Source of the DNA: a virus | DNA: 64,000 nucleotides | Direction: 5' to 3' (one strand) | IMG/VR virus record: IMGVR_UViG_3300044784_000011 | Part shown: piece by piece, positions 1 through 64,000 of the stretch | How the letters are laid out: every line of letters starts with the position of its first letter | How positions within the stretch are numbered: position 1 is the stretch's first letter | Notes under the pieces: generated by a model | The model's input: the letters and a program-made list of their open reading frames with translations, nothing else | Told to the model about the DNA's origin: nothing | Database searches by the model: none | Position numbers and translations under genes: made by a program

Positions 1-14
1 TCGCAGAGCCGAGC

Positions 15-404
15 GTGGTCGTCCGCGAGGTCTTGACCTTCTTGCCTCGTACAGAGTCCGATCCCTTCCCCAGTGGAGATACCACACCAGCCGTTTCCCT
101 ATCCAGTACCACACGCGTCCGGGCATCGGGACGGTGGTTGGCTACGGCGACGGAGGACGACCACTCCCGGGACCACTCACCCACTTCGAGCTTGACCGAG
201 ACGGAACGATCATCCAGCGAGCCGGATTCGGGAACTGGTGCCCCATCTCCGCCACCCGGCTCTGGTGGCTCCAACACGCCACCATCCTCGACTCCCTCCG
301 AGACGACTTCACCGCCACCCCCAACGATCCCTGAGCCTACGATCCCACCCATAACGATCTCAGATGTACTTCCGGAGGACGTTCCTCCGTCACCAACGAC
401 CTGA
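15..404 (+). CDS. Pro/Ser/Thr-rich protein, probably the C-terminal part of a gene starting before the window
   Basis: Low-complexity PST tract (TPPSSTPSETTSPPPPTIPEP); frame is open back to the window start; stop is 11 nt before the next gene. Confidence 0.5.
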   Translation: MVVREVLTFLPRTESDPFPSGDTTPAVSLSSTTRVRASGRWLATATEDDHSRDHSPTSSLTETERSSSEPDSGTGAPSPPPGSGGSNTPPSSTPSETTSPPPPTIPEPTIPPITISDVLPEDVPPSPTT

Positions 405-415
405 GGAGGTCACTC

Positions 416-931
416 ATGACTACACCTACCGGTTGGGGTCCTCAGACTCCTCCCGCCCAGTACGCTCCTCCGATCAAGGAGGCCAAGCCGTTTTACCGCA
501 AGTGGTGGTTCTGGGTCTTCATCGTCACGCCCATCGTCCTCTTCGCGGGGTGTACCGCGATCACCATCGGTGCACTGAGCGGTGTGGACACTGACTCATC
601 TCTGACCGAGGCCACCAACGAGTCCGGCATCTCGCAGGGAGTCGGCTCCAAGGACGCATCTGCTGACGTCAAGCTCGTCCGCTTCTCTGGTCCCGACGTG
701 CTGGGGCTCATGACCGTTCACATCGAGGTCACCAACAACTCCAGTGAGCGGTCCGACTACTACATCGAGATGGCGCTGGTCGACAAGGCCGGCAACAACG
801 TCGGCATGACCAACGCGGTGGCCGACAACATTGAGCCGGGTCAGAAGGCGAAGGCGGAGGCTCAGTTCAGCACGAGCGACGGCGCAGACGAGGTCAAGGT
901 GACCGAGGTCTCACGCACGGCGTCCGTGTAA
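416..931 (+). CDS. Membrane-anchored/lipoprotein with FxLYD-like Ig-fold domain
   Basis: GGAGG RBS; KPFYRKWWFW followed by a TM helix ending LFAGC; C-terminal VTNNS..DYYIEMALVDKAGNNVG..NIEPGQKA resembles FxLYD domain. Confidence 0.7.
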   Translation: MTTPTGWGPQTPPAQYAPPIKEAKPFYRKWWFWVFIVTPIVLFAGCTAITIGALSGVDTDSSLTEATNESGISQGVGSKDASADVKLVRFSGPDVLGLMTVHIEVTNNSSERSDYYIEMALVDKAGNNVGMTNAVADNIEPGQKAKAEAQFSTSDGADEVKVTEVSRTASV

Positions 932-949
932 ACAGGACGAATCAGGGCA

Positions 950-1028
950 GATCGGGCGGGAGGCCGTCCGATCGCTCTGCAGGGGTATGCAGGCTTGCCA
1001 ATCGCTGGCTCTCTGCATGCCCCTGCAG
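950..1028 (+). terminator. Two tandem GC-rich hairpins (terminator or 5' leader structure)
   Basis: 950-959 pairs with 964-973; 977-992 pairs with 1013-1028; each has one G-U pair. Confidence 0.5.
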
Positions 1029-1056
1029 TGTTTCTACCCTCAGGAGGTATCCGACT

Positions 1057-2910
1057 ATGCCCACGTTTTCTGCAAGCCTTAGAGATGGCAAGATATTGGT
1101 CCTGGTACCGAAGGGTTCCGCACGCCAGGACTTTGACCACCTAGCTGACAAGATCGACGGTCGCAGGAAGATTCCTGGAGGGTGGACCTTCCCGGCAACC
1201 CTTCGGGTGGCTCGTCAGCTGCGAGCGGAGTTCAGTGACCTCACGATGGACGAGTCGCTGTGGAACTGGGGGAGGCTCCAGCGCTACCGGGAGGACAGGC
1301 TCAACACCCTTGCGAAGTCGCTGGAGGCAGAGGTCCCGGTACTCCGGCAACGACTGCCGTGGTTCTACAACGAGCTTCGCGGCGACCAGCGAGCCGGCAT
1401 CGCCTGGCTCGTGACGGCGATGGAGGACGGCTCCGCGATCCTCGGAGACAAGGCTGGGCTCGGGAAGACGCGGGAACAGATCGGCTGGATGTTCTCCCGC
1501 GATGACGACCCGACCGGCGACCACCTCATCATCGCTCCACGACTCTCCTTGCGCGCCACATGGGAGCGCGAGCTACGGCTACTAACCAACGACCTCGGAG
1601 ACGAGTTCGACATCTTCCTGCCCGGTGCATACGAGGCCGGGAGGAAGCGCGACCGGGAGATGGCCCGCTGGCTGGAGTCTGAGGCTCCGTATCGCTTCGT
1701 GCTGGTGATCACTCGGATGCTCGACTACTGGGTGACGGACGAGGACGAGCGGATGGCGAGCTACCCCGATCTGTTCGCCTACAAGTGGAGCACGGTCTCG
1801 GTGGACGAGTCGCACAAGATGCTCGGTGCACTGACGGTGACGAAGGGAGCACGCTACGCGCGTGGGCTCCTCGAACTCGACGTGCCTACCTCTGGCCGAC
1901 TTCCTATGAGTGGTACACCCTTCGGTCAAGGCGGTCGAGCCAAGGGCATGTTCGGCTCGCTCCACTGGGGACGTCCGGAGGAGTTCACTTCCTTCTGGCG
2001 TTGGGGCGAACGGGTCCTCGATGTTCAGACGGAGACGTTCTACCTCAAGGGCGGCCGAGGCCGCACCGGCGAGAAGAAGGTCATCGCAGGGCTCAACGAG
2101 GACAACTGGCCCGCGTGGTCCCGCGACTTGGACAGCTTGATGCTGAGGCGTACCAAGGAGGAGGTTGGCCTCAACCTTCCGCCGATCGTCCACATTGACT
2201 TCGAGGTCGAGCTAGAGGGCGAGCAGGAGAAGGTCTACAGGCAGCTGGAGAAGGATGCGGCGGCGACGATCGACGGCGGCCGGGTCCTCCCACTGAACGT
2301 CCTCTCAGAGATGCTGCGGCTCAAGCAGCTCAGCGGAGCCTCGTGGTACATCGGTACGGACAAAGAGATGCACGCTTGTCTCCCGTCCGTCAAGTTTGAT
2401 GCCGTGCTCGACCTCCTCAGCGAGCGCGGGATTGACGCGGACTGGGAGCCGGGCGGAGAGAAGGTGACCATTGGTTCCCAGTTCGTGTCGATCTTAGAGA
2501 TGGCTCAGCGCGAGCTTGCGGCGCTCGGCGTGCCGGCGTATCTCATCACCGGCGCACCCACGGAGGAGCATGACGAGATGGTGCGATCGTTCCAGGAGGA
2601 AGGCGGCAAGCCGGTCCTCCTCATGACGCTCCAAAAGGGAACCAGCATCGACCTCGACCGTGCGGACACAACAATTCTGTGGGACCTTCTCTGGAACCCT
2701 GACGACAATGGGCAGTGGGTGGACCGGCATCAAAGGTCCAGGCCTACGCCCTTGACGGCGATTCGGCTCGTGGCGAAGAACGCCGTTGACGGTTACATTA
2801 TCGAGGTAAATGCAGACAAGGAGGATATCCAGCACCGCGTCCTCGACGGCAGACGCGGTATAGAGTTCGCTAAGCGCATACTCAATCGGCGACAGAAAGG
2901 AGCGGGCTAA
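1057..2910 (+). CDS. SNF2-family (SF2) DNA helicase
   Basis: LGDKAGLGKT (Walker A), VDESH (motif II), SGTP (III), LMLRRTKEEV, C-terminal helicase motifs; GGAGG RBS. Confidence 0.85.
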   Translation: MPTFSASLRDGKILVLVPKGSARQDFDHLADKIDGRRKIPGGWTFPATLRVARQLRAEFSDLTMDESLWNWGRLQRYREDRLNTLAKSLEAEVPVLRQRLPWFYNELRGDQRAGIAWLVTAMEDGSAILGDKAGLGKTREQIGWMFSRDDDPTGDHLIIAPRLSLRATWERELRLLTNDLGDEFDIFLPGAYEAGRKRDREMARWLESEAPYRFVLVITRMLDYWVTDEDERMASYPDLFAYKWSTVSVDESHKMLGALTVTKGARYARGLLELDVPTSGRLPMSGTPFGQGGRAKGMFGSLHWGRPEEFTSFWRWGERVLDVQTETFYLKGGRGRTGEKKVIAGLNEDNWPAWSRDLDSLMLRRTKEEVGLNLPPIVHIDFEVELEGEQEKVYRQLEKDAAATIDGGRVLPLNVLSEMLRLKQLSGASWYIGTDKEMHACLPSVKFDAVLDLLSERGIDADWEPGGEKVTIGSQFVSILEMAQRELAALGVPAYLITGAPTEEHDEMVRSFQEEGGKPVLLMTLQKGTSIDLDRADTTILWDLLWNPDDNGQWVDRHQRSRPTPLTAIRLVAKNAVDGYIIEVNADKEDIQHRVLDGRRGIEFAKRILNRRQKGAG

Positions 2911-2946
2911 ACGAGGAGCAGAAAAAGCTCAAACAAAGTAGCAACC

Positions 2947-2988
2947 TTTACGATCGTCGTGGCCATCGGGTAAGGTCCCGGAATACGC
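2947..2988 (+). promoter_or_regulatory. SigA-like promoter TTTACG-N18-TAAGGT
   Basis: AT-rich intergenic gap; same architecture and downstream motif recur at 12738-12779. Confidence 0.5.
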
Positions 2989-3007
2989 CCGACGAGGAGG
3001 AGGCCAA

Positions 3008-3406
3008 GTGGCCGGCAAGGAACGCTTCACCATCACCAACCCGGATGCGCCCAAGGCGGCACTACTCGCCAAGGACCCGTCCGACATCCACGTCACAGAC
3101 GCGGAGTTCATCAACGAGCAGGTGGGTGCGAAGGTCGTCACCCCACGCCAGGTCCAGGTGTGCAAGGTCCTGCTCATGGCCGCCCAGGCAGCCCGGCGCG
3201 AGGACGCGCCCGCACCGAAGGCGACCAAGGCGACTCCCAAGGAGACGCCCAAGGCGGCCGGTCGGGCGAAGGCGTCTGGGAAGCCTCCGGCGGCGAAGAA
3301 GGCAGCCACCGCCAAGGGTCGCCAGCGTGCGGCCCGAGGCTCGCAGGCGGCCGCAAGCACTGCGCCAGCCGAGGCGCCAGAGCCTTCCGCTGACGCGCCG
3401 TTCTAG
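3008..3406 (+). CDS. Small protein with Lys/Ala-rich histone-H1-like tail (putative DNA-binding)
   Basis: GGAGGAGG RBS; C-terminal PKATKATPKETPKAAGRAKASGKPPAAKKAA. Confidence 0.75.
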   Translation: MAGKERFTITNPDAPKAALLAKDPSDIHVTDAEFINEQVGAKVVTPRQVQVCKVLLMAAQAARREDAPAPKATKATPKETPKAAGRAKASGKPPAAKKAATAKGRQRAARGSQAAASTAPAEAPEPSADAPF

Positions 3407-3673
3407 CCGTGGGGTAGCAGCTGCGGGAAGAGGACGACGACGTCACGGCGGGAGGAGGCGAGAGGGATGAGGCAGAACCAGGCAGGATACCCCGGAGGTC
3501 GAGAGACCACCGAAGGCCCAAGCCACGGGTCCTCATCCCTCCGCCTTGATGGCGGCTCCGAGGAGACAACGGAACTCGCTCTGTAAGGGGAAGGCAGAGC
3601 GCGAACCCGAGGATCACCGGAGCCGCTATCTAGGCGAAGCCGTAGCAAGGAGGAGGACGAGCTTGGCCGCTAC
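3406..3673 (+). ncRNA. Candidate structured RNA / 5' leader of the recombination operon
   Basis: Nested stems: 3406-3411/3444-3449; 3456-3472/3531-3546; GGTC-GAGA-GACC GNRA hairpin 3497-3508; 3548-3560/3618-3630; 3577-3583/3595-3601; 3642-3646/3669-3673. Confidence 0.5.
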
Positions 3674-4652
3674 AATGGTCCGTAACTCTGAGCGTAGCGA
3701 CTGGAGACGTTGTCGCAAGCGCTGGGATTGGACGTGGAACCAGGGGCTGAAGGCGCGTCGCGTCAAGACGGCTCTGTGGCTAGGCCAAGGAGTCCACGAG
3801 GCGCTTGCGGAGTTCTATCGCTACAAAGGAAGCAAGAAGCGAGGTCCGCACCCAGCGGAGACCTTTCGGGCATGGGCGGGAGATAGTCAGCGCCAGGCGT
3901 GGACGCACTCTCTTCTCTTCGATGAGGAGGAGCGGGTCAATGCGTCCGACCTAGCGGTGGCTATGCTTGAGGGATATGTGGAGCGGTACGGCCGGGATGA
4001 GCGCGTCCAGGTCATCGCTGCCGAGGACTCGTTTGAGTTGGATATTCCTCACCCAAAGCACCCGTCTATTACTGCGTGTATTTACTGCGGGACCTTTGAC
4101 CTCGTCTACCGCGACCTCGCCACCAATGAGATATGGCTGATGGAGCACAAGACGAGGAAGGCTATCAAGACCTCGCACCTTACGATCGACCAGCAGGCGT
4201 CCGGCTACTGGCTGGCCGCGACCTCTGTGCTCCGCCACAAGAAGCTCATCAAGCCAGACGAGCAGCTGGAGGGAGTCAAGTACAACTTCCTCCGGAAAGC
4301 CTTCGCGGACCCCAGAGAGACTGACGACCAAGGGAGGAGTCTCAACAAGGATGGTTCCATCTCCAAGGTGCAACCATCTCCGTTGTTTCACCGGGAGCCG
4401 GTCTATCGGACTCCGCGCGAGCTACGCTCTACGGCTTTGCAAATTGTTGTAGAGAACTGGGAGATGAACAAGACTCGTCGGGGCGAGCTACCCATCTACA
4501 AGAACCAGACGGAGGATTGCGACTGGCAATGCCCATTCTTCGAGATGTGTGACCTCCATGAGAAGGGGGACGACTGGGAGACGTACCGAGACGAGATGTA
4601 CCATGTGGTCGATCCTTACGAGGACCATCGGCCGAAGACAACGGAGGAGTGA
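3663..4652 (+). CDS. Cas4-like/RecB-family PD-(D/E)XK exonuclease
   Basis: RNSERSDWRRCRKRW N-terminus; GTFDLV...LMEHKT nuclease motif; C-terminal CDWQCPFFEMC completes a 4-Cys staple; TTG start chosen from GGAGGAGG RBS (track ORF starts at 3546). Confidence 0.85.
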   Translation: MAATMVRNSERSDWRRCRKRWDWTWNQGLKARRVKTALWLGQGVHEALAEFYRYKGSKKRGPHPAETFRAWAGDSQRQAWTHSLLFDEEERVNASDLAVAMLEGYVERYGRDERVQVIAAEDSFELDIPHPKHPSITACIYCGTFDLVYRDLATNEIWLMEHKTRKAIKTSHLTIDQQASGYWLAATSVLRHKKLIKPDEQLEGVKYNFLRKAFADPRETDDQGRSLNKDGSISKVQPSPLFHREPVYRTPRELRSTALQIVVENWEMNKTRRGELPIYKNQTEDCDWQCPFFEMCDLHEKGDDWETYRDEMYHVVDPYEDHRPKTTEE

Positions 4653-4653
4653 G

Positions 4654-4854
4654 TTGACCCGACCTCTGAAGGTCAACGGGCTGGACGAGCTTGGCCGCCT
4701 TACGCGACGGCTCAAGCACCAGTTCGCGCTCCGACGTATCGGAGAAGATGACTTCAAATACCTCCTTCAGCGCTCCAAGGAAATGGAAGCTCGCATCGTA
4801 GCGATGCCTGAAGAGGACGAGACCGGAGAGGAGGTCAACGTTGGCGGCGAGTAG
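4654..4854 (+). CDS. Hypothetical protein
   Basis: TTG start with GGAGG RBS; fills the gap between exonuclease and ATPase. Confidence 0.65.
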   Translation: MTRPLKVNGLDELGRLTRRLKHQFALRRIGEDDFKYLLQRSKEMEARIVAMPEEDETGEEVNVGGE

Positions 4855-5626
4855 GGCCACGCTACCGCCAGAGATCATCAACCTGGCGGACTTCCCGACG
4901 ACAATATCCATCCTCGCCTACGCCGACTCTGGGACTGGCAAGACCCGGTTCGCCGGTACGGCTGAGAATGCGCTGTTCCTCGCTCCGGTCAAGGAAGGCG
5001 GAGTGGAGGCGGCTCTGGCGACGGCTGGGCCGAAGGGGAAGGTGTGGCCTATCTGGCACTGGTCGGACCTTCGGAAAGCCTACATGTGGCTGAAGTCCAA
5101 CCCAGAGGTATTCCGCTGGGTCATTATCGACTCGCTGACGCATCTCCAGGACGTGGCAATGGCGGACGTTCTGGCGGCGGCTCACAAGGCGAACCCGAAA
5201 CGTGACCCAGATATCCCGGCGCAGCCCGACTACCTGAAGGTCCAGCGTCAGTTGATCAAGATGACGGTCGCACTCAACGAGCTATCGTTCCACAAGCTCT
5301 ACACAGCTGGGACGATGCGCGAGGACGTACCGACCGTTGACGGCGGCATCGAGACTCTTGTCCTGCCGATGATCGAGTCGAGAGAGGCGAAACTCTCGAT
5401 GCGCATCTGCGGCCAGATGATGGTTGTCGCCCACTACACGGTAAAGGAGACTGGGGAAGGAGAAAAGCGACAGGAGAACCGTTGGCTACTTACTCGCAAG
5501 TCCGGCTCCTTCTTCGCCAAGGACCGTTACGACTGTCTTGGGCAATGGACTAAAGACCCGACCGTGCCCGAGATAGAGCAGAAGATCGTCAAAAAGATCG
5601 CAGAGATGCGTGAGGAGGCTGCGTAG
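4841..5626 (+). CDS. AAA_24 / Sak4-like recombinase ATPase
   Basis: ILAYADSGTGKT Walker A, VIIDSLT Walker B, FAKDR C-terminal motif; lies between exonuclease and SSB. Confidence 0.8.
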   Translation: MAASRATLPPEIINLADFPTTISILAYADSGTGKTRFAGTAENALFLAPVKEGGVEAALATAGPKGKVWPIWHWSDLRKAYMWLKSNPEVFRWVIIDSLTHLQDVAMADVLAAAHKANPKRDPDIPAQPDYLKVQRQLIKMTVALNELSFHKLYTAGTMREDVPTVDGGIETLVLPMIESREAKLSMRICGQMMVVAHYTVKETGEGEKRQENRWLLTRKSGSFFAKDRYDCLGQWTKDPTVPEIEQKIVKKIAEMREEAA

Positions 5627-5630
5627 CACA

Positions 5631-6194
5631 ATGGCAAATCCAACAGCGGATACCGTCAAGTACGACGTGACCGACGTGGAGCCGGGCGGAGGCGGCGACT
5701 GGGGCGGCAACGGGCACCAGCCCAAGCCTGGGGTCGTCAACGCCACCGTGGTCAGGGCCCAGCCCCGGCTGGAGAACCGGAACGGCGACAAGCTGGAGAC
5801 GCCCGACATCGAGTGGGTGTTCGAGGTCAACAACACACCGGGCCGGGCGCAGGCTGAGGAGGAGGACGGTGCGTGGCTGGCCCTGTACACCAAGGCCGCC
5901 GTCCGGGCTGACTCCTGGAGCGAGGCTCAGGTGCTGGAGGCGCTGGGCGTCATCACGTCCGACACCAAGAGCCGCAAGGGTTCCTTCAGCCGCAAGGCCC
6001 AGATTGGCAAGCCCGTCCGGCTCAAGATCGTCGCCGACACCTTCCAGCGCGAAGGCGACACAGAGCCGGTGTACCGCGCTCGCATCCAGCGCGTCATGAA
6101 GCCGTCCACCAAGGGCGAGGCGTCCCAGGCGAAGGCGGCCAGCGAGGCGGAGCCGGACAGCGGCGGTGGCTCCGAGGACGAGCCGCCGTTCTAG
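5631..6194 (+). CDS. Single-stranded DNA-binding protein (probable)
   Basis: Position after the Sak4-like gene; acidic tail ending GSEDEPPF. Confidence 0.7.
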   Translation: MANPTADTVKYDVTDVEPGGGGDWGGNGHQPKPGVVNATVVRAQPRLENRNGDKLETPDIEWVFEVNNTPGRAQAEEEDGAWLALYTKAAVRADSWSEAQVLEALGVITSDTKSRKGSFSRKAQIGKPVRLKIVADTFQREGDTEPVYRARIQRVMKPSTKGEASQAKAASEAEPDSGGGSEDEPPF

Positions 6195-6206
6195 GCGACT
6201 CAGCGC

Positions 6207-6253
6207 AGTGCCCGGCTCGGGAGTAGCGAGGCTGCGAAACCGAGCCGGGCACT
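6207..6253 (+). terminator. Perfect 14-bp inverted repeat hairpin
   Basis: AGTGCCCGGCTCGG (6207-6220) / CCGAGCCGGGCACT (6240-6253). Confidence 0.55.
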
Positions 6254-6263
6254 AGAGTTAACG

Positions 6264-6440
6264 ATGAGAAACCTCCAATGGGTGGTCCACGCGGCTCAGG
6301 TCTCTGAAGCCTTAGCCTGCTTGGAGGAAGGTTGCGGTCACGCCAAGAAGAAGCACAGCGAGGAAGTCCAGACGGGTTTCTACGGTCCTCGCCTGGCTTA
6401 CGGGTTCTGCCGAGAGTGCGGCTGCACAAAGTTCAAGTGA
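6264..6440 (+). CDS. 58-aa Zn-binding microprotein (absent from ORF track)
   Basis: Hand translation MRNLQW...CLEEGCGHAKKKH...FCRECGCTKFK with a C/C-G-H/H/CxxCxC pattern. Confidence 0.65.
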   Translation: MRNLQWVVHAAQVSEALACLEEGCGHAKKKHSEEVQTGFYGPRLAYGFCRECGCTKFK

Positions 6441-6455
6441 GAAGGAGTGGTGACG

Positions 6456-6788
6456 TTGACTTCCCCTGGTCCTGCTGGCCCGTATGTGGATCGCGTCATC
6501 GACGGCGTTGTGCCTCGTGTCGTTGCTATATCCCGCACACAGAAGAGAGGCGTCCCGACGATTACGTGGAGCATGATTGCCCCCAGCACCGGTGCCGATC
6601 CTGCGGACAATACCAGTCTTACAACCCGAGGAAGCACCGTTGTCCGAGCAAGCGGTGAGTTCGGAATATGTCTACCCTGCCTCGAAGGAGCGCATGACCA
6701 ATGTCGCAAGCCGTGCTCGTGCCAGAGCAAGTTTCACCCGACGACCGGCCCAGGGGACGACGACACCGCTTCGCGCTCCCGCGACTGA
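6456..6788 (+). CDS. Small Cys/His-rich hypothetical protein
   Basis: AAGGAG RBS; CLPCLEGAHDQCRKPCSCQSKFH motif. Confidence 0.6.
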   Translation: MTSPGPAGPYVDRVIDGVVPRVVAISRTQKRGVPTITWSMIAPSTGADPADNTSLTTRGSTVVRASGEFGICLPCLEGAHDQCRKPCSCQSKFHPTTGPGDDDTASRSRD

Positions 6789-7561
6789 AGCCGTTCGCGA
6801 TCCTCGGCTCAGGCCCGGCCGGTCTGTTGGCGGCACACGCGCTCGCGCTCGCTGACCGAGAGTTCGACATCTTCTCCCTAGGCGAGCCGAGCAGGCTGGT
6901 CGGGCCGCAGTACTTGTACCAGCACATCCCGGAGGTCACCGAGCTAGAGCCAGAGGGCTACGTTCATCAGGTCTGCCGAGGAACGATGGAGGGCTACCGG
7001 CGCAAGCTATACGGCGCCATCGACCCCGGCTGGATCGAGCGTCCGTTGGCGCCGGGCTACAACGCCTGGAGCCTCCGTCTCGTGTACGAGAAGCTGTGGC
7101 TGCTCTACTCCGCTCGTGTGAAGCCTATGGAGGTTGGGCCGAAGGTCCTGGCCGGTCTCCTCTCCTCCCGCGAGTACGGCCGTGTCATCTCCACAATCCC
7201 GGCTACCTCCATCTGCCAATCGACCGATCACCGCTTCATCGCCTGGTCCATCCTCGTCGCCGACAAGAACGTCGAGCCCATAGCGGACAATACCATCGTC
7301 TTCAACGGGATGGAGTCTCCGTCGTGGGTCCGCGAGTCGAACATCTTTGGGATGCAGACAACCGAATGGCCGATGTCGATCACAGACCCGCAGAGAAGGC
7401 GCACCCGTCCTCCGCTCCCGGACGTGTACGAGTTCGAGAAGCCGCTGCGAACGAACTGCGACTGCTTCCCGGATGTGCTACGTATGGGCCGGTTCGGTAA
7501 GTGGCGCAACGAGACCTGGGCTCACGACGCCTACAACGAGGCGAGGGAGTTGGTGAAGTAA
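6701..7561 (+). CDS. FAD/NAD(P)-dependent oxidoreductase (start uncertain; folded domain begins near 6785)
   Basis: Rossmann motif AILGSGPAGLLAA; C-terminal GRFGKW; ISTIP motif. Confidence 0.8.
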   Translation: MSQAVLVPEQVSPDDRPRGRRHRFALPRLKPFAILGSGPAGLLAAHALALADREFDIFSLGEPSRLVGPQYLYQHIPEVTELEPEGYVHQVCRGTMEGYRRKLYGAIDPGWIERPLAPGYNAWSLRLVYEKLWLLYSARVKPMEVGPKVLAGLLSSREYGRVISTIPATSICQSTDHRFIAWSILVADKNVEPIADNTIVFNGMESPSWVRESNIFGMQTTEWPMSITDPQRRRTRPPLPDVYEFEKPLRTNCDCFPDVLRMGRFGKWRNETWAHDAYNEARELVK

Positions 7562-8358
7562 TGACGCGAGGCGTAGACCAAGCAGACTTCGAGGTTCCTC
7601 AGCGCCAGTGCTGTAGTTCGCGGCTCAACGAGTACCATGTGGACGAGTGCATGAATGCCTCTCTCAACGCCAAGTGGGAGGCTCTGGGCGTGATCGTGGA
7701 CCACGGCGCGGCCGGGAGGGGCGTGAGCGTTTTCGACCTCGACGGGAAGCCTATGCCGGTTCGTCTGGACGTTGCTCGCTCCTGGGGTGTGCGCATCCCG
7801 TTCGGAGAGGCGAGCGAGGCCGGTCCTCCTCCTCCGCTGTTCGTGACGAAGGGTGCCGCCGACGAGGTTGAGGGCATCGCTAGGTACAAGGCGAGCGTTG
7901 ACCGGGCGTACGAGGAGAAGGAGGCCCGTCGCCGTAGCTCTGCACCACGCTCGCTGCCAGAGGGGACCTCCGGGGTGTACCGAGACCTTGCTGACGTTTA
8001 TCACCAGGAGGGTGACAGAATCGTTTCTATCGCTGACGAGCTAGTTGCGGACATCACCGGGCGAGGAGGCGAGTATCAAGAGACCTACAAGGGAGTCGCA
8101 GAGTTCTTCGTCGCCAACCTCATCTTGTTGTACGAGCGGAACGAGATGGCCCACGACGCCTGGCGAGCTACCGGCTGGGCTGGGAACCTCATGACGTTGT
8201 GGGGTAAGGCGAAGCGGCTGATGAACAACCTATGGTGGTTCCCGGAGTCGGACTCGCGGCAGGAGAAGCCTCTCGACCATCTCGGCGACTCCGCCATCTA
8301 CTCCGCATTCACGGCTGTGCTACTCATGGACGGGAACGAGCGAGGAGCGGAACGTTGA
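7561..8358 (+). CDS. DUF1599 / nucleotide-modification-associated domain 1-like (all-alpha NTP-PPase-like C-terminus)
   Basis: C-terminal YERN..HDAWRATGWAGNL..LWGKAKRL...EKPLDHLGDSAIY pattern; TAATG coupling to the oxidoreductase. Confidence 0.6.
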   Translation: MTRGVDQADFEVPQRQCCSSRLNEYHVDECMNASLNAKWEALGVIVDHGAAGRGVSVFDLDGKPMPVRLDVARSWGVRIPFGEASEAGPPPPLFVTKGAADEVEGIARYKASVDRAYEEKEARRRSSAPRSLPEGTSGVYRDLADVYHQEGDRIVSIADELVADITGRGGEYQETYKGVAEFFVANLILLYERNEMAHDAWRATGWAGNLMTLWGKAKRLMNNLWWFPESDSRQEKPLDHLGDSAIYSAFTAVLLMDGNERGAER

Positions 8359-8789
8359 GCCGAGACCCGGACGAGCTTTGGGCGCTGGGAGAGGTACGGG
8401 CTCAGAACTCGATGGCGGCTGCGGCGAATCGGCCGGCCATCGTCGTGGAGTGGCTGGACGGCGGCTCCGCGTTCTACTCGCTGGTGAACGGCTCGTGCCA
8501 CGAGGACGAGACGCGGCGACTTCTCATCATCAAGCGCAAGTCTGAGGAGGTCCCTGGTACCCAGCACCACCGGACGGTGATCCCGTTCGAGGTCCTGCGA
8601 GGCTGGGAGGTCTACCCGCGTCTAGGCCCGGTTCCTTTGAAGGAAGACTGGTACCATCGTGGACCTTGCCACGAATGCAGAATATGCAAGTCGAATGGCT
8701 GCTATGTTTACAATCCTCCTGGGCACCCAGATGAGATAGATGAGCATCACTTCTGCGCCCAAGGCTGTAACGGAGAGCCTTGGAAGTGA
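8355..8789 (+). CDS. Hypothetical protein with Cys/His-rich C-terminus
   Basis: TTGA overlap; CHECRICKSNGC...HHFCAQGC. Confidence 0.6.
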   Translation: MSRDPDELWALGEVRAQNSMAAAANRPAIVVEWLDGGSAFYSLVNGSCHEDETRRLLIIKRKSEEVPGTQHHRTVIPFEVLRGWEVYPRLGPVPLKEDWYHRGPCHECRICKSNGCYVYNPPGHPDEIDEHHFCAQGCNGEPWK

Positions 8790-9358
8790 ATGTTTCCAAG
8801 GGAACGACCGGGAAGATAAGTGAACTTCTCGTGTCTGCCCACTTGTTAACTATCGGTTGGGAAGTTTTCCAACCGGTCAGTTTCAACTGTAAGTGCGACT
8901 TGGTGATTAATCGTCCTGGAAGTGATTTGTTCTACAGAATCGAGGTAAAGACAAGAGCTTATTTACAACGGGATAAGGATGGTCGCATAACCGAGCCTCC
9001 TGTAAAAAGCACGTATCACATACTCGCCGTTGTAGTCAACAGAGCTGTTTACTATGACCCTGCGCCACCCTGGGATGACGGTCTTCCGTTAAACGTAGGT
9101 CTTCCTCAAGAGCCATATTACAGGTACACAAGATGGAAGAGGTTTGACCCTCCGGAATTTGATTGGGCCGATCCGGGCTTGCCGGGTAAGGTTGTTGATT
9201 TGAAGGTCAGTGGACGTATGACCATTCGAGAGATTGCTAAAGAGTTAGGACTGCCTAATCAGCAGAAGTATTTAAGCAGGCTATCTATGGTATGGAGAGA
9301 ATCTGCAGACAATCTAGGAATCAAGAGAACAAACGGAAGAAACAGCATACCCATATGA
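8786..9358 (+). mobile_element. Free-standing PD-(D/E)XK endonuclease with C-terminal HTH (homing-endonuclease-like)
   Basis: GKISE...CDLVI...RIEVKT catalytic pattern; MTIREIAKELGL HTH; visibly AT-richer than flanks. Confidence 0.7.
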
Positions 9359-12300
9359 GATACGTAAGCCTTCATCACCACTCCACGTTCTCCTTCTGTG
9401 ACGGGTATGACTCGCCGGAGGCTCATGTGGCGCGTGCGGCCGAGCTAGAGATGCCGGCGCTCGCGCTTACCGAGCACGGCAACGTCTCGTCGCACGTCCG
9501 CTTGGAGAAGGCGGCGAAGGCGGCCGGCATTCGTCCGATCTTCGGCGTGGAGGCATACACGGCTGGCCAACTAAAGCAGAAGCTAAAGTGGCACCTAACA
9601 ATTCTTGCAGAGAACGCAGCTGGTTACCGAAACTTGTTGAGTCTGGTATCCCGTGGCTGGGAGCAGTTCTACTTCAAAGAAACCATTCTCAGCAAGGATT
9701 TGAAGGAGTTCGGAGATGGTCTCGTTGTCTTGTCGGGGTGTTCGGGTTCTTTCCTCGCCTCTCTCTTGGTTGGTGGAAAAGGCGTCAAGCGGAACCCTAA
9801 GAGTGCGGAAGCTCATGCCGGGTTCATGCGGGACATATTTGGCGATCGGTATTACCTGGAAGTTCAAGCCTTTCCAGAACTCGATCGCACCAAAGAGATC
9901 AACGGGCATCTGGAACGGATCAGTCGAAAGCTGGGTATCCCTCTCGTGGCGACGGGTGACGTTCACTACCCGAAGCCTGACGACAATGTCATGCAGCGTC
10001 TCCTCCACGGCATCGGCCGAGGAGCTAAGACAGACGAAGGGCAAAGCCAGGACTGGGAGTATGACGTCAAGCTCACCTTCTACGACGACGCCGAGGTCTA
10101 TCGAAGACTGGTCGGCTCCGGTCTTTCAAAATTGGCATCGGAGGAGGCCATTCGGTCAACCATGGAAGTGGCCGAACGTTGCGCAGTAGAACTTCCGAAA
10201 GTCGAGCCGTTCCGCTTCCCTGTCGAGGACTCGAAGACGACCATCTGGGAATGGCTGCGGGAAGGTTGGCGCTACCGGGCGATTGGCCTACGCACCGACG
10301 CGGAGAAGTACGCGGAACGCATTCGGTACGAGATGGAGATCATCGAGGCCAAGGGGTTCATCGACTACTTCCTGCTAATTGCCGACGCGGTTCAGTGGAC
10401 GAAGAACAACGGCTATCCGGTGGGGCCAGCTAGGGGTAGCGTGGCTGCTTCGGTCGTCTCCTACATCTTGCGTATCACAGAAGTCGATCCGGTCGTGTTC
10501 GACATGCTGATGTTCGAGCGGTTCATCGACATCAACCGGAACGACCTCCCAGACATTGACCTCGACTTCGATGACGAGACACGCTGGCGCACCCGCGAAT
10601 ATCTCGTGGGGAAGTACGGAGCCGACAAGGTAGGGAACATTGGAACTTTCACGAAGTTCAAGGGCAAGCTCGCACTATCCCATGTTGGTCGTCTCCACGG
10701 AATCCCCATACCCGAAATCGAGAAGGTCAAAGACTTACTTGTGGAGCGCAGTGGAGGCGACTCTCGCGCCGACTTTGCTCTGGAGGATACGTTCACGCTT
10801 TTCCCGGAGGCGGCGGCGATCCTCGCCAAGTACCCAGACCTCCAGAAAGCGATGCGGCTAGAGGGTAACTACCTCGGCATGAGTACGCACGCAGCCGGGC
10901 TAGTCGTTAGCTCGGAGCCACTGACTGACTACGTGGCAGTGTACCAGCGGAAGGATAGCGAGGGGCGAACTCTCAAGGCTGTGTCGGTAGACAAGTACGA
11001 CGCCGAAGAACTCGGTGTAATGAAGATCGACTTCCTGGGGCTAAAGAACGTCGGGATGCTACGGCTCGCGATGGGAATGCTCGGGATGAAGCTGGACGAC
11101 CTCTATGCGATCCCGTTGGACGACGAGGAGACGCTGGTTGGTTTCCGGGATAATGATGTTGTAGGTATCTTCCAGTTCGATGGGAAGGCGATGCGCTCTG
11201 TCAACGCCGAGGTTAAGCCGGAGAACTTCATGGACCTGGCTGCAGTCAACGCTCTGTCTCGTCCTGGTCCTCTGCATAGTGGTTCTACGTACGAGTATAT
11301 GGATGTTCGTCATGGGCGTCGTCGGCCCAAGGAACTGCATCCTATTATCTCTGGGATTACTTCTTGGACTAGAGGCCAGATCATCTACCAGGAACAGATC
11401 CTCCAGGTACTTCGGGAGGTCGCGAACTTCTCATGGCTGAACGCGAACAAGATCAGGAAGGTAATCAGCAAGCGGCTAGGCGAGTCGAGCTTCAACGAGC
11501 TAATCGGACCTTGGTACGACGGCTGCGATGCGAACGGGATACCACGCGACCGGGCACTAGAGATTTGGAACCGTCTTGTTACTGCTGGGACGTATGCCTT
11601 CAACGTAGCACATGCCGTGAGTTACACTATCTTAGGCTTCTGGACGATGTGGTTGAAGCGTCACCACCCTCAAGTCTTCTACGTGAGTATGCTACACAAG
11701 TTCGACGACAACGAGGAGAAGCGGCGCGAGCTTCTGATTGACGCGACGCGGAAGGGGATCGAGGTCCGTCCTCCCGACCTCCGCGAGTCCGGTCTCAACT
11801 GGGTTGTGGAGGGCACAGGGATTCGAGCTGGCTTCCAGCAGTTGCCGGGTGTGGGCATCTCGAAGGCAGAGAAGATCGTTGCGGCCCAGGACGAGCTACG
11901 GACGTGGCCCGACCTCATCAACGTCAACGGCTTCGGCGTCAAGACGGTTCCGGCTTTGTGTGAGGCACTTGACACTGACGACTTCTTCGGCATCTTCGAG
12001 ATGATGCGGGCGCTCGACCGGGTACGTGCTCGGATCAAGCGCAAGGCGAACCTCCCGCCGGAAGACCCTAGCTCAGTCCCAAGACCTACACACAGAGCGG
12101 TGGATGTCTCGTACGAGGATCGTAGCGAGCGACTGTGTATGGTCCTCCGGGTCAACCAGCGGAACCTCCGTGACGTCTTCGAGGAGTTCCGCGCTAGAGA
12201 AGGTCGGGAGCTTGACCCGGCTGAGGACTATTACAAGGGCAAGATACCGAAGTCGATGCTGCTGTATTGTGAGGACGAGACCGGCCGGCAGGCCGTCAAC

Positions 12301-12600
12301 ATCACGCGGAAGAACTTCGCCAACCCTGAGCTACAGAAACGTCTCTTTAGCTTGCGGATGCGCCACTCGGTGATCCTGGTTCGAGGAATGAAGAAGAAGG
12401 GGTTCAGGCGTACATTGTTCGCCCATCAGATATGGGCGTTTGATCCCGACGACGATGGAGGAGGATCGACACGACCGTCCTACATGAATGCGGATTCCTC
12501 TCCCCAGACTTCGGTGTCCCGGTCTGGGAATGGAACGGCCGTACAGTTACGGGAAAATGTAGTTGTTGGATTCGAGGAGCGGTGGCACGCGGTGAGGTGA
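9355..12600 (+). CDS. dnaE: DNA polymerase III alpha subunit (DnaE-like) with PHP domain
   Basis: SLHHHS..DG, TEHGN, GVEAY, GDVHY (PHP); GPARGS, PDIDLD, KIDFLG; AFNVAHA; ATGA overlap. Confidence 0.95.
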   Translation: MRYVSLHHHSTFSFCDGYDSPEAHVARAAELEMPALALTEHGNVSSHVRLEKAAKAAGIRPIFGVEAYTAGQLKQKLKWHLTILAENAAGYRNLLSLVSRGWEQFYFKETILSKDLKEFGDGLVVLSGCSGSFLASLLVGGKGVKRNPKSAEAHAGFMRDIFGDRYYLEVQAFPELDRTKEINGHLERISRKLGIPLVATGDVHYPKPDDNVMQRLLHGIGRGAKTDEGQSQDWEYDVKLTFYDDAEVYRRLVGSGLSKLASEEAIRSTMEVAERCAVELPKVEPFRFPVEDSKTTIWEWLREGWRYRAIGLRTDAEKYAERIRYEMEIIEAKGFIDYFLLIADAVQWTKNNGYPVGPARGSVAASVVSYILRITEVDPVVFDMLMFERFIDINRNDLPDIDLDFDDETRWRTREYLVGKYGADKVGNIGTFTKFKGKLALSHVGRLHGIPIPEIEKVKDLLVERSGGDSRADFALEDTFTLFPEAAAILAKYPDLQKAMRLEGNYLGMSTHAAGLVVSSEPLTDYVAVYQRKDSEGRTLKAVSVDKYDAEELGVMKIDFLGLKNVGMLRLAMGMLGMKLDDLYAIPLDDEETLVGFRDNDVVGIFQFDGKAMRSVNAEVKPENFMDLAAVNALSRPGPLHSGSTYEYMDVRHGRRRPKELHPIISGITSWTRGQIIYQEQILQVLREVANFSWLNANKIRKVISKRLGESSFNELIGPWYDGCDANGIPRDRALEIWNRLVTAGTYAFNVAHAVSYTILGFWTMWLKRHHPQVFYVSMLHKFDDNEEKRRELLIDATRKGIEVRPPDLRESGLNWVVEGTGIRAGFQQLPGVGISKAEKIVAAQDELRTWPDLINVNGFGVKTVPALCEALDTDDFFGIFEMMRALDRVRARIKRKANLPPEDPSSVPRPTHRAVDVSYEDRSERLCMVLRVNQRNLRDVFEEFRAREGRELDPAEDYYKGKIPKSMLLYCEDETGRQAVNITRKNFANPELQKRLFSLRMRHSVILVRGMKKKGFRRTLFAHQIWAFDPDDDGGGSTRPSYMNADSSPQTSVSRSGNGTAVQLRENVVVGFEERWHAVR

Positions 12601-12764
12601 TCGCCTTGCCGTTGCGATTCGACCCAAGTGTCGAGTTGCGACGGTTATTAGACCGGATTCGGGGTGGAGATTTCGCAGGTAGCGATTCGTTATCTGCGCA
12701 GGTAGAGACACCAGAGAGGAGGGTCCTAGACAAACTCTTTACTTTTCTTGCACACATAGGGTAG
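12597..12764 (+). CDS. Short hypothetical protein
   Basis: GTGA overlap with the dnaE stop; overlaps a promoter, so may be spurious. Confidence 0.3.
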   Translation: MIALPLRFDPSVELRRLLDRIRGGDFAGSDSLSAQVETPERRVLDKLFTFLAHIG

Positions 12765-12779
12765 CGTCTTCGGATACGC
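12738..12779 (+). promoter_or_regulatory. SigA-like promoter TTTACT-N18-TAGCGT
   Basis: Matches the 2947-2988 architecture; 15/21 identity over the -10 and downstream region. Confidence 0.5.
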
Positions 12780-12821
12780 GCCTTTAGGTCCCGAGGCGCC
12801 ACGAGGGAAGAGGAGCCCTCA

Positions 12822-13169
12822 ATGACGATTACGAAAGCGTCCAGGTCCCGGACGCCTAGCCGCGACGACCAGCTTGCGGGCATGCCTGACGAGTTCGTTG
12901 ACTGCCGCGCCCACGGCCATTGGTGGAAGGTTCAGAGCCGCTGGGGCGCGAAGGTCGCAGGCAACGAATGGGTCGGGTACTCGACTGAGGTCAAGGTCTG
13001 TAAGCGGAACCCGCGCGACCCTTGTAAGGACACCATCGTCTATGACCCCGACTTCGAGGTCTATTCTCGTGTGTCTTACCGGCCGAAGGGGTACAACATC
13101 ACCGGCCAGGGTCGCGCCAACTACCGTCGAGAGGCGAAGCGCGAGAAGTTGCGGAGGAGTTCCACATGA
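12822..13169 (+). CDS. Hypothetical protein (CRxxGHxW ... C ... C Zn motif)
   Basis: GAGGAG RBS; DCRAHGHWW..VCKRN..C. Confidence 0.75.
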   Translation: MTITKASRSRTPSRDDQLAGMPDEFVDCRAHGHWWKVQSRWGAKVAGNEWVGYSTEVKVCKRNPRDPCKDTIVYDPDFEVYSRVSYRPKGYNITGQGRANYRREAKREKLRRSST

Positions 13170-14461
13170 CCGAGACCATCCCACTCGACACCGGCCAACG
13201 ATTCGCGCTCGACCTCATTGCCGACCGGGTGGAGGAAGGTCACCCAGAGACGATCCTCGCCGGTCTGGCTGGGACGGGCAAGACATACGTGGCCGGGCAG
13301 CTTCCTACCGTCCTCGGCGGTGACGTCGCCTTCTGTGCCTACACAGGGAAGGCAGCGAAGGTTCTTCACCGCAAGCTCAAGGGCCAGGAGACCTCGACCA
13401 TCCACGGTCTCATCTACCTCCCGGCGGAGTACCACTGTGCTCCTTGCCCGGAGACGGTCTGGAATCGGATGAGCGACGAGGAACGCGCGGAGTTCCTATC
13501 TGACAATCCCGACACCGATACCGAGAAGGGACCGCCGTGCCACCGTGTCGGCGTTCCTCACCGGGACCGTTGTGCGGAGTGCGGCATCCGCTTCGAGAAG
13601 CGCGATGTGTTACCGCCTTGGGTCTCGGCCATCGTGGTCGATGAGGCGTCGATGGTCGGTGAGAGCGTGTATGCCGACCTCCTCTCCTTTCAGGTCCCGA
13701 TCGTGTGGGTGGGCGACCACGGCCAGCTACCGCCCGTCAAAGGCGGTATCAACATCATGGGCCGCCGGTTCGACGCAGAGCTAACGACCATCCATCGCCA
13801 GGGAGAAGGCTCCGCCGTCATCGACCTCGCCCACGCTGTCCGCTTGTCGGGGCGTATCCCTCAGGGTGAGGTCGGTGACGGCGTGAGGAAGGTCACCGAC
13901 AACTTCTGGGGATACGAGGTCCGCGAGTTCATTGACGGCGTTGCCTGGGACGCGGAGTTGATGATCCTGTGTGCTACCAACAAGACCCGAGTGGGAATGA
14001 ACATCCTCGCCCGGCGCTCGCGCGGGTTCAATCCTGACGAGCCGCAGACCGGTGACCGCGTCATCTGCTTGAAGAATAACAGAGGCGCTGGGATCGTCAA
14101 CGGGAGTACCGGGACGATTCGTGAGATAGGACCAGCGCGGCGCAAGGACGGAAGCGTGCTCCATGGTGCCCGGTACTACGTCGCGAAGATCGACCTGGAT
14201 GGCGAGCGCACCCCGTACGAAGGTCGGATTCACCGGGACCAGTTCAACGCGGAGCGTCCGCTAGAGACGCGAGACGGCTTCGACCTCTTCGACTACGGCT
14301 ACACCATGACGGTCCACAAGGCGCAAGGCTCAGAGGCGAAGAAGGTTGTGCTACTTGAGGAGTACATCGGGTTCTGGCCCCCGGAGACGCAGAAGCGCTG
14401 GTTGTACACAGCGGTGACGCGCTCCTCCAAGGAACTCCTCGTGGTGAGGAGAGGACGGTGA
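13166..14461 (+). CDS. RecD/Dda-like SF1B helicase
   Basis: GLAGTGKT, VVDEASMV, GDHGQLPPV, HRQ, YTMTVHKAQGSE, LYTAVTR. Confidence 0.9.
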   Translation: MTETIPLDTGQRFALDLIADRVEEGHPETILAGLAGTGKTYVAGQLPTVLGGDVAFCAYTGKAAKVLHRKLKGQETSTIHGLIYLPAEYHCAPCPETVWNRMSDEERAEFLSDNPDTDTEKGPPCHRVGVPHRDRCAECGIRFEKRDVLPPWVSAIVVDEASMVGESVYADLLSFQVPIVWVGDHGQLPPVKGGINIMGRRFDAELTTIHRQGEGSAVIDLAHAVRLSGRIPQGEVGDGVRKVTDNFWGYEVREFIDGVAWDAELMILCATNKTRVGMNILARRSRGFNPDEPQTGDRVICLKNNRGAGIVNGSTGTIREIGPARRKDGSVLHGARYYVAKIDLDGERTPYEGRIHRDQFNAERPLETRDGFDLFDYGYTMTVHKAQGSEAKKVVLLEEYIGFWPPETQKRWLYTAVTRSSKELLVVRRGR

Positions 14462-14667
14462 GCGGGTTCTCTCTGACCGAGAAGGAGAAGCCTCGCGTGC
14501 TTGCGCTTCTCTCTAATCGGCTCCGTCAGTTGGATGAGCAGGCAAGTGCTATCCAAGTCGAGCACCTACGCGACAAGACCAAGCCCGACCACCTACCGGA
14601 CGACGCAGCCGACGAGTACCGGACCCTCCAAGGTCTCTACCACTCACTGACCGGGAGGTTCTGGTAA
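14458..14667 (+). CDS. Hypothetical protein
   Basis: Coupled ORF, high-GC3 codons. Confidence 0.65.
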   Translation: MSGFSLTEKEKPRVLALLSNRLRQLDEQASAIQVEHLRDKTKPDHLPDDAADEYRTLQGLYHSLTGRFW

Positions 14668-14942
14668 TGCTCGCCAACCAACTGACGATGGGCACACGGT
14701 TCTACGTCATCGGCGACGAGGAGCTACGTGTGCTCGCTATGGGTTACAACGCCAACGACAAGGTCAAGGTCTCGGTAGCGGAGAACCCCTGGGGCATCAC
14801 GTCGATCGACTTCGCAGCTGGCGCGACCGTGACTGGCGTCCGCGAGCTAGAGACGATGGAGTGCGACTACTGTTGGGGGAAAGGGTTCCGGCGTAGCGGT
14901 GACCAGAACGTCTGCTCAAGTTGCGGGAGGATAAAGCGATGA
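14667..14942 (+). CDS. Hypothetical protein with C-terminal Zn ribbon
   Basis: CDYC...CSSC; TAATG coupling. Confidence 0.65.
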   Translation: MLANQLTMGTRFYVIGDEELRVLAMGYNANDKVKVSVAENPWGITSIDFAAGATVTGVRELETMECDYCWGKGFRRSGDQNVCSSCGRIKR

Positions 14943-15394
14943 CGGACGAGAGAGGCGTCCCAAAACACGAGATGGTTTCCCTAATCAACTCGTGGTTAGA
15001 ACACGTAAGAGGGATGCGATCAGAAGACGGGTACGTCTATGGTTATCTGAAAGAAATCATCACTGATGAAATGGAGAAGGTAAGCGGCGGTCATGCAGCG
15101 ACGAAGTACATCAGATCAACAGGAGCCATCAAGCCGGTGCCTGGAAGACGATCTGTTTGGGAAGTCTCCGATGAGGTGTTCACCGCTAGGCAACTAACTT
15201 CCGGAAGAAAGCGTGCTCTCGCACAACAAAAGCACAGCGAAGAGAAGAGGTTAGAGAAGTACAAAGATCACACCAACTCCAGTCAGCAGTTGCGAGACTT
15301 GGAGGAACTTCTCAACCTAGCTCTGGTCGACATCGACGACCTACGCAAGAGAGTCATGGGGCTTGAAGCCTTTCTGCCGATGGAGGAGTCATGA
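14939..15394 (+). CDS. Hypothetical protein with C-terminal coiled coil
   Basis: ATGA overlaps at both ends; AT-richer codon usage. Confidence 0.65.
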   Translation: MTDERGVPKHEMVSLINSWLEHVRGMRSEDGYVYGYLKEIITDEMEKVSGGHAATKYIRSTGAIKPVPGRRSVWEVSDEVFTARQLTSGRKRALAQQKHSEEKRLEKYKDHTNSSQQLRDLEELLNLALVDIDDLRKRVMGLEAFLPMEES

Positions 15395-15516
15395 GTTCCA
15401 AATCCAACCCGAGAAACGTGAACGCGCTCCACAAGCAGATCGCGCACGAGGCGAAGGAGCGTACCCGGAAGTACGACGACAAGGGCAAGCGGAAGAAGGG
15501 AACGAAGCGTGGCTGA
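15391..15516 (+). CDS. 41-aa basic microprotein (absent from ORF track)
   Basis: GGAGGAG RBS; MSSKSNPRNV...KGKRKKGTKRG. Confidence 0.55.
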   Translation: MSSKSNPRNVNALHKQIAHEAKERTRKYDDKGKRKKGTKRG

Positions 15517-16465
15517 GACTCCGGTTCGATGGGCCGATCGGGCGATGTACCCGAGCGAGGAGATGCGTAGCTCGCGGCCCAACGTCGCGCTCGTGTCGAT
15601 GAACGCGGACCCGTTGGGAGACCTCGCCTCGATGTGGGGTATGTATGACGGGCACGAGTACCCGGACCTGGAGGCGATCACCGACGAGCAGCGCCTGGAG
15701 GCATTCCAGGAGGTCATGAAGACGCGGCTCAAGGCTCCGCTGGAGTCGATCAAGTTCCACTTCCTGATCAGCGGGGTGACCCGAGCCTTCACTCACCAGA
15801 TCGTCCGTCAGCGTACGGCTGTGTACGCACAGGAGTCGCTGAGGTTCGCGGTGGTGGAGGACTCGTTCGCTAACCGAGTCCAGATTCCGCCGTCGATCCT
15901 CCGCCTATCGGTTCACGACGACCGGTACCAGATGTGGTTGAAGACGTTGTCGGCTATGGAGGAGGGCTACCGGTTCCTGGTCAGCAACGGCATCCCGGCT
16001 GAGGACGCGCGTGGGCTCCTCCCGACCAACATCACGACCCGGCTACACTACATCACCGACCTCCGGAATCTGTTGGAGGTCATGGGGAACCGGCTGTGTA
16101 CCCAGGCCCAGTTCGAGTGGCGAGCCGTCGCCATCGGCATCGCCCAGGCGATTAGTAGCTCGGAGTGCGAGCTATACGGCGACGCCAACGGCCGGGAGAA
16201 CGTCTACATGGCGAAGGAGCTAGCCACGATCTTCCGCCCGGTCTGTTACCTGACTGGGAAGTGCGAGTTCATGGCGAACCTCGATCGGTACTGCGGCATT
16301 CGCGAGCGTGTGGAAGCCAACCACTCGATCAACCGCCCGTCCTCGGAGTGGGACAAGGAAGGAAAGGTCAACTACCCGGACGGGAAGGGGTTCCCCATCA
16401 TGCCGATCCACCCAAGCGAGTGGCTGTCGGACCCGTACGCGGCTGTTGCGAGGCCTGGGACCTAG
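15509..16465 (+). CDS. thyX: ThyX-like flavin-dependent thymidylate synthase (divergent)
   Basis: SGVTRAFTHQIVRQRTAVYAQESLR (RxR-X7-S), AEDARGLLP, LRNLL..RLCTQAQFEWR. Confidence 0.85.
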   Translation: MAETPVRWADRAMYPSEEMRSSRPNVALVSMNADPLGDLASMWGMYDGHEYPDLEAITDEQRLEAFQEVMKTRLKAPLESIKFHFLISGVTRAFTHQIVRQRTAVYAQESLRFAVVEDSFANRVQIPPSILRLSVHDDRYQMWLKTLSAMEEGYRFLVSNGIPAEDARGLLPTNITTRLHYITDLRNLLEVMGNRLCTQAQFEWRAVAIGIAQAISSSECELYGDANGRENVYMAKELATIFRPVCYLTGKCEFMANLDRYCGIRERVEANHSINRPSSEWDKEGKVNYPDGKGFPIMPIHPSEWLSDPYAAVARPGT

Positions 16466-16467
16466 CA

Positions 16468-16698
16468 ATGAGTAGTCGCATCGTTGACGCAGTTTGGGCA
16501 GCGTGCCTGCCGGCTCCGCTTCGCTGTGTCGGGTGTGGGATTGAGATGAAACCGTTCCGGGCGATGGGGCTCCCGGACGGCGCGGTTGCCTGCCGGATCG
16601 ACTGCGGGATGCGGTACTGGCGTTGGGCGCACGAATCGCGCGGGAAGCTAGGACCGTCACAACATTGGCCCCACCGGGCCGGGAAGGTCGAGACATGA
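16468..16698 (+). CDS. Small Cys-rich hypothetical protein
   Basis: CVGC...CRIDC; overlaps the next start. Confidence 0.5.
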   Translation: MSSRIVDAVWAACLPAPLRCVGCGIEMKPFRAMGLPDGAVACRIDCGMRYWRWAHESRGKLGPSQHWPHRAGKVET

Positions 16699-16937
16699 TG
16701 GAAGAGTTGCTGAAGAAGCTCGTGGAAGACCTCGACAAGCAAGGCGTGGGTGCGTTGTTGATCCTCCGGGCGGACGAGGACCGCGACACGCCGTGGTCGG
16801 TGTCGTACGAGTTCGGGAAGGAGGCGGAGGACTCCGACATGGTCGGCGGAGCCGCCTATGGTCTGGGGAAGACGGCCGAAGAGGCCGTCAAGCAGGCAGC
16901 CTCGGAGTGTGGTATTCATGGCGACACTGATCATTGA
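16695..16937 (+). CDS. Hypothetical protein
   Basis: ATGA overlap; codon bias. Confidence 0.65.
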   Translation: MMEELLKKLVEDLDKQGVGALLILRADEDRDTPWSVSYEFGKEAEDSDMVGGAAYGLGKTAEEAVKQAASECGIHGDTDH

Positions 16938-17100
16938 CCTCGGCCGGGACGGGGGCGAAGGTCCGCGCTGGAACTGGCGGCCGGGCCGGTTCCGCTCCCG
17001 CGTCGTTACGCGGTGGTGGTGGGGCGCGTTCGCGGTAGGCGTCCTTCATGTACCGCACAAGGAATACGCGCAGACGAGCTACGACTGGTTGGGAGGATAG
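16918..17100 (+). CDS. Trp-rich small hypothetical protein
   Basis: Fills the gap and abuts the next start. Confidence 0.5.
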   Translation: MATLIIDLGRDGGEGPRWNWRPGRFRSRVVTRWWWGAFAVGVLHVPHKEYAQTSYDWLGG

Positions 17101-17361
17101 ATGGCGGACGAGCTAGTCACCGGGTACGTCGCGGACGTGTACCTTCAGTCAGGCTATCGGGCCGGTTTCTCTGATGACATGGAGGACGCTACGCGGCTCA
17201 CCGCGCTCCACGGTCCTGGAGGTACCTTCATCTGTACGATGGTGGAGTCAGTGATCGCTGGAGACCTGGTCGCTGTGGAGCGTCATGGGATCGGAGCGGT
17301 CGGGCGCAATGCTCGGCCGGACGAGCTAGAGCAACTACGCAAGGCGGGATTGGAGGTCTAG
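17101..17361 (+). CDS. Hypothetical protein
   Basis: GGAGG RBS; codon bias. Confidence 0.65.
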   Translation: MADELVTGYVADVYLQSGYRAGFSDDMEDATRLTALHGPGGTFICTMVESVIAGDLVAVERHGIGAVGRNARPDELEQLRKAGLEV

Positions 17362-17362
17362 C

Positions 17363-17785
17363 GTGGCGCGAGGCAAGGACCCTGGCGGATGGTTGCCGTA
17401 CTCCCTGTCTGAGTGGTACTTCGACCGGACGCAGGGGAGCAAGGCCAGTCATCGCATGGACGTCATCTATGTGGACCGCAACGAGAAGCCCAAGAAGGCC
17501 CGCCGGGCGTTCCTTTCGTTCTTAGGTGGCTCGAAGGCCAAGCGAGTTACAGAGGACCCGATCATGCGTGGCGTCCTCGGAGGCATTCAAGAGGACATCA
17601 TCCGTCGCGACGAGTGGCGCCGGGACCAAGGCGGAGCACAGATTGGGCGAGGAGGATGGGGTCAGGCGTTCCCGGAGGTCGATCCCGGTCCCGGTCCTGG
17701 GTTCCTCGAAACCCCACAGGTGTTCGGCTCTGCGCCAGGCGGGTACTACGACCAGAATGGGATGTGGCATGATGAGGGACGATAA
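17363..17785 (+). CDS. Hypothetical protein with Gly/Pro-rich tail
   Basis: GGAGG RBS; codon bias. Confidence 0.7.
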   Translation: MARGKDPGGWLPYSLSEWYFDRTQGSKASHRMDVIYVDRNEKPKKARRAFLSFLGGSKAKRVTEDPIMRGVLGGIQEDIIRRDEWRRDQGGAQIGRGGWGQAFPEVDPGPGPGFLETPQVFGSAPGGYYDQNGMWHDEGR

Positions 17786-18155
17786 GGTCAAGGCCCGGTT
17801 CTATGACGGCCCGGAGGAGCGGCAGAGCTTCACCTCGCACGTTCCCTTTCCGCTCCTCGTCCGCGTTCCCGTCACCACGCTCGACCCAGAGCAGGGAGCA
17901 ATCTACTCCTTCGATGACATACCGGTTCAGGATGTCTTGAAGGTCCAGCCGGTCAGGGTCCAAGACAAGTGGTACCGGCTCCGCGAGTACGGCGTCCATG
18001 CTCCTCTCCTGGAGCAACGCTATGCCCGTGTGTACGTCCGCGAAGGCGTGGACTGGGAGAGCAACCGGATCATCAGAGCGGTCGTGCGGGACTTTCGCTG
18101 GCCCACGGACGATGGGGTAGAAGTCCATGAGCCAAGGTCTATTGGTGCGACGTGA
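17769..18155 (+). CDS. Hypothetical protein
   Basis: ATG start overlapping the previous gene; codon bias. Confidence 0.6.
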   Translation: MMRDDKVKARFYDGPEERQSFTSHVPFPLLVRVPVTTLDPEQGAIYSFDDIPVQDVLKVQPVRVQDKWYRLREYGVHAPLLEQRYARVYVREGVDWESNRIIRAVVRDFRWPTDDGVEVHEPRSIGAT

Positions 18156-18444
18156 GTTTCACCAGGTACACGTTTACCCGGTACTTGGACTGGAGCCGGG
18201 AGATTGGCCTGCTCGACCCGAGTGGATCGACTTCCGTACTTGTGTCCCTACACAGTTCCCCGCCTACAACCCCTGCGGAGTTACACGAAAGCGGCTTGGA
18301 GAGCCACCGCGAGGCGGGAGTCCATTTCCATTCGTGCTCGTCCTCGGAGGGACTTGGTTCCTTGTTGACGGACACACTCGCGTGGCCCAGCGACTCCGAG
18401 AGGGCCGATATTGGGGATGGGCGAAGGTTCTCCGATGGAGATGA
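18127..18444 (+). CDS. Small ParB/Srx-like domain protein
   Basis: VPTQ ... PFVLVLGGTWFLVDGHTRVA resembles the ParB-N DGHHR motif; conflicts with the overlapping ORF 18152-18544. Confidence 0.5.
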   Translation: MSQGLLVRREFHQVHVYPVLGLEPGDWPARPEWIDFRTCVPTQFPAYNPCGVTRKRLGEPPRGGSPFPFVLVLGGTWFLVDGHTRVAQRLREGRYWGWAKVLRWR

Positions 18445-18536
18445 GCACGTACCCACGTGGGAGCGACCTCCTTGCGAGAGGCACTGCTCTTGCTGGCCGC
18501 AGTATCCCTGTTGCTATTGCGACGAGGAGGACGACG

Positions 18537-18791
18537 ATGGCTAGGGGCGAGCTACCCGACAACCCGGAGACTCCTCGCTGGGGTGCGTTCTCCTCCACAG
18601 TTGTCGATGTCGAGGAGACCGAGCAGCTGGAGGGTGTGGACTCTGCGAAGGTTGTCGAGGTCGAGTTCTACGGCCGTTGGTATCACAGGAGATACATGGT
18701 GGCCTCGGAGATGCGGCCGATCCGGGTACTCATCCCGGTAGCACAGTTGTCAGGGCTGATCCGTGGGTTAGAGCAGAGGGAGGAGTTTTGA
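18537..18791 (+). CDS. Hypothetical protein
   Basis: GAGGAGGA RBS before ATG 18537. Confidence 0.65.
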   Translation: MARGELPDNPETPRWGAFSSTVVDVEETEQLEGVDSAKVVEVEFYGRWYHRRYMVASEMRPIRVLIPVAQLSGLIRGLEQREEF

Positions 18792-18829
18792 GCGTTCAAC
18801 AGACCTGGTGGACCGAAGGAGGAGAGGGA

Positions 18830-19015
18830 ATGGACGACGAGACCCGGCCCATCCGCCCGGTGACGGTGGAGCCGCTAGACCCGATGGGGATCGGGCCGGT
18901 CAGCTGGCCGAAGGTTGTGCTGATTCTGGGGATCACGCTAATCCTCGTCATCGGGCTGGTGACGATCGTGGCGCTGATCTTCCTCCCGTCTGAGTTCTGG
19001 TTGGTGCAGTCGTGA
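18830..19015 (+). CDS. Small single-pass membrane protein
   Basis: GGAGGAG RBS; one long hydrophobic segment. Confidence 0.7.
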   Translation: MDDETRPIRPVTVEPLDPMGIGPVSWPKVVLILGITLILVIGLVTIVALIFLPSEFWLVQS

Positions 19016-19350
19016 GCGGCGGGAGCTACCCAGACCAGCCCGACGAGTTCCGCGCTCGCGACATAGACGACCGCATCGCTGTAGACCGGCCAGTCGGGAG
19101 CTACGCCGATGACCCGGACGGGATGCTGCCGCTCATCGAGCTACCCGATCAGGACTGGCGACCGCGAGACGTTGATGGAGCCTTCAAGGAGGCCATCATC
19201 TACGATGACTTAGCGCTGAACGACGAGGACCACAACCCAGAGCCGCTGGAGTGCCCGACTTGCCACACGCTCGTCGGTGAGTTCTACCCGGAGGACGAAG
19301 GCTCGACCCTCAAGTGCCCGAACTGTGAGGAGGAGGTTACTGTTGGCTAG
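19012..19350 (+). CDS. Acidic protein with C-terminal Zn ribbon
   Basis: CPTCH...CPNC. Confidence 0.7.
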   Translation: MSGGSYPDQPDEFRARDIDDRIAVDRPVGSYADDPDGMLPLIELPDQDWRPRDVDGAFKEAIIYDDLALNDEDHNPEPLECPTCHTLVGEFYPEDEGSTLKCPNCEEEVTVG

Positions 19351-19771
19351 ACGAGGATGGGCCGTGCTGGTTGCAGCTGCCATTCTCTGTGTCGCAGGGT
19401 GCGGCTTGGGGGAGTCGGCCGAGGAGGCGTTGCGGCGACCGGCTACGGTGGCAGGATGCTGGGGAGCCCCGGAGGAGTTCCGTAACGCCGACATCACCGC
19501 CATCACCCTCACAATCGGAGGCGCAGAGCGTCCCTCCGGCGACGAGACCATCCAGGGCACATTGAACTTCTATGCGACCGGGCAGAACTCAATGACGTTC
19601 TCCGGCGAGTACAAGCCGGCAACTGGCAAGGTCGCATTCGAGGGCGAGACCTTCGAGTTCAGCGGGCAGGCTACAGAGGCACAGATTTACGGCTTCTTGT
19701 ATCAGACCGACGACGGAACGCGGATCAACATCGCCTGGGAGAAGGAGGGGAAGGGATGCCAGGGCAGCTGA
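19343..19771 (+). CDS. Lipoprotein
   Basis: GAGGAGG RBS with TTG start; signal peptide ending in lipobox VAGC. Confidence 0.7.
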   Translation: MARRGWAVLVAAAILCVAGCGLGESAEEALRRPATVAGCWGAPEEFRNADITAITLTIGGAERPSGDETIQGTLNFYATGQNSMTFSGEYKPATGKVAFEGETFEFSGQATEAQIYGFLYQTDDGTRINIAWEKEGKGCQGS

Positions 19772-19959
19772 ACTGGACGACCAACCCCGGCAAGCTCATC
19801 TATGTTGGTGACGGCGGAGAGGAGACTCACCTACCGTTCAAGCGCATCTGCTTCATGCCGGGCCACGTCCTGTACGACTCGGCGGTGGACGGGATCGTTC
19901 GCGGCTACCGCAACGAAGATGTGGTGAAGATTGAGTTCGAGCCCAAGGAGTCGTCTTGA
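19756..19959 (+). CDS. Hypothetical protein
   Basis: Coupled ORF; codon bias. Confidence 0.6.
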   Translation: MPGQLNWTTNPGKLIYVGDGGEETHLPFKRICFMPGHVLYDSAVDGIVRGYRNEDVVKIEFEPKESS

Positions 19960-20117
19960 TCATTGTCGGAGCCCTGATCGGTGGTCTGGTCGTCGGTGCG
20001 ATGGTGGCGACCTACCTCCCGAAGTACCTTCGCTGGCGCCGTGGAGCGTGGGACCGCGAGCAAGTGGATATGCAGATGAAGTCCGATCCGATCCTGGGAG
20101 ATAAGCGTGCCGCCTAA
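19956..20117 (+). CDS. 53-aa membrane microprotein (absent from ORF track)
   Basis: TTGA overlap; MIIVGALIGGLVVGAMVATYL TM helix followed by basic residues. Confidence 0.6.
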   Translation: MIIVGALIGGLVVGAMVATYLPKYLRWRRGAWDREQVDMQMKSDPILGDKRAA

Positions 20118-20556
20118 GTCCAAGGAGAACCTGGGATTGACCGGTCAAGGTCGTATCCGGTATGTGCTCGCCTATGCTCCGCCGGGATGGGCGTTGTTCG
20201 AGCTTGAGGTTGACGAAGGGGTGTGGAAGGTCACAGAGTTCAACTCTGGCGAATTCAAGTTCGGTGACGATCACTTCCGGGCGATGGACGAGTTCATCGT
20301 GCTCTGCCTCCGGTTCCCTAACGCTCGCGTGTACTTCGAGGACGAGCTAGGCAACGAGCGCGACCAGTCCTGGCTGGAGTACGCGCTCCACCGCCTAGGC
20401 GACGAGCCCATCAAGATCGTGGGCGACCCGGCCCACACCGATGAGAAGCTGAAGCGTTGGGGCTATACAGATCGGGATGAGCGTGCCCGCGACGCGATCC
20501 GTGTAGGCATTGCCGGGATCGCAGCCTGGAAGGAGGAGGAGACAGGTGGCGGGTAG
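20107..20556 (+). CDS. RuvC-like resolvase paralog, apparently degenerate
   Basis: VLAYAPPGWALF / YFED / TDEKLKRWG / ARDAIRVG parallels the RuvC-like gene at 21603. Confidence 0.5.
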   Translation: MPPKSKENLGLTGQGRIRYVLAYAPPGWALFELEVDEGVWKVTEFNSGEFKFGDDHFRAMDEFIVLCLRFPNARVYFEDELGNERDQSWLEYALHRLGDEPIKIVGDPAHTDEKLKRWGYTDRDERARDAIRVGIAGIAAWKEEETGGG

Positions 20557-20839
20557 TCGCGAGGAGTATGGGCCGAAGAACGTCCGGGCCAGTTGGGTGG
20601 ACTCACTGCCGTTGCTGAGCGGCCGGGAGTTCGCTGAGACGCTGCGGGACCTTGACCTAGGGACGCTTAACGTGTTGGCGTCCCATGAGCCGGGCAAGTG
20701 CTCGTTCTGCGACGACGTACGGACGGAGGTTCAGGGGCGCAAGGAGGAAGGCGATGGTGCAGAGACTAATCTGGGTAGGGGTACGCGACAAGGGCGATCC
20801 GGAGGGCGTGTTGGCTTCCGGCCTGCTAGCGGTAAGTGA
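20546..20839 (+). CDS. Hypothetical protein
   Basis: GGAGGAGG RBS; HEPGKCSFC. Confidence 0.55.
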   Translation: MAGSREEYGPKNVRASWVDSLPLLSGREFAETLRDLDLGTLNVLASHEPGKCSFCDDVRTEVQGRKEEGDGAETNLGRGTRQGRSGGRVGFRPASGK

Positions 20840-20990
20840 CGCGGCCGAGCGCTGTACCGTCTGCGCGATCCTCGGCCGGCAATGCCGTGGGCCCCATACC
20901 CGAGGCCCGTTCCGGTTCTGTGATACCGATATCCAGTTGGTAATTGCTATTGAGAAGGAGGTTGCGCCCAGGACGTACCACAATGCTTGA
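20754..20990 (+). CDS. Small Cys-containing hypothetical protein
   Basis: AGGAGG RBS; CTVC..C..H..C. Confidence 0.5.
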   Translation: MVQRLIWVGVRDKGDPEGVLASGLLAVSDAAERCTVCAILGRQCRGPHTRGPFRFCDTDIQLVIAIEKEVAPRTYHNA

Positions 20991-21182
20991 GGGGGAAAGG
21001 GCGGTAGCTCCCGTTGACCGCTGACGATGGGATTCGAGACGAGATTGTCGAGCTAGTAATGGGGTTGCTAGACGAGGCAGCAATAGTCGCATCCTCGTTG
21101 GATACCTTCCGGCGACACGAGATATGCGGCCGACTAACCGAGGCCCACCTATTGCTATCCGGCGCAATCGAGAAGAGGAGCG

Positions 21183-21599
21183 ATGACGAAGAGCAAGGCG
21201 CGAGTCGTGTTGGTCAGCGGCTCGCGGGACTGGGGAGAGGACCGGCTCGACGTGGTGCGCAGAGAGTTGGCGCACTTCCCGGCCGGGACCTGGATCATTC
21301 ACGGCTACCAGCGGAAGAGGTTGGGTGACGGTTACTCCGGCGTCGATTGGCTCTCAGATACGGTCGCGCAAGAGCGCGGGTTCATACGCATCCTGGTTCC
21401 GTATGTTCGCACCCTTGGCGCCTCAGGAGGTCCTGTCCGAAACCGGGCGATGGTCGATATTGCTTGTGCGCTTATGAGCGTTGGTCACTCGCTGAATGTG
21501 ATCTTCTTCCACGACAACATTACAAGGAGCAGAGGGACGAAAGACTGCCTTGATGCGGCAGAGAGAATGGGGTTGATGTACGAGATAGTGGAGGAGTGA
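21183..21599 (+). CDS. YspA/SLOG-family (DUF2493-like) protein
   Basis: VLVSGSRDW, IIHG, GVD, GPVRNRAMVD, SRGTKDC. Confidence 0.8.
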   Translation: MTKSKARVVLVSGSRDWGEDRLDVVRRELAHFPAGTWIIHGYQRKRLGDGYSGVDWLSDTVAQERGFIRILVPYVRTLGASGGPVRNRAMVDIACALMSVGHSLNVIFFHDNITRSRGTKDCLDAAERMGLMYEIVEE

Positions 21600-21602
21600 C
21601 GA

Positions 21603-22211
21603 TTGAGGCTTGGAGTTGTCTGGTTCGATCCCGGTCCCGAGACAGGCTGGGCTGTCCTTGTCGTGGACGACTTCCGGGCGCACGACGACCCTGTGTTGAG
21701 TAGGGTCAGGCACTTTACCGCCGGGACATTCTACACCTATCCGAAGGGGTACCCACAGAAGCGGTACAGCACCGAGGAGTACGACCTCCTCATCAACGGC
21801 CAGATTGACGAGTGCGTCGAGTTGTGCAGACTATGGAATGAGGCTGCGTACGGCTCGGAGAACTTCGCGCTGGCGACCGACGTCAGGGGCGTGGAGGTCC
21901 TGGCGCCGGTCAGGGTCATGCAAGGGATTGACTACGCGCTTCACTCGGTCGGTATCGGCTTGGAGAAGCAGATGCCGGGTGAGCGGGAGACTGAGGAACG
22001 GTTGCGGCGCTGGGGGTTCGTTCTCCCGAAGCCGAAGGGCACGGACTATCAAGGCGTCGCGACGAGCCACGCGATCAGCGCCACCGGCCACGCTTTGAAG
22101 TTCTTGAAGAAGGCGGCGACCAACACGAAGGTCGCGGCTCGGGCATGGGGAGGCGAACGAGGCGACTGGGAGCCGCACATGCGGACCCTACCGAGAGGAG
22201 CGACACCGTGA
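21603..22211 (+). CDS. RuvC-like Holliday junction resolvase
   Basis: WFDPGPETGWA, SENF, TEERLRRWG, HAISATGHA. Confidence 0.7.
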   Translation: MRLGVVWFDPGPETGWAVLVVDDFRAHDDPVLSRVRHFTAGTFYTYPKGYPQKRYSTEEYDLLINGQIDECVELCRLWNEAAYGSENFALATDVRGVEVLAPVRVMQGIDYALHSVGIGLEKQMPGERETEERLRRWGFVLPKPKGTDYQGVATSHAISATGHALKFLKKAATNTKVAARAWGGERGDWEPHMRTLPRGATP

Positions 22212-22444
22212 CGGATGGACTATCGCCAGAGGAGCTGGACAAGGTCGGTAGTACAGCCGGGAAGCTCGTCCTGGGACGAGCGCTCGCTGATGTCATCTAT
22301 TCCGCTCAGGCGCGTCTCCCAACCGATGAGGTCGGCCGCAAGGTGGAGAAGTTCCTCGACGCTCTGGACAGGTACATCGACTGGCGCATGACCGGTTCGA
22401 TCTTGGAGGTGATCGGCAGGATGGAGGAAAAGACTCGTGAGTGA
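22208..22444 (+). CDS. Hypothetical protein
   Basis: GTGA overlap; GAGGAG RBS. Confidence 0.65.
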   Translation: MTDGLSPEELDKVGSTAGKLVLGRALADVIYSAQARLPTDEVGRKVEKFLDALDRYIDWRMTGSILEVIGRMEEKTRE

Positions 22445-22691
22445 TAGGAGAAGGCACGCCGACGCGCGAGCGAGACTGGCGGCGACTGCTCCGGCTCCGG
22501 TCGTGTACCTGACGACGCTCGACCGGGTAATGGCGGCGCTGCTTCACGCCAACAGGCGGAGAGGGTTGCTCGCCAAGGCATCGGACGTACGGGTACTGGC
22601 GGTGAGGGGCGAGGAGTTCGCCAATGTCGTTGGTATCTCGATCAACGAGGAGACCGGCGTGCTGGAGATTGTCGTGGACGAGTTCGCATGA
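22437..22691 (+). CDS. Hypothetical protein
   Basis: GGAGG RBS; coupled. Confidence 0.6.
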   Translation: MSDRRRHADARARLAATAPAPVVYLTTLDRVMAALLHANRRRGLLAKASDVRVLAVRGEEFANVVGISINEETGVLEIVVDEFA

Positions 22692-22885
22692 GATACCGGC
22701 TCAAAGCTATCGAGGTCAATACCGATATGGGGAGGACGGTAGCGAGCATCATCACCGCTACGGGCGAGCGCTTCGAGTTCCCGGTGCCGATCGACTCCTC
22801 GCTGGAGTTCGATTTTGGCGCTAACGGTGTGTTGCTGGAGACGGAGACGACTTCACTGAGCTTCTTGACGGAGGAGCGGGAATGA
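22688..22885 (+). CDS. Hypothetical protein
   Basis: ATGA overlap. Confidence 0.6.
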   Translation: MRYRLKAIEVNTDMGRTVASIITATGERFEFPVPIDSSLEFDFGANGVLLETETTSLSFLTEERE

Positions 22886-23085
22886 AGAGGGAGTTGTACG
22901 TCACCGCGGATGGTGCTATCTCGCTGTATCAGGACTCGGGTGAGAACGTGGAATTGAGGGTGCTATTTCCTGACCAGGCGCACAGGATGGTCGTTGGGTC
23001 AGGAACTTCAACCTATGTGGGCCGCGTATTGATGCCGGTAAAGGGTGGAGGCATCCCTCGAACAGCTGAGCGCGTTCGCCGTTAG
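22882..23085 (+). CDS. Hypothetical protein
   Basis: GGAGGAG RBS; ATGA overlap. Confidence 0.6.
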   Translation: MKRELYVTADGAISLYQDSGENVELRVLFPDQAHRMVVGSGTSTYVGRVLMPVKGGGIPRTAERVRR

Positions 23086-23122
23086 CACAGCTACGGTGCC
23101 TCGGTAGGCACGAGGTCGAGCG

Positions 23123-23182
23123 GGTAGAATCCGGCTCCGTCTTAGCTAGGAAATGACAACGGCCGGGTGGGAGGCCCGGCCG
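23123..23182 (+). promoter_or_regulatory. -10 box TAGAAT plus leader hairpin upstream of the primase-helicase
   Basis: TAGAAT 23125-23130; CGGCCGGG/CCCGGCCG stem 23160-23182. Confidence 0.4.
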
Positions 23183-23264
23183 ATGTCGCGTCTTGCGAGG
23201 AGCGTACCGTGATCAAGCCCGCCAATTCTAGCGCCTTTTCTTGGTGCCGTCCTAATGAGCGCTG

Positions 23265-25520
23265 ATGGCTAAATCTGCGATCGTTGAGATCCTTGAGGAA
23301 TACCCGTACGGAGCGAAAGACTCGGATGCGCTTCTGCGGAAGATTAAGGTGCGACGGGCTGACGGTACGGTCGAGAAGGTATGGCAGCGCTTTGATGAAG
23401 ATAAGGGTGACTGGATCAACGGCTACCGCTACAAAGGTGGCGGTAAGAACCGCGTAGAGACTGGGCTAGAGCCGGACTGGTTCACGGCTGAGCAGCTACG
23501 CGAGGCGGTAGCTCGACCTAGTGACGGGTTCCTCAACCCTCAGGCGGAACACATCTATGTCTTGGATGGCGAGAAGGATGTGTTGCGGGCGTGGAGAGAG
23601 GGTCGCGCTGCTACCTGTAGTCCTCACGGCATGGGTCACTTCCCGAAGGACCTGGCTGGGTTCCTCGTTGAGAGCGGCCGGGTGCTGGTGGTTGTGCCGG
23701 ATCAGGACGGCGGCGAGGGCGACAAGCAGGCGGCCAAAGCCAAGGCACGTATCGAGGAGGCAGGCGGCCGGGTAGTGCTGATGTACCCACGAGCCGGAGC
23801 GAAGGACCTAACCGACCACTTCGAGCAAGGCGGCTCCTGGGATACGCTGACGGAGGAGAAGCCGGGTCCTTCGGCCAGTCGTAGTTGGGTGGAGCGGTAT
23901 GTGGCTCGGGCGAAGGCTGACGGCCATCGCAATGAGGTCGGGTTCGACCTCGCCTGCCAACTCCGCGACCTCGGTATGTCGCGGGATGCGGTCGTGGATG
24001 CGATGACGGAGTACCAGGAGGCCGTGGAGCACGACGGTGACCCGCCATACGAGCACAGCGAGATGGTGGACACGGTCAACTCCGTCTTCGGTCGGGCGAA
24101 GCGGAACGCGCCGGGTACTCCTCCTGGTGGCGAGAAGGGTGCCGTGCATGTCGGAGGCGAGTTCCCTTGGTCGGACCTCGGCAACGGGCGGAGATTGGTG
24201 CAGGCCCACGGAGAACGGCTCCGGTACGTCCATGCTTGGAAGCGTTGGCTAGTGTGGGACGGGACACGGTGGATCATCTCGGAAGGCGACGAGGTCATCC
24301 GTCTCATGAACGACGTTCTGGAGGGCATGGCGCTGGAGGCGGCCGGGATTACCGACGAGGAGCGACGCGAGCAGTTCCGGAAGTTCGTCACGCGCTCGCA
24401 AGGGATCAATGCCCGTCGAAACGCGCTCGCGTCAGCGTCGGTGGAGGAGGGTGTACCGGTCCTCCTCGATGAACTGGACGCTGATCCGTGGCTGCTCAAC
24501 GTTCGCAACGGGACGTTGGACCTCCGGACAGGCGAGCTACTGGCGCACGATCCTAAGCGGCTCATCACGAAGCTGGCGCCGGTTGAGTGGGACCCCAAGG
24601 CGAAGTGCCCGACCTTCGGTGCGTTTATTAAGCGAGCCTTTGCCGACGACGAGGAGATGCTTGCCTGGCTCAATCAGATCGTCGGCTATTCGCTGACCGG
24701 ATCGGTACAGGAGAAGGCGTACTTCACATTGCTGGGTCAGACGGACGCTGGTAAGACCGTCTTCGTCAAGACAATGCAGAGGCTGCTCGGCTCGGACTAC
24801 GCTCAGCAGCTGGAGAGTAGTGAGTTGATGATGAGGAGGCTTGGGGGAGGCGGCCACAATGAGGGCATTGCTGATCTCAAGGGGAAGCGGTTCGCCTCGA
24901 TTAGCGAACCAGCAACCGGCGCGAAACTCGACGTGGCTGCGATCAAGCACATAACCGGAGGCGGCCGGGTCCGGGCTAGCCGTAAGCACGAGCACGCATT
25001 CGAGTTCCAGCCAGAGGCGAAAATCTTCATTGATACGAACCATGATGTTGGGATTAGCGACACAGATGATTCGATCTGGAATCGTACTACCGTTGTCGAG
25101 TTCAACGTGCAGATACCTCTAGAAGAGCAGGACCAAGACCTAGAGACGAAGCTTGCTATGGAGTTGGCTGGGATATTGCGCTGGGCCGTCGCCGGTTGCT
25201 TGGCATGGCAGAGGGCTGGTAAGCTGTCCAAGCCTGCTAAGGCGGTTGAGGCTGAGGCTCGGTATCGCGAAGACCAGGACCCGTTGGGTGACTTCTTTGA
25301 TGAGTGCTGCGTGTTTGGTCCAGACCGCGAGGAGTACGGAAAGACGCTCCGAACTCGGTATGTTGATTGGTGCGAGGAGAACAAGATCAGGTTCATTCTC
25401 TCGGATCAGGCTTGGCACGCTGCACTCAAGGCTCGTGGCTGCGTTCGGATTCGGCGAAGGATTGTTGATGGTAAGCAGACGAAAGTGTGGACCGGAGTTG
25501 GTCTAAATGTCAACGGATAA
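23265..25520 (+). CDS. P4-family primase-helicase (TOPRIM + PriCT + D5_N + SF3 helicase)
   Basis: IYVLDGEKDV...VPDQDG..G (TOPRIM), AKDLTDH; WSDLGNGRR, LNVRNGTLDLRTG (D5_N); LGQTDAGKT Walker A, KHITGG, DTNH, IWNR. Confidence 0.9.
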   Translation: MAKSAIVEILEEYPYGAKDSDALLRKIKVRRADGTVEKVWQRFDEDKGDWINGYRYKGGGKNRVETGLEPDWFTAEQLREAVARPSDGFLNPQAEHIYVLDGEKDVLRAWREGRAATCSPHGMGHFPKDLAGFLVESGRVLVVVPDQDGGEGDKQAAKAKARIEEAGGRVVLMYPRAGAKDLTDHFEQGGSWDTLTEEKPGPSASRSWVERYVARAKADGHRNEVGFDLACQLRDLGMSRDAVVDAMTEYQEAVEHDGDPPYEHSEMVDTVNSVFGRAKRNAPGTPPGGEKGAVHVGGEFPWSDLGNGRRLVQAHGERLRYVHAWKRWLVWDGTRWIISEGDEVIRLMNDVLEGMALEAAGITDEERREQFRKFVTRSQGINARRNALASASVEEGVPVLLDELDADPWLLNVRNGTLDLRTGELLAHDPKRLITKLAPVEWDPKAKCPTFGAFIKRAFADDEEMLAWLNQIVGYSLTGSVQEKAYFTLLGQTDAGKTVFVKTMQRLLGSDYAQQLESSELMMRRLGGGGHNEGIADLKGKRFASISEPATGAKLDVAAIKHITGGGRVRASRKHEHAFEFQPEAKIFIDTNHDVGISDTDDSIWNRTTVVEFNVQIPLEEQDQDLETKLAMELAGILRWAVAGCLAWQRAGKLSKPAKAVEAEARYREDQDPLGDFFDECCVFGPDREEYGKTLRTRYVDWCEENKIRFILSDQAWHAALKARGCVRIRRRIVDGKQTKVWTGVGLNVNG

Positions 25521-25524
25521 TCTG

Positions 25525-25776
25525 GGCCGAGACCACCGGCCGAGACCACCGGCTAGTTGCCATCTACCTGTGACGATGGTGCTGCGAGTACCGCGTACCA
25601 CCGGCGTCCGAATGAGCGTCTTAGGAAGCCTCGCGCGCTATCGCGCGATAAGGCGTAGCGTACGAGCTTCTTTCGTTATTAGGTGGTACTCGGTGGTACT
25701 CGGTGGTACTATTCCCAGGTAAATGCGTGTGCAGATTGGTAAGCCGTCGGTGGTCTCGGTGGTCCTAGGTGGTCTC
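25525..25776. repeat. Convergent iteron-like repeats around a palindrome (candidate replication origin)
   Basis: GGCCGAGACCACC x2 (25525-25550); GGTGGTACT x3 at 10-nt period (25682-25710); GGTGGTC(T/C)(C/T) x3 (25749-25776); TCGCGCG-CTAT-CGCGCGA 25631-25648. Confidence 0.6.
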
Positions 25777-25784
25777 GGGAGGGA

Positions 25785-25979
25785 TTGTGTACACTCCAAG
25801 ACGCAGTAGCGATGGCAAGGTCGTTTGCGAAGTTTGTGGAGGTCGGCCGAGATTTGGATGGGCGTACGGTTCGGACCCATTCAGAAGATTACTTGTGGGA
25901 AGAAAAGGTGCGTGCCTTCGATTCCCTGGATTTGGGGCGTTCGGTTCATCTAGCCAAAGCGGTAAACTCTCGGCTATGA
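25785..25979 (+). CDS. Hypothetical protein
   Basis: ATGA-coupled to the next ORF. Confidence 0.45.
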   Translation: MCTLQDAVAMARSFAKFVEVGRDLDGRTVRTHSEDYLWEEKVRAFDSLDLGRSVHLAKAVNSRL

Positions 25980-26170
25980 GCGTTGATGGGTTGTTCTCTG
26001 GGCAGGACCCGCAGGGGAAGAATGCGGGCGAGTTCTCTGGCGTGGACGGGATCATCCAACCTGCGCCACATGATCCGTTTGGAGATGCGAGCGAATCGAA
26101 TATGCTTCTCATGGCGCAGGATCGTGATGACATTGCCGAGCAGATCGAGGCGTTGAAGCCGAGACAATGA
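25976..26170 (+). CDS. Hypothetical protein
   Basis: ATGA overlaps at both ends (3' part of track ORF 25769). Confidence 0.5.
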   Translation: MSVDGLFSGQDPQGKNAGEFSGVDGIIQPAPHDPFGDASESNMLLMAQDRDDIAEQIEALKPRQ

Positions 26171-26403
26171 GCATCAGAGGTTTGGCGGAGCATGTTGCGG
26201 GTTTCTACGGGGACTCGGCTCCGGAGATGGTGGATGAGGTTGAGTCGATCATCAGGCGGGCACTAGGACCAGAAGGAGACCAGGACGTGGCTACACCGAA
26301 GCCAGGCGGGAAGCGCGACAAGCGGCTCAAGGCGAACAGGCCTGCGAGCGGAGCGGGCTCACAGGGCGGCCGGGTGCCTCGTCGTCGTCCGCGCAAGAAG
26401 TGA
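26167..26403 (+). CDS. Hypothetical protein with basic tail
   Basis: Coupled; ends RVPRRRPRKK. Confidence 0.55.
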   Translation: MSIRGLAEHVAGFYGDSAPEMVDEVESIIRRALGPEGDQDVATPKPGGKRDKRLKANRPASGAGSQGGRVPRRRPRKK

Positions 26404-26421
26404 TTTCTTCGTAGGGTTGAA

Positions 26422-26883
26422 ATGCCGAAGTCACGCCAGGTCTCCGTCCCAGCCAATGAGCGCTGGCGTCTCTTCATGGCGGGAGAGATCACTGTCGCCG
26501 ACATGGACGAGGAGGAGCTTGCGCGAGGGCAGTTCCGGGCTGGTGATGGGACGTTCCGGGGACGGCCGCCAAAGACCATCCCGCGAGACTTCGCTACGCA
26601 GCTGAGCCGGGAGCTACTGACCCGAGCCGACTCTGCGCTCAAGAAGCGCATTATGGAAGCGATCGACGTTCTGTACACAGAGATGACGGACGGCGAGAAG
26701 TCTGCTGACCGTATCCGAGCCGCGAACATCTTCCTGGAGCGTGTTCTGGGGAAGGTCCCGGATCGGGTTGTTGTGTCGCCTGGCCGACCGGAGTGGGAGG
26801 GTGCGGTAGACGAGTTCGTGGCTGGGCTGGAGGATGAGAAGATCAAGCGAGCGCGTGTTGTGCTCGGAAGGGAAGACACATGA
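26422..26883 (+). CDS. Probable terminase small subunit
   Basis: DMDEEELARGQFR..DGTF.GRPP pattern and RIRAANIFLERVLGK helix typical of actinophage TerS; first conserved gene after the putative ori. Confidence 0.6.
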   Translation: MPKSRQVSVPANERWRLFMAGEITVADMDEEELARGQFRAGDGTFRGRPPKTIPRDFATQLSRELLTRADSALKKRIMEAIDVLYTEMTDGEKSADRIRAANIFLERVLGKVPDRVVVSPGRPEWEGAVDEFVAGLEDEKIKRARVVLGREDT

Positions 26884-27140
26884 TCAGCGCGGTAGCCACC
26901 GAGAGGTTCGACACCGGTGCTCTAGCTCGACTGGAGCCGGGAACGCTGCGGCTCGTACGGGCGAAGCTCGACAAGGCGGTGTTCAACGTCGTTGGCGCGA
27001 TCGAACCGGGTGACGAGGTCTGGCTGGTCCCGCTCGATAGCCGCCTGATCCCGACCGGAGGCGTGCCCGTCGCTGGTGCGACCGTGGCCGGGACCGGCGT
27101 AGGGGTCGAAGGTCTCGTCACGCGTCAGACCGGCGAGTGA
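26880..27140 (+). CDS. Hypothetical protein
   Basis: ATGA overlap. Confidence 0.6.
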   Translation: MISAVATERFDTGALARLEPGTLRLVRAKLDKAVFNVVGAIEPGDEVWLVPLDSRLIPTGGVPVAGATVAGTGVGVEGLVTRQTGE

Positions 27141-27385
27141 TCCCTGAGCCGCGAGAGGTCTCGGAGGATGAGGCGCTGGAAGCCCGACCCTCGACGCGAA
27201 GTGTGGCGTTCAAGCCTGTTGCGAGGACGGACCTAGCATGGCACTTCCAGGTCGGAGTGCTCGCGAGCTACTGCGTCATGTGGTACGTCTGGAATGTGGT
27301 TGCCTTATCGCCGTGGCGTCGCCTACGCCGGTGGGCGAGCGGGTTGGCTACCCACAGATCACACAAGCCGGACGTAACCATCTAG
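27137..27385 (+). CDS. Small membrane protein
   Basis: GTGA overlap; hydrophobic segment. Confidence 0.55.
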   Translation: MIPEPREVSEDEALEARPSTRSVAFKPVARTDLAWHFQVGVLASYCVMWYVWNVVALSPWRRLRRWASGLATHRSHKPDVTI

Positions 27386-27488
27386 GGCTACACCGTCACG
27401 TACGAGGAGTATCCATCGTTGTCGTAGACTCGTGCTGGAACGCCTGCTACATACGAGGCGACGAGCCACGACAACGATTGGACGGGCC

Positions 27489-27713
27489 GTGACGAACGAA
27501 CGACCTTCCGAGACGCTGCCTCCTCGTACCGCCTACGCCTGTTGGCTCATCGCAGAGCAGGAAGGCGGAGGCGAGACCCGTAGGCGACTCCGGTATCACG
27601 ACCTTATGGTGCAGTATGGGTTCCTAATCGAGACCGAAGAGGCAGAGACCGGTCCACGCTTCGCCTGCGGTTGGGACCCTGACCCGAGTCGTCGGGCACT
27701 CGGTACCATCTAG
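27489..27713 (+). CDS. Hypothetical protein
   Basis: Codon bias only. Confidence 0.45.
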   Translation: MTNERPSETLPPRTAYACWLIAEQEGGGETRRRLRYHDLMVQYGFLIETEEAETGPRFACGWDPDPSRRALGTI

Positions 27714-27747
27714 TAGGCTCCTCCTCTCGTGAGGGAAGGGGGTGACT

Positions 27748-27975
27748 ATGCAGATTGGAGATACGGTCCACTTCGTAGACCAGCGAAGGCAGCAACACAA
27801 CGCGCTGCTTACCGCTGTTCACGACGGCGGGCAGGGGTTGCCGAACCCAGCGGTGAACCTGGTGTACGTCTCGGAGGACGAGACGAAGACAGACCCGTAC
27901 GGGCGACAGGTCGAGCGAAAGACCTCTGTGGTTCACAAGTCGAACCAGAGCGCCCAAGGCATGTTCTGGGAGTAG
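27748..27975 (+). CDS. Small beta-barrel-like hypothetical protein
   Basis: GGGGG RBS; IGDTVHFVD...ALLTAVH...VNLVYVS. Confidence 0.75.
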   Translation: MQIGDTVHFVDQRRQQHNALLTAVHDGGQGLPNPAVNLVYVSEDETKTDPYGRQVERKTSVVHKSNQSAQGMFWE

Positions 27976-28037
27976 TACGGTAAGCGGGACTAGTACATGC
28001 CGAGGAGGCGTGGAACACTCTCGCTGAGGAGGTCTCG

Positions 28038-28505
28038 ATGGGGAGAGTGTTGCGAGCGTTGGCGCTCGCGGGAGCGATCACGCTAGCGTCGATCGTTGGT
28101 CTGATCGAGGAGGCGCAGAGTACGGCCGGGCATACGCCCACCATTCAGATCGGGTTGTGGAATAGCCACAGGGTGAACGTCCACAACCTACCTCGGTGGT
28201 CGGGGTATAGCCCGACGATGAGCCGGATTGCCTGCCGTCACGCCTACGACATGGGGAGAACTGTGAGCGGCCGTCTCTACCACACGGACATCTCACACCA
28301 GGTTGGTTCGTGGCGCTGGCTCGGCCAGGTCGTCGGCTACACATCTGACCCGAGAGGCACCCAGTCTCTCTTCAAGGCGTACCACAACTCAGCGCCCCAC
28401 CGAGCGGTCTGGGAGGTCCGGCGTACTGTGTACGTGGGGGACTGCGCGGTCTGGAGTACGAAGTTCCATCGCTGGTACCACGTCGCGAACTTCCGAGACC
28501 CATGA
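28038..28505 (+). CDS. Secreted CAP/SCP (PR-1)-like protein
   Basis: Signal peptide; NSHR..HNL....MSRIACRHAYDM...LYH...WLGQVVG...YHNSAPHRA pattern. Confidence 0.6.
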   Translation: MGRVLRALALAGAITLASIVGLIEEAQSTAGHTPTIQIGLWNSHRVNVHNLPRWSGYSPTMSRIACRHAYDMGRTVSGRLYHTDISHQVGSWRWLGQVVGYTSDPRGTQSLFKAYHNSAPHRAVWEVRRTVYVGDCAVWSTKFHRWYHVANFRDP

Positions 28506-28744
28506 CCGAGGCGCTTCGACACCACCGGGCGCGAGGGCTAGGCGAACTCCCGACCATTCACGAGGTCAAGAGTGAGGACCGTCGCAAGATCAAGAAGCCA
28601 GCCGTTCACCCTCCGCTCTGGCGACCAGACGCGACTTGTGCTGAGCGTCTGCCTCCGCGATACGAGCCTTGCGGTGAGCCGATTGCGTTGGACTCCGGCG
28701 CATACTGTGATACGCACAAGCTTGAAGTGAGGAGAAACGGTTGA
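28502..28744 (+). CDS. Small Zn-finger-like protein
   Basis: TCAE...CGEP...YCDTH. Confidence 0.6.
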   Translation: MTEALRHHRARGLGELPTIHEVKSEDRRKIKKPAVHPPLWRPDATCAERLPPRYEPCGEPIALDSGAYCDTHKLEVRRNG

Positions 28745-29055
28745 GTGACCATGAGTCGAGCATTGCGATTATCATCGGCCGAGGACGGGCGAACAAGGAG
28801 CACCTAGGCCCGAGAGACTGGGGCGCGTTCCAGAGTCGGATCATCGACTACCTCAACGCCTTCGGTCAGTTCTTCCGTCTGGTGTACGCGATCGGCTACG
28901 GCTCGGGCGGTGTCGAGGAGAATTGCACCATCTTCGCGAACATACCGGACGCGAAGCTCGATGATCTCCGGGCGAAGCTCCTCCAGCTAGGTCTGTTGTA
29001 CGAGCAGGATGCGATCCTGCTGCTTGTGGGAGACCTGGAAGTGATCGCCTCGTGA
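28741..29055 (+). CDS. Hypothetical protein
   Basis: TTGA overlap; codon bias. Confidence 0.7.
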   Translation: MSDHESSIAIIIGRGRANKEHLGPRDWGAFQSRIIDYLNAFGQFFRLVYAIGYGSGGVEENCTIFANIPDAKLDDLRAKLLQLGLLYEQDAILLLVGDLEVIAS

Positions 29056-29264
29056 GGCTCGTCTATGCGATGCTGAACGATGAAGGGGCACTGATCGCTT
29101 CGGACTCGATTGAGTTCCAGCCGAACGGCGAAGAGATCAACCGGGCCGTGGAGATCAACCGAGAAAGCAAGACCTTCTACAGCTTTGCGCTCTGGTTCCG
29201 CGTCGTAGAAGCAACTCCGATCCGGCTACGCAAGCGACCAATCCGAGACGACCCGCAGGCTTGA
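29052..29264 (+). CDS. Hypothetical protein
   Basis: GTGA overlap. Confidence 0.6.
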   Translation: MRLVYAMLNDEGALIASDSIEFQPNGEEINRAVEINRESKTFYSFALWFRVVEATPIRLRKRPIRDDPQA

Positions 29265-29345
29265 GTTACCTCTGGGCGTGTGCACCCGTCGCGCTCGGAG
29301 CCGCATTCCTAGCCGTCGTGTATTGGCGGAGCCGAAGGAGACTCC

Positions 29346-29822
29346 ATGAATGAACCATCGCTCGGGAAGGTAGCTCGGGCTTGTGCCCTGTTCCTCCTCC
29401 CGTTCCTGGGACTGTATGCGATCGTGGTAGGCCTGGAGAAGAATGTAGGCTTCAGCGCTGCCTATGCCCAAGAGCAGACGACCGGGCCGCAGACGACCGG
29501 ACGGCCGACGACGAGCACTCGCGAGCCAACTACGACGACAGAGCCCGACGTCACCGGTACGTTCCCCGATACGACCGAAGGCCCGACCACGACTTTCATG
29601 CCTCCCACAACGGCCGATACGCCGGGACCTCCTTCCACGACGTACATGATCCCAGGCATTACCTCAGTACCGGGAGGCGGAGGCGCTAACCCGACCAATG
29701 CGACCAGCGCTGACTGCCGCGAGCCGATCGGGGTGACTGAGGTAACGTGGCGCTGTAACGGCTCTACATGGATCTGCCACGACAAGGTGGCGACTCCAGG
29801 AACGTACTGCATCGACCCGTAG
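29346..29822 (+). CDS. Secreted/membrane Thr/Pro-rich (mucin-like) protein with small Cys-rich C-terminal domain
   Basis: AAGGAG RBS; TM/signal; TTGPQTTGRPTTSTREPTTTT; four Cys near the C-terminus. Confidence 0.7.
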   Translation: MNEPSLGKVARACALFLLPFLGLYAIVVGLEKNVGFSAAYAQEQTTGPQTTGRPTTSTREPTTTTEPDVTGTFPDTTEGPTTTFMPPTTADTPGPPSTTYMIPGITSVPGGGGANPTNATSADCREPIGVTEVTWRCNGSTWICHDKVATPGTYCIDP

Positions 29823-29830
29823 GAGGTAGC

Positions 29831-30130
29831 ATGGCGTTCAACACTAGCAAGATCATAAGCTCGCGGTCGTGGCCGCTGACGCCGATCAGCGCGGATACCA
29901 CGCCGATCTTGTGGGTAACGCACGAGGTCATTACCAAGGACGCCGGACTACCAACCGAGTCGATTGAGCATGACTGGACGCTGGAGGCCCGGTTCCCGAA
30001 GATCGGCACCAACGCCGACCGCAACAAGGTGATCTTGGGGAAGGCGTCTGGCCAGCCCGAGTTCGACGCCTTGCTCAACGTCGTCCGCCAGGCGATGGTG
30101 GACGCTCGTGCCGGTCTAGGGACGATGTGA
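29831..30130 (+). CDS. Hypothetical protein
   Basis: AGGAGG RBS. Confidence 0.7.
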   Translation: MAFNTSKIISSRSWPLTPISADTTPILWVTHEVITKDAGLPTESIEHDWTLEARFPKIGTNADRNKVILGKASGQPEFDALLNVVRQAMVDARAGLGTM

Positions 30131-30378
30131 GCGAGAGTGGCGACGACGGCGGGATGGGACGGGCTTGGCTCGTCCTCTCGCTCGTGGACGCGAGAAACAA
30201 CTGCCGTGACTATGGTGCGACAGTTGAGCTATATCTCCGAGGCGGGCAGACAATTGTTGGCAAGCTCGACTCCGAGATGAACCAGCACCCGGAGGACACC
30301 GTCCATCTCAAGATGAGGCTCGGCGGGTGGGCAACGATCCTTACGAGCGAGATCATCGCGGTGGAGGTACGGAAGTGA
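30127..30378 (+). CDS. Small Sm/LSm-like beta protein (tentative)
   Basis: VELYLRGGQTIVGKL...TVHL...WATIL.SEIIAVEV pattern. Confidence 0.5.
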   Translation: MSESGDDGGMGRAWLVLSLVDARNNCRDYGATVELYLRGGQTIVGKLDSEMNQHPEDTVHLKMRLGGWATILTSEIIAVEVRK

Positions 30379-30620
30379 GTATGTGCGGGCCAGAGAACCC
30401 TTGCGCTCAGTGTCGGCCGATGTATGAGGACGACGAGCGGTATGCTCCCGAGAAGAACGGGCCTGGCTTTGTCCCGGCGGCCGGACGGAGGCGAGGCGTA
30501 CGACGGCCACGAGGCGGTGCAGGAGCCACGCTGCATGCCAAGGACCGGCTGCCGGTAGTCTCGGGCAGTCGCAGGGCAGAGAAGGCCAGGAGACGACAGA
30601 GACGACAGAGGAGGAGCTAG
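30375..30620 (+). CDS. Hypothetical protein
   Basis: GTGA overlap; CGPENPCAQC. Confidence 0.45.
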   Translation: MSMCGPENPCAQCRPMYEDDERYAPEKNGPGFVPAAGRRRGVRRPRGGAGATLHAKDRLPVVSGSRRAEKARRRQRRQRRS

Positions 30621-30775
30621 TGGCCGAGGCCAACATCGTTGTGGAGAACGCCCAGCTGCGTACGCTCATCACGCAGGCCAAGGGTCAGCTTCAGACGTTA
30701 AGCAACACGCTCGACCAGATCGAGACGGAGGCGAAGAACCTTACCGTCACCGTCACCCCGGCGGAGGAGGCGTGA
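30620..30775 (+). CDS. 51-aa coiled-coil microprotein (absent from ORF track)
   Basis: GAGGAGGAG RBS; MAEANIVVENAQLRTLITQAKGQLQTLSNTLDQIETEAK heptads. Confidence 0.6.
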   Translation: MAEANIVVENAQLRTLITQAKGQLQTLSNTLDQIETEAKNLTVTVTPAEEA

Positions 30776-31188
30776 TGGCGAAGACATACCGTGAGATGTA
30801 TGAGGCTACGGTCGAGTCCGGCAAGGTCACTCCTGGTCGATACGACGGGCAGGACACTGTTCTTCTCACGCTCCCGGCCCGGCTGGAGCTACCCGACCGA
30901 CACATGTGGGTGCACCCGAACGACGACGGCACGGTCAGGGTTGAGTTCGAGCGCAAGGACGGGCTGGCAGAGCTAGGGTTTGCCTCGACAGCCGAACTCA
31001 TCGAGGAGCTACACGCCCGCATGACGGTCGAGCGCTACTCCCTCACTAACCACATGGACCTCGACTACCGGACGGTGGACGGCCAGGACCCTGAGGACGT
31101 GGCCGAGGCGATGGAGGAGGAGGCAAGCCGTCTCATTACCGTCTCCAAGCGGGCCAGGGCCCAGGTCGAGACTGGCGACGAGGCGTGA
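30775..31188 (+). CDS. Hypothetical protein
   Basis: GGAGGAGG RBS. Confidence 0.7.
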   Translation: MAKTYREMYEATVESGKVTPGRYDGQDTVLLTLPARLELPDRHMWVHPNDDGTVRVEFERKDGLAELGFASTAELIEELHARMTVERYSLTNHMDLDYRTVDGQDPEDVAEAMEEEASRLITVSKRARAQVETGDEA

Positions 31189-31535
31189 GGACGCTCGCGC
31201 TCGACTTCGATGGAGTGCTACACTGGTACCGCGAAGGATGGAAGGACGGTTCCATCTACGACGAGCCGGTACCAGGCGCTGTTGAAGCCTGTGAGGTTCT
31301 GGGCCACCACTACCGGCTCGTGATCTTCTCGTCCCGAGCGGCGACGGCGGTAGGTATCGCCGACATGCAGAAGTGGCTGAGGTGGAACGGCTTCCCGACG
31401 TTCGCTGAGATCACCAGCGAGAAGCCGATAGCGACGATGTACGTCGATGACCGGGCGTACCGCTTCGAGGGAGACTGGGAGACGGCGCTCGATGAGATCG
31501 GCCACGCGCTGACGTTCGAGGAGGCCAAGTCGTGA
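31185..31535 (+). CDS. HAD-superfamily phosphatase (nucleotidase-like, capless)
   Basis: LALDFDGVL (motif I), IFSSR (II), KP...YVDDR (III/IV). Confidence 0.85.
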   Translation: MRTLALDFDGVLHWYREGWKDGSIYDEPVPGAVEACEVLGHHYRLVIFSSRAATAVGIADMQKWLRWNGFPTFAEITSEKPIATMYVDDRAYRFEGDWETALDEIGHALTFEEAKS

Positions 31536-31876
31536 TCGCCAAATACTGGGGACCGCTAGTGGAACGGCACCCGCTCGTGGAGCAGGCTCGGATGGTTCGG
31601 CCGTCGCCTCCCGCGATTCGTCTGCTGTTCCTCCGCCACGATTCCGAGCGATGGTTCGAGGTTATTCGCTCGATCATCTTGCGAAACCTGTTGACGCAAC
31701 GGTTCCGGTACTTCGTCACTATCAACGAGATAGCCAAGGCGACAACTGGCCCGATGCCTCTGGGTGGTGTGCCGGCGTTCCCGCTTGGCGACTTCCTTCA
31801 CGAGCTTGACGATGGGCGCAACAGACGCGACTTCCCCAGTCAGCGACTCAAGGACCGAATGAAGGGAAGGCCATGA
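31532..31876 (+). CDS. Hypothetical protein
   Basis: GTGA/ATGA coupling. Confidence 0.55.
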   Translation: MIAKYWGPLVERHPLVEQARMVRPSPPAIRLLFLRHDSERWFEVIRSIILRNLLTQRFRYFVTINEIAKATTGPMPLGGVPAFPLGDFLHELDDGRNRRDFPSQRLKDRMKGRP

Positions 31877-32316
31877 AGCTCTGCATGAACGAGATGATGT
31901 TCTGCCTCAAGCACGGTGGCGGGTTCCCGGATACAGAACTCGTGACCGGTGGAGCGGTCGGGATGGCGGAGTCTCAAGGGGAGACCGACGCTATCGGCCG
32001 ACTTGCCGGAGCCGACGCGATCCTGGACAACGAGGACTTGGGCTGGATGATGATCAGCACCAAGTGGCACGAGCAGAAGGTCATCGACCTCGTGGGCCAG
32101 AACTGGCGCGACCCGTACGTCAACGCGAAGCTCGCTCGGGCGGTGTTCCTGGAGTTCGTGAGCAAGCCCGGCGGAGGCTGGACTGCTTGGGCCGCCTTCA
32201 ACTCGAAGGCTTACGAGAAGTGGCTACCGATGGCGAGGAGCGCGGCCAGCCACCTGTGGGCTCCCAGCCCGTCCGGCGACTACATGGTGCAGATGAGGGA
32301 CCTAGCCACGAAGTAG
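31873..32316 (+). CDS. Lysozyme-like / lytic transglycosylase (SLT-like)
   Basis: AVGMAESQG (catalytic E), DLGWMMI, DPYVNAKLA, GWTAWAAF. Confidence 0.7.
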   Translation: MKLCMNEMMFCLKHGGGFPDTELVTGGAVGMAESQGETDAIGRLAGADAILDNEDLGWMMISTKWHEQKVIDLVGQNWRDPYVNAKLARAVFLEFVSKPGGGWTAWAAFNSKAYEKWLPMARSAASHLWAPSPSGDYMVQMRDLATK

Positions 32317-32322
32317 GTGATC

Positions 32323-32607
32323 ATGGCGACGATCAAGCGACGGGTCACCGAGACTGTTGAGGTCACGCAAGAGCCTCGCAATGAGTCGTTCATCACGTTG
32401 TTCGACCTTGCGGAGTTCGGCTCGGATTGTGCTGACGCCAAGCTACCGGGTGACGTTGGGATCCAGGCCCGTTGCGAGGAGGATGGCCGGGCTACTCGTT
32501 TGCGAGCCGTCGCTGATATTGTTGTTAGCGATGACGACAAGACCGATCCGAACGGCGATAAGGCAGCCGCTGTAACGCAGACGCTGGGACCGAGGAGACC
32601 CGGCTAG
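32323..32607 (+). CDS. Hypothetical protein
   Basis: Codon bias; follows the transglycosylase. Confidence 0.55.
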   Translation: MATIKRRVTETVEVTQEPRNESFITLFDLAEFGSDCADAKLPGDVGIQARCEEDGRATRLRAVADIVVSDDDKTDPNGDKAAAVTQTLGPRRPG

Positions 32608-32617
32608 GGACCATACA

Positions 32618-34786
32618 ATGCACAAGGAGGAACGGCACGTGCGAATCCGTACGCGAAGAGGAGTCCGCTGGGTGGTAGCGGTCCTGGCGCTGGCGTTGCT
32701 TACTCCGGCGCTGACCTACCTTCCCGAGCAGCCGGCAACGGCCCAGGCCCAGCCTCCGCTGAACGGCGAGGCCATCCGCTCTGACAACTGGGTGGCGCTT
32801 GACGACCCGGTGGACGGGGCCAACGACGAGGCTTGCACCGACGACGATGACCCGGACTACACGCCCTGTTGGGATGGCAACGACCTCCACCAAGGCTACA
32901 CTCGTACCAACGATGCGTTCTTCGCCAAGGGAGGGAAGCCGGACTGCCTGGTCACGACCGGGCGCAGTCCCCACGCCTACAACAACTCTGGGCAGGGAGC
33001 GCCGACCGGGCTCCAGACCAACTTCTTCTACGACCAAGAGCGGCACGTCATCAGCAACGCCGACCCGGCCCACGACGACTATGAGCAGGATGACCCCTGG
33101 GCAGACCCGACGTACTATGTGCACACCGCGCAGGACGACGAGGTCAGCACCCAGACGATCTGTGGCCGGCAGACGATCGTGCTCACCGGCTCCTCGTTCA
33201 CCGTCACTTTCCCGCGAGCGCTAGCCATCGCTCCGGCATTCGTGGTCTTCTCTGTGGGGTCGATGGACTCCGATGAGAACGGCCACCAGATCAGAGCCAA
33301 GCGGCTCAACACCAAGACCGCCACAGGTTTCACCGGCAGCGTCTGGAACGGCGCCAACCCTAGCCTCTCACTCGCCGGTAAGACGGTCATCATCGACTAC
33401 TGGGCCGACACCCGTACCTCGGCCAACGAAGGCGGGTATTGGCACCGGGGCGGAACCCTTACCGCCAACACCAACGCATCTGGTGACCTGACGATCAACT
33501 TCCCGGACTTCAACGCTGGCAACGCTCCCAGCGCCATCTATGTCGTCAACTCTGGCGGCTCCGTTGTGCCGGGTCGGGTGGTCGCTTGGGACCTCGACTC
33601 CACGCAGGCCAAGGCCCGCATCTGGAAGCACATCCGGTGTACGCCGACTCCAACCTGTGATACGCGCATCAAGTCGTCCTCAACCTCGGTGAACTATGTG
33701 GCTGTAGGGCCCAAGGGCGGCTCGCCTCGGCGCTGGAACGACCAGGGTGGAGGCGGTTGGACTCAGACCGTGGCCGACACCGACCCGAATGACTTGGGGA
33801 TCGACGCGGAGTGTGGCGAGGACGCCAACGGCGATGACTCCTGCTACCGTTGGGACCACACTCTGAGCCGGGTGGACTACGGGTATGAGACCAGCTTCGA
33901 GGACCTGGACGACATCGATGGGCTCGACCCTACGGTGTACTTCGGAAACGCAGCGCTCGACTGGTCCACGTTCGACTCCAACGCGCCGACGATGGAGGAG
34001 GTTCCGGTAGCTGTCGCCAACTGGAAGGTGTCCGCCCAGGACATCGGCGACGAGGCCTGTGCTACGCAACAGTCGCTCCTGACGGACGGCTATTACGATG
34101 ACGGGCTCAACCACATCTATAGCACGACCACCATCCACAACACCAACAGCGCTATGCACTTTGGGTCGATCCCCATCACGGTCGGAGAAAACTGCGGCAT
34201 CGAAGGTGTGTACCGGCATGAGATCGGCCACGGCTTCGCGCTCGGCCACAACGAGGAGTCAACCTCCATCATGAACACGGCGGAGGCCCACGGCTTCAGT
34301 ACCCTCCCGTTGGACGATCAGGTGTCGTTCCGGTCGATGTACGGCTACTCCGGCTCCCTGTACCGCAAGGGACTGAAGGCCAGCGACTTCGCTACTGTGG
34401 GCAAGGGGTTCTCTGTCGCGCGGGTAACGGTCGTGAGCAAGGGTAAGCCAGTCCTCGTTCGCGGCATCCCGCACACGCCCGTCAACGTGGAGGTCTCGAA
34501 CTGGGCCGGGAAGGTACCAGCGACCGTACTTGTGCTGGGCGGCTCGATGCCGAACGGGATCACGGCGGTTCCCAGCGACACCATGAACGTCCATGCCTGG
34601 GACACCGGCGCGAGCTTCGTGGCTGAGGTCCGGGACGCTGATGGCGTCGTGGTGGAGGCGCTACATGTGGACGGCTCTCAGGTCCGCATGCACAAGGACG
34701 CGCACGCAACCGACGACATCGACGGTGGGAACGCACTCGTCGTGGACATCACCAGGCTGAAGGCGAAGGCCAAGAAGGTGGCCTAG
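32618..34786 (+). CDS. Large secreted multidomain protein with metzincin-type Zn-protease domain
   Basis: Signal peptide ending ATAQA; HEIGHGFALGH + SIMN Met-turn; two beta-rich lectin-like segments (VTFPRAL..PAFV; TINFP..APSAI). Confidence 0.8.
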   Translation: MHKEERHVRIRTRRGVRWVVAVLALALLTPALTYLPEQPATAQAQPPLNGEAIRSDNWVALDDPVDGANDEACTDDDDPDYTPCWDGNDLHQGYTRTNDAFFAKGGKPDCLVTTGRSPHAYNNSGQGAPTGLQTNFFYDQERHVISNADPAHDDYEQDDPWADPTYYVHTAQDDEVSTQTICGRQTIVLTGSSFTVTFPRALAIAPAFVVFSVGSMDSDENGHQIRAKRLNTKTATGFTGSVWNGANPSLSLAGKTVIIDYWADTRTSANEGGYWHRGGTLTANTNASGDLTINFPDFNAGNAPSAIYVVNSGGSVVPGRVVAWDLDSTQAKARIWKHIRCTPTPTCDTRIKSSSTSVNYVAVGPKGGSPRRWNDQGGGGWTQTVADTDPNDLGIDAECGEDANGDDSCYRWDHTLSRVDYGYETSFEDLDDIDGLDPTVYFGNAALDWSTFDSNAPTMEEVPVAVANWKVSAQDIGDEACATQQSLLTDGYYDDGLNHIYSTTTIHNTNSAMHFGSIPITVGENCGIEGVYRHEIGHGFALGHNEESTSIMNTAEAHGFSTLPLDDQVSFRSMYGYSGSLYRKGLKASDFATVGKGFSVARVTVVSKGKPVLVRGIPHTPVNVEVSNWAGKVPATVLVLGGSMPNGITAVPSDTMNVHAWDTGASFVAEVRDADGVVVEALHVDGSQVRMHKDAHATDDIDGGNALVVDITRLKAKAKKVA

Positions 34787-34801
34787 CAACAACTGCGGGA
34801 G

Positions 34802-34826
34802 CCGGGCGGGTACGCTTACCGCCCGG
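34802..34826 (+). terminator. Hairpin after the metalloprotease gene
   Basis: CCGGGCGG...CCGCCCGG stem. Confidence 0.45.
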
Positions 34827-34848
34827 TCTCCTGCTTCGAGGAGGATGC

Positions 34849-35694
34849 ATGACCGACGAGTCCGGATCACGGCGCTACCCGTCTCAGCCGACGCCCAGAC
34901 CGCTCAAGGACGGGTCAGTGACGATTGACCCTCGGCTCGACCGCGTGCCGGAGCACGATGCGCGGAGCCGTGCTTGGGACGTACGCGCTCTAATGGCCGC
35001 ACCAACGATCCTGCCACCGCTCAGGTCCTTCACGTGGCCGAACCGGATCGTGACCGACCAGGGCAACGAAGGCGCGTGTGTCGGTCACGGCCACATGGGC
35101 CGCTCGGTCAACGCGCCGGTCCCGGAGCGGGTCACAGGACCTGGTGGGGACGAGCGTGTGTCTGCGGTTGCATACCAGGTCTATCGCCACGCCCAGGAAG
35201 TGGACGAGTGGCCGGGCACCGACTACGACGGGACCTCGGTGCTTGCCGGTGCGAAGATCATGGCGCGGGACCGGCTGTATGAGAGCTACTGGTGGGCGTT
35301 CGACATCGACTCCATCCTGCTCGCCATCGCCTACGTCGGGCCGGTCGTCCTCGGCATACCATGGTTGGACTCGATGTTCGAGCCGAGGCCCAGCGGTCTC
35401 TTGGACTGCTCAGGGAACATCGCCGGAGGGCACTGCATCAGAGCACGAGGCGTCCGGCTCCGGGCGAGGCTGTACAAGGAAGGAATGGACCCCATCGAGG
35501 TCATCCGCCTGACCAACTCGTGGGGTCGCGGCTACGGGATCAACGGTGACGTCTTCATCAAGGTCGATGACCTCGCAGACCTCCTTCGGGATGAAGGCGA
35601 CGCCTGCGTGCCGGTCGAGCCGGGCCAGACGCGCTCCCAGCCCGGCGATGCTCCGCGTATCCCGCTGCTGCTACCGAACCTGGACATGCCATGA
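34849..35694 (+). CDS. Papain-like (C1) cysteine peptidase
   Basis: DQGNEGAC (oxyanion Q, catalytic C), GGHCI (H), TNSWG..YG.NG (N). Confidence 0.85.
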   Translation: MTDESGSRRYPSQPTPRPLKDGSVTIDPRLDRVPEHDARSRAWDVRALMAAPTILPPLRSFTWPNRIVTDQGNEGACVGHGHMGRSVNAPVPERVTGPGGDERVSAVAYQVYRHAQEVDEWPGTDYDGTSVLAGAKIMARDRLYESYWWAFDIDSILLAIAYVGPVVLGIPWLDSMFEPRPSGLLDCSGNIAGGHCIRARGVRLRARLYKEGMDPIEVIRLTNSWGRGYGINGDVFIKVDDLADLLRDEGDACVPVEPGQTRSQPGDAPRIPLLLPNLDMP

Positions 35695-35939
35695 TGGGCG
35701 AGCAGATACCCCTTCAACCGGAACTCCTCGTGGAGTTCTTCGATGCGCTCCATCATGCTCGCCGGTTTTTTGCCAAGCGTGACGAGATGAACGCGGAGGT
35801 CCACTTGGCGGAGCCTCGCTGGAGCCCATTGACGTATCTCGTTGCCAACGCGGAGACGAAGCTCCAGGAGGTCCTGGAGGCCAACGCGATCATCGGTGCT
35901 CCCATCCAGCACGATGCCCACCCGAGGACGGAGTCATGA
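35691..35939 (+). CDS. Hypothetical protein
   Basis: ATGA overlap. Confidence 0.65.
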   Translation: MMGEQIPLQPELLVEFFDALHHARRFFAKRDEMNAEVHLAEPRWSPLTYLVANAETKLQEVLEANAIIGAPIQHDAHPRTES

Positions 35940-36247
35940 GCGCTGGGGTACGGCCGGAGTTCCAAGAGCGAGCGGAGCAGCCGGAGGCCAACCCGGACCT
36001 GGAGCTACGCGATCAGCAAATCCGTGAGGAGGCTGAGCGCCGGTTCCTCGCGCTCGTCCGGGAGCGGGACACCTTGAAGGATCGTGTGACGGAGTTGGAG
36101 CGCGGGTTCCGGCTTACCAAGCGGGCTTGGTCGCTCGCCAAGGACGTCATCTCTGACCGGTTCGGACCAGTCACAGGAAACCTTATCCGGCAAGGTATTG
36201 AGACACAGGTGGAGCGGGAGCTAGGTGCTCGTCTCTCCGACAGCTAG
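35936..36247 (+). CDS. Coiled-coil hypothetical protein
   Basis: ATGA overlap. Confidence 0.6.
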   Translation: MSAGVRPEFQERAEQPEANPDLELRDQQIREEAERRFLALVRERDTLKDRVTELERGFRLTKRAWSLAKDVISDRFGPVTGNLIRQGIETQVERELGARLSDS

Positions 36248-37730
36248 GGCGAGGCTCTGGCCGCGACTCCGGTACGAGCCGCACGAGGGCCAGTGCCTGA
36301 TCCACTCATCCCAGGCACGTCACCGTGTCGCTGTCGAGGGACGCAGGGCCGGTAAGTCGCAAACCGGAGGGCACGAGCTAACCGTTGAGGCAATCGCAAC
36401 GAAGCCGTTTGCTACGACGCTGTTGGAAGCTGGGCTGCGGCGCGAGTTCTGGATCATCGGTCCCGAGTACACGGACTCTGAGAAGGAGTACCGGGTGCTA
36501 TGGAACGATGTGCAGCGTCTCAGTATCCCAATGGACCACCCTGGCTCCTACAACAACCCGGAGGGCGGCCAGATGGTCATGTCGCTCTGGGACGGAGCAT
36601 TCATTGTTCACGCCAAGTCAGCGAAGTACCCTGGGACGCTCGTGGGCGAAAGCCTCGACGGTGTGATCATGGCCGAGGCGGCGAAGCTGAAGAAGATTGT
36701 CTGGACGAAGTATGTGCGCCCGATGCTGGCCGACACAAAGGGGTGGAGCCTGTGGCTTACAACACCAGAGGGAAAGAACTGGTTGTATTCCCTCTGGCAG
36801 CTAGGGCGGAACTCGCGAGCCAGAGACTGGGAGTCATGGCGCTTTGGCTCCTGGATCAATCACTTCGTCTTTCCGCAGGGAGCGACGACAGAAGGGATCA
36901 AGCTGCTCAAGACGGCCCAGGAAGCCAAGCGGCCGTTCACGCCCGAGCTTGTGGCAGCATCTGGGGTTGATGAAGAGATTGCGTCGATGATGGACGAGAT
37001 GTCGCCATCGCTTTTCGACCAGGAGGTCCAGGCCCTCTTCACCGAGTTCGTGGGAGCCGTCTTCAAGACTTGGGACGAGGAGTACCACGTTCAAGCCTTG
37101 ACCTACAACCCGGCGCTGCCCATCTTCGCGGCGATCGACTACGGCTGGACCAACCCGTTCGTTGTGCTACTCCTACAAGTCGATAAGAATGGCAATGTGT
37201 ACGTTCTGTCGGAGAATTATGAGACGGAGCGGGATACGGCTGAGGTCGCTGACGACCTCTCGCGACGGTGGCCGCTACTCTCCAAGGTCCGCACCATCTA
37301 CCCGGACCCGGCCGAGCCGGACGATACCCACACGTTGAAGAAGAAGTGGCGCGTCAGAGCGGCCACTAATACCGGCGGCGAACTCAAGACCCGGCTGGAG
37401 CTAATCCGGCGAGCGCTGAAGCCTGCGCTGATCGGGCATTATCCGCTGGGTACGGATGGCGCTCCAATAGTCGGTGGCCCGCGACTGCTTGTGGACCCGT
37501 CGTGCCACAACCTGATTCGAGAGATGCAAGACTATCGCTACCCGGAGACCAAGGAGGAAAGCCTGCGGAACCCGAACGACGAGCCGCTGGACAAGGATAA
37601 CCACGGCCCGGAGGCGCTGGGCAGGTTCTATCGTGGATACTTCGGTAAGATCGAGCGCCCATCCGGCTCTACAGTTCGTGGTTCGGGCCTGTCTGGAACA
37701 CCACAGCGACGACGGAAGCGAGTGGCCTAA
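36225..37730 (+). CDS. terL: Terminase large subunit
   Basis: GRRAGKS Walker A, GVIMAEAAK Walker B variant, TTPEGKNW, AIDYGWTNP and DKDNHGPEAL nuclease motifs. Confidence 0.93.
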   Translation: MLVSPTARARLWPRLRYEPHEGQCLIHSSQARHRVAVEGRRAGKSQTGGHELTVEAIATKPFATTLLEAGLRREFWIIGPEYTDSEKEYRVLWNDVQRLSIPMDHPGSYNNPEGGQMVMSLWDGAFIVHAKSAKYPGTLVGESLDGVIMAEAAKLKKIVWTKYVRPMLADTKGWSLWLTTPEGKNWLYSLWQLGRNSRARDWESWRFGSWINHFVFPQGATTEGIKLLKTAQEAKRPFTPELVAASGVDEEIASMMDEMSPSLFDQEVQALFTEFVGAVFKTWDEEYHVQALTYNPALPIFAAIDYGWTNPFVVLLLQVDKNGNVYVLSENYETERDTAEVADDLSRRWPLLSKVRTIYPDPAEPDDTHTLKKKWRVRAATNTGGELKTRLELIRRALKPALIGHYPLGTDGAPIVGGPRLLVDPSCHNLIREMQDYRYPETKEESLRNPNDEPLDKDNHGPEALGRFYRGYFGKIERPSGSTVRGSGLSGTPQRRRKRVA

Positions 37731-38134
37731 TGCAGCGGAGATTCGTATTCATTCGCGACGAAGATGAGACCGGGATATCCGGCGAAGGTCTCGTTGTCGA
37801 AGGGGTGCAATACTCCGACGGGCATTGCGCCTATCGCTGGATGACGGAACACCAGACCGATCAGCTAGCCGAGGACATCGAGCGGCTGCATGCGATCCAC
37901 GGTCATGGCGGCCGGACCCGCATTGTGTTCCTCGATACCGAAGGCGGAGCGCCGATCCCCGAAGCCATCCACGAGGTCCGTCCACTCTCGATTGAGGCCC
38001 AGGCTCGCTGGGGACGTTACTGCCCTGGATGTGGTGCGCTCAAAGGCTTCCCGGCGACGGCTGACGGCGGAGTCGAGCAGTACCGCTCCCATCAACACGC
38101 CTGGCTGCCGCTCCCGCCCAAGGATTCGCTGTGA
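37730..38134 (+). CDS. Hypothetical protein
   Basis: TAATG coupling; RDEDETGISGEG.V.EGVQY.DG pattern. Confidence 0.7.
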   Translation: MQRRFVFIRDEDETGISGEGLVVEGVQYSDGHCAYRWMTEHQTDQLAEDIERLHAIHGHGGRTRIVFLDTEGGAPIPEAIHEVRPLSIEAQARWGRYCPGCGALKGFPATADGGVEQYRSHQHAWLPLPPKDSL

Positions 38135-38622
38135 GCCGAGCCGAGGACGAGCATCCGAGACCTAGACGACCGGCTCATTGGTCGCAGCGGGACTGGAAGG
38201 CGCTCAAGCTCTATCTCGGCTGGGTGCGTGACCGGCTCGGGCTACGCGACTGGGAGGTCATCCTCTCCCACGAGACCACAGCCGACAACGACGACTGCGA
38301 TGCGCTCGCCTCCATACACCCCACAGACGGGAGACGGCGGGCAGTGCTTCGCCTTGACCGGGACTTCCGCGAGTTCCCGCCCGTCGAGCAGCGCAACGCG
38401 CTTGTCCACGAGCTAACTCATCTCCACCATCGTGACGCAACGGATATCATCCGGCTGACGCTTCCGGTCGCGCTGGGTGGAGTAGCCTACAATATCCTGT
38501 GGGAGAACTTCCGGCAGCAGGTTGAGTTGATGGTTGATAATATCGCCATACCAATCGCAGAGATGTTCCCCGTTCCATCCTGGCCCGAGCCGAAGCGCAA
38601 GAAGAAGGGGAAGAAGCCTTGA
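38131..38622 (+). CDS. Small HExxH metallopeptidase-like protein
   Basis: EQRNALVHELTHLHH; basic C-terminus. Confidence 0.7.
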   Translation: MSRAEDEHPRPRRPAHWSQRDWKALKLYLGWVRDRLGLRDWEVILSHETTADNDDCDALASIHPTDGRRRAVLRLDRDFREFPPVEQRNALVHELTHLHHRDATDIIRLTLPVALGGVAYNILWENFRQQVELMVDNIAIPIAEMFPVPSWPEPKRKKKGKKP

Positions 38623-40172
38623 CCGTCGCTTGGACGCCATACAGCACGGCCCGGCCATTGATGGAGAACCTGCCGGGTTGGGTTCCGGCGGCCGAGCAGG
38701 AGCGCATTGCCTCATACCAACTGTATGAGCAGATCTATTGGGGCCACCCGACCGTCTTCAAGCTCACGTCCCGAGGCTTGGAGAATAACCCGATCTACAT
38801 ACCAAGTGCTCGCACCATTGTGGACACGACGGCTCGCTATGTGTGCAAGGATCTGGGACACGTGATCAAGGAGGGACTAGACCCGGCCGTCACCCCCAAC
38901 GAGGCAGATCGGGCTGGGCTCGCCTTCGCGCTCGATACCCTGCACAAGCGTGAGAAGTTCTTCAGCAACTTCCATGCCAACAAGCTGTATGGGATCATGC
39001 GCGGAGACTGGCTATTCCACGTGTTCGCTGACCCAGACCGGGCGGATGGCAAGCGAATCTCCATTCAAGGCGTCGATCCCACGTCGTACTTCCCCATCTA
39101 CCGGGACATCACGGACCCAAGCACTCTTGAAGCTGTGGCGCTAGCAGACCTCGTGGCGATCGGTGACAAGACCTTCGTACGGAGACTGTTGTACCGACAG
39201 GAAGTGAACGACCAGGGCGACAAGACCATCTTCCGCTCGCTGTTCTACTTCGATCCGGAGGGAGGCGAGTGGCTGGACTTGGAGAAGGACCCAGAGACGG
39301 TGCCGCCCGAGTTTGAGACCTTGGCGGAGGAACAGCTTGACCCGGCCATTCAGGCGATCCCTGTGTACCACGTCCGCAACAACCCAACCGCCAACCGGCC
39401 GTTCGGGTCGAGTGAGGTCCGAGGCATTGAGCGTCTGTTCGCCGCGATCAACCAGGGGATCAGCGACGAGGAGCTAAGCCTGGCGTTGGATGGGCTCGGT
39501 ATGTATGCGACGGAGGGTGGTCCTCCTCGCGACGCGGACGGGAACGAGCTACCGGCGTGGCCCCTGGGCCCAGGGCGTGTTGTCGAGACGGACCCTGACT
39601 CGAACTTCCGGCGAGTCACCGGCATCTCGACCGTGGCTCCGTACCTAGAGCACGTCAACTGGATCAGGGACGCGGCTCGCGAGGCCACCGGCGCGAATGA
39701 CGTTGCAATCGGCAAGGTTGACGTAAGTGTGGCAGAGTCAGGGATTGCGCTAGCGATCCGGATGGACCCCTTGCTTTCCCGTGTCGGGTATTACGACCTG
39801 GACGCCACCGACACGCTTGCCAACTTGTGGTACGACCTACAAACTGGGTGGTTCCCGGCGTACGAGCGACAGAGCTTCCTCTCGGTCATGGTGGAGGCGA
39901 CGCTCGGGTCCAAGCTCCCGGTCAACCGCAAGGAGAAGTTCGCGGAGCTTGTGCTAATGCTCACGAACAGCGTGATCACTGGTGAGTTCTTCCTCACCGA
40001 AGCGGAGAAGCTAGGCTACAAGTTCCCGGACGGAGCCGCAGCGATGGCGGCCGCAGCGATGGCGGAGAAGGCGGCTAGCACGGCCGCTGCCGACCCGTTT
40101 GCGGCCAGAGGCGGAGAGGAGCTTGCTGGAGGGAACGATGGACCCGTACCAGCCGAGGAGGTCCCAGCGTGA
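38619..40172 (+). CDS. Portal protein
   Basis: Position after TerL; size; ERIASYQLYEQIYW, PVYHVRN..FGSSE..G, SGIAL. Confidence 0.9.
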   Translation: MTVAWTPYSTARPLMENLPGWVPAAEQERIASYQLYEQIYWGHPTVFKLTSRGLENNPIYIPSARTIVDTTARYVCKDLGHVIKEGLDPAVTPNEADRAGLAFALDTLHKREKFFSNFHANKLYGIMRGDWLFHVFADPDRADGKRISIQGVDPTSYFPIYRDITDPSTLEAVALADLVAIGDKTFVRRLLYRQEVNDQGDKTIFRSLFYFDPEGGEWLDLEKDPETVPPEFETLAEEQLDPAIQAIPVYHVRNNPTANRPFGSSEVRGIERLFAAINQGISDEELSLALDGLGMYATEGGPPRDADGNELPAWPLGPGRVVETDPDSNFRRVTGISTVAPYLEHVNWIRDAAREATGANDVAIGKVDVSVAESGIALAIRMDPLLSRVGYYDLDATDTLANLWYDLQTGWFPAYERQSFLSVMVEATLGSKLPVNRKEKFAELVLMLTNSVITGEFFLTEAEKLGYKFPDGAAAMAAAAMAEKAASTAAADPFAARGGEELAGGNDGPVPAEEVPA

Positions 40173-40360
40173 GCACCCCTGGTCGCCGGAAGTCGTTGCG
40201 GGCGTTGGGGAGGCGGAAGCGTAGCAACACGGCTCGCATCGCGGCCGGCAAGAAGCCGATCCTTGGGGGCAAGCCGGTCTCCCCATCGACCTTCCGCAAG
40301 AGGACCGGCGCATCCACATCCAGGAAGAAGGCGCAGCAGCGTCAGAAGGCGAGGAAGTAA
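40169..40360 (+). CDS. Highly basic K/R-rich peptide
   Basis: GTGA overlap; GGAGG RBS; very high K/R content. Confidence 0.6.
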   Translation: MSTPGRRKSLRALGRRKRSNTARIAAGKKPILGGKPVSPSTFRKRTGASTSRKKAQQRQKARK

Positions 40361-40539
40361 TGGCAACCCGAGCCATCTTCATTCGGCAGGCCGGTCAGAC
40401 AGCGACCTTCCAGGCGTCGCTCGTCAAGCAGCAGTTCGGCGGAGCCACTAGCGGAGGCAACATGGCCGCCGGTCGGTTCACCACTGGCCCGTCCCGTCCC
40501 AACTCCGGTCTCGTTCGCGGCACGACCATCAAGCGATAG
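40360..40539 (+). CDS. 59-aa Gly/Thr-rich microprotein (absent from ORF track)
   Basis: TAATG coupling; GAGGA RBS; MATRAIFIRQ...TTIKR. Confidence 0.6.
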   Translation: MATRAIFIRQAGQTATFQASLVKQQFGGATSGGNMAAGRFTTGPSRPNSGLVRGTTIKR

Positions 40540-40542
40540 CGT

Positions 40543-42123
40543 GTGCCCGTCCTCGTCCCGCAACTCCAGCAGGGCAACCTTGCGCGTTACCTCTCCGAGC
40601 AGCGCGTCACTGAAGCTGTGTTACGTGAACAGCTTCTGGCAGCGTCGCTCGATGCCGAGGAGCGGATTCGCCGCCTAGCGGGACGAGAGGGGATCGGCGC
40701 AAGGGTCCGGGCTGCGCAGCTATCCGTGGCCCGCATTGAGCTTGCGAAGATCGTTGATGCTTCGATGTCGGGACCGGTTCAACGTGCCATCGAGGATGGG
40801 GTTAGGCGCAGCGCGGAGACAGCCGGAGTCTCGTTCTTCAAAGTCCTCGATGTGTTAGAGGGCCAGCTAGGGAAGATACCCGGCTTGCGCGAGGGGATTA
40901 TTGCCCAGGCTCGGCGCGGAGCGGACAACCTGATCTCACGAGGGATGAACAACATTCCCTTGTCCCGCCAGGTCTACCGAACTGGTGCACTTGCCAAAGA
41001 CCAGCTGTACCGGACGATCAACAATATGGTCGCCACCGGGTCGAGTTGGAGCGAGCTTGCGGCCGAGGCTCGGAAGTTCATCTCACCGTTCACGCCGGGA
41101 GGCGTCGGCTCGGCTGCGAAACGCTTAGCCCGCACAGAGTTGAACAATGCCTTCCACACTACGCAGATCAGGACGACGCTGACGAACCCGTTCGTGGAGG
41201 GCTACAAGTGGCAACTCTCCGGTAGCCATCCGAGACCCGACCAGTGCAACGCTTATGCGGACTACAATGGGACGGGAGTCTTTAGCAAGGCGAACGTTCC
41301 GGGGAAGCCACACCCGAACTGCTTGTGCTTCCTCTTGTACGAGACGCCTTCTGTCGAGGAGTTCCAGAACAAGTTCCTCACCGGCGGCTACGACCACTGG
41401 CTGGACGAGTTCGTGGAGGGGAACGCTCCTCATCTCTCCAGTGCGCTCAAGAAGTCGGTCAAGGCGAGACCTCAGGTGCCAGTCAAACGTGTGCAGAAGC
41501 GTGCAGCGCCACAACGTGAACGTCCCTGGCTAGATGAGTCTCAGCGTATCCACTCTACGGACTTCGAGGATGCGACCAACCTCCGGGAGCGTCTGGCCCG
41601 CGAGCTTGCCGATGACCGGGAATATCAGCAGTGGCTCGCTGATATGGACTTGTGGACGCAGGACTTCGATACGGTCAACGAGGTTCGGCGTCACGTCCTA
41701 GAGTTATTCCGAGGAGCGACGCGGGAAGGTCGGGAGCGAGCAGACAGGATTCTTTCTGCGCTGGAGCAGGCGGAGGCGAACGCACCAACCCTGCATCGCG
41801 GCATTGGTGTGAAGAAATCTGAGGTTGGTTCGATCCGCCCTGGGCAGGAAATCGACATCAATATGTCGTCATGGTCAGCGAACCGGGAGATTGGCGAGGA
41901 CTTCGCTGAGTTCAACATCTTCGAGGACGACATGGTTGGCGTGGTGTACGAGCTAGTACCCGGCTCACAATCGCTGAACATCTCGCCGTACGCGGCTGAG
42001 ATGATGATCCCACAGGTAGAGTGGATCACGGCTGGACGTTATCAGGTCCGGGCTAGAGTCTTCGACAAGGCCAATCAGGTCTGGCGCGTCAAGCTCAAGC
42101 AGATAGGGACGTTCACGCGATGA
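40543..42123 (+). CDS. MuF-like minor head protein fused to a C-terminal ADP-ribosyltransferase domain
   Basis: RLARTE..., YKW, DQC, PHPNCLC (MuF); LHRG / MSSWS / QVEW (R-S-QxE ART motifs). Confidence 0.8.
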   Translation: MPVLVPQLQQGNLARYLSEQRVTEAVLREQLLAASLDAEERIRRLAGREGIGARVRAAQLSVARIELAKIVDASMSGPVQRAIEDGVRRSAETAGVSFFKVLDVLEGQLGKIPGLREGIIAQARRGADNLISRGMNNIPLSRQVYRTGALAKDQLYRTINNMVATGSSWSELAAEARKFISPFTPGGVGSAAKRLARTELNNAFHTTQIRTTLTNPFVEGYKWQLSGSHPRPDQCNAYADYNGTGVFSKANVPGKPHPNCLCFLLYETPSVEEFQNKFLTGGYDHWLDEFVEGNAPHLSSALKKSVKARPQVPVKRVQKRAAPQRERPWLDESQRIHSTDFEDATNLRERLARELADDREYQQWLADMDLWTQDFDTVNEVRRHVLELFRGATREGRERADRILSALEQAEANAPTLHRGIGVKKSEVGSIRPGQEIDINMSSWSANREIGEDFAEFNIFEDDMVGVVYELVPGSQSLNISPYAAEMMIPQVEWITAGRYQVRARVFDKANQVWRVKLKQIGTFTR

Positions 42124-42245
42124 AGCGCATACCTGGGACAGAATTCAAAGAGACAAAGAGCACCAAGAGGATCAGCGGGTTCGCAGAATTCAAAAAGCAA
42201 TGGTTAGCGAAGCAGAGGCGACGGCTCCGGCGTCGCTCCACCTAA
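42120..42245 (+). CDS. 41-aa basic microprotein coupled to MuF-ART (absent from ORF track)
   Basis: ATGA overlap; MKRIPGTEFKETKSTKRISGFAEFKKQWLAKQRRRLRRRST. Confidence 0.45.
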   Translation: MKRIPGTEFKETKSTKRISGFAEFKKQWLAKQRRRLRRRST

Positions 42246-42299
42246 GCTATACTCCACGACTAATCCAGTTCCAACACCCTTCAGAGGAGGGTTTCGCCC

Positions 42300-43109
42300 A
42301 TGAGTCAGAGGCTCAGGGACCAGCTTCACCGATCGGGCCTGCTCGCCCGTCCGCAGATCATCGGCTGGGACCGGCTCCACCGGCCCATCTGGAGTGTCGC
42401 AGGCGGCAGCGTGACCGATCCCGGCGACAGTGGCGCCGATGACACCGGCGGCGACGACGACGGAGGCGAAGGGGACGACAGCGGCGACAGTGGCGCCGAT
42501 GACGACTCTGACTCTGCTGACGATGCCGACGATGACAAGGACAAGGACAAGCCGCAGGACCGGCGTTCAGCGGACGCCGAGCGGAGGAAGCGCGAAGAGG
42601 ACGAGCGAGCGCGGAAGACTCGTGCCAAGATCGCAGCGGCAGACAAGCGTGCATCCGAGGCAGAGAAGCGCTACCGGGACGCGCGTGCGGAGTTGGACAA
42701 GGACCGGCCAGAGGTCGAGCGCGTCAAGGGCGAGCTTGCCGAGGCAGAGGGACGAGTCTCGCACCTCACGTCCGTCAACCGGGAACTCGCACTCCAAGTC
42801 GCCTTCTTCCGCAACAGCAAGGTGGACTGGGTGGACCCATCGGACGCGATGTACATCGCGCTCCGCGAGCTTGCCGACCTCGAAGTGGAAGAGGACGGCT
42901 CGACGGACGACGCTGAGGTGTCGAAGGTCATCGCTCGGATGGTCAAGGAGAAGCAGCACCTGGTTCGCCGTTCCCAGCCCAAGAGCGGTGCTGGCGTCGG
43001 CGGAGGCAAGAAGCAGGACAACGGACTTCCTAGCGGTCTCACTGCAGATCAAGCGGCGATGGCCCCAGCGGTTCGCTCCCGGCTCATCCAGCCGAACAAG
43101 CCCGCATAG
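42300..43109 (+). CDS. Capsid scaffolding protein
   Basis: Asp/Gly-rich linker, coiled coil, W.DP.DA domain; upstream TATACT -10 (42248) and GAGGAGG RBS. Confidence 0.85.
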   Translation: MSQRLRDQLHRSGLLARPQIIGWDRLHRPIWSVAGGSVTDPGDSGADDTGGDDDGGEGDDSGDSGADDDSDSADDADDDKDKDKPQDRRSADAERRKREEDERARKTRAKIAAADKRASEAEKRYRDARAELDKDRPEVERVKGELAEAEGRVSHLTSVNRELALQVAFFRNSKVDWVDPSDAMYIALRELADLEVEEDGSTDDAEVSKVIARMVKEKQHLVRRSQPKSGAGVGGGKKQDNGLPSGLTADQAAMAPAVRSRLIQPNKPA

Positions 43110-43127
43110 CCCCCACAAGGAGGGGTG

Positions 43128-43523
43128 ATGGCGAGGTACGACAAGTATGGTCCGAGAACAGGAGGCTTTCGAGCGCCGGTCGCAGCGGCCGTGCTCGCGG
43201 CTGACCTGAGCAAGCCGTTCGCGGTGGGTCTCGACGCCAACGGCCGAGTGGTGAAGGGTGCCGGGACCTCCGGCATCCTCGGCATCATGGTCAACACCAA
43301 GGCCAAGGCGGTCGGTGATATCGTGGACGTCATGACCGCCGGTGAGATCGTGGAGGCGACGCTGTCCGACGGCACCACGCCACTCACCGCTGGGGCGCGT
43401 GTGTGGGGGATCGGTGCGACCGGTCTCCTGGCGCTCGCCACGGCGGTCGGGTCCAAGCCGATCGGGTACGCTGTCGAAGCGTCCCGGCTGGTGGTCCGCG
43501 TCGGCGTCCAGGCTGCTGAGTAG
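43128..43523 (+). CDS. Capsid decoration protein
   Basis: MARYDKY..GGFRA..AVGLDANGRVVKG..GDIVDVMTAGEIV; between scaffold and capsid. Confidence 0.75.
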   Translation: MARYDKYGPRTGGFRAPVAAAVLAADLSKPFAVGLDANGRVVKGAGTSGILGIMVNTKAKAVGDIVDVMTAGEIVEATLSDGTTPLTAGARVWGIGATGLLALATAVGSKPIGYAVEASRLVVRVGVQAAE

Positions 43524-43538
43524 GGGAGGAGGAAGACT

Positions 43539-44801
43539 GTGCAGAGCCACAATATCGCACTACTGGAAGCGTCGCGGCAGAAGCTGTACCGCCCGGCCGC
43601 TCCCAAGATCGTCCTGCCCGGCTTCGCCTCTCCGCGAGGCATCCACCGGGGCATGGAGCCGATCGACTGGAGGAAGCTCGGGCTGTACCCCGGCATCGCC
43701 GGAGGTTCCCGAGGCGTCAACACTGAGGGCGATGTCCTTACCACCACCACGGATGGGCGGGACCTCAACCAGCTGTGGGCTGACTTCCAGGCCATCCTCG
43801 GTGCGTGGAACGCTCAGCGGCAGGCCATCATCAACTTCCTTACCTTCACGGTCACGGAGCCGGTGGAGGACGTGCCGCAGGTGCCTACGGTGGACTTCGA
43901 GGAGGCGTCGGAGTTCGGTGAGCCCAAGCGGATCAGGGGAGTCTCGTACTTCTCCCTGGCATACGACTTCCGCTGGTACGACATCGGCGTCAGCTACACC
44001 TGGAAGTTCCTCCTGGGTGCGTCGGCCAACCAGTTGGCGACCCTGAACAACCAGGTGCTGGAGGCTGATAACCGGCTCGTCTTCAGCCGGGTCCTCAAGG
44101 CGATCTTCAACAACGTCAATAGGACCACGGACCTGAACGGGACCGTGTACAACGTGTACCCGTTCTACAACAACGACGGCACCGTGCCGCCACCCTGGAA
44201 GAACAACACGCACCTCTCCACCCACACCCACTTCCTGAACTCCGCGTCCACCACCACGAACATCTACGACGCCACCGACCTCGACGCGATCGAGACCCAC
44301 CTGACCCACCACGGCTTCGGTGCCGACGTGGGCAGCCGGATCGTCCTGATGTTCAACTCTGCCAACACCGCGATCGTGCGGGGGCTGCGGGCCGGGGTGG
44401 CCAACTCCAAGTACGACTTCATCCCATCCACGTCCCAGCCCGCCTTCCTCGCCTCCGGGCTGGTCGGCGGCGGGCAGCCCGCAGGGACCATCGCCGGTCT
44501 CAACGTCATCGGCTCTTGGGGCAACCTCCTGATCGTGGAGGACGACTGGATGCCGGCCGGGTACATCTTCGGGTTCGCCACCGGTGGGGCCAACGCGGCC
44601 GACAACCCGGTGGGCATCCGGGAGAACCCGCGTGCGCCGGGCCTGCGGCTCGTCAAGGGTGCGCAGCCCGACTACCCGCTCATCGACTCCTTCTACAACC
44701 GGGGTCTCGGGACGGGCGTGCGCAAGCGGGGTGCCGGCGTCGTCATGGACATCGTCACCGCGCCGGGCACCGGCTACACCATCCCGACCGCGTACGTCTA
44801 G
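43539..44801 (+). CDS. Major capsid protein
   Basis: Strongest codon bias, GGAGGAGG RBS, size and position; FEEASEFGEP, PLIDSFY.RG.G.GVR. Confidence 0.9.
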   Translation: MQSHNIALLEASRQKLYRPAAPKIVLPGFASPRGIHRGMEPIDWRKLGLYPGIAGGSRGVNTEGDVLTTTTDGRDLNQLWADFQAILGAWNAQRQAIINFLTFTVTEPVEDVPQVPTVDFEEASEFGEPKRIRGVSYFSLAYDFRWYDIGVSYTWKFLLGASANQLATLNNQVLEADNRLVFSRVLKAIFNNVNRTTDLNGTVYNVYPFYNNDGTVPPPWKNNTHLSTHTHFLNSASTTTNIYDATDLDAIETHLTHHGFGADVGSRIVLMFNSANTAIVRGLRAGVANSKYDFIPSTSQPAFLASGLVGGGQPAGTIAGLNVIGSWGNLLIVEDDWMPAGYIFGFATGGANAADNPVGIRENPRAPGLRLVKGAQPDYPLIDSFYNRGLGTGVRKRGAGVVMDIVTAPGTGYTIPTAYV

Positions 44802-44822
44802 GCCACGAGAGGAGGAAACTCG

Positions 44823-45428
44823 TTGAGCACCATGAACGTCAACGACATCGAGGAAGGCCTGCGCCGTCTCCTCGCTGTCAAGTCCGGTGCCGAGGAGCCG
44901 ACTCGGCTGGAGCGCATCCAGCTGAACGACCCGGCCGAATGGAACGACGATGACTGGGAGTTCGCGAACCAGCGCGGACTCGTCCCACTCGAACTCCAGA
45001 GCGAGTACCAGCGTCGGGTGATCGAGCGTCGGCACCGCAAGGAACTGGAGGCGCTCCAGGGTGGACTGCCGGAGAACTTCACCGGCAACAACCCGGTCAC
45101 CGGCACTGCTACTGTCTCGCCTCCGCCCGTCTCCCAGACGCTGGACGCAGGAGACCGTTTGCGCCAGATCGAACTGCAGCAGGCTCAGCTGCAGATGGAA
45201 GCGGACGCGCTGCAGGCGTCGGGTTCTGCCGATGACGGCGACGACGCGGAGGCCAAGTACAGCCGGCAGACCGTGCCGCAGCTGCAGGCAGAGATCAGCC
45301 GCCGCAACGCCGACCGCGACGAGGACGACACCATCGAGCCGGACTCCCAGCGCAAGGCCGACCTGGTCACCGCGCTTGTGGAGGACGACGAGATGCAGTC
45401 GGAGAGGAGCACCGAGCCGGTCGAGTAG
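44823..45428 (+). CDS. Hypothetical protein with C-terminal HeH/SAP-like motif
   Basis: YSRQTVPQLQAEI..R......RKADLVTAL. Confidence 0.7.
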   Translation: MSTMNVNDIEEGLRRLLAVKSGAEEPTRLERIQLNDPAEWNDDDWEFANQRGLVPLELQSEYQRRVIERRHRKELEALQGGLPENFTGNNPVTGTATVSPPPVSQTLDAGDRLRQIELQQAQLQMEADALQASGSADDGDDAEAKYSRQTVPQLQAEISRRNADRDEDDTIEPDSQRKADLVTALVEDDEMQSERSTEPVE

Positions 45429-45437
45429 GTGACCGGG

Positions 45438-45475
45438 CCAGGGAGGCGTGCCGCGACCCGGTATCGCCTCCCTGG
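45438..45475 (+). terminator. Rho-independent terminator-like hairpin after the capsid operon
   Basis: CCAGGGAGGCG / CGCCTCCCTGG 11-bp stem followed by a pyrimidine run. Confidence 0.6.
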
Positions 45476-45550
45476 TCTCTTCCCCCACGGCACCGGCTCC
45501 GCTCCATGCAGAGCCATGCAGTGGGCCAGGAACCGACAAGGAGGAAGAGC

Positions 45551-45886
45551 ATGCCGGCAGGAGCCTCGCTCCAGATTCGGCGGAAAGCAGACGGCTCCGT
45601 CCACATTGTGGGCGAGCTTCCTGTGACACATGGCTTCAACGCTCGCCACATCGCGAGGGAATTGGAGCACCCGTTCGGCTCCATGTTCGAGGTCTTCGTG
45701 GTGCTGCGGACGGCCAACCTCGGTGATGCTGTCTACCGGCTCACCGGCTTCGGGGAGCTTGATCCGGACAACGCCGACGATGACCGCCTGAACCTCAACA
45801 ACTGGGAAGTCGAGCGCGTCTCCGATGACGAGCCGATCCTGGAAGCGATTGAGCAAGTGACTGAGGAGGAGACGTCCGATGGCTGA
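45551..45886 (+). CDS. Hypothetical protein
   Basis: GGAGGA RBS. Confidence 0.7.
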   Translation: MPAGASLQIRRKADGSVHIVGELPVTHGFNARHIARELEHPFGSMFEVFVVLRTANLGDAVYRLTGFGELDPDNADDDRLNLNNWEVERVSDDEPILEAIEQVTEEETSDG

Positions 45887-46340
45887 TGGCGTCTTCAACA
45901 ACGTCAAGGGAGAGTTCAAGACTCTGGCCGCACTCCCGGCCGCCGCAGACGCGCTCGTCGTCACACTTGTGGAGACCACGGGACTCGAAGCTGAAGACAC
46001 CCTCAACAACTACGACGACCTGGGTGCACTCTACACGGCGGCCAACAACGAGCCGGCAGGCGGCACCTATGTCCGCAAGACCGTCACCGCGTCGATCACC
46101 GTTACCGTCGATGACACGAACAACCGCGTCGATATCGACATGCCGGACCTGACGTGGACCGCGCTCACCACGACCGGCAACAACCCCATCTCCCGGCTCC
46201 TCGTCAACTACGACAACGACACCGGTGCCGGAACCGACACGAACATCAGGCCCTGCACATATCACGACTTCGTGATCACCCCGGACGGCTCTGACGTCGT
46301 GGCTGTTGTGGCGGCGCTCGGGTTCTACAGGGCAGCCTGA
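45879..46340 (+). CDS. Virion structural protein (fibre-module base/decoration)
   Basis: GAGGAG RBS; strong codon bias; beta-rich Thr/Asp sequence. Confidence 0.75.
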   Translation: MADGVFNNVKGEFKTLAALPAAADALVVTLVETTGLEAEDTLNNYDDLGALYTAANNEPAGGTYVRKTVTASITVTVDDTNNRVDIDMPDLTWTALTTTGNNPISRLLVNYDNDTGAGTDTNIRPCTYHDFVITPDGSDVVAVVAALGFYRAA

Positions 46341-47041
46341 TGAATCGGCACGGAGCGATCGAACTCGCGCCACGGCCGAGGCATACGCGAGAGGACCTGG
46401 AGCGGCGACGGGAACGGCTCGATGCGGCGGAGTTCGTTGGTCTGAACTCGAAGGGCGAGCCGGTCTATGCGATGAAGGGAGGGGCCAGCCTCTTCCTTGC
46501 GGAGCCGGTTGACCCGTTCCACACCGCTGCTGGTACGGCCATCAACACCTTCACGACCAACAGAGACGTCAGCCCGAACCCCTGCCCGATCATTGTCGGT
46601 GGTCGGCTGAAGCGTGGCGTCCGGATCAAGGTTGAGGTTCAAGGGAACTGGGGCGCGACAGCAACACCGACGCTTCAGCTTGGTATCTATGCGGGTCTGC
46701 CGGGAGCTACCGGGCAGCCTGCTGCGATCACGAGTATCCTCGCCCAGAGCGCGGCTATCGCCTGCACCGCGTTGACGTCGATCCCTTGGAGGATGGAGTA
46801 CCTAGGGCTCATCACTGTGGACGGGACCTCCGGGACGATTCTTGGCCAAGGTGATTTGGAGTTCGGTACGAGCCTCACCGCCTTCTCCGCCAACGCGATT
46901 CCGGTTACGGCCGCTGCGAGGACCGTGACCCGCGACACGACCATCAACTGGTGCTTCGGAGTCTGCGCTGCATTCTCCGTCTCCAACGCAGCCAACCAGG
47001 TTCAGGTGGACTATCTCAACGTCTTGGTCATGAACGCCTGA
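46340..47041 (+). CDS. Virion structural protein with GG-ending N-terminal leader
   Basis: TGATG coupling; beta-rich mature part. Confidence 0.7.
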   Translation: MNRHGAIELAPRPRHTREDLERRRERLDAAEFVGLNSKGEPVYAMKGGASLFLAEPVDPFHTAAGTAINTFTTNRDVSPNPCPIIVGGRLKRGVRIKVEVQGNWGATATPTLQLGIYAGLPGATGQPAAITSILAQSAAIACTALTSIPWRMEYLGLITVDGTSGTILGQGDLEFGTSLTAFSANAIPVTAAARTVTRDTTINWCFGVCAAFSVSNAANQVQVDYLNVLVMNA

Positions 47042-47055
47042 CCCCATAGGCACTC

Positions 47056-49722
47056 GTGCCATACCCAAAAGACCTCCTGATATACCACCTGCTACGGCGG
47101 CGTGGTTACAAGCGACCATTCTATCCATCGGCTCCGCTCCTGCCGGTTGTCCCTCCACTGTGGAGGAGCTTGATAGGGACGGCTCCGGCCGCAACTGCGA
47201 CCTCCACGACGACTGGTAGCTTCACGCCGAAGTCTGGGCGGCTCCTCGTCGCGGCAGCTTGGGCTGACTCGACCTCTGGGGCGAACCTCAACGGTATCTC
47301 CATCTCCGACTCGCTAACGGAGTCTTGGGTTGAGATCACCAGGCGGCACTTCAACAGTGATAGCCTCCAAACCGCGATTGGCGTCTGGGCGAAGCTCGTC
47401 AATGATACCAACGACGTTTCGCAGACGGTTACGTTCAGCGCTGATGACGTTGATCCAATTGGTGGCTGGGTTGGCGAAGTCTCACACCATGACGTAGCTG
47501 ACTGGCTTGGTGCGCTAGGGGTCGGGACGCACACCAGCTCCGATGGCGACCCTGTGGACTACCAGACTATTGCAACCCAGCGAGACCAGAGCCTTGTCCT
47601 CGGACTGATCGCAAACTGGGACGCCACAACAGGTTCAGCCGGGTCTGGTGCGACGTTCATCGCGGAGTCCGACATCGCGACTGGCGCGACCTCCGGTGGC
47701 GTCTTCGCCCGGCGTACTGTTCCGGTAACTCCTCCTGCGACCGTAAGCGTGCCGATGAACCGGACGCCGGTTCAGGAACGCGGCCGGATGGCCGTGTGGG
47801 AGATTAAGGGAACGAGTAGCAAGGTCCCGGTTCCTGGCCTGACGACATTCATAACGTATGTCGGGCCAACGACTTCAGGTAATGTCCCAGTTCCTGCTGA
47901 TGCGGACACTGCCGACAAGGTCGTTGCTATCCATTTTCTGTTCGAGGACTCTGGTGCCGGACTGCCCACTGGAGTGACTCCTCCGGACGGCACATGGAAC
48001 CTGAAGTCAAGCAAGGACCAGAACTCTGGAAGTCTCCGGGATCAGATATGGTGGAAGCGGCTAACCGGAGGCGATTCTGGGACATACAACTTCACTTGGA
48101 CCGGATCGTGTGAGCGGACGGCAACTGCGACAACAATATCTGCCGCAGTTCTTACCGGAGACCCGTTCGACACGACGGTGGATCACGAGACGGCGGTTGG
48201 TAATGGGACGAACACTCCGGCGACCGAGGTCATGCCTCCTCGTGATGATCGTCTGCTGTTCTGGACCGGCTCTGGGATCAATGGCGCTAGCGACTGGACG
48301 CAGCCGTCCGGCTTTACTGAACACATTCAGCAGCCCAACATCACGGTTGCAACTAAGGTCCAGTATGCCGATGGTGCTACGGGCAGCCTCGTCGGTAGCA
48401 ACTCTTCGTCGGATGAGAAGCTCGCATTCCTGGGTGCGTTCCGGCCGCTCAATGATGCTGCTGGCGGTGGCGCGACTAACGTCAATGTCGGGCAAGCAGT
48501 CGAGACTGATACGGCGCAACCTTTCGGCCGGGTAAAGCTCGACGCCATCGGCCCAGCAGTTGAGACAGATACCGCTCGGCCGATTGCTCCGCAGAAGCAG
48601 GCTACGGCCGGGCGAGCTACCGAGACCGATACCGCGCAACCTTTCGGCCGGGTAAAGCAGCGGACGATTGGTCAGGCAACGACCAACGAGATAGCCCAGG
48701 CGTTTGCTCGTCGCAAGCAGCGCACGATCGGCCAAGCGGTCGAGACGAACCTGGCGATGTCGATTACCCCGCAGAAGCGGAGGACGATTGGCCAGGCCAC
48801 GTCGATTGAGACAGCCACGCGCTTCGTTCTCCCGGCCCGCATCACTTTCGGCCCAGCGGTTGAGACCGATACCGCCACGCCATTCGCGAGGAGGAAGCAG
48901 CGGACCCTCGCGACTGCGACGGAGGCTGATACGGCAACGGCGCTAGCTCGGACGAAGCAGCGTGCGGTAAACCGGGCGACTGAAACAGATACGGCGGGCG
49001 TAGTTTCGAGGCGCAAGGAAAAGCTCGTTAACCAGGTCATAGAGACGGATTCCGCAAGAACCATTCCGCCTAGTAAGAATAAGGCCATCGGGCGAGCTAC
49101 CGAGACGGATACCGCAACAGCGCTGACGGAGACCAAGATCCGAGCCGTCAACGTCGCAACAGAGACGGATACTGGGCGGCCGTTGACCCGATTCAAGTCC
49201 AAGACGTACGGGCCAGCGGTTGAGAACGACACCGCTCGGCCGATCACCTCAGCTGGCACGAAGAACATACCGGTAAACCGGGCCACAGAGATTGACACTG
49301 CAGGGACAATCCGTGCACAAAGGTCGAGGCCTGTCGGTGTAGCTGTTGAGACAAATACTGCGTTCGCCTTTTCGCGCCGGAAGGAGCGTGCAGTTGGGCG
49401 GGCAATTGACTCGCAGATAGCGCAGCCGATGGGCCGGGCGAAGTCCAGGACGATTGGACGTGCGCAGGAGACCTCCTCTGCGTTTTCCTTCTCGCGTCGG
49501 AAGCTCGTCGCGGTCGGCGTGGCTGTCGAGACAGATAGCGCGAGGCCAATCCTCCGCCTAGGTGGGCAAGAGCCACAGCCGTACGTCCGGCCAGAGGGAG
49601 ACATCAACGACGTAGGCGGATCAGGTGACGTCAGTCGAGGCCGTCCAGAGGGTATACTCCGGCGCGATACTTCAACACTGACGTATGAGAGACCTTCCGG
49701 CGATATCACCAGGAGGAAATGA
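47056..49722 (+). CDS. Fibre/adhesin: two globular domains plus 18 x 20-aa repeats
   Basis: Repeat consensus G.A.ETDTA.P....K.R.. from 48490 to 49566. Confidence 0.75.
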   Translation: MPYPKDLLIYHLLRRRGYKRPFYPSAPLLPVVPPLWRSLIGTAPAATATSTTTGSFTPKSGRLLVAAAWADSTSGANLNGISISDSLTESWVEITRRHFNSDSLQTAIGVWAKLVNDTNDVSQTVTFSADDVDPIGGWVGEVSHHDVADWLGALGVGTHTSSDGDPVDYQTIATQRDQSLVLGLIANWDATTGSAGSGATFIAESDIATGATSGGVFARRTVPVTPPATVSVPMNRTPVQERGRMAVWEIKGTSSKVPVPGLTTFITYVGPTTSGNVPVPADADTADKVVAIHFLFEDSGAGLPTGVTPPDGTWNLKSSKDQNSGSLRDQIWWKRLTGGDSGTYNFTWTGSCERTATATTISAAVLTGDPFDTTVDHETAVGNGTNTPATEVMPPRDDRLLFWTGSGINGASDWTQPSGFTEHIQQPNITVATKVQYADGATGSLVGSNSSSDEKLAFLGAFRPLNDAAGGGATNVNVGQAVETDTAQPFGRVKLDAIGPAVETDTARPIAPQKQATAGRATETDTAQPFGRVKQRTIGQATTNEIAQAFARRKQRTIGQAVETNLAMSITPQKRRTIGQATSIETATRFVLPARITFGPAVETDTATPFARRKQRTLATATEADTATALARTKQRAVNRATETDTAGVVSRRKEKLVNQVIETDSARTIPPSKNKAIGRATETDTATALTETKIRAVNVATETDTGRPLTRFKSKTYGPAVENDTARPITSAGTKNIPVNRATEIDTAGTIRAQRSRPVGVAVETNTAFAFSRRKERAVGRAIDSQIAQPMGRAKSRTIGRAQETSSAFSFSRRKLVAVGVAVETDSARPILRLGGQEPQPYVRPEGDINDVGGSGDVSRGRPEGILRRDTSTLTYERPSGDITRRK
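48490..49566 (+). repeat. 18 tandem ~60-nt (20-aa) coding repeats
   Basis: Units such as GQAVETDTAQPFGRVKLDAI, GRATETDTAQPFGRVKQRTI, GPAVETDTATPFARRKQRTL. Confidence 0.85.
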
Positions 49723-50076
49723 GTGGGCTTTGATACCGTGCACCTAGACATCTATCGCGGTGAGCAGGCCGTGTTCGATGTCGCGCCGGTTGCCATCGCC
49801 GGAGGCTTCCTCAATACCGACACCGTTCGCTTCACGGCCAAGCGCGACCTCTCGGTTGTGGACGCTAGCGCGGAAATCGGTGTGGACGGAACGTACATCT
49901 CTGCCGATATCTTCCGCATCACAATCCCTGACGACCCTACGTTGGTGGCCAGCTTCAATACTGACGAGATTGTGGAGATGTATTACTCAGTCGTGTGGAA
50001 GCGAAGCACGACCAACGAAACCGTTCTGCGGGCCGGTAGCATCTGGGTCCACCCGCACGCGAGGAGCGGCGACTAA
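49723..50076 (+). CDS. BppU-N-like Ig-fold structural protein
   Basis: DIYRGE..FDV..VRFTAK...IFRITIP.D...MYYSV..VLRAGSIWV. Confidence 0.6.
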   Translation: MGFDTVHLDIYRGEQAVFDVAPVAIAGGFLNTDTVRFTAKRDLSVVDASAEIGVDGTYISADIFRITIPDDPTLVASFNTDEIVEMYYSVVWKRSTTNETVLRAGSIWVHPHARSGD

Positions 50077-50420
50077 TGGCGACACCGATCCCGGCCGACG
50101 TGGACAATGCAAGGCGTCGCGTCCGCGAGATGATTGGCGAGACGGACACGACTTCTGCTTGGGAGTCGCGCGACATCGACCTCCTCTTGGCGGGAGCTAC
50201 CTCGTTGGAGGCGGCTGCCGCTGATGGGTGGGAGAAGAAGGCGGCTCGCTACGCGGAGTTGACGGACGTGAGCGAGTCCGGTTCCTCCCGCAAGAACAGC
50301 CAACTTCACCCGATGGCGCTCAAGATGTGGGAGAAGTACACAGAGTTGGCCGAGGAAGGCGACGCCGGAGCGGCACCAGCTGGGACGGGAACCCGAGTGC
50401 GGCCGATCGTTCGCGAATGA
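50076..50420 (+). CDS. Head-to-tail adaptor
   Basis: VREMIGET...IDLLL...AAA..WEKKAA...VSESGSSR. Confidence 0.8.
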   Translation: MATPIPADVDNARRRVREMIGETDTTSAWESRDIDLLLAGATSLEAAAADGWEKKAARYAELTDVSESGSSRKNSQLHPMALKMWEKYTELAEEGDAGAAPAGTGTRVRPIVRE

Positions 50421-50785
50421 ACCGACAAGCCGAGCTAGAGGCCAACCGCCGCAACACAGCGGAGGTCATCGCTCGCGACCCGTCGAAGATTGTCCCGTTG
50501 CTCTCCCGCGAAGACTTGGTGTGGGATGGAGGCTCGTTCAACCGGACCAACCAGCGCCAGGTTCGCGGGAAGTCGATGATGCTCATTGCCTCGGTGCAGC
50601 AGCTTCCCGAACGGCGAACTATCGAGGGCCAGAGCCTAACTCCGGAGTTCATCCTGCTCGGCGAGTATGGAGCCGACATTGAGAATGGAGATTGGTTCTA
50701 CATTGACGGCGTGAAGTACGAGGTCGTGTTTGTGCACCCAGACCGTTCGTACCAGACTAAGGCTGAGGTTGTGTACCGTGGCTAA
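50417..50785 (+). CDS. Head closure / head-tail joining protein
   Basis: Position; ADIENGDWF.IDGVKYEV. Confidence 0.7.
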   Translation: MNRQAELEANRRNTAEVIARDPSKIVPLLSREDLVWDGGSFNRTNQRQVRGKSMMLIASVQQLPERRTIEGQSLTPEFILLGEYGADIENGDWFYIDGVKYEVVFVHPDRSYQTKAEVVYRG

Positions 50786-51140
50786 GGGTCCGGACTTCGT
50801 GTGGGTGGATCGGTCGCTGTTCGAGAACATTGGTGAGCTTGATCAGAAGATCATCAAGGGCATGGTTGCGGTGATGGAGTATTCCCGGCCGCAGGTCGAG
50901 AACTACATGAAGTCCAACGCGCCGTGGCAGGACCAGACGACCAACGCCCGGAACTCCTTGAGCGCGAGGACTGAGCACGGCGGGACCTCCTCTTCAATCA
51001 TCGCCGCACACGGTGTCCCATACGGCATATGGCTGGAGGTCCGGTTCGGAGGCGTCAACGGAATTATCTTGCAGACAATCCGGGTGATGGGCGCGAGGGT
51101 GATGGCGAACATGCGGACCCTCTTCGCGAGGATGGGCTAG
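50778..51140 (+). CDS. HK97 gp10-like neck/tail-completion protein
   Basis: NAPWQDQTTNAR...HGVPYGIWLE. Confidence 0.8.
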   Translation: MAKGPDFVWVDRSLFENIGELDQKIIKGMVAVMEYSRPQVENYMKSNAPWQDQTTNARNSLSARTEHGGTSSSIIAAHGVPYGIWLEVRFGGVNGIILQTIRVMGARVMANMRTLFARMG

Positions 51141-51545
51141 ATGGCGGCCAAGGCGATGATCCGGACGAAGCTCGTCCTGGATGGCGAGTTCTCTGCGTCG
51201 ATCCCAGATGCACGTCTCTTCAACGCTGGGTCCATCACCACCACACCCGATCTAACCAAGGGCAAGTTCGCTGTTCTTCGGTTCGACCCAGTGATCCCAG
51301 GAATCGGGCCAGTCAACCGGGCGCAGTTCTTCTTGTATGTCTACGACCGTATGGGCCAGTACTCCGCCATCCTCGCAACACTCGTACGAGCAAGGGCGAT
51401 CCTCGAAGGCACAAATCCGATCGACCACGGAGATGGCTGGATCAGCCAGATCAAGTGGCAAGGTGACTCTGGTGAACTGGTCGATGACTCGTGGCGAGCT
51501 TCGGTCCAATTCGCCACGTTCGAGGTAGTCTACAGCGGATCATAG
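51141..51545 (+). CDS. Tail terminator
   Basis: Position before the tail tube; size. Confidence 0.7.
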   Translation: MAAKAMIRTKLVLDGEFSASIPDARLFNAGSITTTPDLTKGKFAVLRFDPVIPGIGPVNRAQFFLYVYDRMGQYSAILATLVRARAILEGTNPIDHGDGWISQIKWQGDSGELVDDSWRASVQFATFEVVYSGS

Positions 51546-51559
51546 GGAAGGGGGTGAAT

Positions 51560-52057
51560 ATGACCAAGAAGAAGGAGCGCACCGCCGTCTACATCGGGAC
51601 GGCTGATGTCCGTATCATCACGCGGGAAGACTTCAGGCACAACCAGGGGTTCGATCCCGGCGAGGACATGCCAGACCTCGTGTGGCACGCGGGCAACCGC
51701 TTCGCGCTTCCGGTCCAGGACCTCCCCACACTTGTCCAGGACCACCTGACCGATGTCGAGTCGGACATCATGGTGCAGGAAGGGGTGCCGGAGAACCTGA
51801 TCCCGTTCCTGAAGCTCAAGGCGCTGACTGTCTCACCGTCAGGCCGGGCAACGGGAGTTCAGGCGGCCGAAGGGCGACGGGAGTTCGACACACCGGGCGG
51901 AGCCGTCGCGACGATGGACACGCCGGTCGTCTCCCGCGACGTGCTCATGACCGATCCAGACGCAGACACGGCGTCCGGCGAAGGTCAGGCGGAGGGAGGC
52001 GGGAGCACCAACCCAGTCACCACGGCCGGAGGCTCGGCCGACGACAGCAAGAAGTAG
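51560..52057 (+). CDS. Hypothetical virion-associated protein
   Basis: YIGTADVRIIT.EDF; acidic tail. Confidence 0.65.
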   Translation: MTKKKERTAVYIGTADVRIITREDFRHNQGFDPGEDMPDLVWHAGNRFALPVQDLPTLVQDHLTDVESDIMVQEGVPENLIPFLKLKALTVSPSGRATGVQAAEGRREFDTPGGAVATMDTPVVSRDVLMTDPDADTASGEGQAEGGGSTNPVTTAGGSADDSKK

Positions 52058-52063
52058 GCGACG

Positions 52064-52357
52064 ATGGAGCTTCACTGCGGAAAGAAGAAGCATGGACTTC
52101 TGATCCCTGACAAGGGGCTGATTGAGGTCTCGTGTGCATCGCAGTTCTGCGGCAAGGCTCCTGGCGTTGTTGTACTGCACAGGTTCGACGTGAGAACCGG
52201 TCTCCTCGTGGAGACGCTACGATTCCAGGAACCACCGATACCTAGAGGGGAGGAAACACCAGATGCCAATCACGACAACGGCGCTGCCGTTCGGAATCCG
52301 GGACACCCAGCTTCGGGCGCTCCCGGCTCCTTGGACCACGCCCGGCTCGCTGGTTGA
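52064..52357 (+). CDS. Small Zn-binding protein
   Basis: ELHC..KHG...EVSC...C..VVLHRFD. Confidence 0.6.
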   Translation: MELHCGKKKHGLLIPDKGLIEVSCASQFCGKAPGVVVLHRFDVRTGLLVETLRFQEPPIPRGEETPDANHDNGAAVRNPGHPASGAPGSLDHARLAG

Positions 52358-52811
52358 TCTGCCGTACGCGAGGACCTGGAGTTGGTCAGAGTCCGAAGAC
52401 TTCTCGGAGCTTCGTGGCGACGACCAGACCATCGCCTCGCGTGGCGCCGGTCCTCAGATCGAAGTTGAGCTGGAGAACGGAGGCCTGCCGCTGGAGCCCT
52501 ACAAGCTCATCGCGGGAGGCGCCACGGTGGACACCGGGACGACCCCCAACATGGTCAAGACCTACACGAAGCTGGCGACGGATGCCCGTCCCTACTTCAA
52601 GGTTGAAGGCCAGAGCATGTCAGACTCGGGCGGTGACGTCCACGCGCTCATCTTCCGCGCCAAGCTGACCGGCGACATCGAGGGCGAGTTCGCCGATGGC
52701 GAGTTCCACGTGACCGGCGCGACCGGTAACGGGTTCCCGTCCGCAGAGGCGGCCCACATCGGCAAGCTGTACTCCTTCGTCAACAACGAGACCGTCACGC
52801 CCATCGCCTAG
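52263..52811 (+). CDS. Major tail (tube) protein
   Basis: GGAGG RBS; LPFGIRD, ELRGDD, PYFKVEGQSMSDSGGD; strong codon bias. Confidence 0.85.
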   Translation: MPITTTALPFGIRDTQLRALPAPWTTPGSLVDLPYARTWSWSESEDFSELRGDDQTIASRGAGPQIEVELENGGLPLEPYKLIAGGATVDTGTTPNMVKTYTKLATDARPYFKVEGQSMSDSGGDVHALIFRAKLTGDIEGEFADGEFHVTGATGNGFPSAEAAHIGKLYSFVNNETVTPIA

Positions 52812-52823
52812 GAAGGAGGGACC

Positions 52824-53186
52824 ATGGCCGTACAGACACCGGTGGTCCCTCCTGTCGTGCCCGCCGGCAACCCGGCGTACGCGGCCGTGGGCGCATCCGA
52901 CACCATCCCAGTCGGCTCCACCGGCAAGTACCTCCTCATCGTGAAGAACGCCGGAGGCTCAGCTGACGTCGTCGTCGTGGATGACCCAACCTCTGGGACA
53001 GGTCCTCCCGGCGCAGCTACCCCGATGAACCCAGACCTCTCGCACTCGGTTCCTGCAACGACCGGTGAGCGGCACTTTCTGCTCTCGGCCGAGCGGTTCC
53101 GCGACATCAACGGGAACATCAACATCACCCACTCGTTCCAGACCTCGGTGACGTGCATCGTGTACGGGCCACTGAACGCAATCTAG
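52824..53186 (+). CDS. Minor tail / tube decoration protein
   Basis: GGAGG RBS; beta-sandwich-like sequence. Confidence 0.7.
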   Translation: MAVQTPVVPPVVPAGNPAYAAVGASDTIPVGSTGKYLLIVKNAGGSADVVVVDDPTSGTGPPGAATPMNPDLSHSVPATTGERHFLLSAERFRDINGNINITHSFQTSVTCIVYGPLNAI

Positions 53187-53222
53187 TCCGTCCGTCGTCC
53201 ATCGGAGCCCTAGGAGGCCAGC

Positions 53223-53942
53223 ATGGCGGAGAAGAAGACTGCAGGAACCACGAGGAAGCCCACAAAGCGAGCTGGTGGGGTCTCGGCTGCTGAGAAGAAG
53301 CGCCGGGCTGCACAGGCCAAGGAGGCCATAGGAACGGCCACTCTCCCAACCGGCGAATCGGTTGAGGAGCTTCGTGCTGCCATCGAGAAGGCCCGGAAGG
53401 ATCAGGAGTCTGGCCGCACCCTAGGAACGGCTGAGGCGAGTGGAGCAAAGGTCACGTCCATCGCTGAGCTACGGGCGAGGGCGATGGGCGAACTCCTCAC
53501 AATGCCAAGCGGGCTTGTCGCTCGTGTCCGGCGGCCGGGAATGATCGCGCTCCTTCAGGCTGGTGTGATCCCCAACTCTCTCATGCCGTTGGTCGAGAAG
53601 GGTCTGGAGGCAGCAGCCAAGGGGCAGGACGTTACCAGGGCTGAGATCGTCTCCCAGATCGACTCCTCGATGATGACGGAGATGATGGAGCTTTTCGACC
53701 TCGTGGCCATGTTTGTAGTCGTGGAGCCGAAGCTGCGCCCGACTCCTCAGGACGAGGACGGCAACTCCTTGCCGATGCACGAGTGGCCCACCGTTGCCGA
53801 GGACGGCGTGACCGAACTCGCCTACATCGAGTGGGTGGGCTTCGAGGACAAGCAGTTCATCTGGAATTACGCGGTCGGGGGCACCCGCGACGTGGACCGA
53901 TTTCGCGCTGATCAAGAAACCGCTTCTGTGGAACCTGTATAA
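53223..53942 (+). CDS. Tail assembly chaperone (G)
   Basis: Upstream of tape measure; ends WNYAVGGTRDVDRFR. Confidence 0.85.
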   Translation: MAEKKTAGTTRKPTKRAGGVSAAEKKRRAAQAKEAIGTATLPTGESVEELRAAIEKARKDQESGRTLGTAEASGAKVTSIAELRARAMGELLTMPSGLVARVRRPGMIALLQAGVIPNSLMPLVEKGLEAAAKGQDVTRAEIVSQIDSSMMTEMMELFDLVAMFVVVEPKLRPTPQDEDGNSLPMHEWPTVAEDGVTELAYIEWVGFEDKQFIWNYAVGGTRDVDRFRADQETASVEPV

Positions 53943-54189
53943 CCACGCCAAGACCTGGGGGTGCCGACCGAGCGAGCTACTTGTCATCGAGGACCCGTAT
54001 GACGCCTATCAGTTGGATGAGGCGGTCAGCGTCTTCGGCAACACCATATCCAACGAGCTAGATGAGATCGAAGCCAAGACAGCGAAGCAGACGAAAGCCA
54101 AGCGCACCAACCACTTGAGGAAGCGGCTCGGGTTCCAGGCCCAGTACCGAAGGGGCACCCCGACCTCTGGCACCACACCTGGCCGGTAA
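53901..54189 (+). CDS. Tail assembly chaperone frameshift extension (T), +1 frame
   Basis: ATG-less frame LWNLYNHAKTWGCRPSELLVIEDPYDAYQLDEAVSVFG... ending TAA 54187-54189; slip candidate CGA TTT CGC at 53898-53906. Confidence 0.75.
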
Positions 54190-54199
54190 GGCGGAAGCC

Positions 54200-57049
54200 T
54201 TGGCGAACACCAATCTTGGTACAGCCGAAGGGCGAATAAGAACTACATACGACGGCACAGGTGCGAAGCGTGCCAAGGGCGATATGGACGACCTGGACAA
54301 GTCGTCTGGTCGTTCTGCTAAGGGCATCAACGCTTTCGCCAAGGGCAGCGCCATCGCTGGTGGGCTGCTCGTCGGTGCATTCGCTCTGGCCGTCAAGACC
54401 TCGGCCGACTTTGAGAAGCAGATCAGCGCGGTGGGGGCTGTCTCTGGCGCAACTAGCCAAGAGATGGACAAGATTCGTGAGACGGCGCTGCGGATCGGCA
54501 AAGACACGAAATTCAGCGCGTCCGAGGCCGCCATTGCGATGGAGGAACTGGCCAAGGCCGGAGTCTCCACAACCGACATTCTCGGCGGGGCAGCCGACGC
54601 GACTGTTGCCCTAGCGGCAGCCGGAGGCGTGGACCTTCCGGTCGCTGCCACCATCGCATCCAACGCGATGAACGCTTTCGGTCTCTCCGCGAAGGAGCTA
54701 CCGCGAGTCGCAGACCTCATCGCTGGAGCGGCGAATGCCTCGGCCATCGACGTTGGGGAGTTTGGTCAGTCACTACAGCAGGCGGGAGCCGTCGCCCATA
54801 CGGTCGGCGTTCCCTTCTCCGACTTGACGGTCGCAATCGCTGCACTCGGTAACGCCGGCATCAAGGGTTCGGACGCGGGCACGTCACTGAAGACGATGCT
54901 CCAGAACCTGAACCCGAGCACCAAGAAGCAAGCCGACTTGATGAAGAAGCTCGGGATCATCACAGCTGATGGTTCCAACAAGTTCTTCGACGCTAAGGGC
55001 AACATCAAGTCGCTCGCTGACGTCTCCCAGGTCCTCCAGGATTCCCTTTCTGGGATGACTAAGCAGCAGAAGCTAGCAACCCTAGAGACGCTGTTCGGGT
55101 CAGACGCGATTCGCGCCGCAGCCGTCCTCGCGGAAGGCGGAGCCAAGGGGTTCAACAACCTCGCTGCGAATATCGAGAAGGTCAAGGCAGCCGATGTCGC
55201 CGCCAAGCGGATGGACAACCTGGCCGGCTCGATTGAGCAGTTCAAGGGCAGCCTAGAGACGGCGCTGATTACCGCAGGCGCTCCGTTCCAGGCTGGGATT
55301 CGTCAGATCGTTGATGCACTTACTGGTCTTGTCAACGGTTTCACAAATCTCAGCCCGGCCGTGCAGAAGCTCATCGGCCAGTTCTTTGCCTTCGGAGGTG
55401 CAGCACTCCTCCTCACCGCCGGCATCCTGAAGATTGTTGGCTTCTTCATGAGCATGGGGCCGGCAGCGAAGGTCGTTGCGTCAGGCCTAAAGCTTGCAGC
55501 GGGAGCGGCTCGGGCGTTCTCCCTTGCTCTCTTCGCCAACCCCATCGGGCTCATCATCGCGGCAATCATCGCGCTGGGCGTTGCGCTCTTCATCCTCTAC
55601 AAGAAGAACGCAGCTGTACGGGCGTTCATCGATGCGGCATGGCAGGGAATCCAACGAGTAATCGACACGGTGGTCAGCTGGATCACTGGGACGGCGCTGC
55701 CTGCGATTGGTGCTGCGCTAGGCGCCATCGGTCGGTTCTTCGTCGGCGCCAAGGACGATGCGGTTGGTGCTTGGCAGGGAGTCACCGGCTTCTTCTCCTC
55801 GGTGTTCTCCTTTATCGGCGCGCTTCCCGGACGAGTCGCAGGCTTCTTCGTAGCAGCCTGGAACCGAATCCAGGCGGTGTGGACGGCGGCTCCTGCGTTC
55901 TTCGGTCGCGTCGTCGCTGCGATCGGAACATTCCTCAGTCAGTTGCCGGCGAAGATTGCGTTCATCATTGGCTTCATCATCGGCCGCTGGATCCAGTTCC
56001 AGGTCCGGATGGTGCAGATAGCCATCCAACTCGGGATGAAGGTTCTCACCGCCGTCGTTACCTTTATCGGCCAGCTTCCGGGGCGCATCGCAGGGTTCTT
56101 GGCTGCGGTAATCTCTCGGGCCGTCTCCTGGTCCGCGAGGATGATCTCCACGGCGAGGTCGGCCGGGTCAAAGTTCCTCCAAGGTGTCGTCTCGTTCATC
56201 CAGCAGTTACCCGGACGGGTCGGGAACCTCATCGCCAGTACGCTCACAAGAGTCGTCTCTTGGGCGTCTCGTATGGCGAGCAGCGCCCGTTCGGCTGGGT
56301 CGCGGTTCATCCAAGGTGTCGTCTCCTTCCTCTCACAGCTTCCGGGACGAGTCGCGAGCTTCCTCTCCTCCGCGCTCAGTCGTGTGGTATCATGGGCCGG
56401 TCAGATGCGGAGCCGGGCAGCAGCGATGGCCTCTGGCGTGGTCTCCGCTGTCGCCTCCGGGCTTGCGGCGCTACCCGGCATCGTCTCCGGAGCCGTGGGA
56501 CGCGCTATCTCCGCCTTCCAGGGGATGATCGGGCGAGCCTTCTCGGCTGCCAGGTCGCTGGCGTCCTCGCTTTGGAACGGCTTCAAGGCTGGACTCTTCG
56601 GCTCACCCAAGACCCTGATCGAGTACGCGCTCATCAACATGAACGAGGCGACGGCTCGCGAGCTACACGCCTTCGAGCGCCAGTCAGCCGACATCAAGAA
56701 GGTCTCGGAGTCGCTGGCCGAAGACACAACTGCTGCGCTATCACAACTCGGCAGCGGGAACGTCTCCCTCACCGGGAACGTCGCGGTGGCCGGTCGTAGC
56801 TCGACTGTGGACGAGTTGAAGAAGCAGTCCGATGCGATGGTCCGGTTGGCGTCGGCGGTTCCGCGAGGCGAGACAGCTGTCCGTGTGACTGCACAGGCTC
56901 CGGCGGCACCGTCGAACGTCATCAACGTAGACTTCACTATCAATGGGGTTCGAGATGCGAACGAGGTCCGCGCCGTCGTGACCTCCTCGCGAGTTCTTCG
57001 CCCACTGGCGCAAGCCGCTAGGGCGAGAGGCGGAGGAGGGTCCTTCTAG
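54200..57049 (+). CDS. Tape measure protein
   Basis: TP901-type core (T.FSASEAA.AMEELAKAG, GIKGSDAGTSLKTML); 11/44-aa periodic Trp/Phe repeats. Confidence 0.95.
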   Translation: MANTNLGTAEGRIRTTYDGTGAKRAKGDMDDLDKSSGRSAKGINAFAKGSAIAGGLLVGAFALAVKTSADFEKQISAVGAVSGATSQEMDKIRETALRIGKDTKFSASEAAIAMEELAKAGVSTTDILGGAADATVALAAAGGVDLPVAATIASNAMNAFGLSAKELPRVADLIAGAANASAIDVGEFGQSLQQAGAVAHTVGVPFSDLTVAIAALGNAGIKGSDAGTSLKTMLQNLNPSTKKQADLMKKLGIITADGSNKFFDAKGNIKSLADVSQVLQDSLSGMTKQQKLATLETLFGSDAIRAAAVLAEGGAKGFNNLAANIEKVKAADVAAKRMDNLAGSIEQFKGSLETALITAGAPFQAGIRQIVDALTGLVNGFTNLSPAVQKLIGQFFAFGGAALLLTAGILKIVGFFMSMGPAAKVVASGLKLAAGAARAFSLALFANPIGLIIAAIIALGVALFILYKKNAAVRAFIDAAWQGIQRVIDTVVSWITGTALPAIGAALGAIGRFFVGAKDDAVGAWQGVTGFFSSVFSFIGALPGRVAGFFVAAWNRIQAVWTAAPAFFGRVVAAIGTFLSQLPAKIAFIIGFIIGRWIQFQVRMVQIAIQLGMKVLTAVVTFIGQLPGRIAGFLAAVISRAVSWSARMISTARSAGSKFLQGVVSFIQQLPGRVGNLIASTLTRVVSWASRMASSARSAGSRFIQGVVSFLSQLPGRVASFLSSALSRVVSWAGQMRSRAAAMASGVVSAVASGLAALPGIVSGAVGRAISAFQGMIGRAFSAARSLASSLWNGFKAGLFGSPKTLIEYALINMNEATARELHAFERQSADIKKVSESLAEDTTAALSQLGSGNVSLTGNVAVAGRSSTVDELKKQSDAMVRLASAVPRGETAVRVTAQAPAAPSNVINVDFTINGVRDANEVRAVVTSSRVLRPLAQAARARGGGGSF

Positions 57050-59685
57050 TGCCGTATAAGGGCGAGCAACGAGTCGTGCGGGTTCGGTCCACTGGTAGCG
57101 CCAACGGCTCCTGGACCGTGACGGGAGGCTCACACCCAACGGTCGTCAACGACGATGTGGCGACGACATACCTCCTGGGGCCGGGCAAGGACCTGGCGAG
57201 CTATGGTTCGTATGCTCGCCAGTGGATGACCGGCCCGACGCTGGCGGCCGGTGAACGTTGTGTGCAGTACAGGGCTCGCGTCAAGGCGCACGTGAACGAC
57301 TCTGGCGGCACGAGCCGCAAGACCGCGTTCTATCTCCAGCTTCGCCTACAGGGTAGCCTCTCCAACCCGTCGCACCCCGCGAACTACTGGACCAACGTTC
57401 CGACCGGCCCGACACCCAAGGAGTACGCCGGCACCTGGAGAACTCGTTCGCCGGATGGCAAGGAGCTAACCCAGACCAAGCTCGCCTCCCAGGTCATCCA
57501 GGCCATCGACCGCACGCCAACTTCCTTCGCGTCGGGCCAGCGCATCCGACTGTCGGAGGTCTATCTCGACTACATCGTCAACCGGCAGCCGACGCTCACA
57601 TCGCTCACCGCTAGCGATACCACAACCTCTACATCGCCGCTGATCGGGTACACGTGGAACGACCTCGATGGCGACACCCAGATCAAGAACCATGTGAAGG
57701 TCTACACGGTCGCGCAGGCGACGACTCCCGGCTTCAGCCCGGACAAGACAATCCCGATCTATGACTCTGGGGTCACCAGCACATCCCTTCCGGAGCACAG
57801 GACTCAGACCAACCTTGTGCCAGGCGTCGCCTACCGCGCGTATGTCCGAGCGGCGCAGAGCCTCGGAGACCTCGGTGACTGGTGGACAGTCTGGAGCTTC
57901 GTCGCCTTCACCATCGTCCTGACGGCTCCGCCTAGCCCGACGCTCGAAGACCTCGGCTATGAGTCGCTGTTCGACCGGGTGCTGCTACGGCTTCGCGGGA
58001 GGATCAACGACCTCCTTGACCAAGATTCCTCGTTTGAGCAAGCCGGAGTCGGGAACTGGGCTGCGGACACAAACTGTACCATCTTGAACTCGACAGCGTG
58101 GGCGAAGGTGGGGATACACAGCCTCCAGCTTTCGAGCACTGCAGCGGGTACGATGCAAGCCTCCACCCTCCTCTTCTCAGCGAGCGAGGGACGGACCTAC
58201 TGGGCTCGTGGTACTTCGCGAGCGGCTACGGTAGCTCGCCAGTGCCGTGTCGGGCTTGGGTTCTTCAATGCGGCTGGTGCGTTGATCGGCTCCCGCGTCT
58301 GGTCGGCGGCAGCCAACAACGCGACCGGGGCAGACACCGACTACACGCTGATCAACGCCGTCGCTCCGGCGGGCACGCGCTTCCGTGACATCGCAGTGGA
58401 GGTTCAGTCTACCGCTGCCGGCGCCGAGCTTCACCGCTTCGATGCGATGGCAACTGGGCCGGGAGCGGGTGCGGCTCCGGCGTACCACGTTGGCGACCTG
58501 ACGCAGCCCGGCTTCACCGGCTATGAGATGCAGTACGCGGACATGGTTCGTGAAGGGAATATCGTCCACCAGAATATCTCCAGCGGCGGCGGGTTCTTCC
58601 TCGATGTTGATGGCTGGTTCCCGCGAAACTCCACCGACGTCATTGAAGTTAGCAATGAGGTCCCGGCGTACCGAGGAGATCACGTAATTCGCTGGGTGCC
58701 GATGACGACAGGGTCGGTACTTGACGTGGGTTCACGACTCAACACTGTGGATCCGTTCGCCTGGGCCGTCAAGCCCGGCCAGATATACACCCACTCGGTT
58801 CGCATCCGGCCGTACATCAACACCTATACGCTCATCGTCCGCTTCGTCTATATGGATGCTCTGGGGGCGACAATCTCCTCCGTGCAGACGACGCTGGCGG
58901 CCGGGACCTCTTGGACCTTGTTCGCGCCTGGGGACAGTACTGCTCCGGCCGGTTCGGTTGTGTCCCGTATGGAGGTTGAGAACTCCTCTGGCCAGACTGA
59001 GATTCCGGTGTTCCTCGATGACGTGCAGTTCGGCGAGGTCGGCCACGACATGAACCAGGGTGATCCGGGCCAGGGCAGTCTTCTGACATGGCAGAACTGG
59101 CGCGGCTCCACCGACCCGGTGCTGGAAGACTTCTCTGCGCTCATCGTCGCCCAGGACCTTGTAGCTGCACAAGAGGCGTCGCTGTATGAGCATGAGGTCC
59201 CGCCGAACAAGCTCCGTCTCTTCCGTGTCCGCGCCATCTCGATCATCGCTGGTCTGGATGTTGCGAGCGACTGGAGTGCAATCCTCCCCATCTCTACGAA
59301 CCTCACAGCCAACTGGCTCAAGTATCCCTGGGAGCCCAGCCTCAACTTCCAGCCGATGATCAACGGACTACGGCCGATGGGACGGAAGCGGAGTCTGCGC
59401 AAGGGAATTCACAACATCGTCGGCCGCAAGACTCCGGCCATTATCTCGTCTATTCCCTCCAGCGAGTCGTTCGAGGTCGAGTTTGCTGTTAGCACATTAT
59501 CTGGTTGGCACAAGCTCGACGAGATGCTGCAGAGCAATGGGCCGCTCCTCCTCAAGACTCCGAAGCAGCAGTGGTGGTTCCACCCGATCGGTGACCCGAC
59601 GCTCGATGACTGGACGGTACGCGAGGACGGGCAAGGGTTCTGGAAGTCGGTTACTGTGGAGTGTCTGGAGTCTGCGACCCCATGA
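57049..59685 (+). CDS. Minor tail protein with carbohydrate-binding-like domains
   Basis: Directly after TMP; SSFEQ.G..W CBM-like segment; beta-rich. Confidence 0.8.
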   Translation: MPYKGEQRVVRVRSTGSANGSWTVTGGSHPTVVNDDVATTYLLGPGKDLASYGSYARQWMTGPTLAAGERCVQYRARVKAHVNDSGGTSRKTAFYLQLRLQGSLSNPSHPANYWTNVPTGPTPKEYAGTWRTRSPDGKELTQTKLASQVIQAIDRTPTSFASGQRIRLSEVYLDYIVNRQPTLTSLTASDTTTSTSPLIGYTWNDLDGDTQIKNHVKVYTVAQATTPGFSPDKTIPIYDSGVTSTSLPEHRTQTNLVPGVAYRAYVRAAQSLGDLGDWWTVWSFVAFTIVLTAPPSPTLEDLGYESLFDRVLLRLRGRINDLLDQDSSFEQAGVGNWAADTNCTILNSTAWAKVGIHSLQLSSTAAGTMQASTLLFSASEGRTYWARGTSRAATVARQCRVGLGFFNAAGALIGSRVWSAAANNATGADTDYTLINAVAPAGTRFRDIAVEVQSTAAGAELHRFDAMATGPGAGAAPAYHVGDLTQPGFTGYEMQYADMVREGNIVHQNISSGGGFFLDVDGWFPRNSTDVIEVSNEVPAYRGDHVIRWVPMTTGSVLDVGSRLNTVDPFAWAVKPGQIYTHSVRIRPYINTYTLIVRFVYMDALGATISSVQTTLAAGTSWTLFAPGDSTAPAGSVVSRMEVENSSGQTEIPVFLDDVQFGEVGHDMNQGDPGQGSLLTWQNWRGSTDPVLEDFSALIVAQDLVAAQEASLYEHEVPPNKLRLFRVRAISIIAGLDVASDWSAILPISTNLTANWLKYPWEPSLNFQPMINGLRPMGRKRSLRKGIHNIVGRKTPAIISSIPSSESFEVEFAVSTLSGWHKLDEMLQSNGPLLLKTPKQQWWFHPIGDPTLDDWTVREDGQGFWKSVTVECLESATP

Positions 59686-60881
59686 GGCTTGATACCGGTC
59701 TTCGTTCGCTTGCTCAGCGCGGCCACTTCGCCGTTACCTGGAGGGCTGACGTCATCGTTGCGGGTGAGAAGGAGGACGAGCTACCGGTTGAGTCGGGCGA
59801 CATTACCGATGAGGCTGACGCGGATATCAACCGGAGGCGCTGCAACCTCGTCATCCCAGGACTCATCGAATATGTTCCCTCAACTTCGCAGGACTATCTT
59901 TGGCCGATCGGCCGCACTGAGATTAAGCTCGTTGCAGAGATGTTCTTCCGAGGTGGGCAAATCAAGACCGGCGATATCCCGCTGGGCCTGTACCGTGTGC
60001 AGAAGCCCAGGGTGACGCTCCTCGATAGTGGCGACCGGGCCATTTCCTTCGAGGGCTACGACCGGGCCACCACCGTTAGCCGGGCAAAACTGCGAGCCGG
60101 TATGACGCTGACGCCGGGCCAATATGTCGGTGACATTCTGCTCGAATTGTTTGAGCCGCGGCTACCGGCTACGCAGCAGTTTGACTTCCCTGAGAATACC
60201 AGCGACACACAGCTTGTCGTCCCGCTGCAATGGGACCTCGGTGATGATCCCTGGGTGCGCGGAAAGGAGCTTGCACGCTCCTTCTCGATGGACCTGTATT
60301 TCGACGCGGACGGTGTCTGCGTGCTGGCGGAGACTACCGACCCGATCGACCGCGCTCCAGACCTTATCCATACGACTGGGGAGACTGCTGAGATTCTCTG
60401 GTCCGACCGCGATATGGCGACGGTCAAAGGCGGCGAGTATTCTGTTGACGACGAGGACTCTTACAACCACGTAATCGTCCGTACGCAGAACTCCCAGAAC
60501 GTCGGTCAGTACCTCGGAGAAGCCTTCGACTCTGACCCGCTCAGCCCTACCTACATCGGCTCTGATGACCCACTCAGCGACGACTTCGGGCAGAGCCCAT
60601 TCGGGGATAAGCTGATCGTCCTAGACGATCAGACGGCAATCGGCTACCCGATGACGGAGAAGATTGCATTCCATGAGCTTGTCAAGCGTGTGGGGCTACA
60701 AGAGAACTTGAGTGTCCGGACCTTCTGGTTGCCGCATGAGAGCAACGATATCGTTCGCTTCGAGATATCAGAGTTTGAGGTGGCGACAACGTACGTCCTC
60801 GATGGTGTGCGGCAATCGCTAACTGTCGAGGGCGAGCTAGACATGGCCACACGGCAACGAAGGGTGACGGGCATTGGTTGA
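59682..60881 (+). CDS. Baseplate hub / DUF5047-like minor tail protein
   Basis: GDITDEADADINRRRC, IPLGLYRV, LYFDADG. Confidence 0.8.
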   Translation: MRLDTGLRSLAQRGHFAVTWRADVIVAGEKEDELPVESGDITDEADADINRRRCNLVIPGLIEYVPSTSQDYLWPIGRTEIKLVAEMFFRGGQIKTGDIPLGLYRVQKPRVTLLDSGDRAISFEGYDRATTVSRAKLRAGMTLTPGQYVGDILLELFEPRLPATQQFDFPENTSDTQLVVPLQWDLGDDPWVRGKELARSFSMDLYFDADGVCVLAETTDPIDRAPDLIHTTGETAEILWSDRDMATVKGGEYSVDDEDSYNHVIVRTQNSQNVGQYLGEAFDSDPLSPTYIGSDDPLSDDFGQSPFGDKLIVLDDQTAIGYPMTEKIAFHELVKRVGLQENLSVRTFWLPHESNDIVRFEISEFEVATTYVLDGVRQSLTVEGELDMATRQRRVTGIG

Positions 60882-61623
60882 CGATGAGAGGATGACACTC
60901 GCGGAGGAGCGTGAGCTACTGCGGCGCGTCGGGCCGGATGCGATGCGTGCGGTGATGACGGCACGGAGCGGAATGCCGACGCGAATTACACGCGCCGAAG
61001 TCCTGGACGTAGACTGGTTCCAAGGGGAGGCGTCGATCCGTGAGACCGGCGATCCGCATATCAAGACAAACGTTCGCTGGATGCCGGGTTGCTTCCTCTA
61101 CATAGGCGAGCTTGTCTGGTATCTCAAGTTCGGAAATGACGGCATCATCCTCGGCTCCTCGGTAGGCGACAAGACCGAGACGGACGGCGTGGGAGCGAAG
61201 TTCACGGCGCAGGACTCCTCTCCACTCAATGCCACTTTTACAACCGCCAGCGCTACCTATGTCGCTGATGCTACGAACGGTCCTGCACTCGACATCTATG
61301 TGGAATTGGAAGAGCCAATCCGGATCACCGTTCAGGCTCTCTTCAACATGGATGCGGCTGGGACTAACGGAGCCTGCTTCTCCTGGCGAGCCACCCACTC
61401 GGTTGCCGGAGCCGATGCCTCTAGCGACAACGACCTCAACGGTTGTGAGACCGGCGTTGTTGGGGAATGGGTGCCGGGATCGAAAGACAGCCTGTGGCAG
61501 CCAGAGAACGCGGGCAACTATGTGATAGAGATGGTCTACCGTAGGATTGGTTCAGCGAATGGTCTCTTCAAGCAGCGGCGGATCATGTACCAGCGCCAGG
61601 CGCAATACACGTTCGACTTCTAG
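60874..61623 (+). CDS. Minor tail protein
   Basis: Last gene of the tail block; beta-rich C-terminus. Confidence 0.7.
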   Translation: MVDDERMTLAEERELLRRVGPDAMRAVMTARSGMPTRITRAEVLDVDWFQGEASIRETGDPHIKTNVRWMPGCFLYIGELVWYLKFGNDGIILGSSVGDKTETDGVGAKFTAQDSSPLNATFTTASATYVADATNGPALDIYVELEEPIRITVQALFNMDAAGTNGACFSWRATHSVAGADASSDNDLNGCETGVVGEWVPGSKDSLWQPENAGNYVIEMVYRRIGSANGLFKQRRIMYQRQAQYTFDF

Positions 61624-61658
61624 GGCGTGTAGAAACTCGCTGAACGTCCCTAGCTCCC

Positions 61659-61724
61659 GCTAGAATCACCCCTAATGGATCGCGTGCGGCTCCTCTGCCT
61701 AACTCCACAAGCGGAGGAGCCGCA
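61659..61724 (+). promoter_or_regulatory. Lysis-cassette promoter (-10 TAGAAT) and 11-bp leader hairpin
   Basis: TAGAAT 61661-61666; TGCGGCTCCTC 61685-61695 / GAGGAGCCGCA 61714-61724. Confidence 0.45.
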
Positions 61725-61750
61725 TTGCCGACCATACCGGGGGTGATAAT

Positions 61751-62302
61751 GTGAGTGAGCAAGGTGGTTTCGATAGACGTCCGGTCCCAGACCCGACGCT
61801 ACTTACAACCGAGCAGCTACTCCGCGAGATTGCCGGAGTTGAGCGTGCAATGGAAGGTCTTCGCGAGCTTCTGTTTGCCAGGATTGACAGCCAGAAAGAT
61901 GTTGAGAATGAGCGGTTCCGGTCGGTAGCTCAGCAGTTAACGCTCGTTGAGCGTCAGCGAGTTGAGCAGAAGGAAGACACTAAGGCAGCCGTGGATGCGG
62001 CGCTGATCGCTCAGAAGGAGGCGGTGAAGGAGCAGACCATTGCCTCGGAGAAGTCGATCGCCAAGAGTGAGGCAGCGACGACGAAGCAACTCGACCAGCA
62101 GGCAGTGACGTTCCGTACCGCGATCGACGGGGTGCTGGTCATCCTCAACGATCTCAAGGAGCGCGTTGGCCGCCTGGAGGCGATGAAGCAGGGCGGCACA
62201 GAAGTTCGCGACCGGTTTAGCCAGGGGTGGGCGGTTGTGCTTGGTGGTGTTTTCGCACTGGTTGGTATTGGCACGCTGATTATCTCCTTGTCTCGTCTCT
62301 AG
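61751..62302 (+). CDS. Coiled-coil protein with C-terminal TM helix (lysis-associated)
   Basis: Long heptad region; single C-terminal TM; directly before the endolysin. Confidence 0.75.
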   Translation: MSEQGGFDRRPVPDPTLLTTEQLLREIAGVERAMEGLRELLFARIDSQKDVENERFRSVAQQLTLVERQRVEQKEDTKAAVDAALIAQKEAVKEQTIASEKSIAKSEAATTKQLDQQAVTFRTAIDGVLVILNDLKERVGRLEAMKQGGTEVRDRFSQGWAVVLGGVFALVGIGTLIISLSRL

Positions 62303-62363
62303 CGGTAGACTTTGCTCCGAGGAAAGGAGGAGACAAGAGGACCGCGACGGCTGAGGAGGAGCC

Positions 62364-63488
62364 GTGGATATGGATGATATTGACCGCGCTACCGCAAGGG
62401 CTGAAGTCCCCAGCGACGAAGCGCGGGATGCCAAGACCCTTGGCGAGATGATCGCTGAGGATGTAGCAGACCCCAACACACCGAGCTTCGCGGACGAGGA
62501 TGGTCAACCGGCCGGAGGCTTCGAGGTCGAGCTTGCCCCTTTCCCGCTGAGGGAGATGGCGGGACCGCTCAGCCTGGGTAGCACCACAAACGTCGCCAAG
62601 ATGAAGCGTGTGGCGACACGCCTGAAGGCGTGGGGGTTCACGGTCGTCTTGATGCCGGGATGGGAGACCCGAGGACGACCCGACATCGCGCTCACCGCCG
62701 ACTGGATCGGCGCTCACCACACGGCCGCCACGATCGACGTTGACCGCATCCTCCGGGATGGCCGGCCAGACGTGGCGGGACCTCTGTGTAACTGGGCCGT
62801 GCACAAGGATGGGGCGCTCGTCCTCGTCGCCTCTGGTCGCGCCAACCACTTCGGTGTCGCCACTATCTCGTCTTCGGACGCCTGGGGCATTGAGGCTACA
62901 GGTCCCATACCTATCACAGCCTTCGGTAAGAGCGCATTCCCCAACTACATCGAGTATGTTGCGCTCTGTAAGGCCATCATGCTGGATGAGGGCTGGGGAT
63001 CAGATCGGATCAAGGCCCACAAGGAAGTCGCGCCAGACCGGAAGATCAACCCAAGCTTCAACATGAACACCTTCCGGTCGGACGTTGCAGCCTTCAAGCC
63101 CGCAACAGAGGAGGACGATGTGACTGTTGACGAACTCGCCAAAGCGCTCGATGACCCGAACAGCGCTCTGTACAAGGCAATGCTCCGGGTTGCCCGCCGG
63201 GCCGTCAACTCGACGCTCGGTGGCCCGCGAAAGGACGCGGCCGGAGTCGCCATCCCGTTCGACACCGAGCAGGGCTCACCCGGCAACCCGGCTCGGGTTG
63301 GCATCCTCGAACTCACCCAGCGTGTCGTCGCTCCATTGACGGACGATGAGGCGAAGCTCACCGCGCTCATCAAGGGCATCGGTGAGGTCGGGCCGGAGGA
63401 CGTGGACGCGGATGAGATTGCGGCCAGCCTGGCGGCCGTCTTACCCGACGCTGTCGTGGACCGGCTTGTGGCCCGCGCACAGTCCTAG
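62364..63488 (+). CDS. Endolysin, N-acetylmuramoyl-L-alanine amidase (Amidase_2)
   Basis: GAHHTA, GRPDVAGPLCN, GRANHFG, GIEA, HKE..RKINP. Confidence 0.9.
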   Translation: MDMDDIDRATARAEVPSDEARDAKTLGEMIAEDVADPNTPSFADEDGQPAGGFEVELAPFPLREMAGPLSLGSTTNVAKMKRVATRLKAWGFTVVLMPGWETRGRPDIALTADWIGAHHTAATIDVDRILRDGRPDVAGPLCNWAVHKDGALVLVASGRANHFGVATISSSDAWGIEATGPIPITAFGKSAFPNYIEYVALCKAIMLDEGWGSDRIKAHKEVAPDRKINPSFNMNTFRSDVAAFKPATEEDDVTVDELAKALDDPNSALYKAMLRVARRAVNSTLGGPRKDAAGVAIPFDTEQGSPGNPARVGILELTQRVVAPLTDDEAKLTALIKGIGEVGPEDVDADEIAASLAAVLPDAVVDRLVARAQS

Positions 63489-63503
63489 CGAAAAAGGAGA
63501 ACG

Positions 63504-63896
63504 ATGCGACAAGAGCAGGAAGACTACTACAAGAGCCGGGACAAGGTCACACCCCCAGTCCGGAACCAGACGTTGGTGTACGGCGGAGTGGGCGTGCTCA
63601 TCTCCTTCGCACTGCGGACCTTCCTGGACTGGGAGGTCAACCCGGCCGACGCGGAGGGTTGGTGGAACGCGGTCCAGTCGATCGCGGTGCCGCTCATCCC
63701 AGCCGTCACCGCGCTGTTCGGTTCAGTTCGTGGAGCTTGGGCCGCTCGGGAGGAGGTCACGCCGGTGGAGGACCCTTTGCTGTGGGACGAGGACAGCAAC
63801 TCGTGGCAGCCGGGCGTCGTCAGGCGTGGCAACCCCAACGTGAAGTCAGATCCGTCACTGAGGAGGGCACCACGGCGACGCGACTATCCGGGGTAG
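63504..63896 (+). CDS. Holin
   Basis: Two hydrophobic helices; ends AREEVTPV; follows the endolysin. Confidence 0.75.
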   Translation: MRQEQEDYYKSRDKVTPPVRNQTLVYGGVGVLISFALRTFLDWEVNPADAEGWWNAVQSIAVPLIPAVTALFGSVRGAWAAREEVTPVEDPLLWDEDSNSWQPGVVRRGNPNVKSDPSLRRAPRRRDYPG

Positions 63897-63944
63897 GCTA
63901 GGGGCAACCCCGGCCGCCTAACCTCCTCAGGGTACCAGGGCCAG

Positions 63945-64000
63945 GAAGCACCGGTGTAGGTCCGTTTCAGGGACCAGGACGGAGACCACACCGGTGCTTC
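63945..64000. terminator. Long inverted repeat after the lysis cassette
   Basis: GAAGCACCGGTGT 63945-63957 / ACACCGGTGCTTC 63988-64000; inner TCCGT/ACGGA stem. Confidence 0.5.

Follow-up and report, generated by a model that had tools for sequence, protein, structure and literature searches.

A conserved two-domain RNA structure that follows a Lys/Ala-rich gene in an uncultured actinobacterial phage

A long gap ahead of phage recombination genes raises the question of whether it holds a structured RNA and, if so, which of the neighbouring genes this RNA would serve. The window analysed here (the whole 64,000-nt stretch of record IMGVR_UViG_3300044784_000011) comes from an uncultured actinobacterial phage, and the runs that contain its DNA are mostly sediment metagenomes. 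A helicase gene (1057-2910), a Lys/Ala-rich gene (3008-3406, 132 aa), the gap, a Cas4-like exonuclease gene and a gene for a Sak4-like annealing protein follow one another. The exonuclease (3663-4652, + strand), a PD-(D/E)XK enzyme and the first of the recombination block, matched phrog_1218 (E 8e-83) and has relatives in 296 phage records, from Streptomyces, Gordonia, Mycobacterium and Microbacterium phages. A previous sequence-only reading had placed a multi-helix RNA at the head of an exonuclease-recombinase-SSB operon, in a genome with almost no intergenic space. PHROGs backed the exonuclease and the Sak4-like recombinase, whereas the gene labelled SSB was without a PHROG family match. The compactness of the genome had been overstated, as other gaps of 70-125 nt lie close to the structured one. 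Indeed, the gap at 3406-3673 stands out by its size and complexity and not by being structured, since U-less long hairpins with z < -5 also follow other genes, at 970-1035, 6202-6260, 12601-12653 and 61649-61765 (z-score scan of the whole window). Very stable hairpins were also seen within coding regions, at 2428-2496 (helicase gene, z -7.0) and 13810-13888 (gene 13166-14461, z -6.0). At 52805-52850, a ribosome site and ATG are sequestered in a 12-bp stem by a complement lying about 15 nt into the same gene, an arrangement that amounts to a simple translation-damping hairpin.

The interval 3400-3680 folds at -131.8 kcal/mol, with z values of -5.05 (+ strand) and -3.82 (- strand), and 0/200 shuffles folded as well, in line with the RNA fold that had been proposed. 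In 7/7 homologs the fold of the + strand is the better of the two, by a small margin in some of them. All the stem arms previously named are present in the sequence where they had been placed; as helices, some held and others did not. Per-domain z values confined the folding signal of the gap to domains B (fold of 3453-3548; z -5.7, pairing probability 0.92) and C (fold of 3546-3633; z -6.6, pairing probability 1.0). The first stem (3406-3411/3444-3449; z -0.3, in-context pairing probability about 0) dissolved into a variable spacer (3406-3449, + strand), which has no conserved helix and differs in length and pairing among homologs. Neither the GGC-GAA-GCC hairpin (pairing probability 0.05) nor the final stem (3642-3646/3669-3673; 0.08), which is absent from homologs, was retained. 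What remains is a two-domain RNA structure at 3454-3630 that is real and conserved, smaller than first drawn and tied to the upstream gene.

Conservation was assessed in close relatives obtained from protein searches, whose exonucleases are 65-89% identical; they provided seven further versions of the gap (loci L015, L016, L018, L021, L024, the latter partial, L247 and L250), from about four phage lineages. Domain B (3454-3547, + strand) is present in every complete homolog. It consists of an outer stem of 16-19 bp, three invariant purine-rich internal loops (3473-3485 facing 3519-3530) and a variable paired tip. Its proximal part, outer stem and internal loops, is identical at 50-53 of 55 nt among homologs; four-fold codon sites of the flanking genes are 35-48% identical between distant lineages, so that silent sites are near saturation. 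The covariation that had been put forward as a check was found: across six sequences, 96.8% of the cells of domain B are paired and six pairs show two-sided changes, as compared with 1.2 in shuffles (0/500 reaching six) and at most one with slid partners. This count comes from an alignment fitted to the structure, and the independent events in B are few, because the three proximal-stem double changes all come from L016. The tip differs in sequence in every lineage, yet it is always paired. Its GAGA tetraloop, of the GNRA type and formerly taken as a structural mark, occurs in this strain and in no homolog. The tip also carries, at 3503-3511, one further copy of the GAGACCACC repeat of the presumed origin (25529-25776). 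This repeat occurs five times in the window for 0.9 expected, the copy in the tip is the only one outside the presumed origin, and domain B of all homologs lacks it.

Domain C (3548-3630, + strand) combines a 13-bp outer stem, a covarying middle that varies on both arms (three two-sided changes) and an invariant terminal hairpin (3579-3599), the loop of which (3585-3593) is G-rich and fully unpaired. This 21-nt tip is invariant in the present phage and in L015, L018, L024, L247 and L250. An unrelated perfect hairpin replaces C in L016, and in L250 a B of the L015 type is combined with a C of the L018 type. In L245, whose upstream protein is 53% identical, the gap holds four to five unrelated long hairpins, one of them with the AGGGGAAG loop of domain C. 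Because of this replacement, this chimera and these unrelated hairpins, B and C are regarded as exchangeable modules. Domain C is nearly identical in L018 and L024 although just 38% of their four-fold sites match, and part of the sequence identity in B and C may stem from recent exchange between lineages.

No described RNA family accounted for this structure. Rfam covariance models gave no match at the gathering score in the window (best E 0.23, all far below thresholds) and none in L015, L016, L018 and L245, as expected of the undescribed RNA that the sequence-only reading had suspected, a view also in keeping with the covariation and the invariant loops. A blastn search against phages and plasmids gave no genuine match to the element, and no description of it was found in the literature, within an incomplete search coverage. 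A covariance model of the element (R1), searched over 611 kb, recovered only its six training loci; judged by this search, B+C is restricted to its own small clade. The motif is absent from Rfam and limited to one small uncultured clade. Gapped-motif searches of viral, metagenome and genome collections returned about 130 matches, none with a flanking stem longer than 7 bp, and these were put down to chance. Two later viral motif scans gave one noteworthy match, L251, and five others due to chance. At L251:8330-8430, in a GC-rich phage that is not related to the present one, a C-rich-loop hairpin precedes one with the G-rich loop of domain C; there, this loop is the apparent ribosome site before an ATG, within a 20-bp hairpin where a Bet-like recombinase gene ends. 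L251 is a lone case retrieved with a 17-nt pattern, and base pairing between its two loops would be possible.

The association of the structure with its neighbours was on the upstream side. The Lys/Ala-rich gene (3008-3406, + strand) encodes a three-helix N-terminal domain followed by a histone-H1-like tail rich in Lys and Ala. No Pfam, PHROG or fold match was obtained for this protein (model pLDDT 83.5; best fold match Z 3.8, none clear). It is likely a nucleoid or DNA-binding protein, the histone-like role being read from composition only. Members of this family share an invariant Gln in the N-terminal domain and frequently end in Pro-Phe or Pro-Tyr, resembling an SSB tail. An iterated profile detected the gene in 74 of 98 loci of the phage family. 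The 100 nt after its stop codon had z < -2 in 31 of 42 sequence-unrelated loci (median -3.3), and control windows from the same 42 loci did so in 4/42 and 3/42. The gene that comes after the Lys/Ala-rich gene and the gap varies, and it is often one other than the exonuclease; in phages that lack the Lys/Ala-rich gene (Fury, P69, ChewyVIII and Cruella), there is no gap ahead of the exonuclease. In the present phage, the first strong stem, B, begins about 50 nt past the stop codon. The structured element thus goes with the Lys/Ala-rich gene ahead of it, and the leader of the exonuclease operon, which it had been considered to be, is not the preferred reading.

Three features recur upstream of the Lys/Ala-rich gene in five lineages: a strong ribosome site, preceded by a small hairpin and a -10-like box. 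The box, TTTACGAT (2947-2954, + strand), contains a TTTACG that is invariant in 5/5 lineages and is followed by AT in four; a sigma-70 scan did not call it, and we infer that it could be the promoter of this gene. The hairpin (2956-2994, + strand), a 5' leader structure before the strong GGAGGAGG ribosome site, has its own z of only -1.5, and its pairing is kept with different sequences (by eye, alignment A5). A GCAGA(A/T)A box at 2918-2924, which precedes the -10-like hexamer by about 25 nt, is also conserved in the five lineages; being too distant for a -35 element, it is possibly an activator site.

Downstream, the exonuclease ribosome site (3649-3656) is mostly unpaired (50-96%) and its TTG start at 3663 (site and start, 3649-3665, + strand) is weakly paired; this start is partly paired in the present phage, L018, L016 and L245. 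An open reading frame from 3546 had been mentioned as a coding alternative, and an N-terminal extension of the exonuclease from this position was discarded: in four relatives this frame does not stay open, being interrupted 6-14 codons ahead of the start led by the ribosome site, and the exonuclease therefore starts at TTG 3663. In L015, a His-rich gene of 63 codons is inserted between the element and the exonuclease (approximately 3070-3260 of this locus), and it takes over the original ribosome site and TTG of the exonuclease. Another possible short ORF, of 39 codons (3467-3586, + strand), is led by GGAGG at 3454-3458 and lies buried in stem B, with its ribosome site and ATG invariant in the 5' arm. 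Its frame is intact in the present phage, L247, L016 (53 codons), L018 and L021, and broken by a frameshift in L015 and L250, where it ends after 30 codons. Its stop falls within the invariant C loop in the present phage, L247, L018 and L021. A conserved peptide found no support, the frame being broken and the peptide kept only where the nucleotides are, and this short ORF is probably not a conserved gene. A leader-peptide attenuator was rejected, as neither the frame nor the position of the stop is conserved.

The position behind the Lys/Ala-rich gene proved to be of wider interest than the motif itself. tRNAs were found there, 22-107 nt past the stop codon, in L204, L226, L243 and L244. The one in L204 (1578-1673), directly after the Lys/Ala-rich gene, is tRNA-like with an odd anticodon arm; it was called by ARAGORN at a relaxed threshold only, and by no Rfam model. 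In phage Papyrus (KF416342), the 1160-nt gap holds the GOLLD RNA RF02032 (190 bits; L009:2495-2954, about 50837-51296 of the record). Among 12 records of cluster R mycobacteriophages, this gap shows 99% conservation; it is unannotated in 11 of them, hypothetical proteins are annotated in it in the JIND1 record, and records of the SEA-PHAGES type do not annotate the RNA. No report of GOLLD in cluster R phages was found in our literature search, the coverage of which was incomplete. In both cultured and uncultured phages, multi-branched structured gaps occupy the same slot, namely in L006:3691-3976 (MrMiyagi), L010:2412-2591 (Troll4), L013:1200-1370 (Leopard), L008:2307-2483 (Damien), L219:821-1010, L205 and L238. 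Some of them have T-loop-like motifs and none of those scanned reached an Rfam gathering score, making them candidate new phage RNAs. Finally, terminal loops of this slot in 41 unrelated loci comprised GGGGA in five and UCCCC in seven (shuffle means 0.3 and 0.5, maxima 1 and 2), an enrichment spotted after inspection of the data; C-rich loops are also present in hairpins after other genes.

From a mechanistic point of view, we propose that B+C is an exchangeable cassette at the 3' end of the upstream message, which it would stabilise or process and so keep more abundant than that of the recombination genes, a proposal to which we give an even chance. A promoter near 2950 would drive a transcript that comprises the small 5' hairpin, the histone-like ORF and then two stable U-less stems. 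Once the RNA is released in a Rho-type manner, or cut at the cassette by an endonuclease, host 3'-to-5' exonucleases would be halted by stems B and C. The upstream message would then accumulate, the exonuclease-recombinase part being made or kept at a lower level, and the internal loops of B and the G-rich loop of C may be the contacts of a protein or RNA that tunes this step. We infer in the same way that the element is transcribed, stabilised or cleaved, and contacted by a partner. Stabilisation or processing is favoured over intrinsic termination because no U-tract follows stem B or C, which the mycobacterial polymerase needed in vitro. No terminator was called in 3400-3700 and neither stem is followed by U-rich sequence, which makes a canonical intrinsic terminator less likely. 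In vitro, hairpins lacking a U-tract caused no termination by mycobacterial RNA polymerase (PMC3993855), although clusters of U-less hairpins have been put forward as terminators from RNA-seq (PMC8355165). Stabilisation and processing by stem-loops are documented for the intergenic stem-loops of the Clostridium cip-cel operon (PMC4423207), known as SRPS (selective RNA processing and stabilisation); like these, the present element is stable, located at the 3' end of an internal gene and evolutionarily linked to that gene. The cassette accounts for the position, the exchangeability and the stability of the element, but not for its invariant loops, which point to a binding partner. The long hairpins behind other genes of this phage and the better fold of the + strand also favour it. 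A plain nuclease roadblock needs neither invariant unpaired bases nor near-invariant stems, which speaks against the cassette, as does the distance of about 50 nt between the stop codon and the first strong stem. Metatranscriptome contigs from three runs cover the Lys/Ala-rich gene with differing ends (3411, 3446 and 3151) at a depth of 2-9 where DNA carry-over is possible, and none covers 3447-3887 at this depth, a region where structured RNA can drop out. The runs had been chosen as containing this stretch, and contigs of such low depth give neither transcript ends nor levels.

Loops that stay invariant while their stems vary are what a binding surface typically shows, and they are in line with a different role, in which B+C would be a small non-coding RNA cargo, co-transcribed from a strong upstream promoter, excised and acting in trans. 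It could serve as a decoy for a host protein or, via its G-rich loop, for RNAs with C-rich loops such as 6C RNA. The tRNA genes and the full GOLLD housed by the same slot argue for it, as do GGGGA and UCCCC terminal loops far above shuffles, and actinobacterial 6C RNA was reported to target unpaired G-rich loops (PMC6486639). However, no promoter-like box or U-tract bounds the element, which is limited to one small clade and resembles neither GOLLD nor 6C nor any other family of Rfam; L016 does without C, and the C-rich loops behind other genes mean that the loop bias may be generic. We consider this cargo role unlikely, while keeping it as the main rival. The fuller version, a family-wide slot for interchangeable RNA cargo from which B+C is excised so that its loops bind and neutralise a host factor, for instance the C-rich loops of 6C, is more doubtful still. 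The decoy role of the G-rich loop toward 6C would be testable, and it is unproven. If B+C were such an excised RNA, GOLLD and this short RNA could be exchangeable in one culturable phage locus.

Control of the exonuclease by a translational leader was also considered, in which ribosomes on the short ORF, or a bound protein, would set access to GGAGGAGG and TTG by a shift of the pyrimidine-rich 3' arm of B or of a small downstream hairpin. The invariant ribosome site and ATG of the short ORF, its stop within the invariant C loop in four versions, the partial pairing of the downstream start and the C-type loop that serves as ribosome site of a hairpin-embedded start in L251 are consistent with it, and the 3' B arm pairs with the exonuclease ribosome site at -18 kcal/mol. 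The native pairing of B is far stronger (-33 kcal/mol) and the exonuclease ribosome site is largely unpaired; moreover, the short ORF is frameshifted in two independent assemblies, its peptide follows nucleotide conservation, and a small gene separates the element from the exonuclease in L015, so that we hold such control to be improbable. Since both strands fold well (minus strand z -3.8), the element might act as single-stranded or cruciform DNA, for example a secondary priming or origin-helper site; loop motifs in both orientations across the family and the GAGACCACC copy in the B tip would fit. The absence of this repeat from homologous B domains, G-U/G-C exchanges that preserve pairing on the + strand only and the RNA genes that otherwise occupy the slot make a DNA element quite improbable. 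The ribozyme-like RNA of the sequence-only reading found no support. Trimming of the upstream message by a self-cleaving ribozyme of a new class would agree with invariant facing internal loops on a variable scaffold, but no Rfam ribozyme matched here or in about 50 related loci, there is no conserved pseudoknot or multi-way junction, and a pattern script run without a positive control found no hammerhead core (CUGANGA, GAAA and three stems) in 3406-3673; we regard it as very improbable. A resemblance to loop A of the hairpin ribozyme is, in our reading, superficial, since the register fails and a loop B is missing. Likenesses to the hairpin ribozyme, K-turn, SRP, T-box and glycine riboswitch were weighed, and none appeared to fit the element.

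The motif itself, confined to a small uncultured clade and most likely doing an ordinary job, is of moderate interest, and the finding of the slot has more to offer. A single site in the genomes of a large actinophage family serves as a slot for structured RNA; this family includes Streptomyces phages Yara and Gibson, Mycobacterium phages Papyrus, Troll4, Damien and MrMiyagi, as well as many phages known from metagenomes. Cluster R phages, which grow on M. smegmatis, offer a culturable system for GOLLD deletion and swap tests.

Several known systems resemble the element in part. Like GOLLD, a phage-borne structured RNA often found near tRNAs, it lies between a Lys/Ala-rich gene and a Cas4-like exonuclease, in a gap identical in placement to that of cluster R mycobacteriophages. 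It differs by its size, about 180 nt in two simple arms, as compared with an Rfam model of more than 400 nt for GOLLD and a gap of 1160 nt in Papyrus. The 3' core of RF02032 gave no match in the window in the same search that gives Papyrus 190 bits, and no cross-match to the variable 5' part was seen with nhmmer (Papyrus 5' part) or cmsearch (R1), one GOLLD locus being compared. 6C RNA (PMC6486639) likewise has two tandem hairpins with homopolymer-rich terminal loops, and C-rich loops are present at the slot in several related phages; the loop of the element is G-rich, the complement of that of 6C, and neither the window nor ten C-loop loci matched the 6C Rfam model. U-less tandem hairpins of Actinobacteria, proposed as terminators (PMC8355165) and disputed (PMC3993855), also form a GC-rich cluster past a stop codon; by contrast, the arms of the element are much longer and interrupted, its loops are invariant and its first stem lies about 50 nt past the stop codon. 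Compared with the SRPS stem-loops of the C. cellulolyticum cip-cel operon (PMC4423207; PMC8219983), the phage element, known from sequence, is made of two irregular arms of 85-95 nt with invariant internal and terminal loops. It shares with them a stable, intergenic location 3' of a presumably highly expressed operon gene, and a tie to this upstream gene in which position and stability are kept while the sequence can change.

Follow-up and report, generated by a model that had tools for sequence, protein, structure and literature searches.

Three otherwise unrelated proteins encoded in the window, as the whole 64,000-nucleotide stretch of viral DNA analysed here is called, begin with leaders that end in Gly-Gly, and the locus raises the question of whether these leaders are removed at a common site and by which enzyme. 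A sequence-only reading had proposed a phage-encoded processing system for the scaffold (gene start 42300), the major capsid protein (MCP, 43539) and a third protein (46340), and the coordinates and sequences that it gave for the three leaders have been reproduced. The explanation considered probable here is that scaffold and MCP are precursors with cleavable Gly-Gly leaders, belonging to a family-wide system of JAB type, with protein 46340 as a third substrate.

Leader-bearing proteins of a Patience-like head module

The window carries the head module of a "Patience-like" actinobacterial phage, with all its genes on the plus strand. It includes the terminase large subunit (36225..37730; phrog_2, Pfam Terminase_6N), the portal protein (38619..40172; phrog_64, E 3e-28), a MuF-like minor head protein with a C-terminal ADP-ribosyltransferase-like domain (40543..42123; PHROG MuF/head morphogenesis matches), a head scaffolding protein of 269 aa (42300..43109; phrog_4708/4866 head scaffolding), a leaderless minor capsid (cement) protein (43125..43523; phrog_5042) and an MCP of 420 aa with the Patience-like HK97 fold (43539..44801; phrog_3990, E 5e-111). 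The MCP matched the PDB structures 8GIU (Patience) and 8SAJ (Adjutor) with E-values of 2.7e-88 and 5.3e-82, respectively, and the gene order MuF, scaffold, minor capsid, MCP is common to the window and its relatives, the scaffold gene lying between those for MuF and the minor capsid protein in all of them. The minor capsid protein shares 35-50% identity with its counterparts of Adjutor, Xenia2 and others, and its solved homologs retain the N-terminal Met (PMC11965321). Searches with Pfam and PHROGs revealed no HK97/S78, ClpP or T4-type prohead protease in the head cluster, as the sequence-only reading had stated.

The scaffold is composed of a leader (residues 1-36, 42300..42407), an acidic run, a coiled coil and a C-terminal domain. 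Its leader ends in HRPIWSVAGG, with a predicted cut at G36/S37 that is based on motif co-variation, the relative L031 and Patience gp21; the final 30 leader residues are identical in L031 and in the window, and the acidic run beyond them has diverged. The MCP leader (residues 1-56, 43539..43706) ends in LYPGIAGG, with a predicted cut at G56/S57. Its GTG start is preceded by a strong GGAGGAGG ribosome-binding site, both start and site are conserved in L031, which is 90% identical, and the internal ATG (M39) has no comparable ribosome-binding site. The alignments to 8GIU and 8SAJ both begin at MCP residue 57, S57 being aligned with Adjutor Q29, one residue past the first modelled residue, N28. 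The leader of protein 46340 (residues 1-48, 46340..46483) ends in GEPVYAMKGG, and the starts of its homologs point to a cut at G48/A49.

The three leaders (36, 56 and 48 aa) all end in [VIM]-[AK]-G-G|[SA]. The change of sequence character noticed directly past the Gly-Gly was confirmed, since an acidic run follows in the scaffold, a conserved N-arm in the MCP and the conserved start of the body in 46340, and the description of the leaders as Arg-rich is true only to a moderate degree (6/36, 5/56 and 8/48 residues, respectively). Taken by itself, the window shows a weak three-way similarity: in a BLOSUM scan with the scaffold 10-mer the 46340 site reached no more than a shared third place among 72,675 positions, and the scaffold-MCP pair of this phage has a modest similarity (rank 7 of 16 phages). 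Independent evidence makes the likeness solid: a six-frame search of the window gives just two occurrences of the strict motif, the leader end of P0008, a 46340 homolog of another phage, picks out the scaffold site, and scaffold and MCP leaders co-vary across 16 phages (see below).

Co-variation of the leader ends and mature N-termini of homologs

A co-variation test has been carried out with the scaffold and MCP leader ends of 16 phages of the Patience-like family. The mean score of cognate scaffold/MCP pairs was 32.6, versus 20.9 for non-cognate pairs, the observed sum was reached by none of 20,000 permutations (p about 5e-5), and the cognate pair ranked first in 9 of the 16 phages. The motif is phage-specific, and forms common to both proteins are KFFAFGGDGG in Madi, PIFGGT in Patience, PFGGE in Riparian, LSGHD in Adjutor and IFGAE in Xenia2. 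The invariant feature across the 16 phages is not Gly-Gly, as had been supposed, but a single Gly at the inferred P2 position, homologs varying at the second Gly (inferred P1: G, A, H, R, Q, M or F). When the head-tail loci were scanned (12-19 kb each), the own motif of each phage was confined to scaffold and MCP. A repeat matching the hairpin part of the leader (..G-x-D-x-x-G-x-P-I-W) is found in unrelated proteins too, one of which, P0065, repeats PVYK-x-AGGA-x-L across the would-be cut, so in some contexts the GG is merely a beta-turn.

Published N-termini of homologs fall at or next to the same motif. Peptides of Patience gp21, the protein in the scaffold slot, begin at residue 35, "following a glycine in the -1 position" (PMC4324244); T35 lies directly past ..PIFGG, a position where trypsin does not cut and no start codon lies. 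The Patience capsid model begins at Thr20 and that of Adjutor at Asn28 (PMC11965321), which in sequence correspond to ..PIFGG|T and ..LSGHD|N. Density absent from a cryo-EM map may mean disorder and not cleavage. The 2014 Patience paper put the capsid cut at residues 82/83, which is contradicted by the 2025 Patience model because this contains residues 20-82.

The homology to Patience and Adjutor extends over MCP, minor capsid protein, MuF and the scaffold-slot protein (gp21 in Patience, with gp23 as MCP and gp19 annotated as 'protease'), in the same order, and includes an N-terminal motif common to the scaffold-slot protein and the MCP at which the published mature N-termini lie (gp21 T35, gp23 T20, Adjutor N28). 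The window differs in its longer leaders (36 and 56 aa versus 34 and 19), in its motif (AGG|S and not PIFGG|T), in having a third leader-bearing protein and in having no JAB/MPN+ gene. A common cleavage site in scaffold and MCP is well supported, because both the co-variation and the published N-termini fit a cut there; to this extent the proposal of a common maturation cut stands, whereas that of a phage-encoded enzyme is not supported for this phage. Scaffold and MCP would thus be made with N-terminal propeptides of 36 and 56 aa sharing a hydrophobic-x-G-G end, past which an endopeptidase would cut during or after procapsid assembly, and the motif of the window would be the local form of a family-wide system in which the motif of each phage is kept matched between scaffold and MCP around an invariant P2 Gly. 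The leaders look like a widespread and hitherto undescribed capsid-maturation cleavage system, and no description of the shared scaffold/MCP motif or of its link to JAB was found in the searchable literature.

The analogy drawn with bacteriocins turned out to be superficial. Double-glycine bacteriocin leaders also precede a mature protein and are cut by the C39 peptidase domains of ABC exporters, whereas the system of the window has no C39 domain, ABC exporter or LSxxELxxIxGG consensus and belongs to cytoplasmic virion assembly, not to export.

The JAB metalloprotease of relatives and its absence from the window phage

A small JAB/MPN+ (JAMM) gene is present in 11/11 relatives with enough sequence, and also in contig L011, which carries in addition a leader-bearing 46340 homolog. 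The encoded proteins show the E..HxH..S..D JAMM signature and a Pfam Prok-JAB match, and the motif is intact in Patience gp19, Konstantine gp16, Adjutor gp11, Xenia2 gp11, Madi gp8, Fowlmouth gp6, Onyinye gp24, Riparian gp11, Karate gp3, RikSengupta, L007 and L011. The gene usually adjoins that for MuF or the scaffold. A tblastn search with Patience gp19 matched 98 phage records, with no host genus other than Mycobacterium, Gordonia and Nocardia among them, and the counts per host genus fit within the list of phages with the Patience-like MCP family. JAMM enzymes cut after Gly-Gly (deubiquitinases, archaeal SAMP proteases, Mec+/CysO), and the class includes the phage lambda tail protein K; none of these enzymes is known to act in capsid maturation as a protease. 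The Onyinye leaders (LRLRFG / LLVRGG) resemble the ubiquitin tail, although the inferred P1 residue varies in this family, unlike the strict GG of ubiquitin-like tails. This small zinc metalloprotease, encoded in or adjoining the head module, is the likely candidate for the protease of the relatives.

In the window the slot directly upstream of MuF, occupied by JAB in relatives, is empty. The whole genome of about 71.5 kb has no JAB gene, the 7.5 kb beyond the window having been taken from contig L022, which is near-identical, and a phage-encoded processing system is thus not supported for this phage as far as JAB/MPN+ is concerned. The enzyme proposed for the family therefore cannot act here unless it is supplied by the host, so cutting the leaders would fall to an enzyme of the host or to another protein of the phage, with the 38131 zincin described below as the sole plausible phage candidate.

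The first of these options, in which the phage has dispensed with its own JAB and a host protease cuts (e.g. a Mec+-type JAMM/MPN+ or another housekeeping endopeptidase), concerns only the identity of the enzyme and does not conflict with the best explanation; we give it somewhat less than an even chance. Besides the JAB-less genome of the window phage, it is favored by L034, which has the same leader type (IWPVLGAE / QAGGA) and in which the 10 kb on each side of the MCP gene contain no JAB and no HExxH gene, although L034 is a contig of 36.5 kb and a JAB could lie elsewhere. Prok-JAB is common in bacteria, including one actinobacterium among the control genomes. There is also a precedent in staphylococcal phage 80alpha, in which scaffold and capsid protein reportedly each lose a short N-terminal peptide at a shared motif cut by the host protease Prp; 80alpha has no classical prohead protease, which makes dependence on the host realistic for the window phage. 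However, cleavage in 80alpha follows Phe, in a motif that imitates ribosomal protein L27, and is performed by a cysteine protease; the motif of the window is Gly-based with no known link to a host substrate, and relatives encode their own metalloprotease. The presence of an own JAB in 11/11 relatives suggests that host enzymes are normally insufficient.

The third leader and other candidate enzymes

Protein 46340 (46340..47041, plus strand, 233 aa) consists of the 48-aa leader and a body (residues 49-233) assigned to the TNF/C1q/lectin-like jelly rolls from its AlphaFold model (pLDDT 82.5). In VIA-align the model matched a TNF-like lectin (Z 8.7) and cyanophage fibre domains (Z 7.6-7.7), both with middling scores, and residues 48-51, at the junction of leader and body, are disordered. 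A jelly roll of this kind is typical of fibre or receptor-binding modules and suggests an external lectin or fibre protein. For this reason the head association claimed for 46340 is unproven, whereas its status as a third substrate is plausible, on good though indirect grounds, because leaderless homologs start at the predicted cut.

It is rather doubtful, on balance, that the leader of 46340 lies outside the system, with M45 as true start or a chance beta-hairpin likeness, and with scaffold and MCP as the only substrates. Gene callers do place the start at M45 (P0009, 189 aa), most homologs are leaderless, and in P0010 a Met directly past the GG would give a canonical leaderless start; the tied third place of the site in the scan, the recurrence of the hairpin motif in unrelated proteins and a body resembling a fibre or lectin domain rather than a head-interior protein point the same way. 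Nevertheless, the 46340 leader is under purifying selection: its upstream 48 codons and Met1 are conserved in three sequences, being retained only in P0008 (82%) and P0010 (74%) besides the window, with in-frame indels of 3 and 6 nt, and dN/dS amounts to 0.27 for the leader, versus 0.10 for the body. Furthermore, the ATG of Met1 shares bases with the stop codon upstream (TGATG), no better site for ribosome binding precedes M45, 17 of the 19 aligned homologs begin 0-1 residue past the GG, and the best non-orthologous match of the P0008 leader end (GRPIWKMKGGA) in the window was the scaffold site (score 38, versus 29 for the next). In the preferred explanation, the lectin-like jelly roll would have gained a scaffold-type leader in this lineage, fused exactly at its normal N-terminus, and would therefore probably be a third substrate, whose leader may serve as a removable assembly or targeting tag. 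The prohead protease of T4, gp21, cuts many head proteins at the short consensus L/I-x-E|, and the capsid targeting sequence of T4, a short removable N-terminal leader on unrelated cargo, is a model for such a tag, although protease fold and motif are unrelated and the fold of 46340 suggests an external and not a head-internal protein.

Of the two proteases put forward by the sequence-only reading, the product of 38131..38622 (plus strand, 163 aa) is indeed a zincin-fold protein, but a weak candidate, and it is unlikely to be the phage's own leader protease in place of JAB. In its favor are the HExxH motif (HELTH, with H93, E94, E132 and D136 invariant in the alignment), a model (pLDDT 82) whose zincin fold matches selecase/minigluzincins, SprT/Wss1, IrrE-like and M48 proteins (Z 5-7.4), AFDB matches that include 'phage metallopeptidase' and 'SprT-like', and a place in the late operon between terminase and portal, with translational coupling to the portal gene; no other protease-like gene of the structural region is unassigned in this JAB-less genome. 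On the other hand, its homologs occur in L029, which has a lambda-E-type capsid and its own scaffold, in L030, where a DNA methylase is the neighbor, and in Microbacterium phage Karate, alongside JAB, and tblastn gave no match in the other 37 Microbacterium phages with the Patience-like MCP family; with this distribution, the 38131 family does not track the Patience-like head.

That the leaders are never cut and stay attached as shared docking motifs (e.g. for one site on portal, scaffold or shell) is very unlikely. A shared binding partner would fit the co-variation alone equally well, and the truncated cryo-EM models may reflect disorder, but the gp21 peptides begin after Gly at a non-tryptic, non-start-codon site, two independent solved capsids begin at or beside the motif, relatives have a syntenic protease gene, and the body of 46340 can do without a leader, as its leaderless homologs show.

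Cleavage by the other proposed protease, a papain-like cysteine peptidase (34849..35694, plus strand; phrog_16701), is highly improbable. Its catalytic set of papain type is complete, its gene lies two genes ahead of the terminase, and Gly-Gly is a known cleavage site of some enzymes with the papain fold (deubiquitinases, C39 peptidases). However, its C1-type NSWG motif comes without any detectable similarity to C39 or DUB enzymes, its gene lies behind one for a secreted metzincin and does not belong to the head operon, and its homologs in 49 phage records (from Streptomyces, Gordonia, Arthrobacter and Mycobacterium phages, mostly annotated 'cysteine protease/peptidase') mostly adjoin holins in lysis cassettes, the head genes of these phages being unrelated.

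Head module and the leaders of the scaffold and major capsid proteins

Every gene of the window is carried on the + strand, and an actinophage head module occupies its 36-47 kb region. The genes encoding the terminase large subunit (36225-37730), a 134-aa protein, a 163-aa HExxH protein (38131-38622), the portal (38619-40172), a minor head protein of MuF type (40543-42123) whose C-terminus is ADP-ribosyltransferase-like, the scaffold (42300-43109, matching phrog_4708), a minor capsid or cement protein (43125-43523, with 35-50% identity to the minor capsid proteins of relatives) and the major capsid protein (MCP, 43539-44801; phrog_3990, E 5e-111) are followed by several genes without named function, by the gene of a 233-aa protein (46340-47041, hereafter the 46340 protein), and then by an 888-aa protein and the connector and tail genes. 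The MCP is homologous to Patience gp23 and Adjutor gp17, which places this head among the Patience-like ones, and a phmmer comparison with the PDB covered residues 57-419 with 8GIU (Patience, E 2.7e-88) and 8SAJ (Adjutor, E 5.3e-82). The order of the scaffold-slot, minor capsid and MCP genes is the same in the window as in the relatives. The window represents 64 kb of a genome of ~71.5 kb that was closed with the near-identical metagenome contig L022, in which positions 10498-18029 bridge the window end (a holin-like gene, 63504-63896) to its start (a 171-aa gene, 416-931); this 7.5-kb bridge contains small genes, including those of DUF2786 and DUF6011 proteins.

Three head-region proteins sharing an Arg-rich leader that ends in GG-[SA] had been considered in the sequence-only reading as a candidate phage-encoded processing system. 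Re-reading of the window has located the leaders of the scaffold (36 aa), the MCP (56 aa) and the 46340 protein (48 aa) at the positions and with the sequences described there, the scaffold leader ending in VAGG|S and the MCP leader in IAGG|S. The long MCP leader is real, because the GTG start at 43539 is preceded by a strong GGAGGAGG ribosome-binding site, which the internal ATG lacks, and both elements are kept in a metagenomic relative with 90% identity (L031). From the window alone, the three-way likeness of the leaders is weak: when the scaffold 10-mer was used in a BLOSUM scan, the 46340 site was tied third among 72,675 positions, and the scaffold-MCP leader pair ranked 7th of 16 in an all-against-all comparison.

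Sequences from outside the window settle the question in favour of a leader similarity that exceeds chance. Across the 16 phages compared, all with this MCP family, the mean best-segment score was 32.6 for cognate scaffold and MCP leaders versus 20.9 for non-cognate ones; the observed sum was reached by none of 20,000 permutations, and the cognate pair ranked first in nine of the phages. The motif is phage-specific, being common to scaffold and MCP within a phage and different between phages: PIFGG in Patience and Konstantine, KFFAFGGDGG in Madi, PFGGE in Riparian, IFGAE in Xenia2, LSGHD in Adjutor, [LI]HGxDG in RikSengupta and YDLRSxF... in the relative L006. Each phage's own motif was confined to these two proteins in every head-tail locus scanned. 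A manual alignment anchored on the glycine has given a consensus of a hydrophobic, a variable residue, Gly and one further residue before the presumed cut, with Gly at the presumed P2 position in all 32 leader sequences; in most of them the cut would be followed by D, E, T, S or A. In Onyinye (L026) the scaffold gp26 leader ends in KLRLRFG.. and the MCP gp28 leader in KLLVRGG.., both resembling the LRLRGG tail of ubiquitin, a classic substrate of JAMM metalloproteases. An internal LEPYKLIAGGAT segment of the major tail protein (52263-52811) also matches a looser leader pattern, and was taken as unrelated to the leaders because it is not N-terminal and is conserved within the fold in the tail proteins of relatives.

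By two independent kinds of data, the starts of the cryo-EM models and those of the gp21 peptides, the mature N-termini of homologs fall on the shared motif or adjacent to it. The modelled MCPs of Patience and Adjutor begin at Thr20 and Asn28, respectively (PMC11965321), and in the Patience genome (L014, JN412589) the MCP gp23 reads ..VFPIFGG|T20 and gp21, located in the scaffold slot after MuF, reads ..VLPIFGG|T35. The N-terminal-most gp21 peptides detected by proteomics begin at residue 35, after a glycine, a non-tryptic start that was left unexplained by the authors (PMC4324244). In the Adjutor MCP, N28 is found directly after the shared LSGHD, and the next residue, Q29, aligns with S57 of the window MCP. 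In the 2014 Patience paper the capsid was reported to be cut between residue 82 and residue 83, and gene 22 was named the scaffold (PMC4324244). Such a cut is incompatible with the solved mature shell, which contains residues 20-82. By cryo-EM in 2025, gp22 was described as the minor capsid protein (PMC11965321). As the MCP model starts at T20 and gp22 is the minor capsid protein, gp21 is likely the scaffold, with a cut after PIFGG in both gp21 and gp23. The earlier claim of a common cleavage tag is therefore well supported for scaffold and MCP by leader co-variation and homolog N-termini, and is plausible in its extension to the 46340 protein.

The 46340 protein as a candidate third substrate

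The 46340 protein matched no sequence family and, by tblastn, none of 50,697 phage records, and its 46 homologs come from metagenomes. Among 19 aligned homologs, 17 are about 180 aa long and start 0-1 residue after the ..KGG of the window protein, the 48-aa extension being kept only by the two closest, P0008 (82%) and P0010 (74%). In both extensions Met1 is conserved and the indels, of one and two codons, are in frame; dN/dS values calculated against the P0008 gene were 0.27 for the leader and 0.10 for the body. The leaders of these relatives end in GRPIWKMKGG and GKPIWAAKGG, which are nearer to the HRPIWSVAGG of the window scaffold than the window's own 46340 copy is, and when the window was scanned with the P0008 11-mer the scaffold site was the best non-orthologous match (38 versus 29 for the next). 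The AlphaFold model (pLDDT 82.5) shows the leader as a helix followed by a hairpin, with disorder at the junction (residues 48-51). Homologs, selection, scaffold match, model and phage context point to an N-terminal extension that is translated and was joined precisely to the normal start of the protein. The homolog boundary, the selection, the scaffold match and the model junction therefore make this protein a credible candidate for a third cleavage substrate. Translation from M45 is possible, and the public gene call puts the start there (~46472; P0009, 189 aa), a call that leaves out conserved N-terminal sequence.

The body of the 46340 protein is predicted to be a jelly roll similar to lectins of the TNF/C1q-like type and to the fibre or receptor-binding domains of phages; scores were middling for the TNF-like lectin 9IB6 (Z 8.7, rmsd 2.8, 120 aligned), cyanophage fibre and portal-tail proteins (Z 7.6-7.7) and BclA (Z 6.9). 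In phages whose heads are HK97-type or Mu-type, leaderless homologs are found between the head genes and the tail genes, 5' of a large protein, and the jelly-roll gene travels as a module among these phages and those with a Patience-type head. In the contigs L012, L013 and L011 it is always located 5' of a large protein (496-888 aa), and in L011 it lies directly after the terminase and a 238-aa gene.

A profile of the 46340-type leader compared with 1.84 billion proteins recovered P0010, and beyond it found no further leader-bearing virion proteins, the other matches being proteins with repeated hairpin motifs only (P0063-P0066). The hairpin pattern (two hydrophobics, G, Y/W/L, D/N, x-x, G, x, P, I/V, Y/W) occurs as tandem repeats in the membrane-anchored, acidic P0064 and in the fibre-like P0066, and once within Patience gp24, a virion protein whose C-terminal half is reportedly removed. 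In P0065, PVYK-x-AGGA-x-L is present three times, with the unit running across the would-be cut. The hairpin part of the leader is a common motif.

Candidate leader proteases

A gene for a small JAB/MPN+ (JAMM) metalloprotease, here JAB, with an intact JAMM signature is present in all 11 relatives having enough sequence. It is located directly before the MuF gene or the scaffold gene in Patience (gp19), Konstantine (gp16), Adjutor (gp11), Xenia2 (gp11), Madi (gp8), Fowlmouth (gp6), Onyinye (gp24) and Riparian (gp11), and upstream of the terminase in Karate (gp3), RikSengupta and L007; it is also found on contig L011, the source of the leader-bearing P0008. With Patience gp19 as tblastn query, 98 phage records were matched, and their host-genus counts fit within the list of phages with the MCP family. 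JAMM enzymes cut after Gly-Gly tails and, because the gene is syntenic and co-occurring and its class has this specificity, JAB is probably the natural leader protease of the Patience-like family. Patience gp19 was named "protease" in the 2014 paper (PMC4324244), and a "capsid maturation protease" label is already attached to the JAB gene in a few GenBank records.

No JAB was found in the window with a custom 8-sequence JAB HMM and a JAMM regex applied to six frames, in the 7.5 kb of the genome that lie outside it (sequence from L022), or within 10 kb of the MCP in L034, a relative with the same leader type. Analysis of all head-cluster products with Pfam and PHROGs revealed no HK97 S78, ClpP/S49 lambda C-type or T4 gp21/herpes assemblin protease, in agreement with the earlier remark that no HK97/ClpP-type prohead protease is recognisable there. 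The PHROG label 'head maturation protease' on the window MuF reflects MuF homology only, and nothing protease-like emerged when the small ORFs nearby (37730, 35691, 35936, 40169 and others) were compared with Pfam, PHROGs and Atlas.

Cleavage of the leaders by a host protease is possible in the window phage, with a probability somewhat short of even, and no single candidate was favoured beyond this level. Cleavage by the 38131 product (38131-38622) is unlikely. This protein contains HELTH, with H93, E94, E132 and D136 invariant and the second His missing in one of nine sequences, and had no Pfam match; its model matched selecase at Z 7.4 and Wss1/Spartan at Z 5.3-6.6, a range that the tool rates common, and AFDB cluster matches had E values of 5e-8 to 5e-5. 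It is thus predicted to be a zincin-fold protein, a candidate minigluzincin, SprT-like or IrrE-like enzyme; however, its homologs occur in a lambda-E-type-capsid phage, beside a methylase, and in Karate alongside JAB. Complex prediction of this zincin with scaffold residues 1-60 scored 0.00, the partner's own fold being uncertain, an outcome that weighs on neither side. The public gene call starts the 38131 protein ~31 codons downstream (~38224; P0054, 132 aa), losing conserved N-terminal sequence. The remaining probability corresponds to another phage protein or to uncleaved leaders. The papain-like peptidase encoded at 34849-35694 was set aside because its homologs usually occupy lysis cassettes of phages with unrelated heads. 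Its gene adjoins that of a 722-aa metzincin-like protein (32618-34786; Pfam Peptidase_M10, weak), and both are far from the window phage's own lysis genes (62-64 kb).

Relation to known maturation systems

The closest known system is the Patience/Adjutor head module, with which the window has in common the MCP, minor capsid and shared-leader features, whereas the JAB feature is missing. The staphylococcal 80alpha/Prp system is similar in the motif shared by scaffold and MCP and possibly in the use of a host enzyme, but the window leaders end in AGG/KGG and do not contain the L27-mimicking motif cut after Phe. With T4 gp21 and its capsid targeting sequence, the likeness is that a single motif recurs on many proteins and that the leader is portable. 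The window system is a member of neither type, because motif and enzymes differ. The analogy with double-glycine bacteriocin leaders, also drawn in the sequence-only reading, proved superficial, as the LSxxELxxIxGG consensus is absent from the window leaders and no C39 or ABC transporter was found with Pfam among the structural-module proteins.

To our knowledge, capsid maturation proteases come from few families only (HK97-type, ClpP-type, the T4/herpes assemblin fold and the host Prp). A tentative proposal, which taken as a whole we regard as doubtful, is that JAB/MPN+ enzymes, which are ubiquitin-protease-like, constitute a new capsid-protease class for a short, phage-specific, co-evolving Gly motif at the end of leaders that can be grafted onto unrelated virion proteins, as in the 46340 protein, so that these pass through the same processing step, and that the window phage lost JAB and hijacks a Gly-Gly-specific protease of its host. 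If true, a protease family cutting such a motif on scaffold and MCP would be added, and the reach would be large, the MCP family being present in 162 phage records of the collection searched (Mycobacterium, Gordonia, Microbacterium and related hosts). The non-tryptic gp21 N-terminus and the misplaced capsid cleavage site of Patience would also be resolved. The shared motif offers a simple annotation rule for mature N-termini, the leader grafted onto the 46340 protein hints at a portable tag with which foreign proteins could be loaded or processed in actinophage assembly, and the window phage, lacking JAB, offers a natural experiment on whether phages of this kind can depend on host proteases. 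In a literature search, with many subscription papers outside reach, no description of the PIFGG motif or of JAB/JAMM as a capsid maturation protease was found, nor any paper tying the Patience and Adjutor N-termini together or describing the shared motif, an absence that is not proof of novelty.

The MuF proteins of the window phage and of L034 differ in their C-terminal domains. The window protein (40543-42123) has an ADP-ribosyltransferase-like domain with LHRG, SSWS and QVEW, and the L034 protein (L034:6679-8364) carries at the same position another domain with a kinase-like DRNxxN motif. MuF proteins carry interchangeable C-terminal toxin domains, and the difference between both phages fits this pattern.
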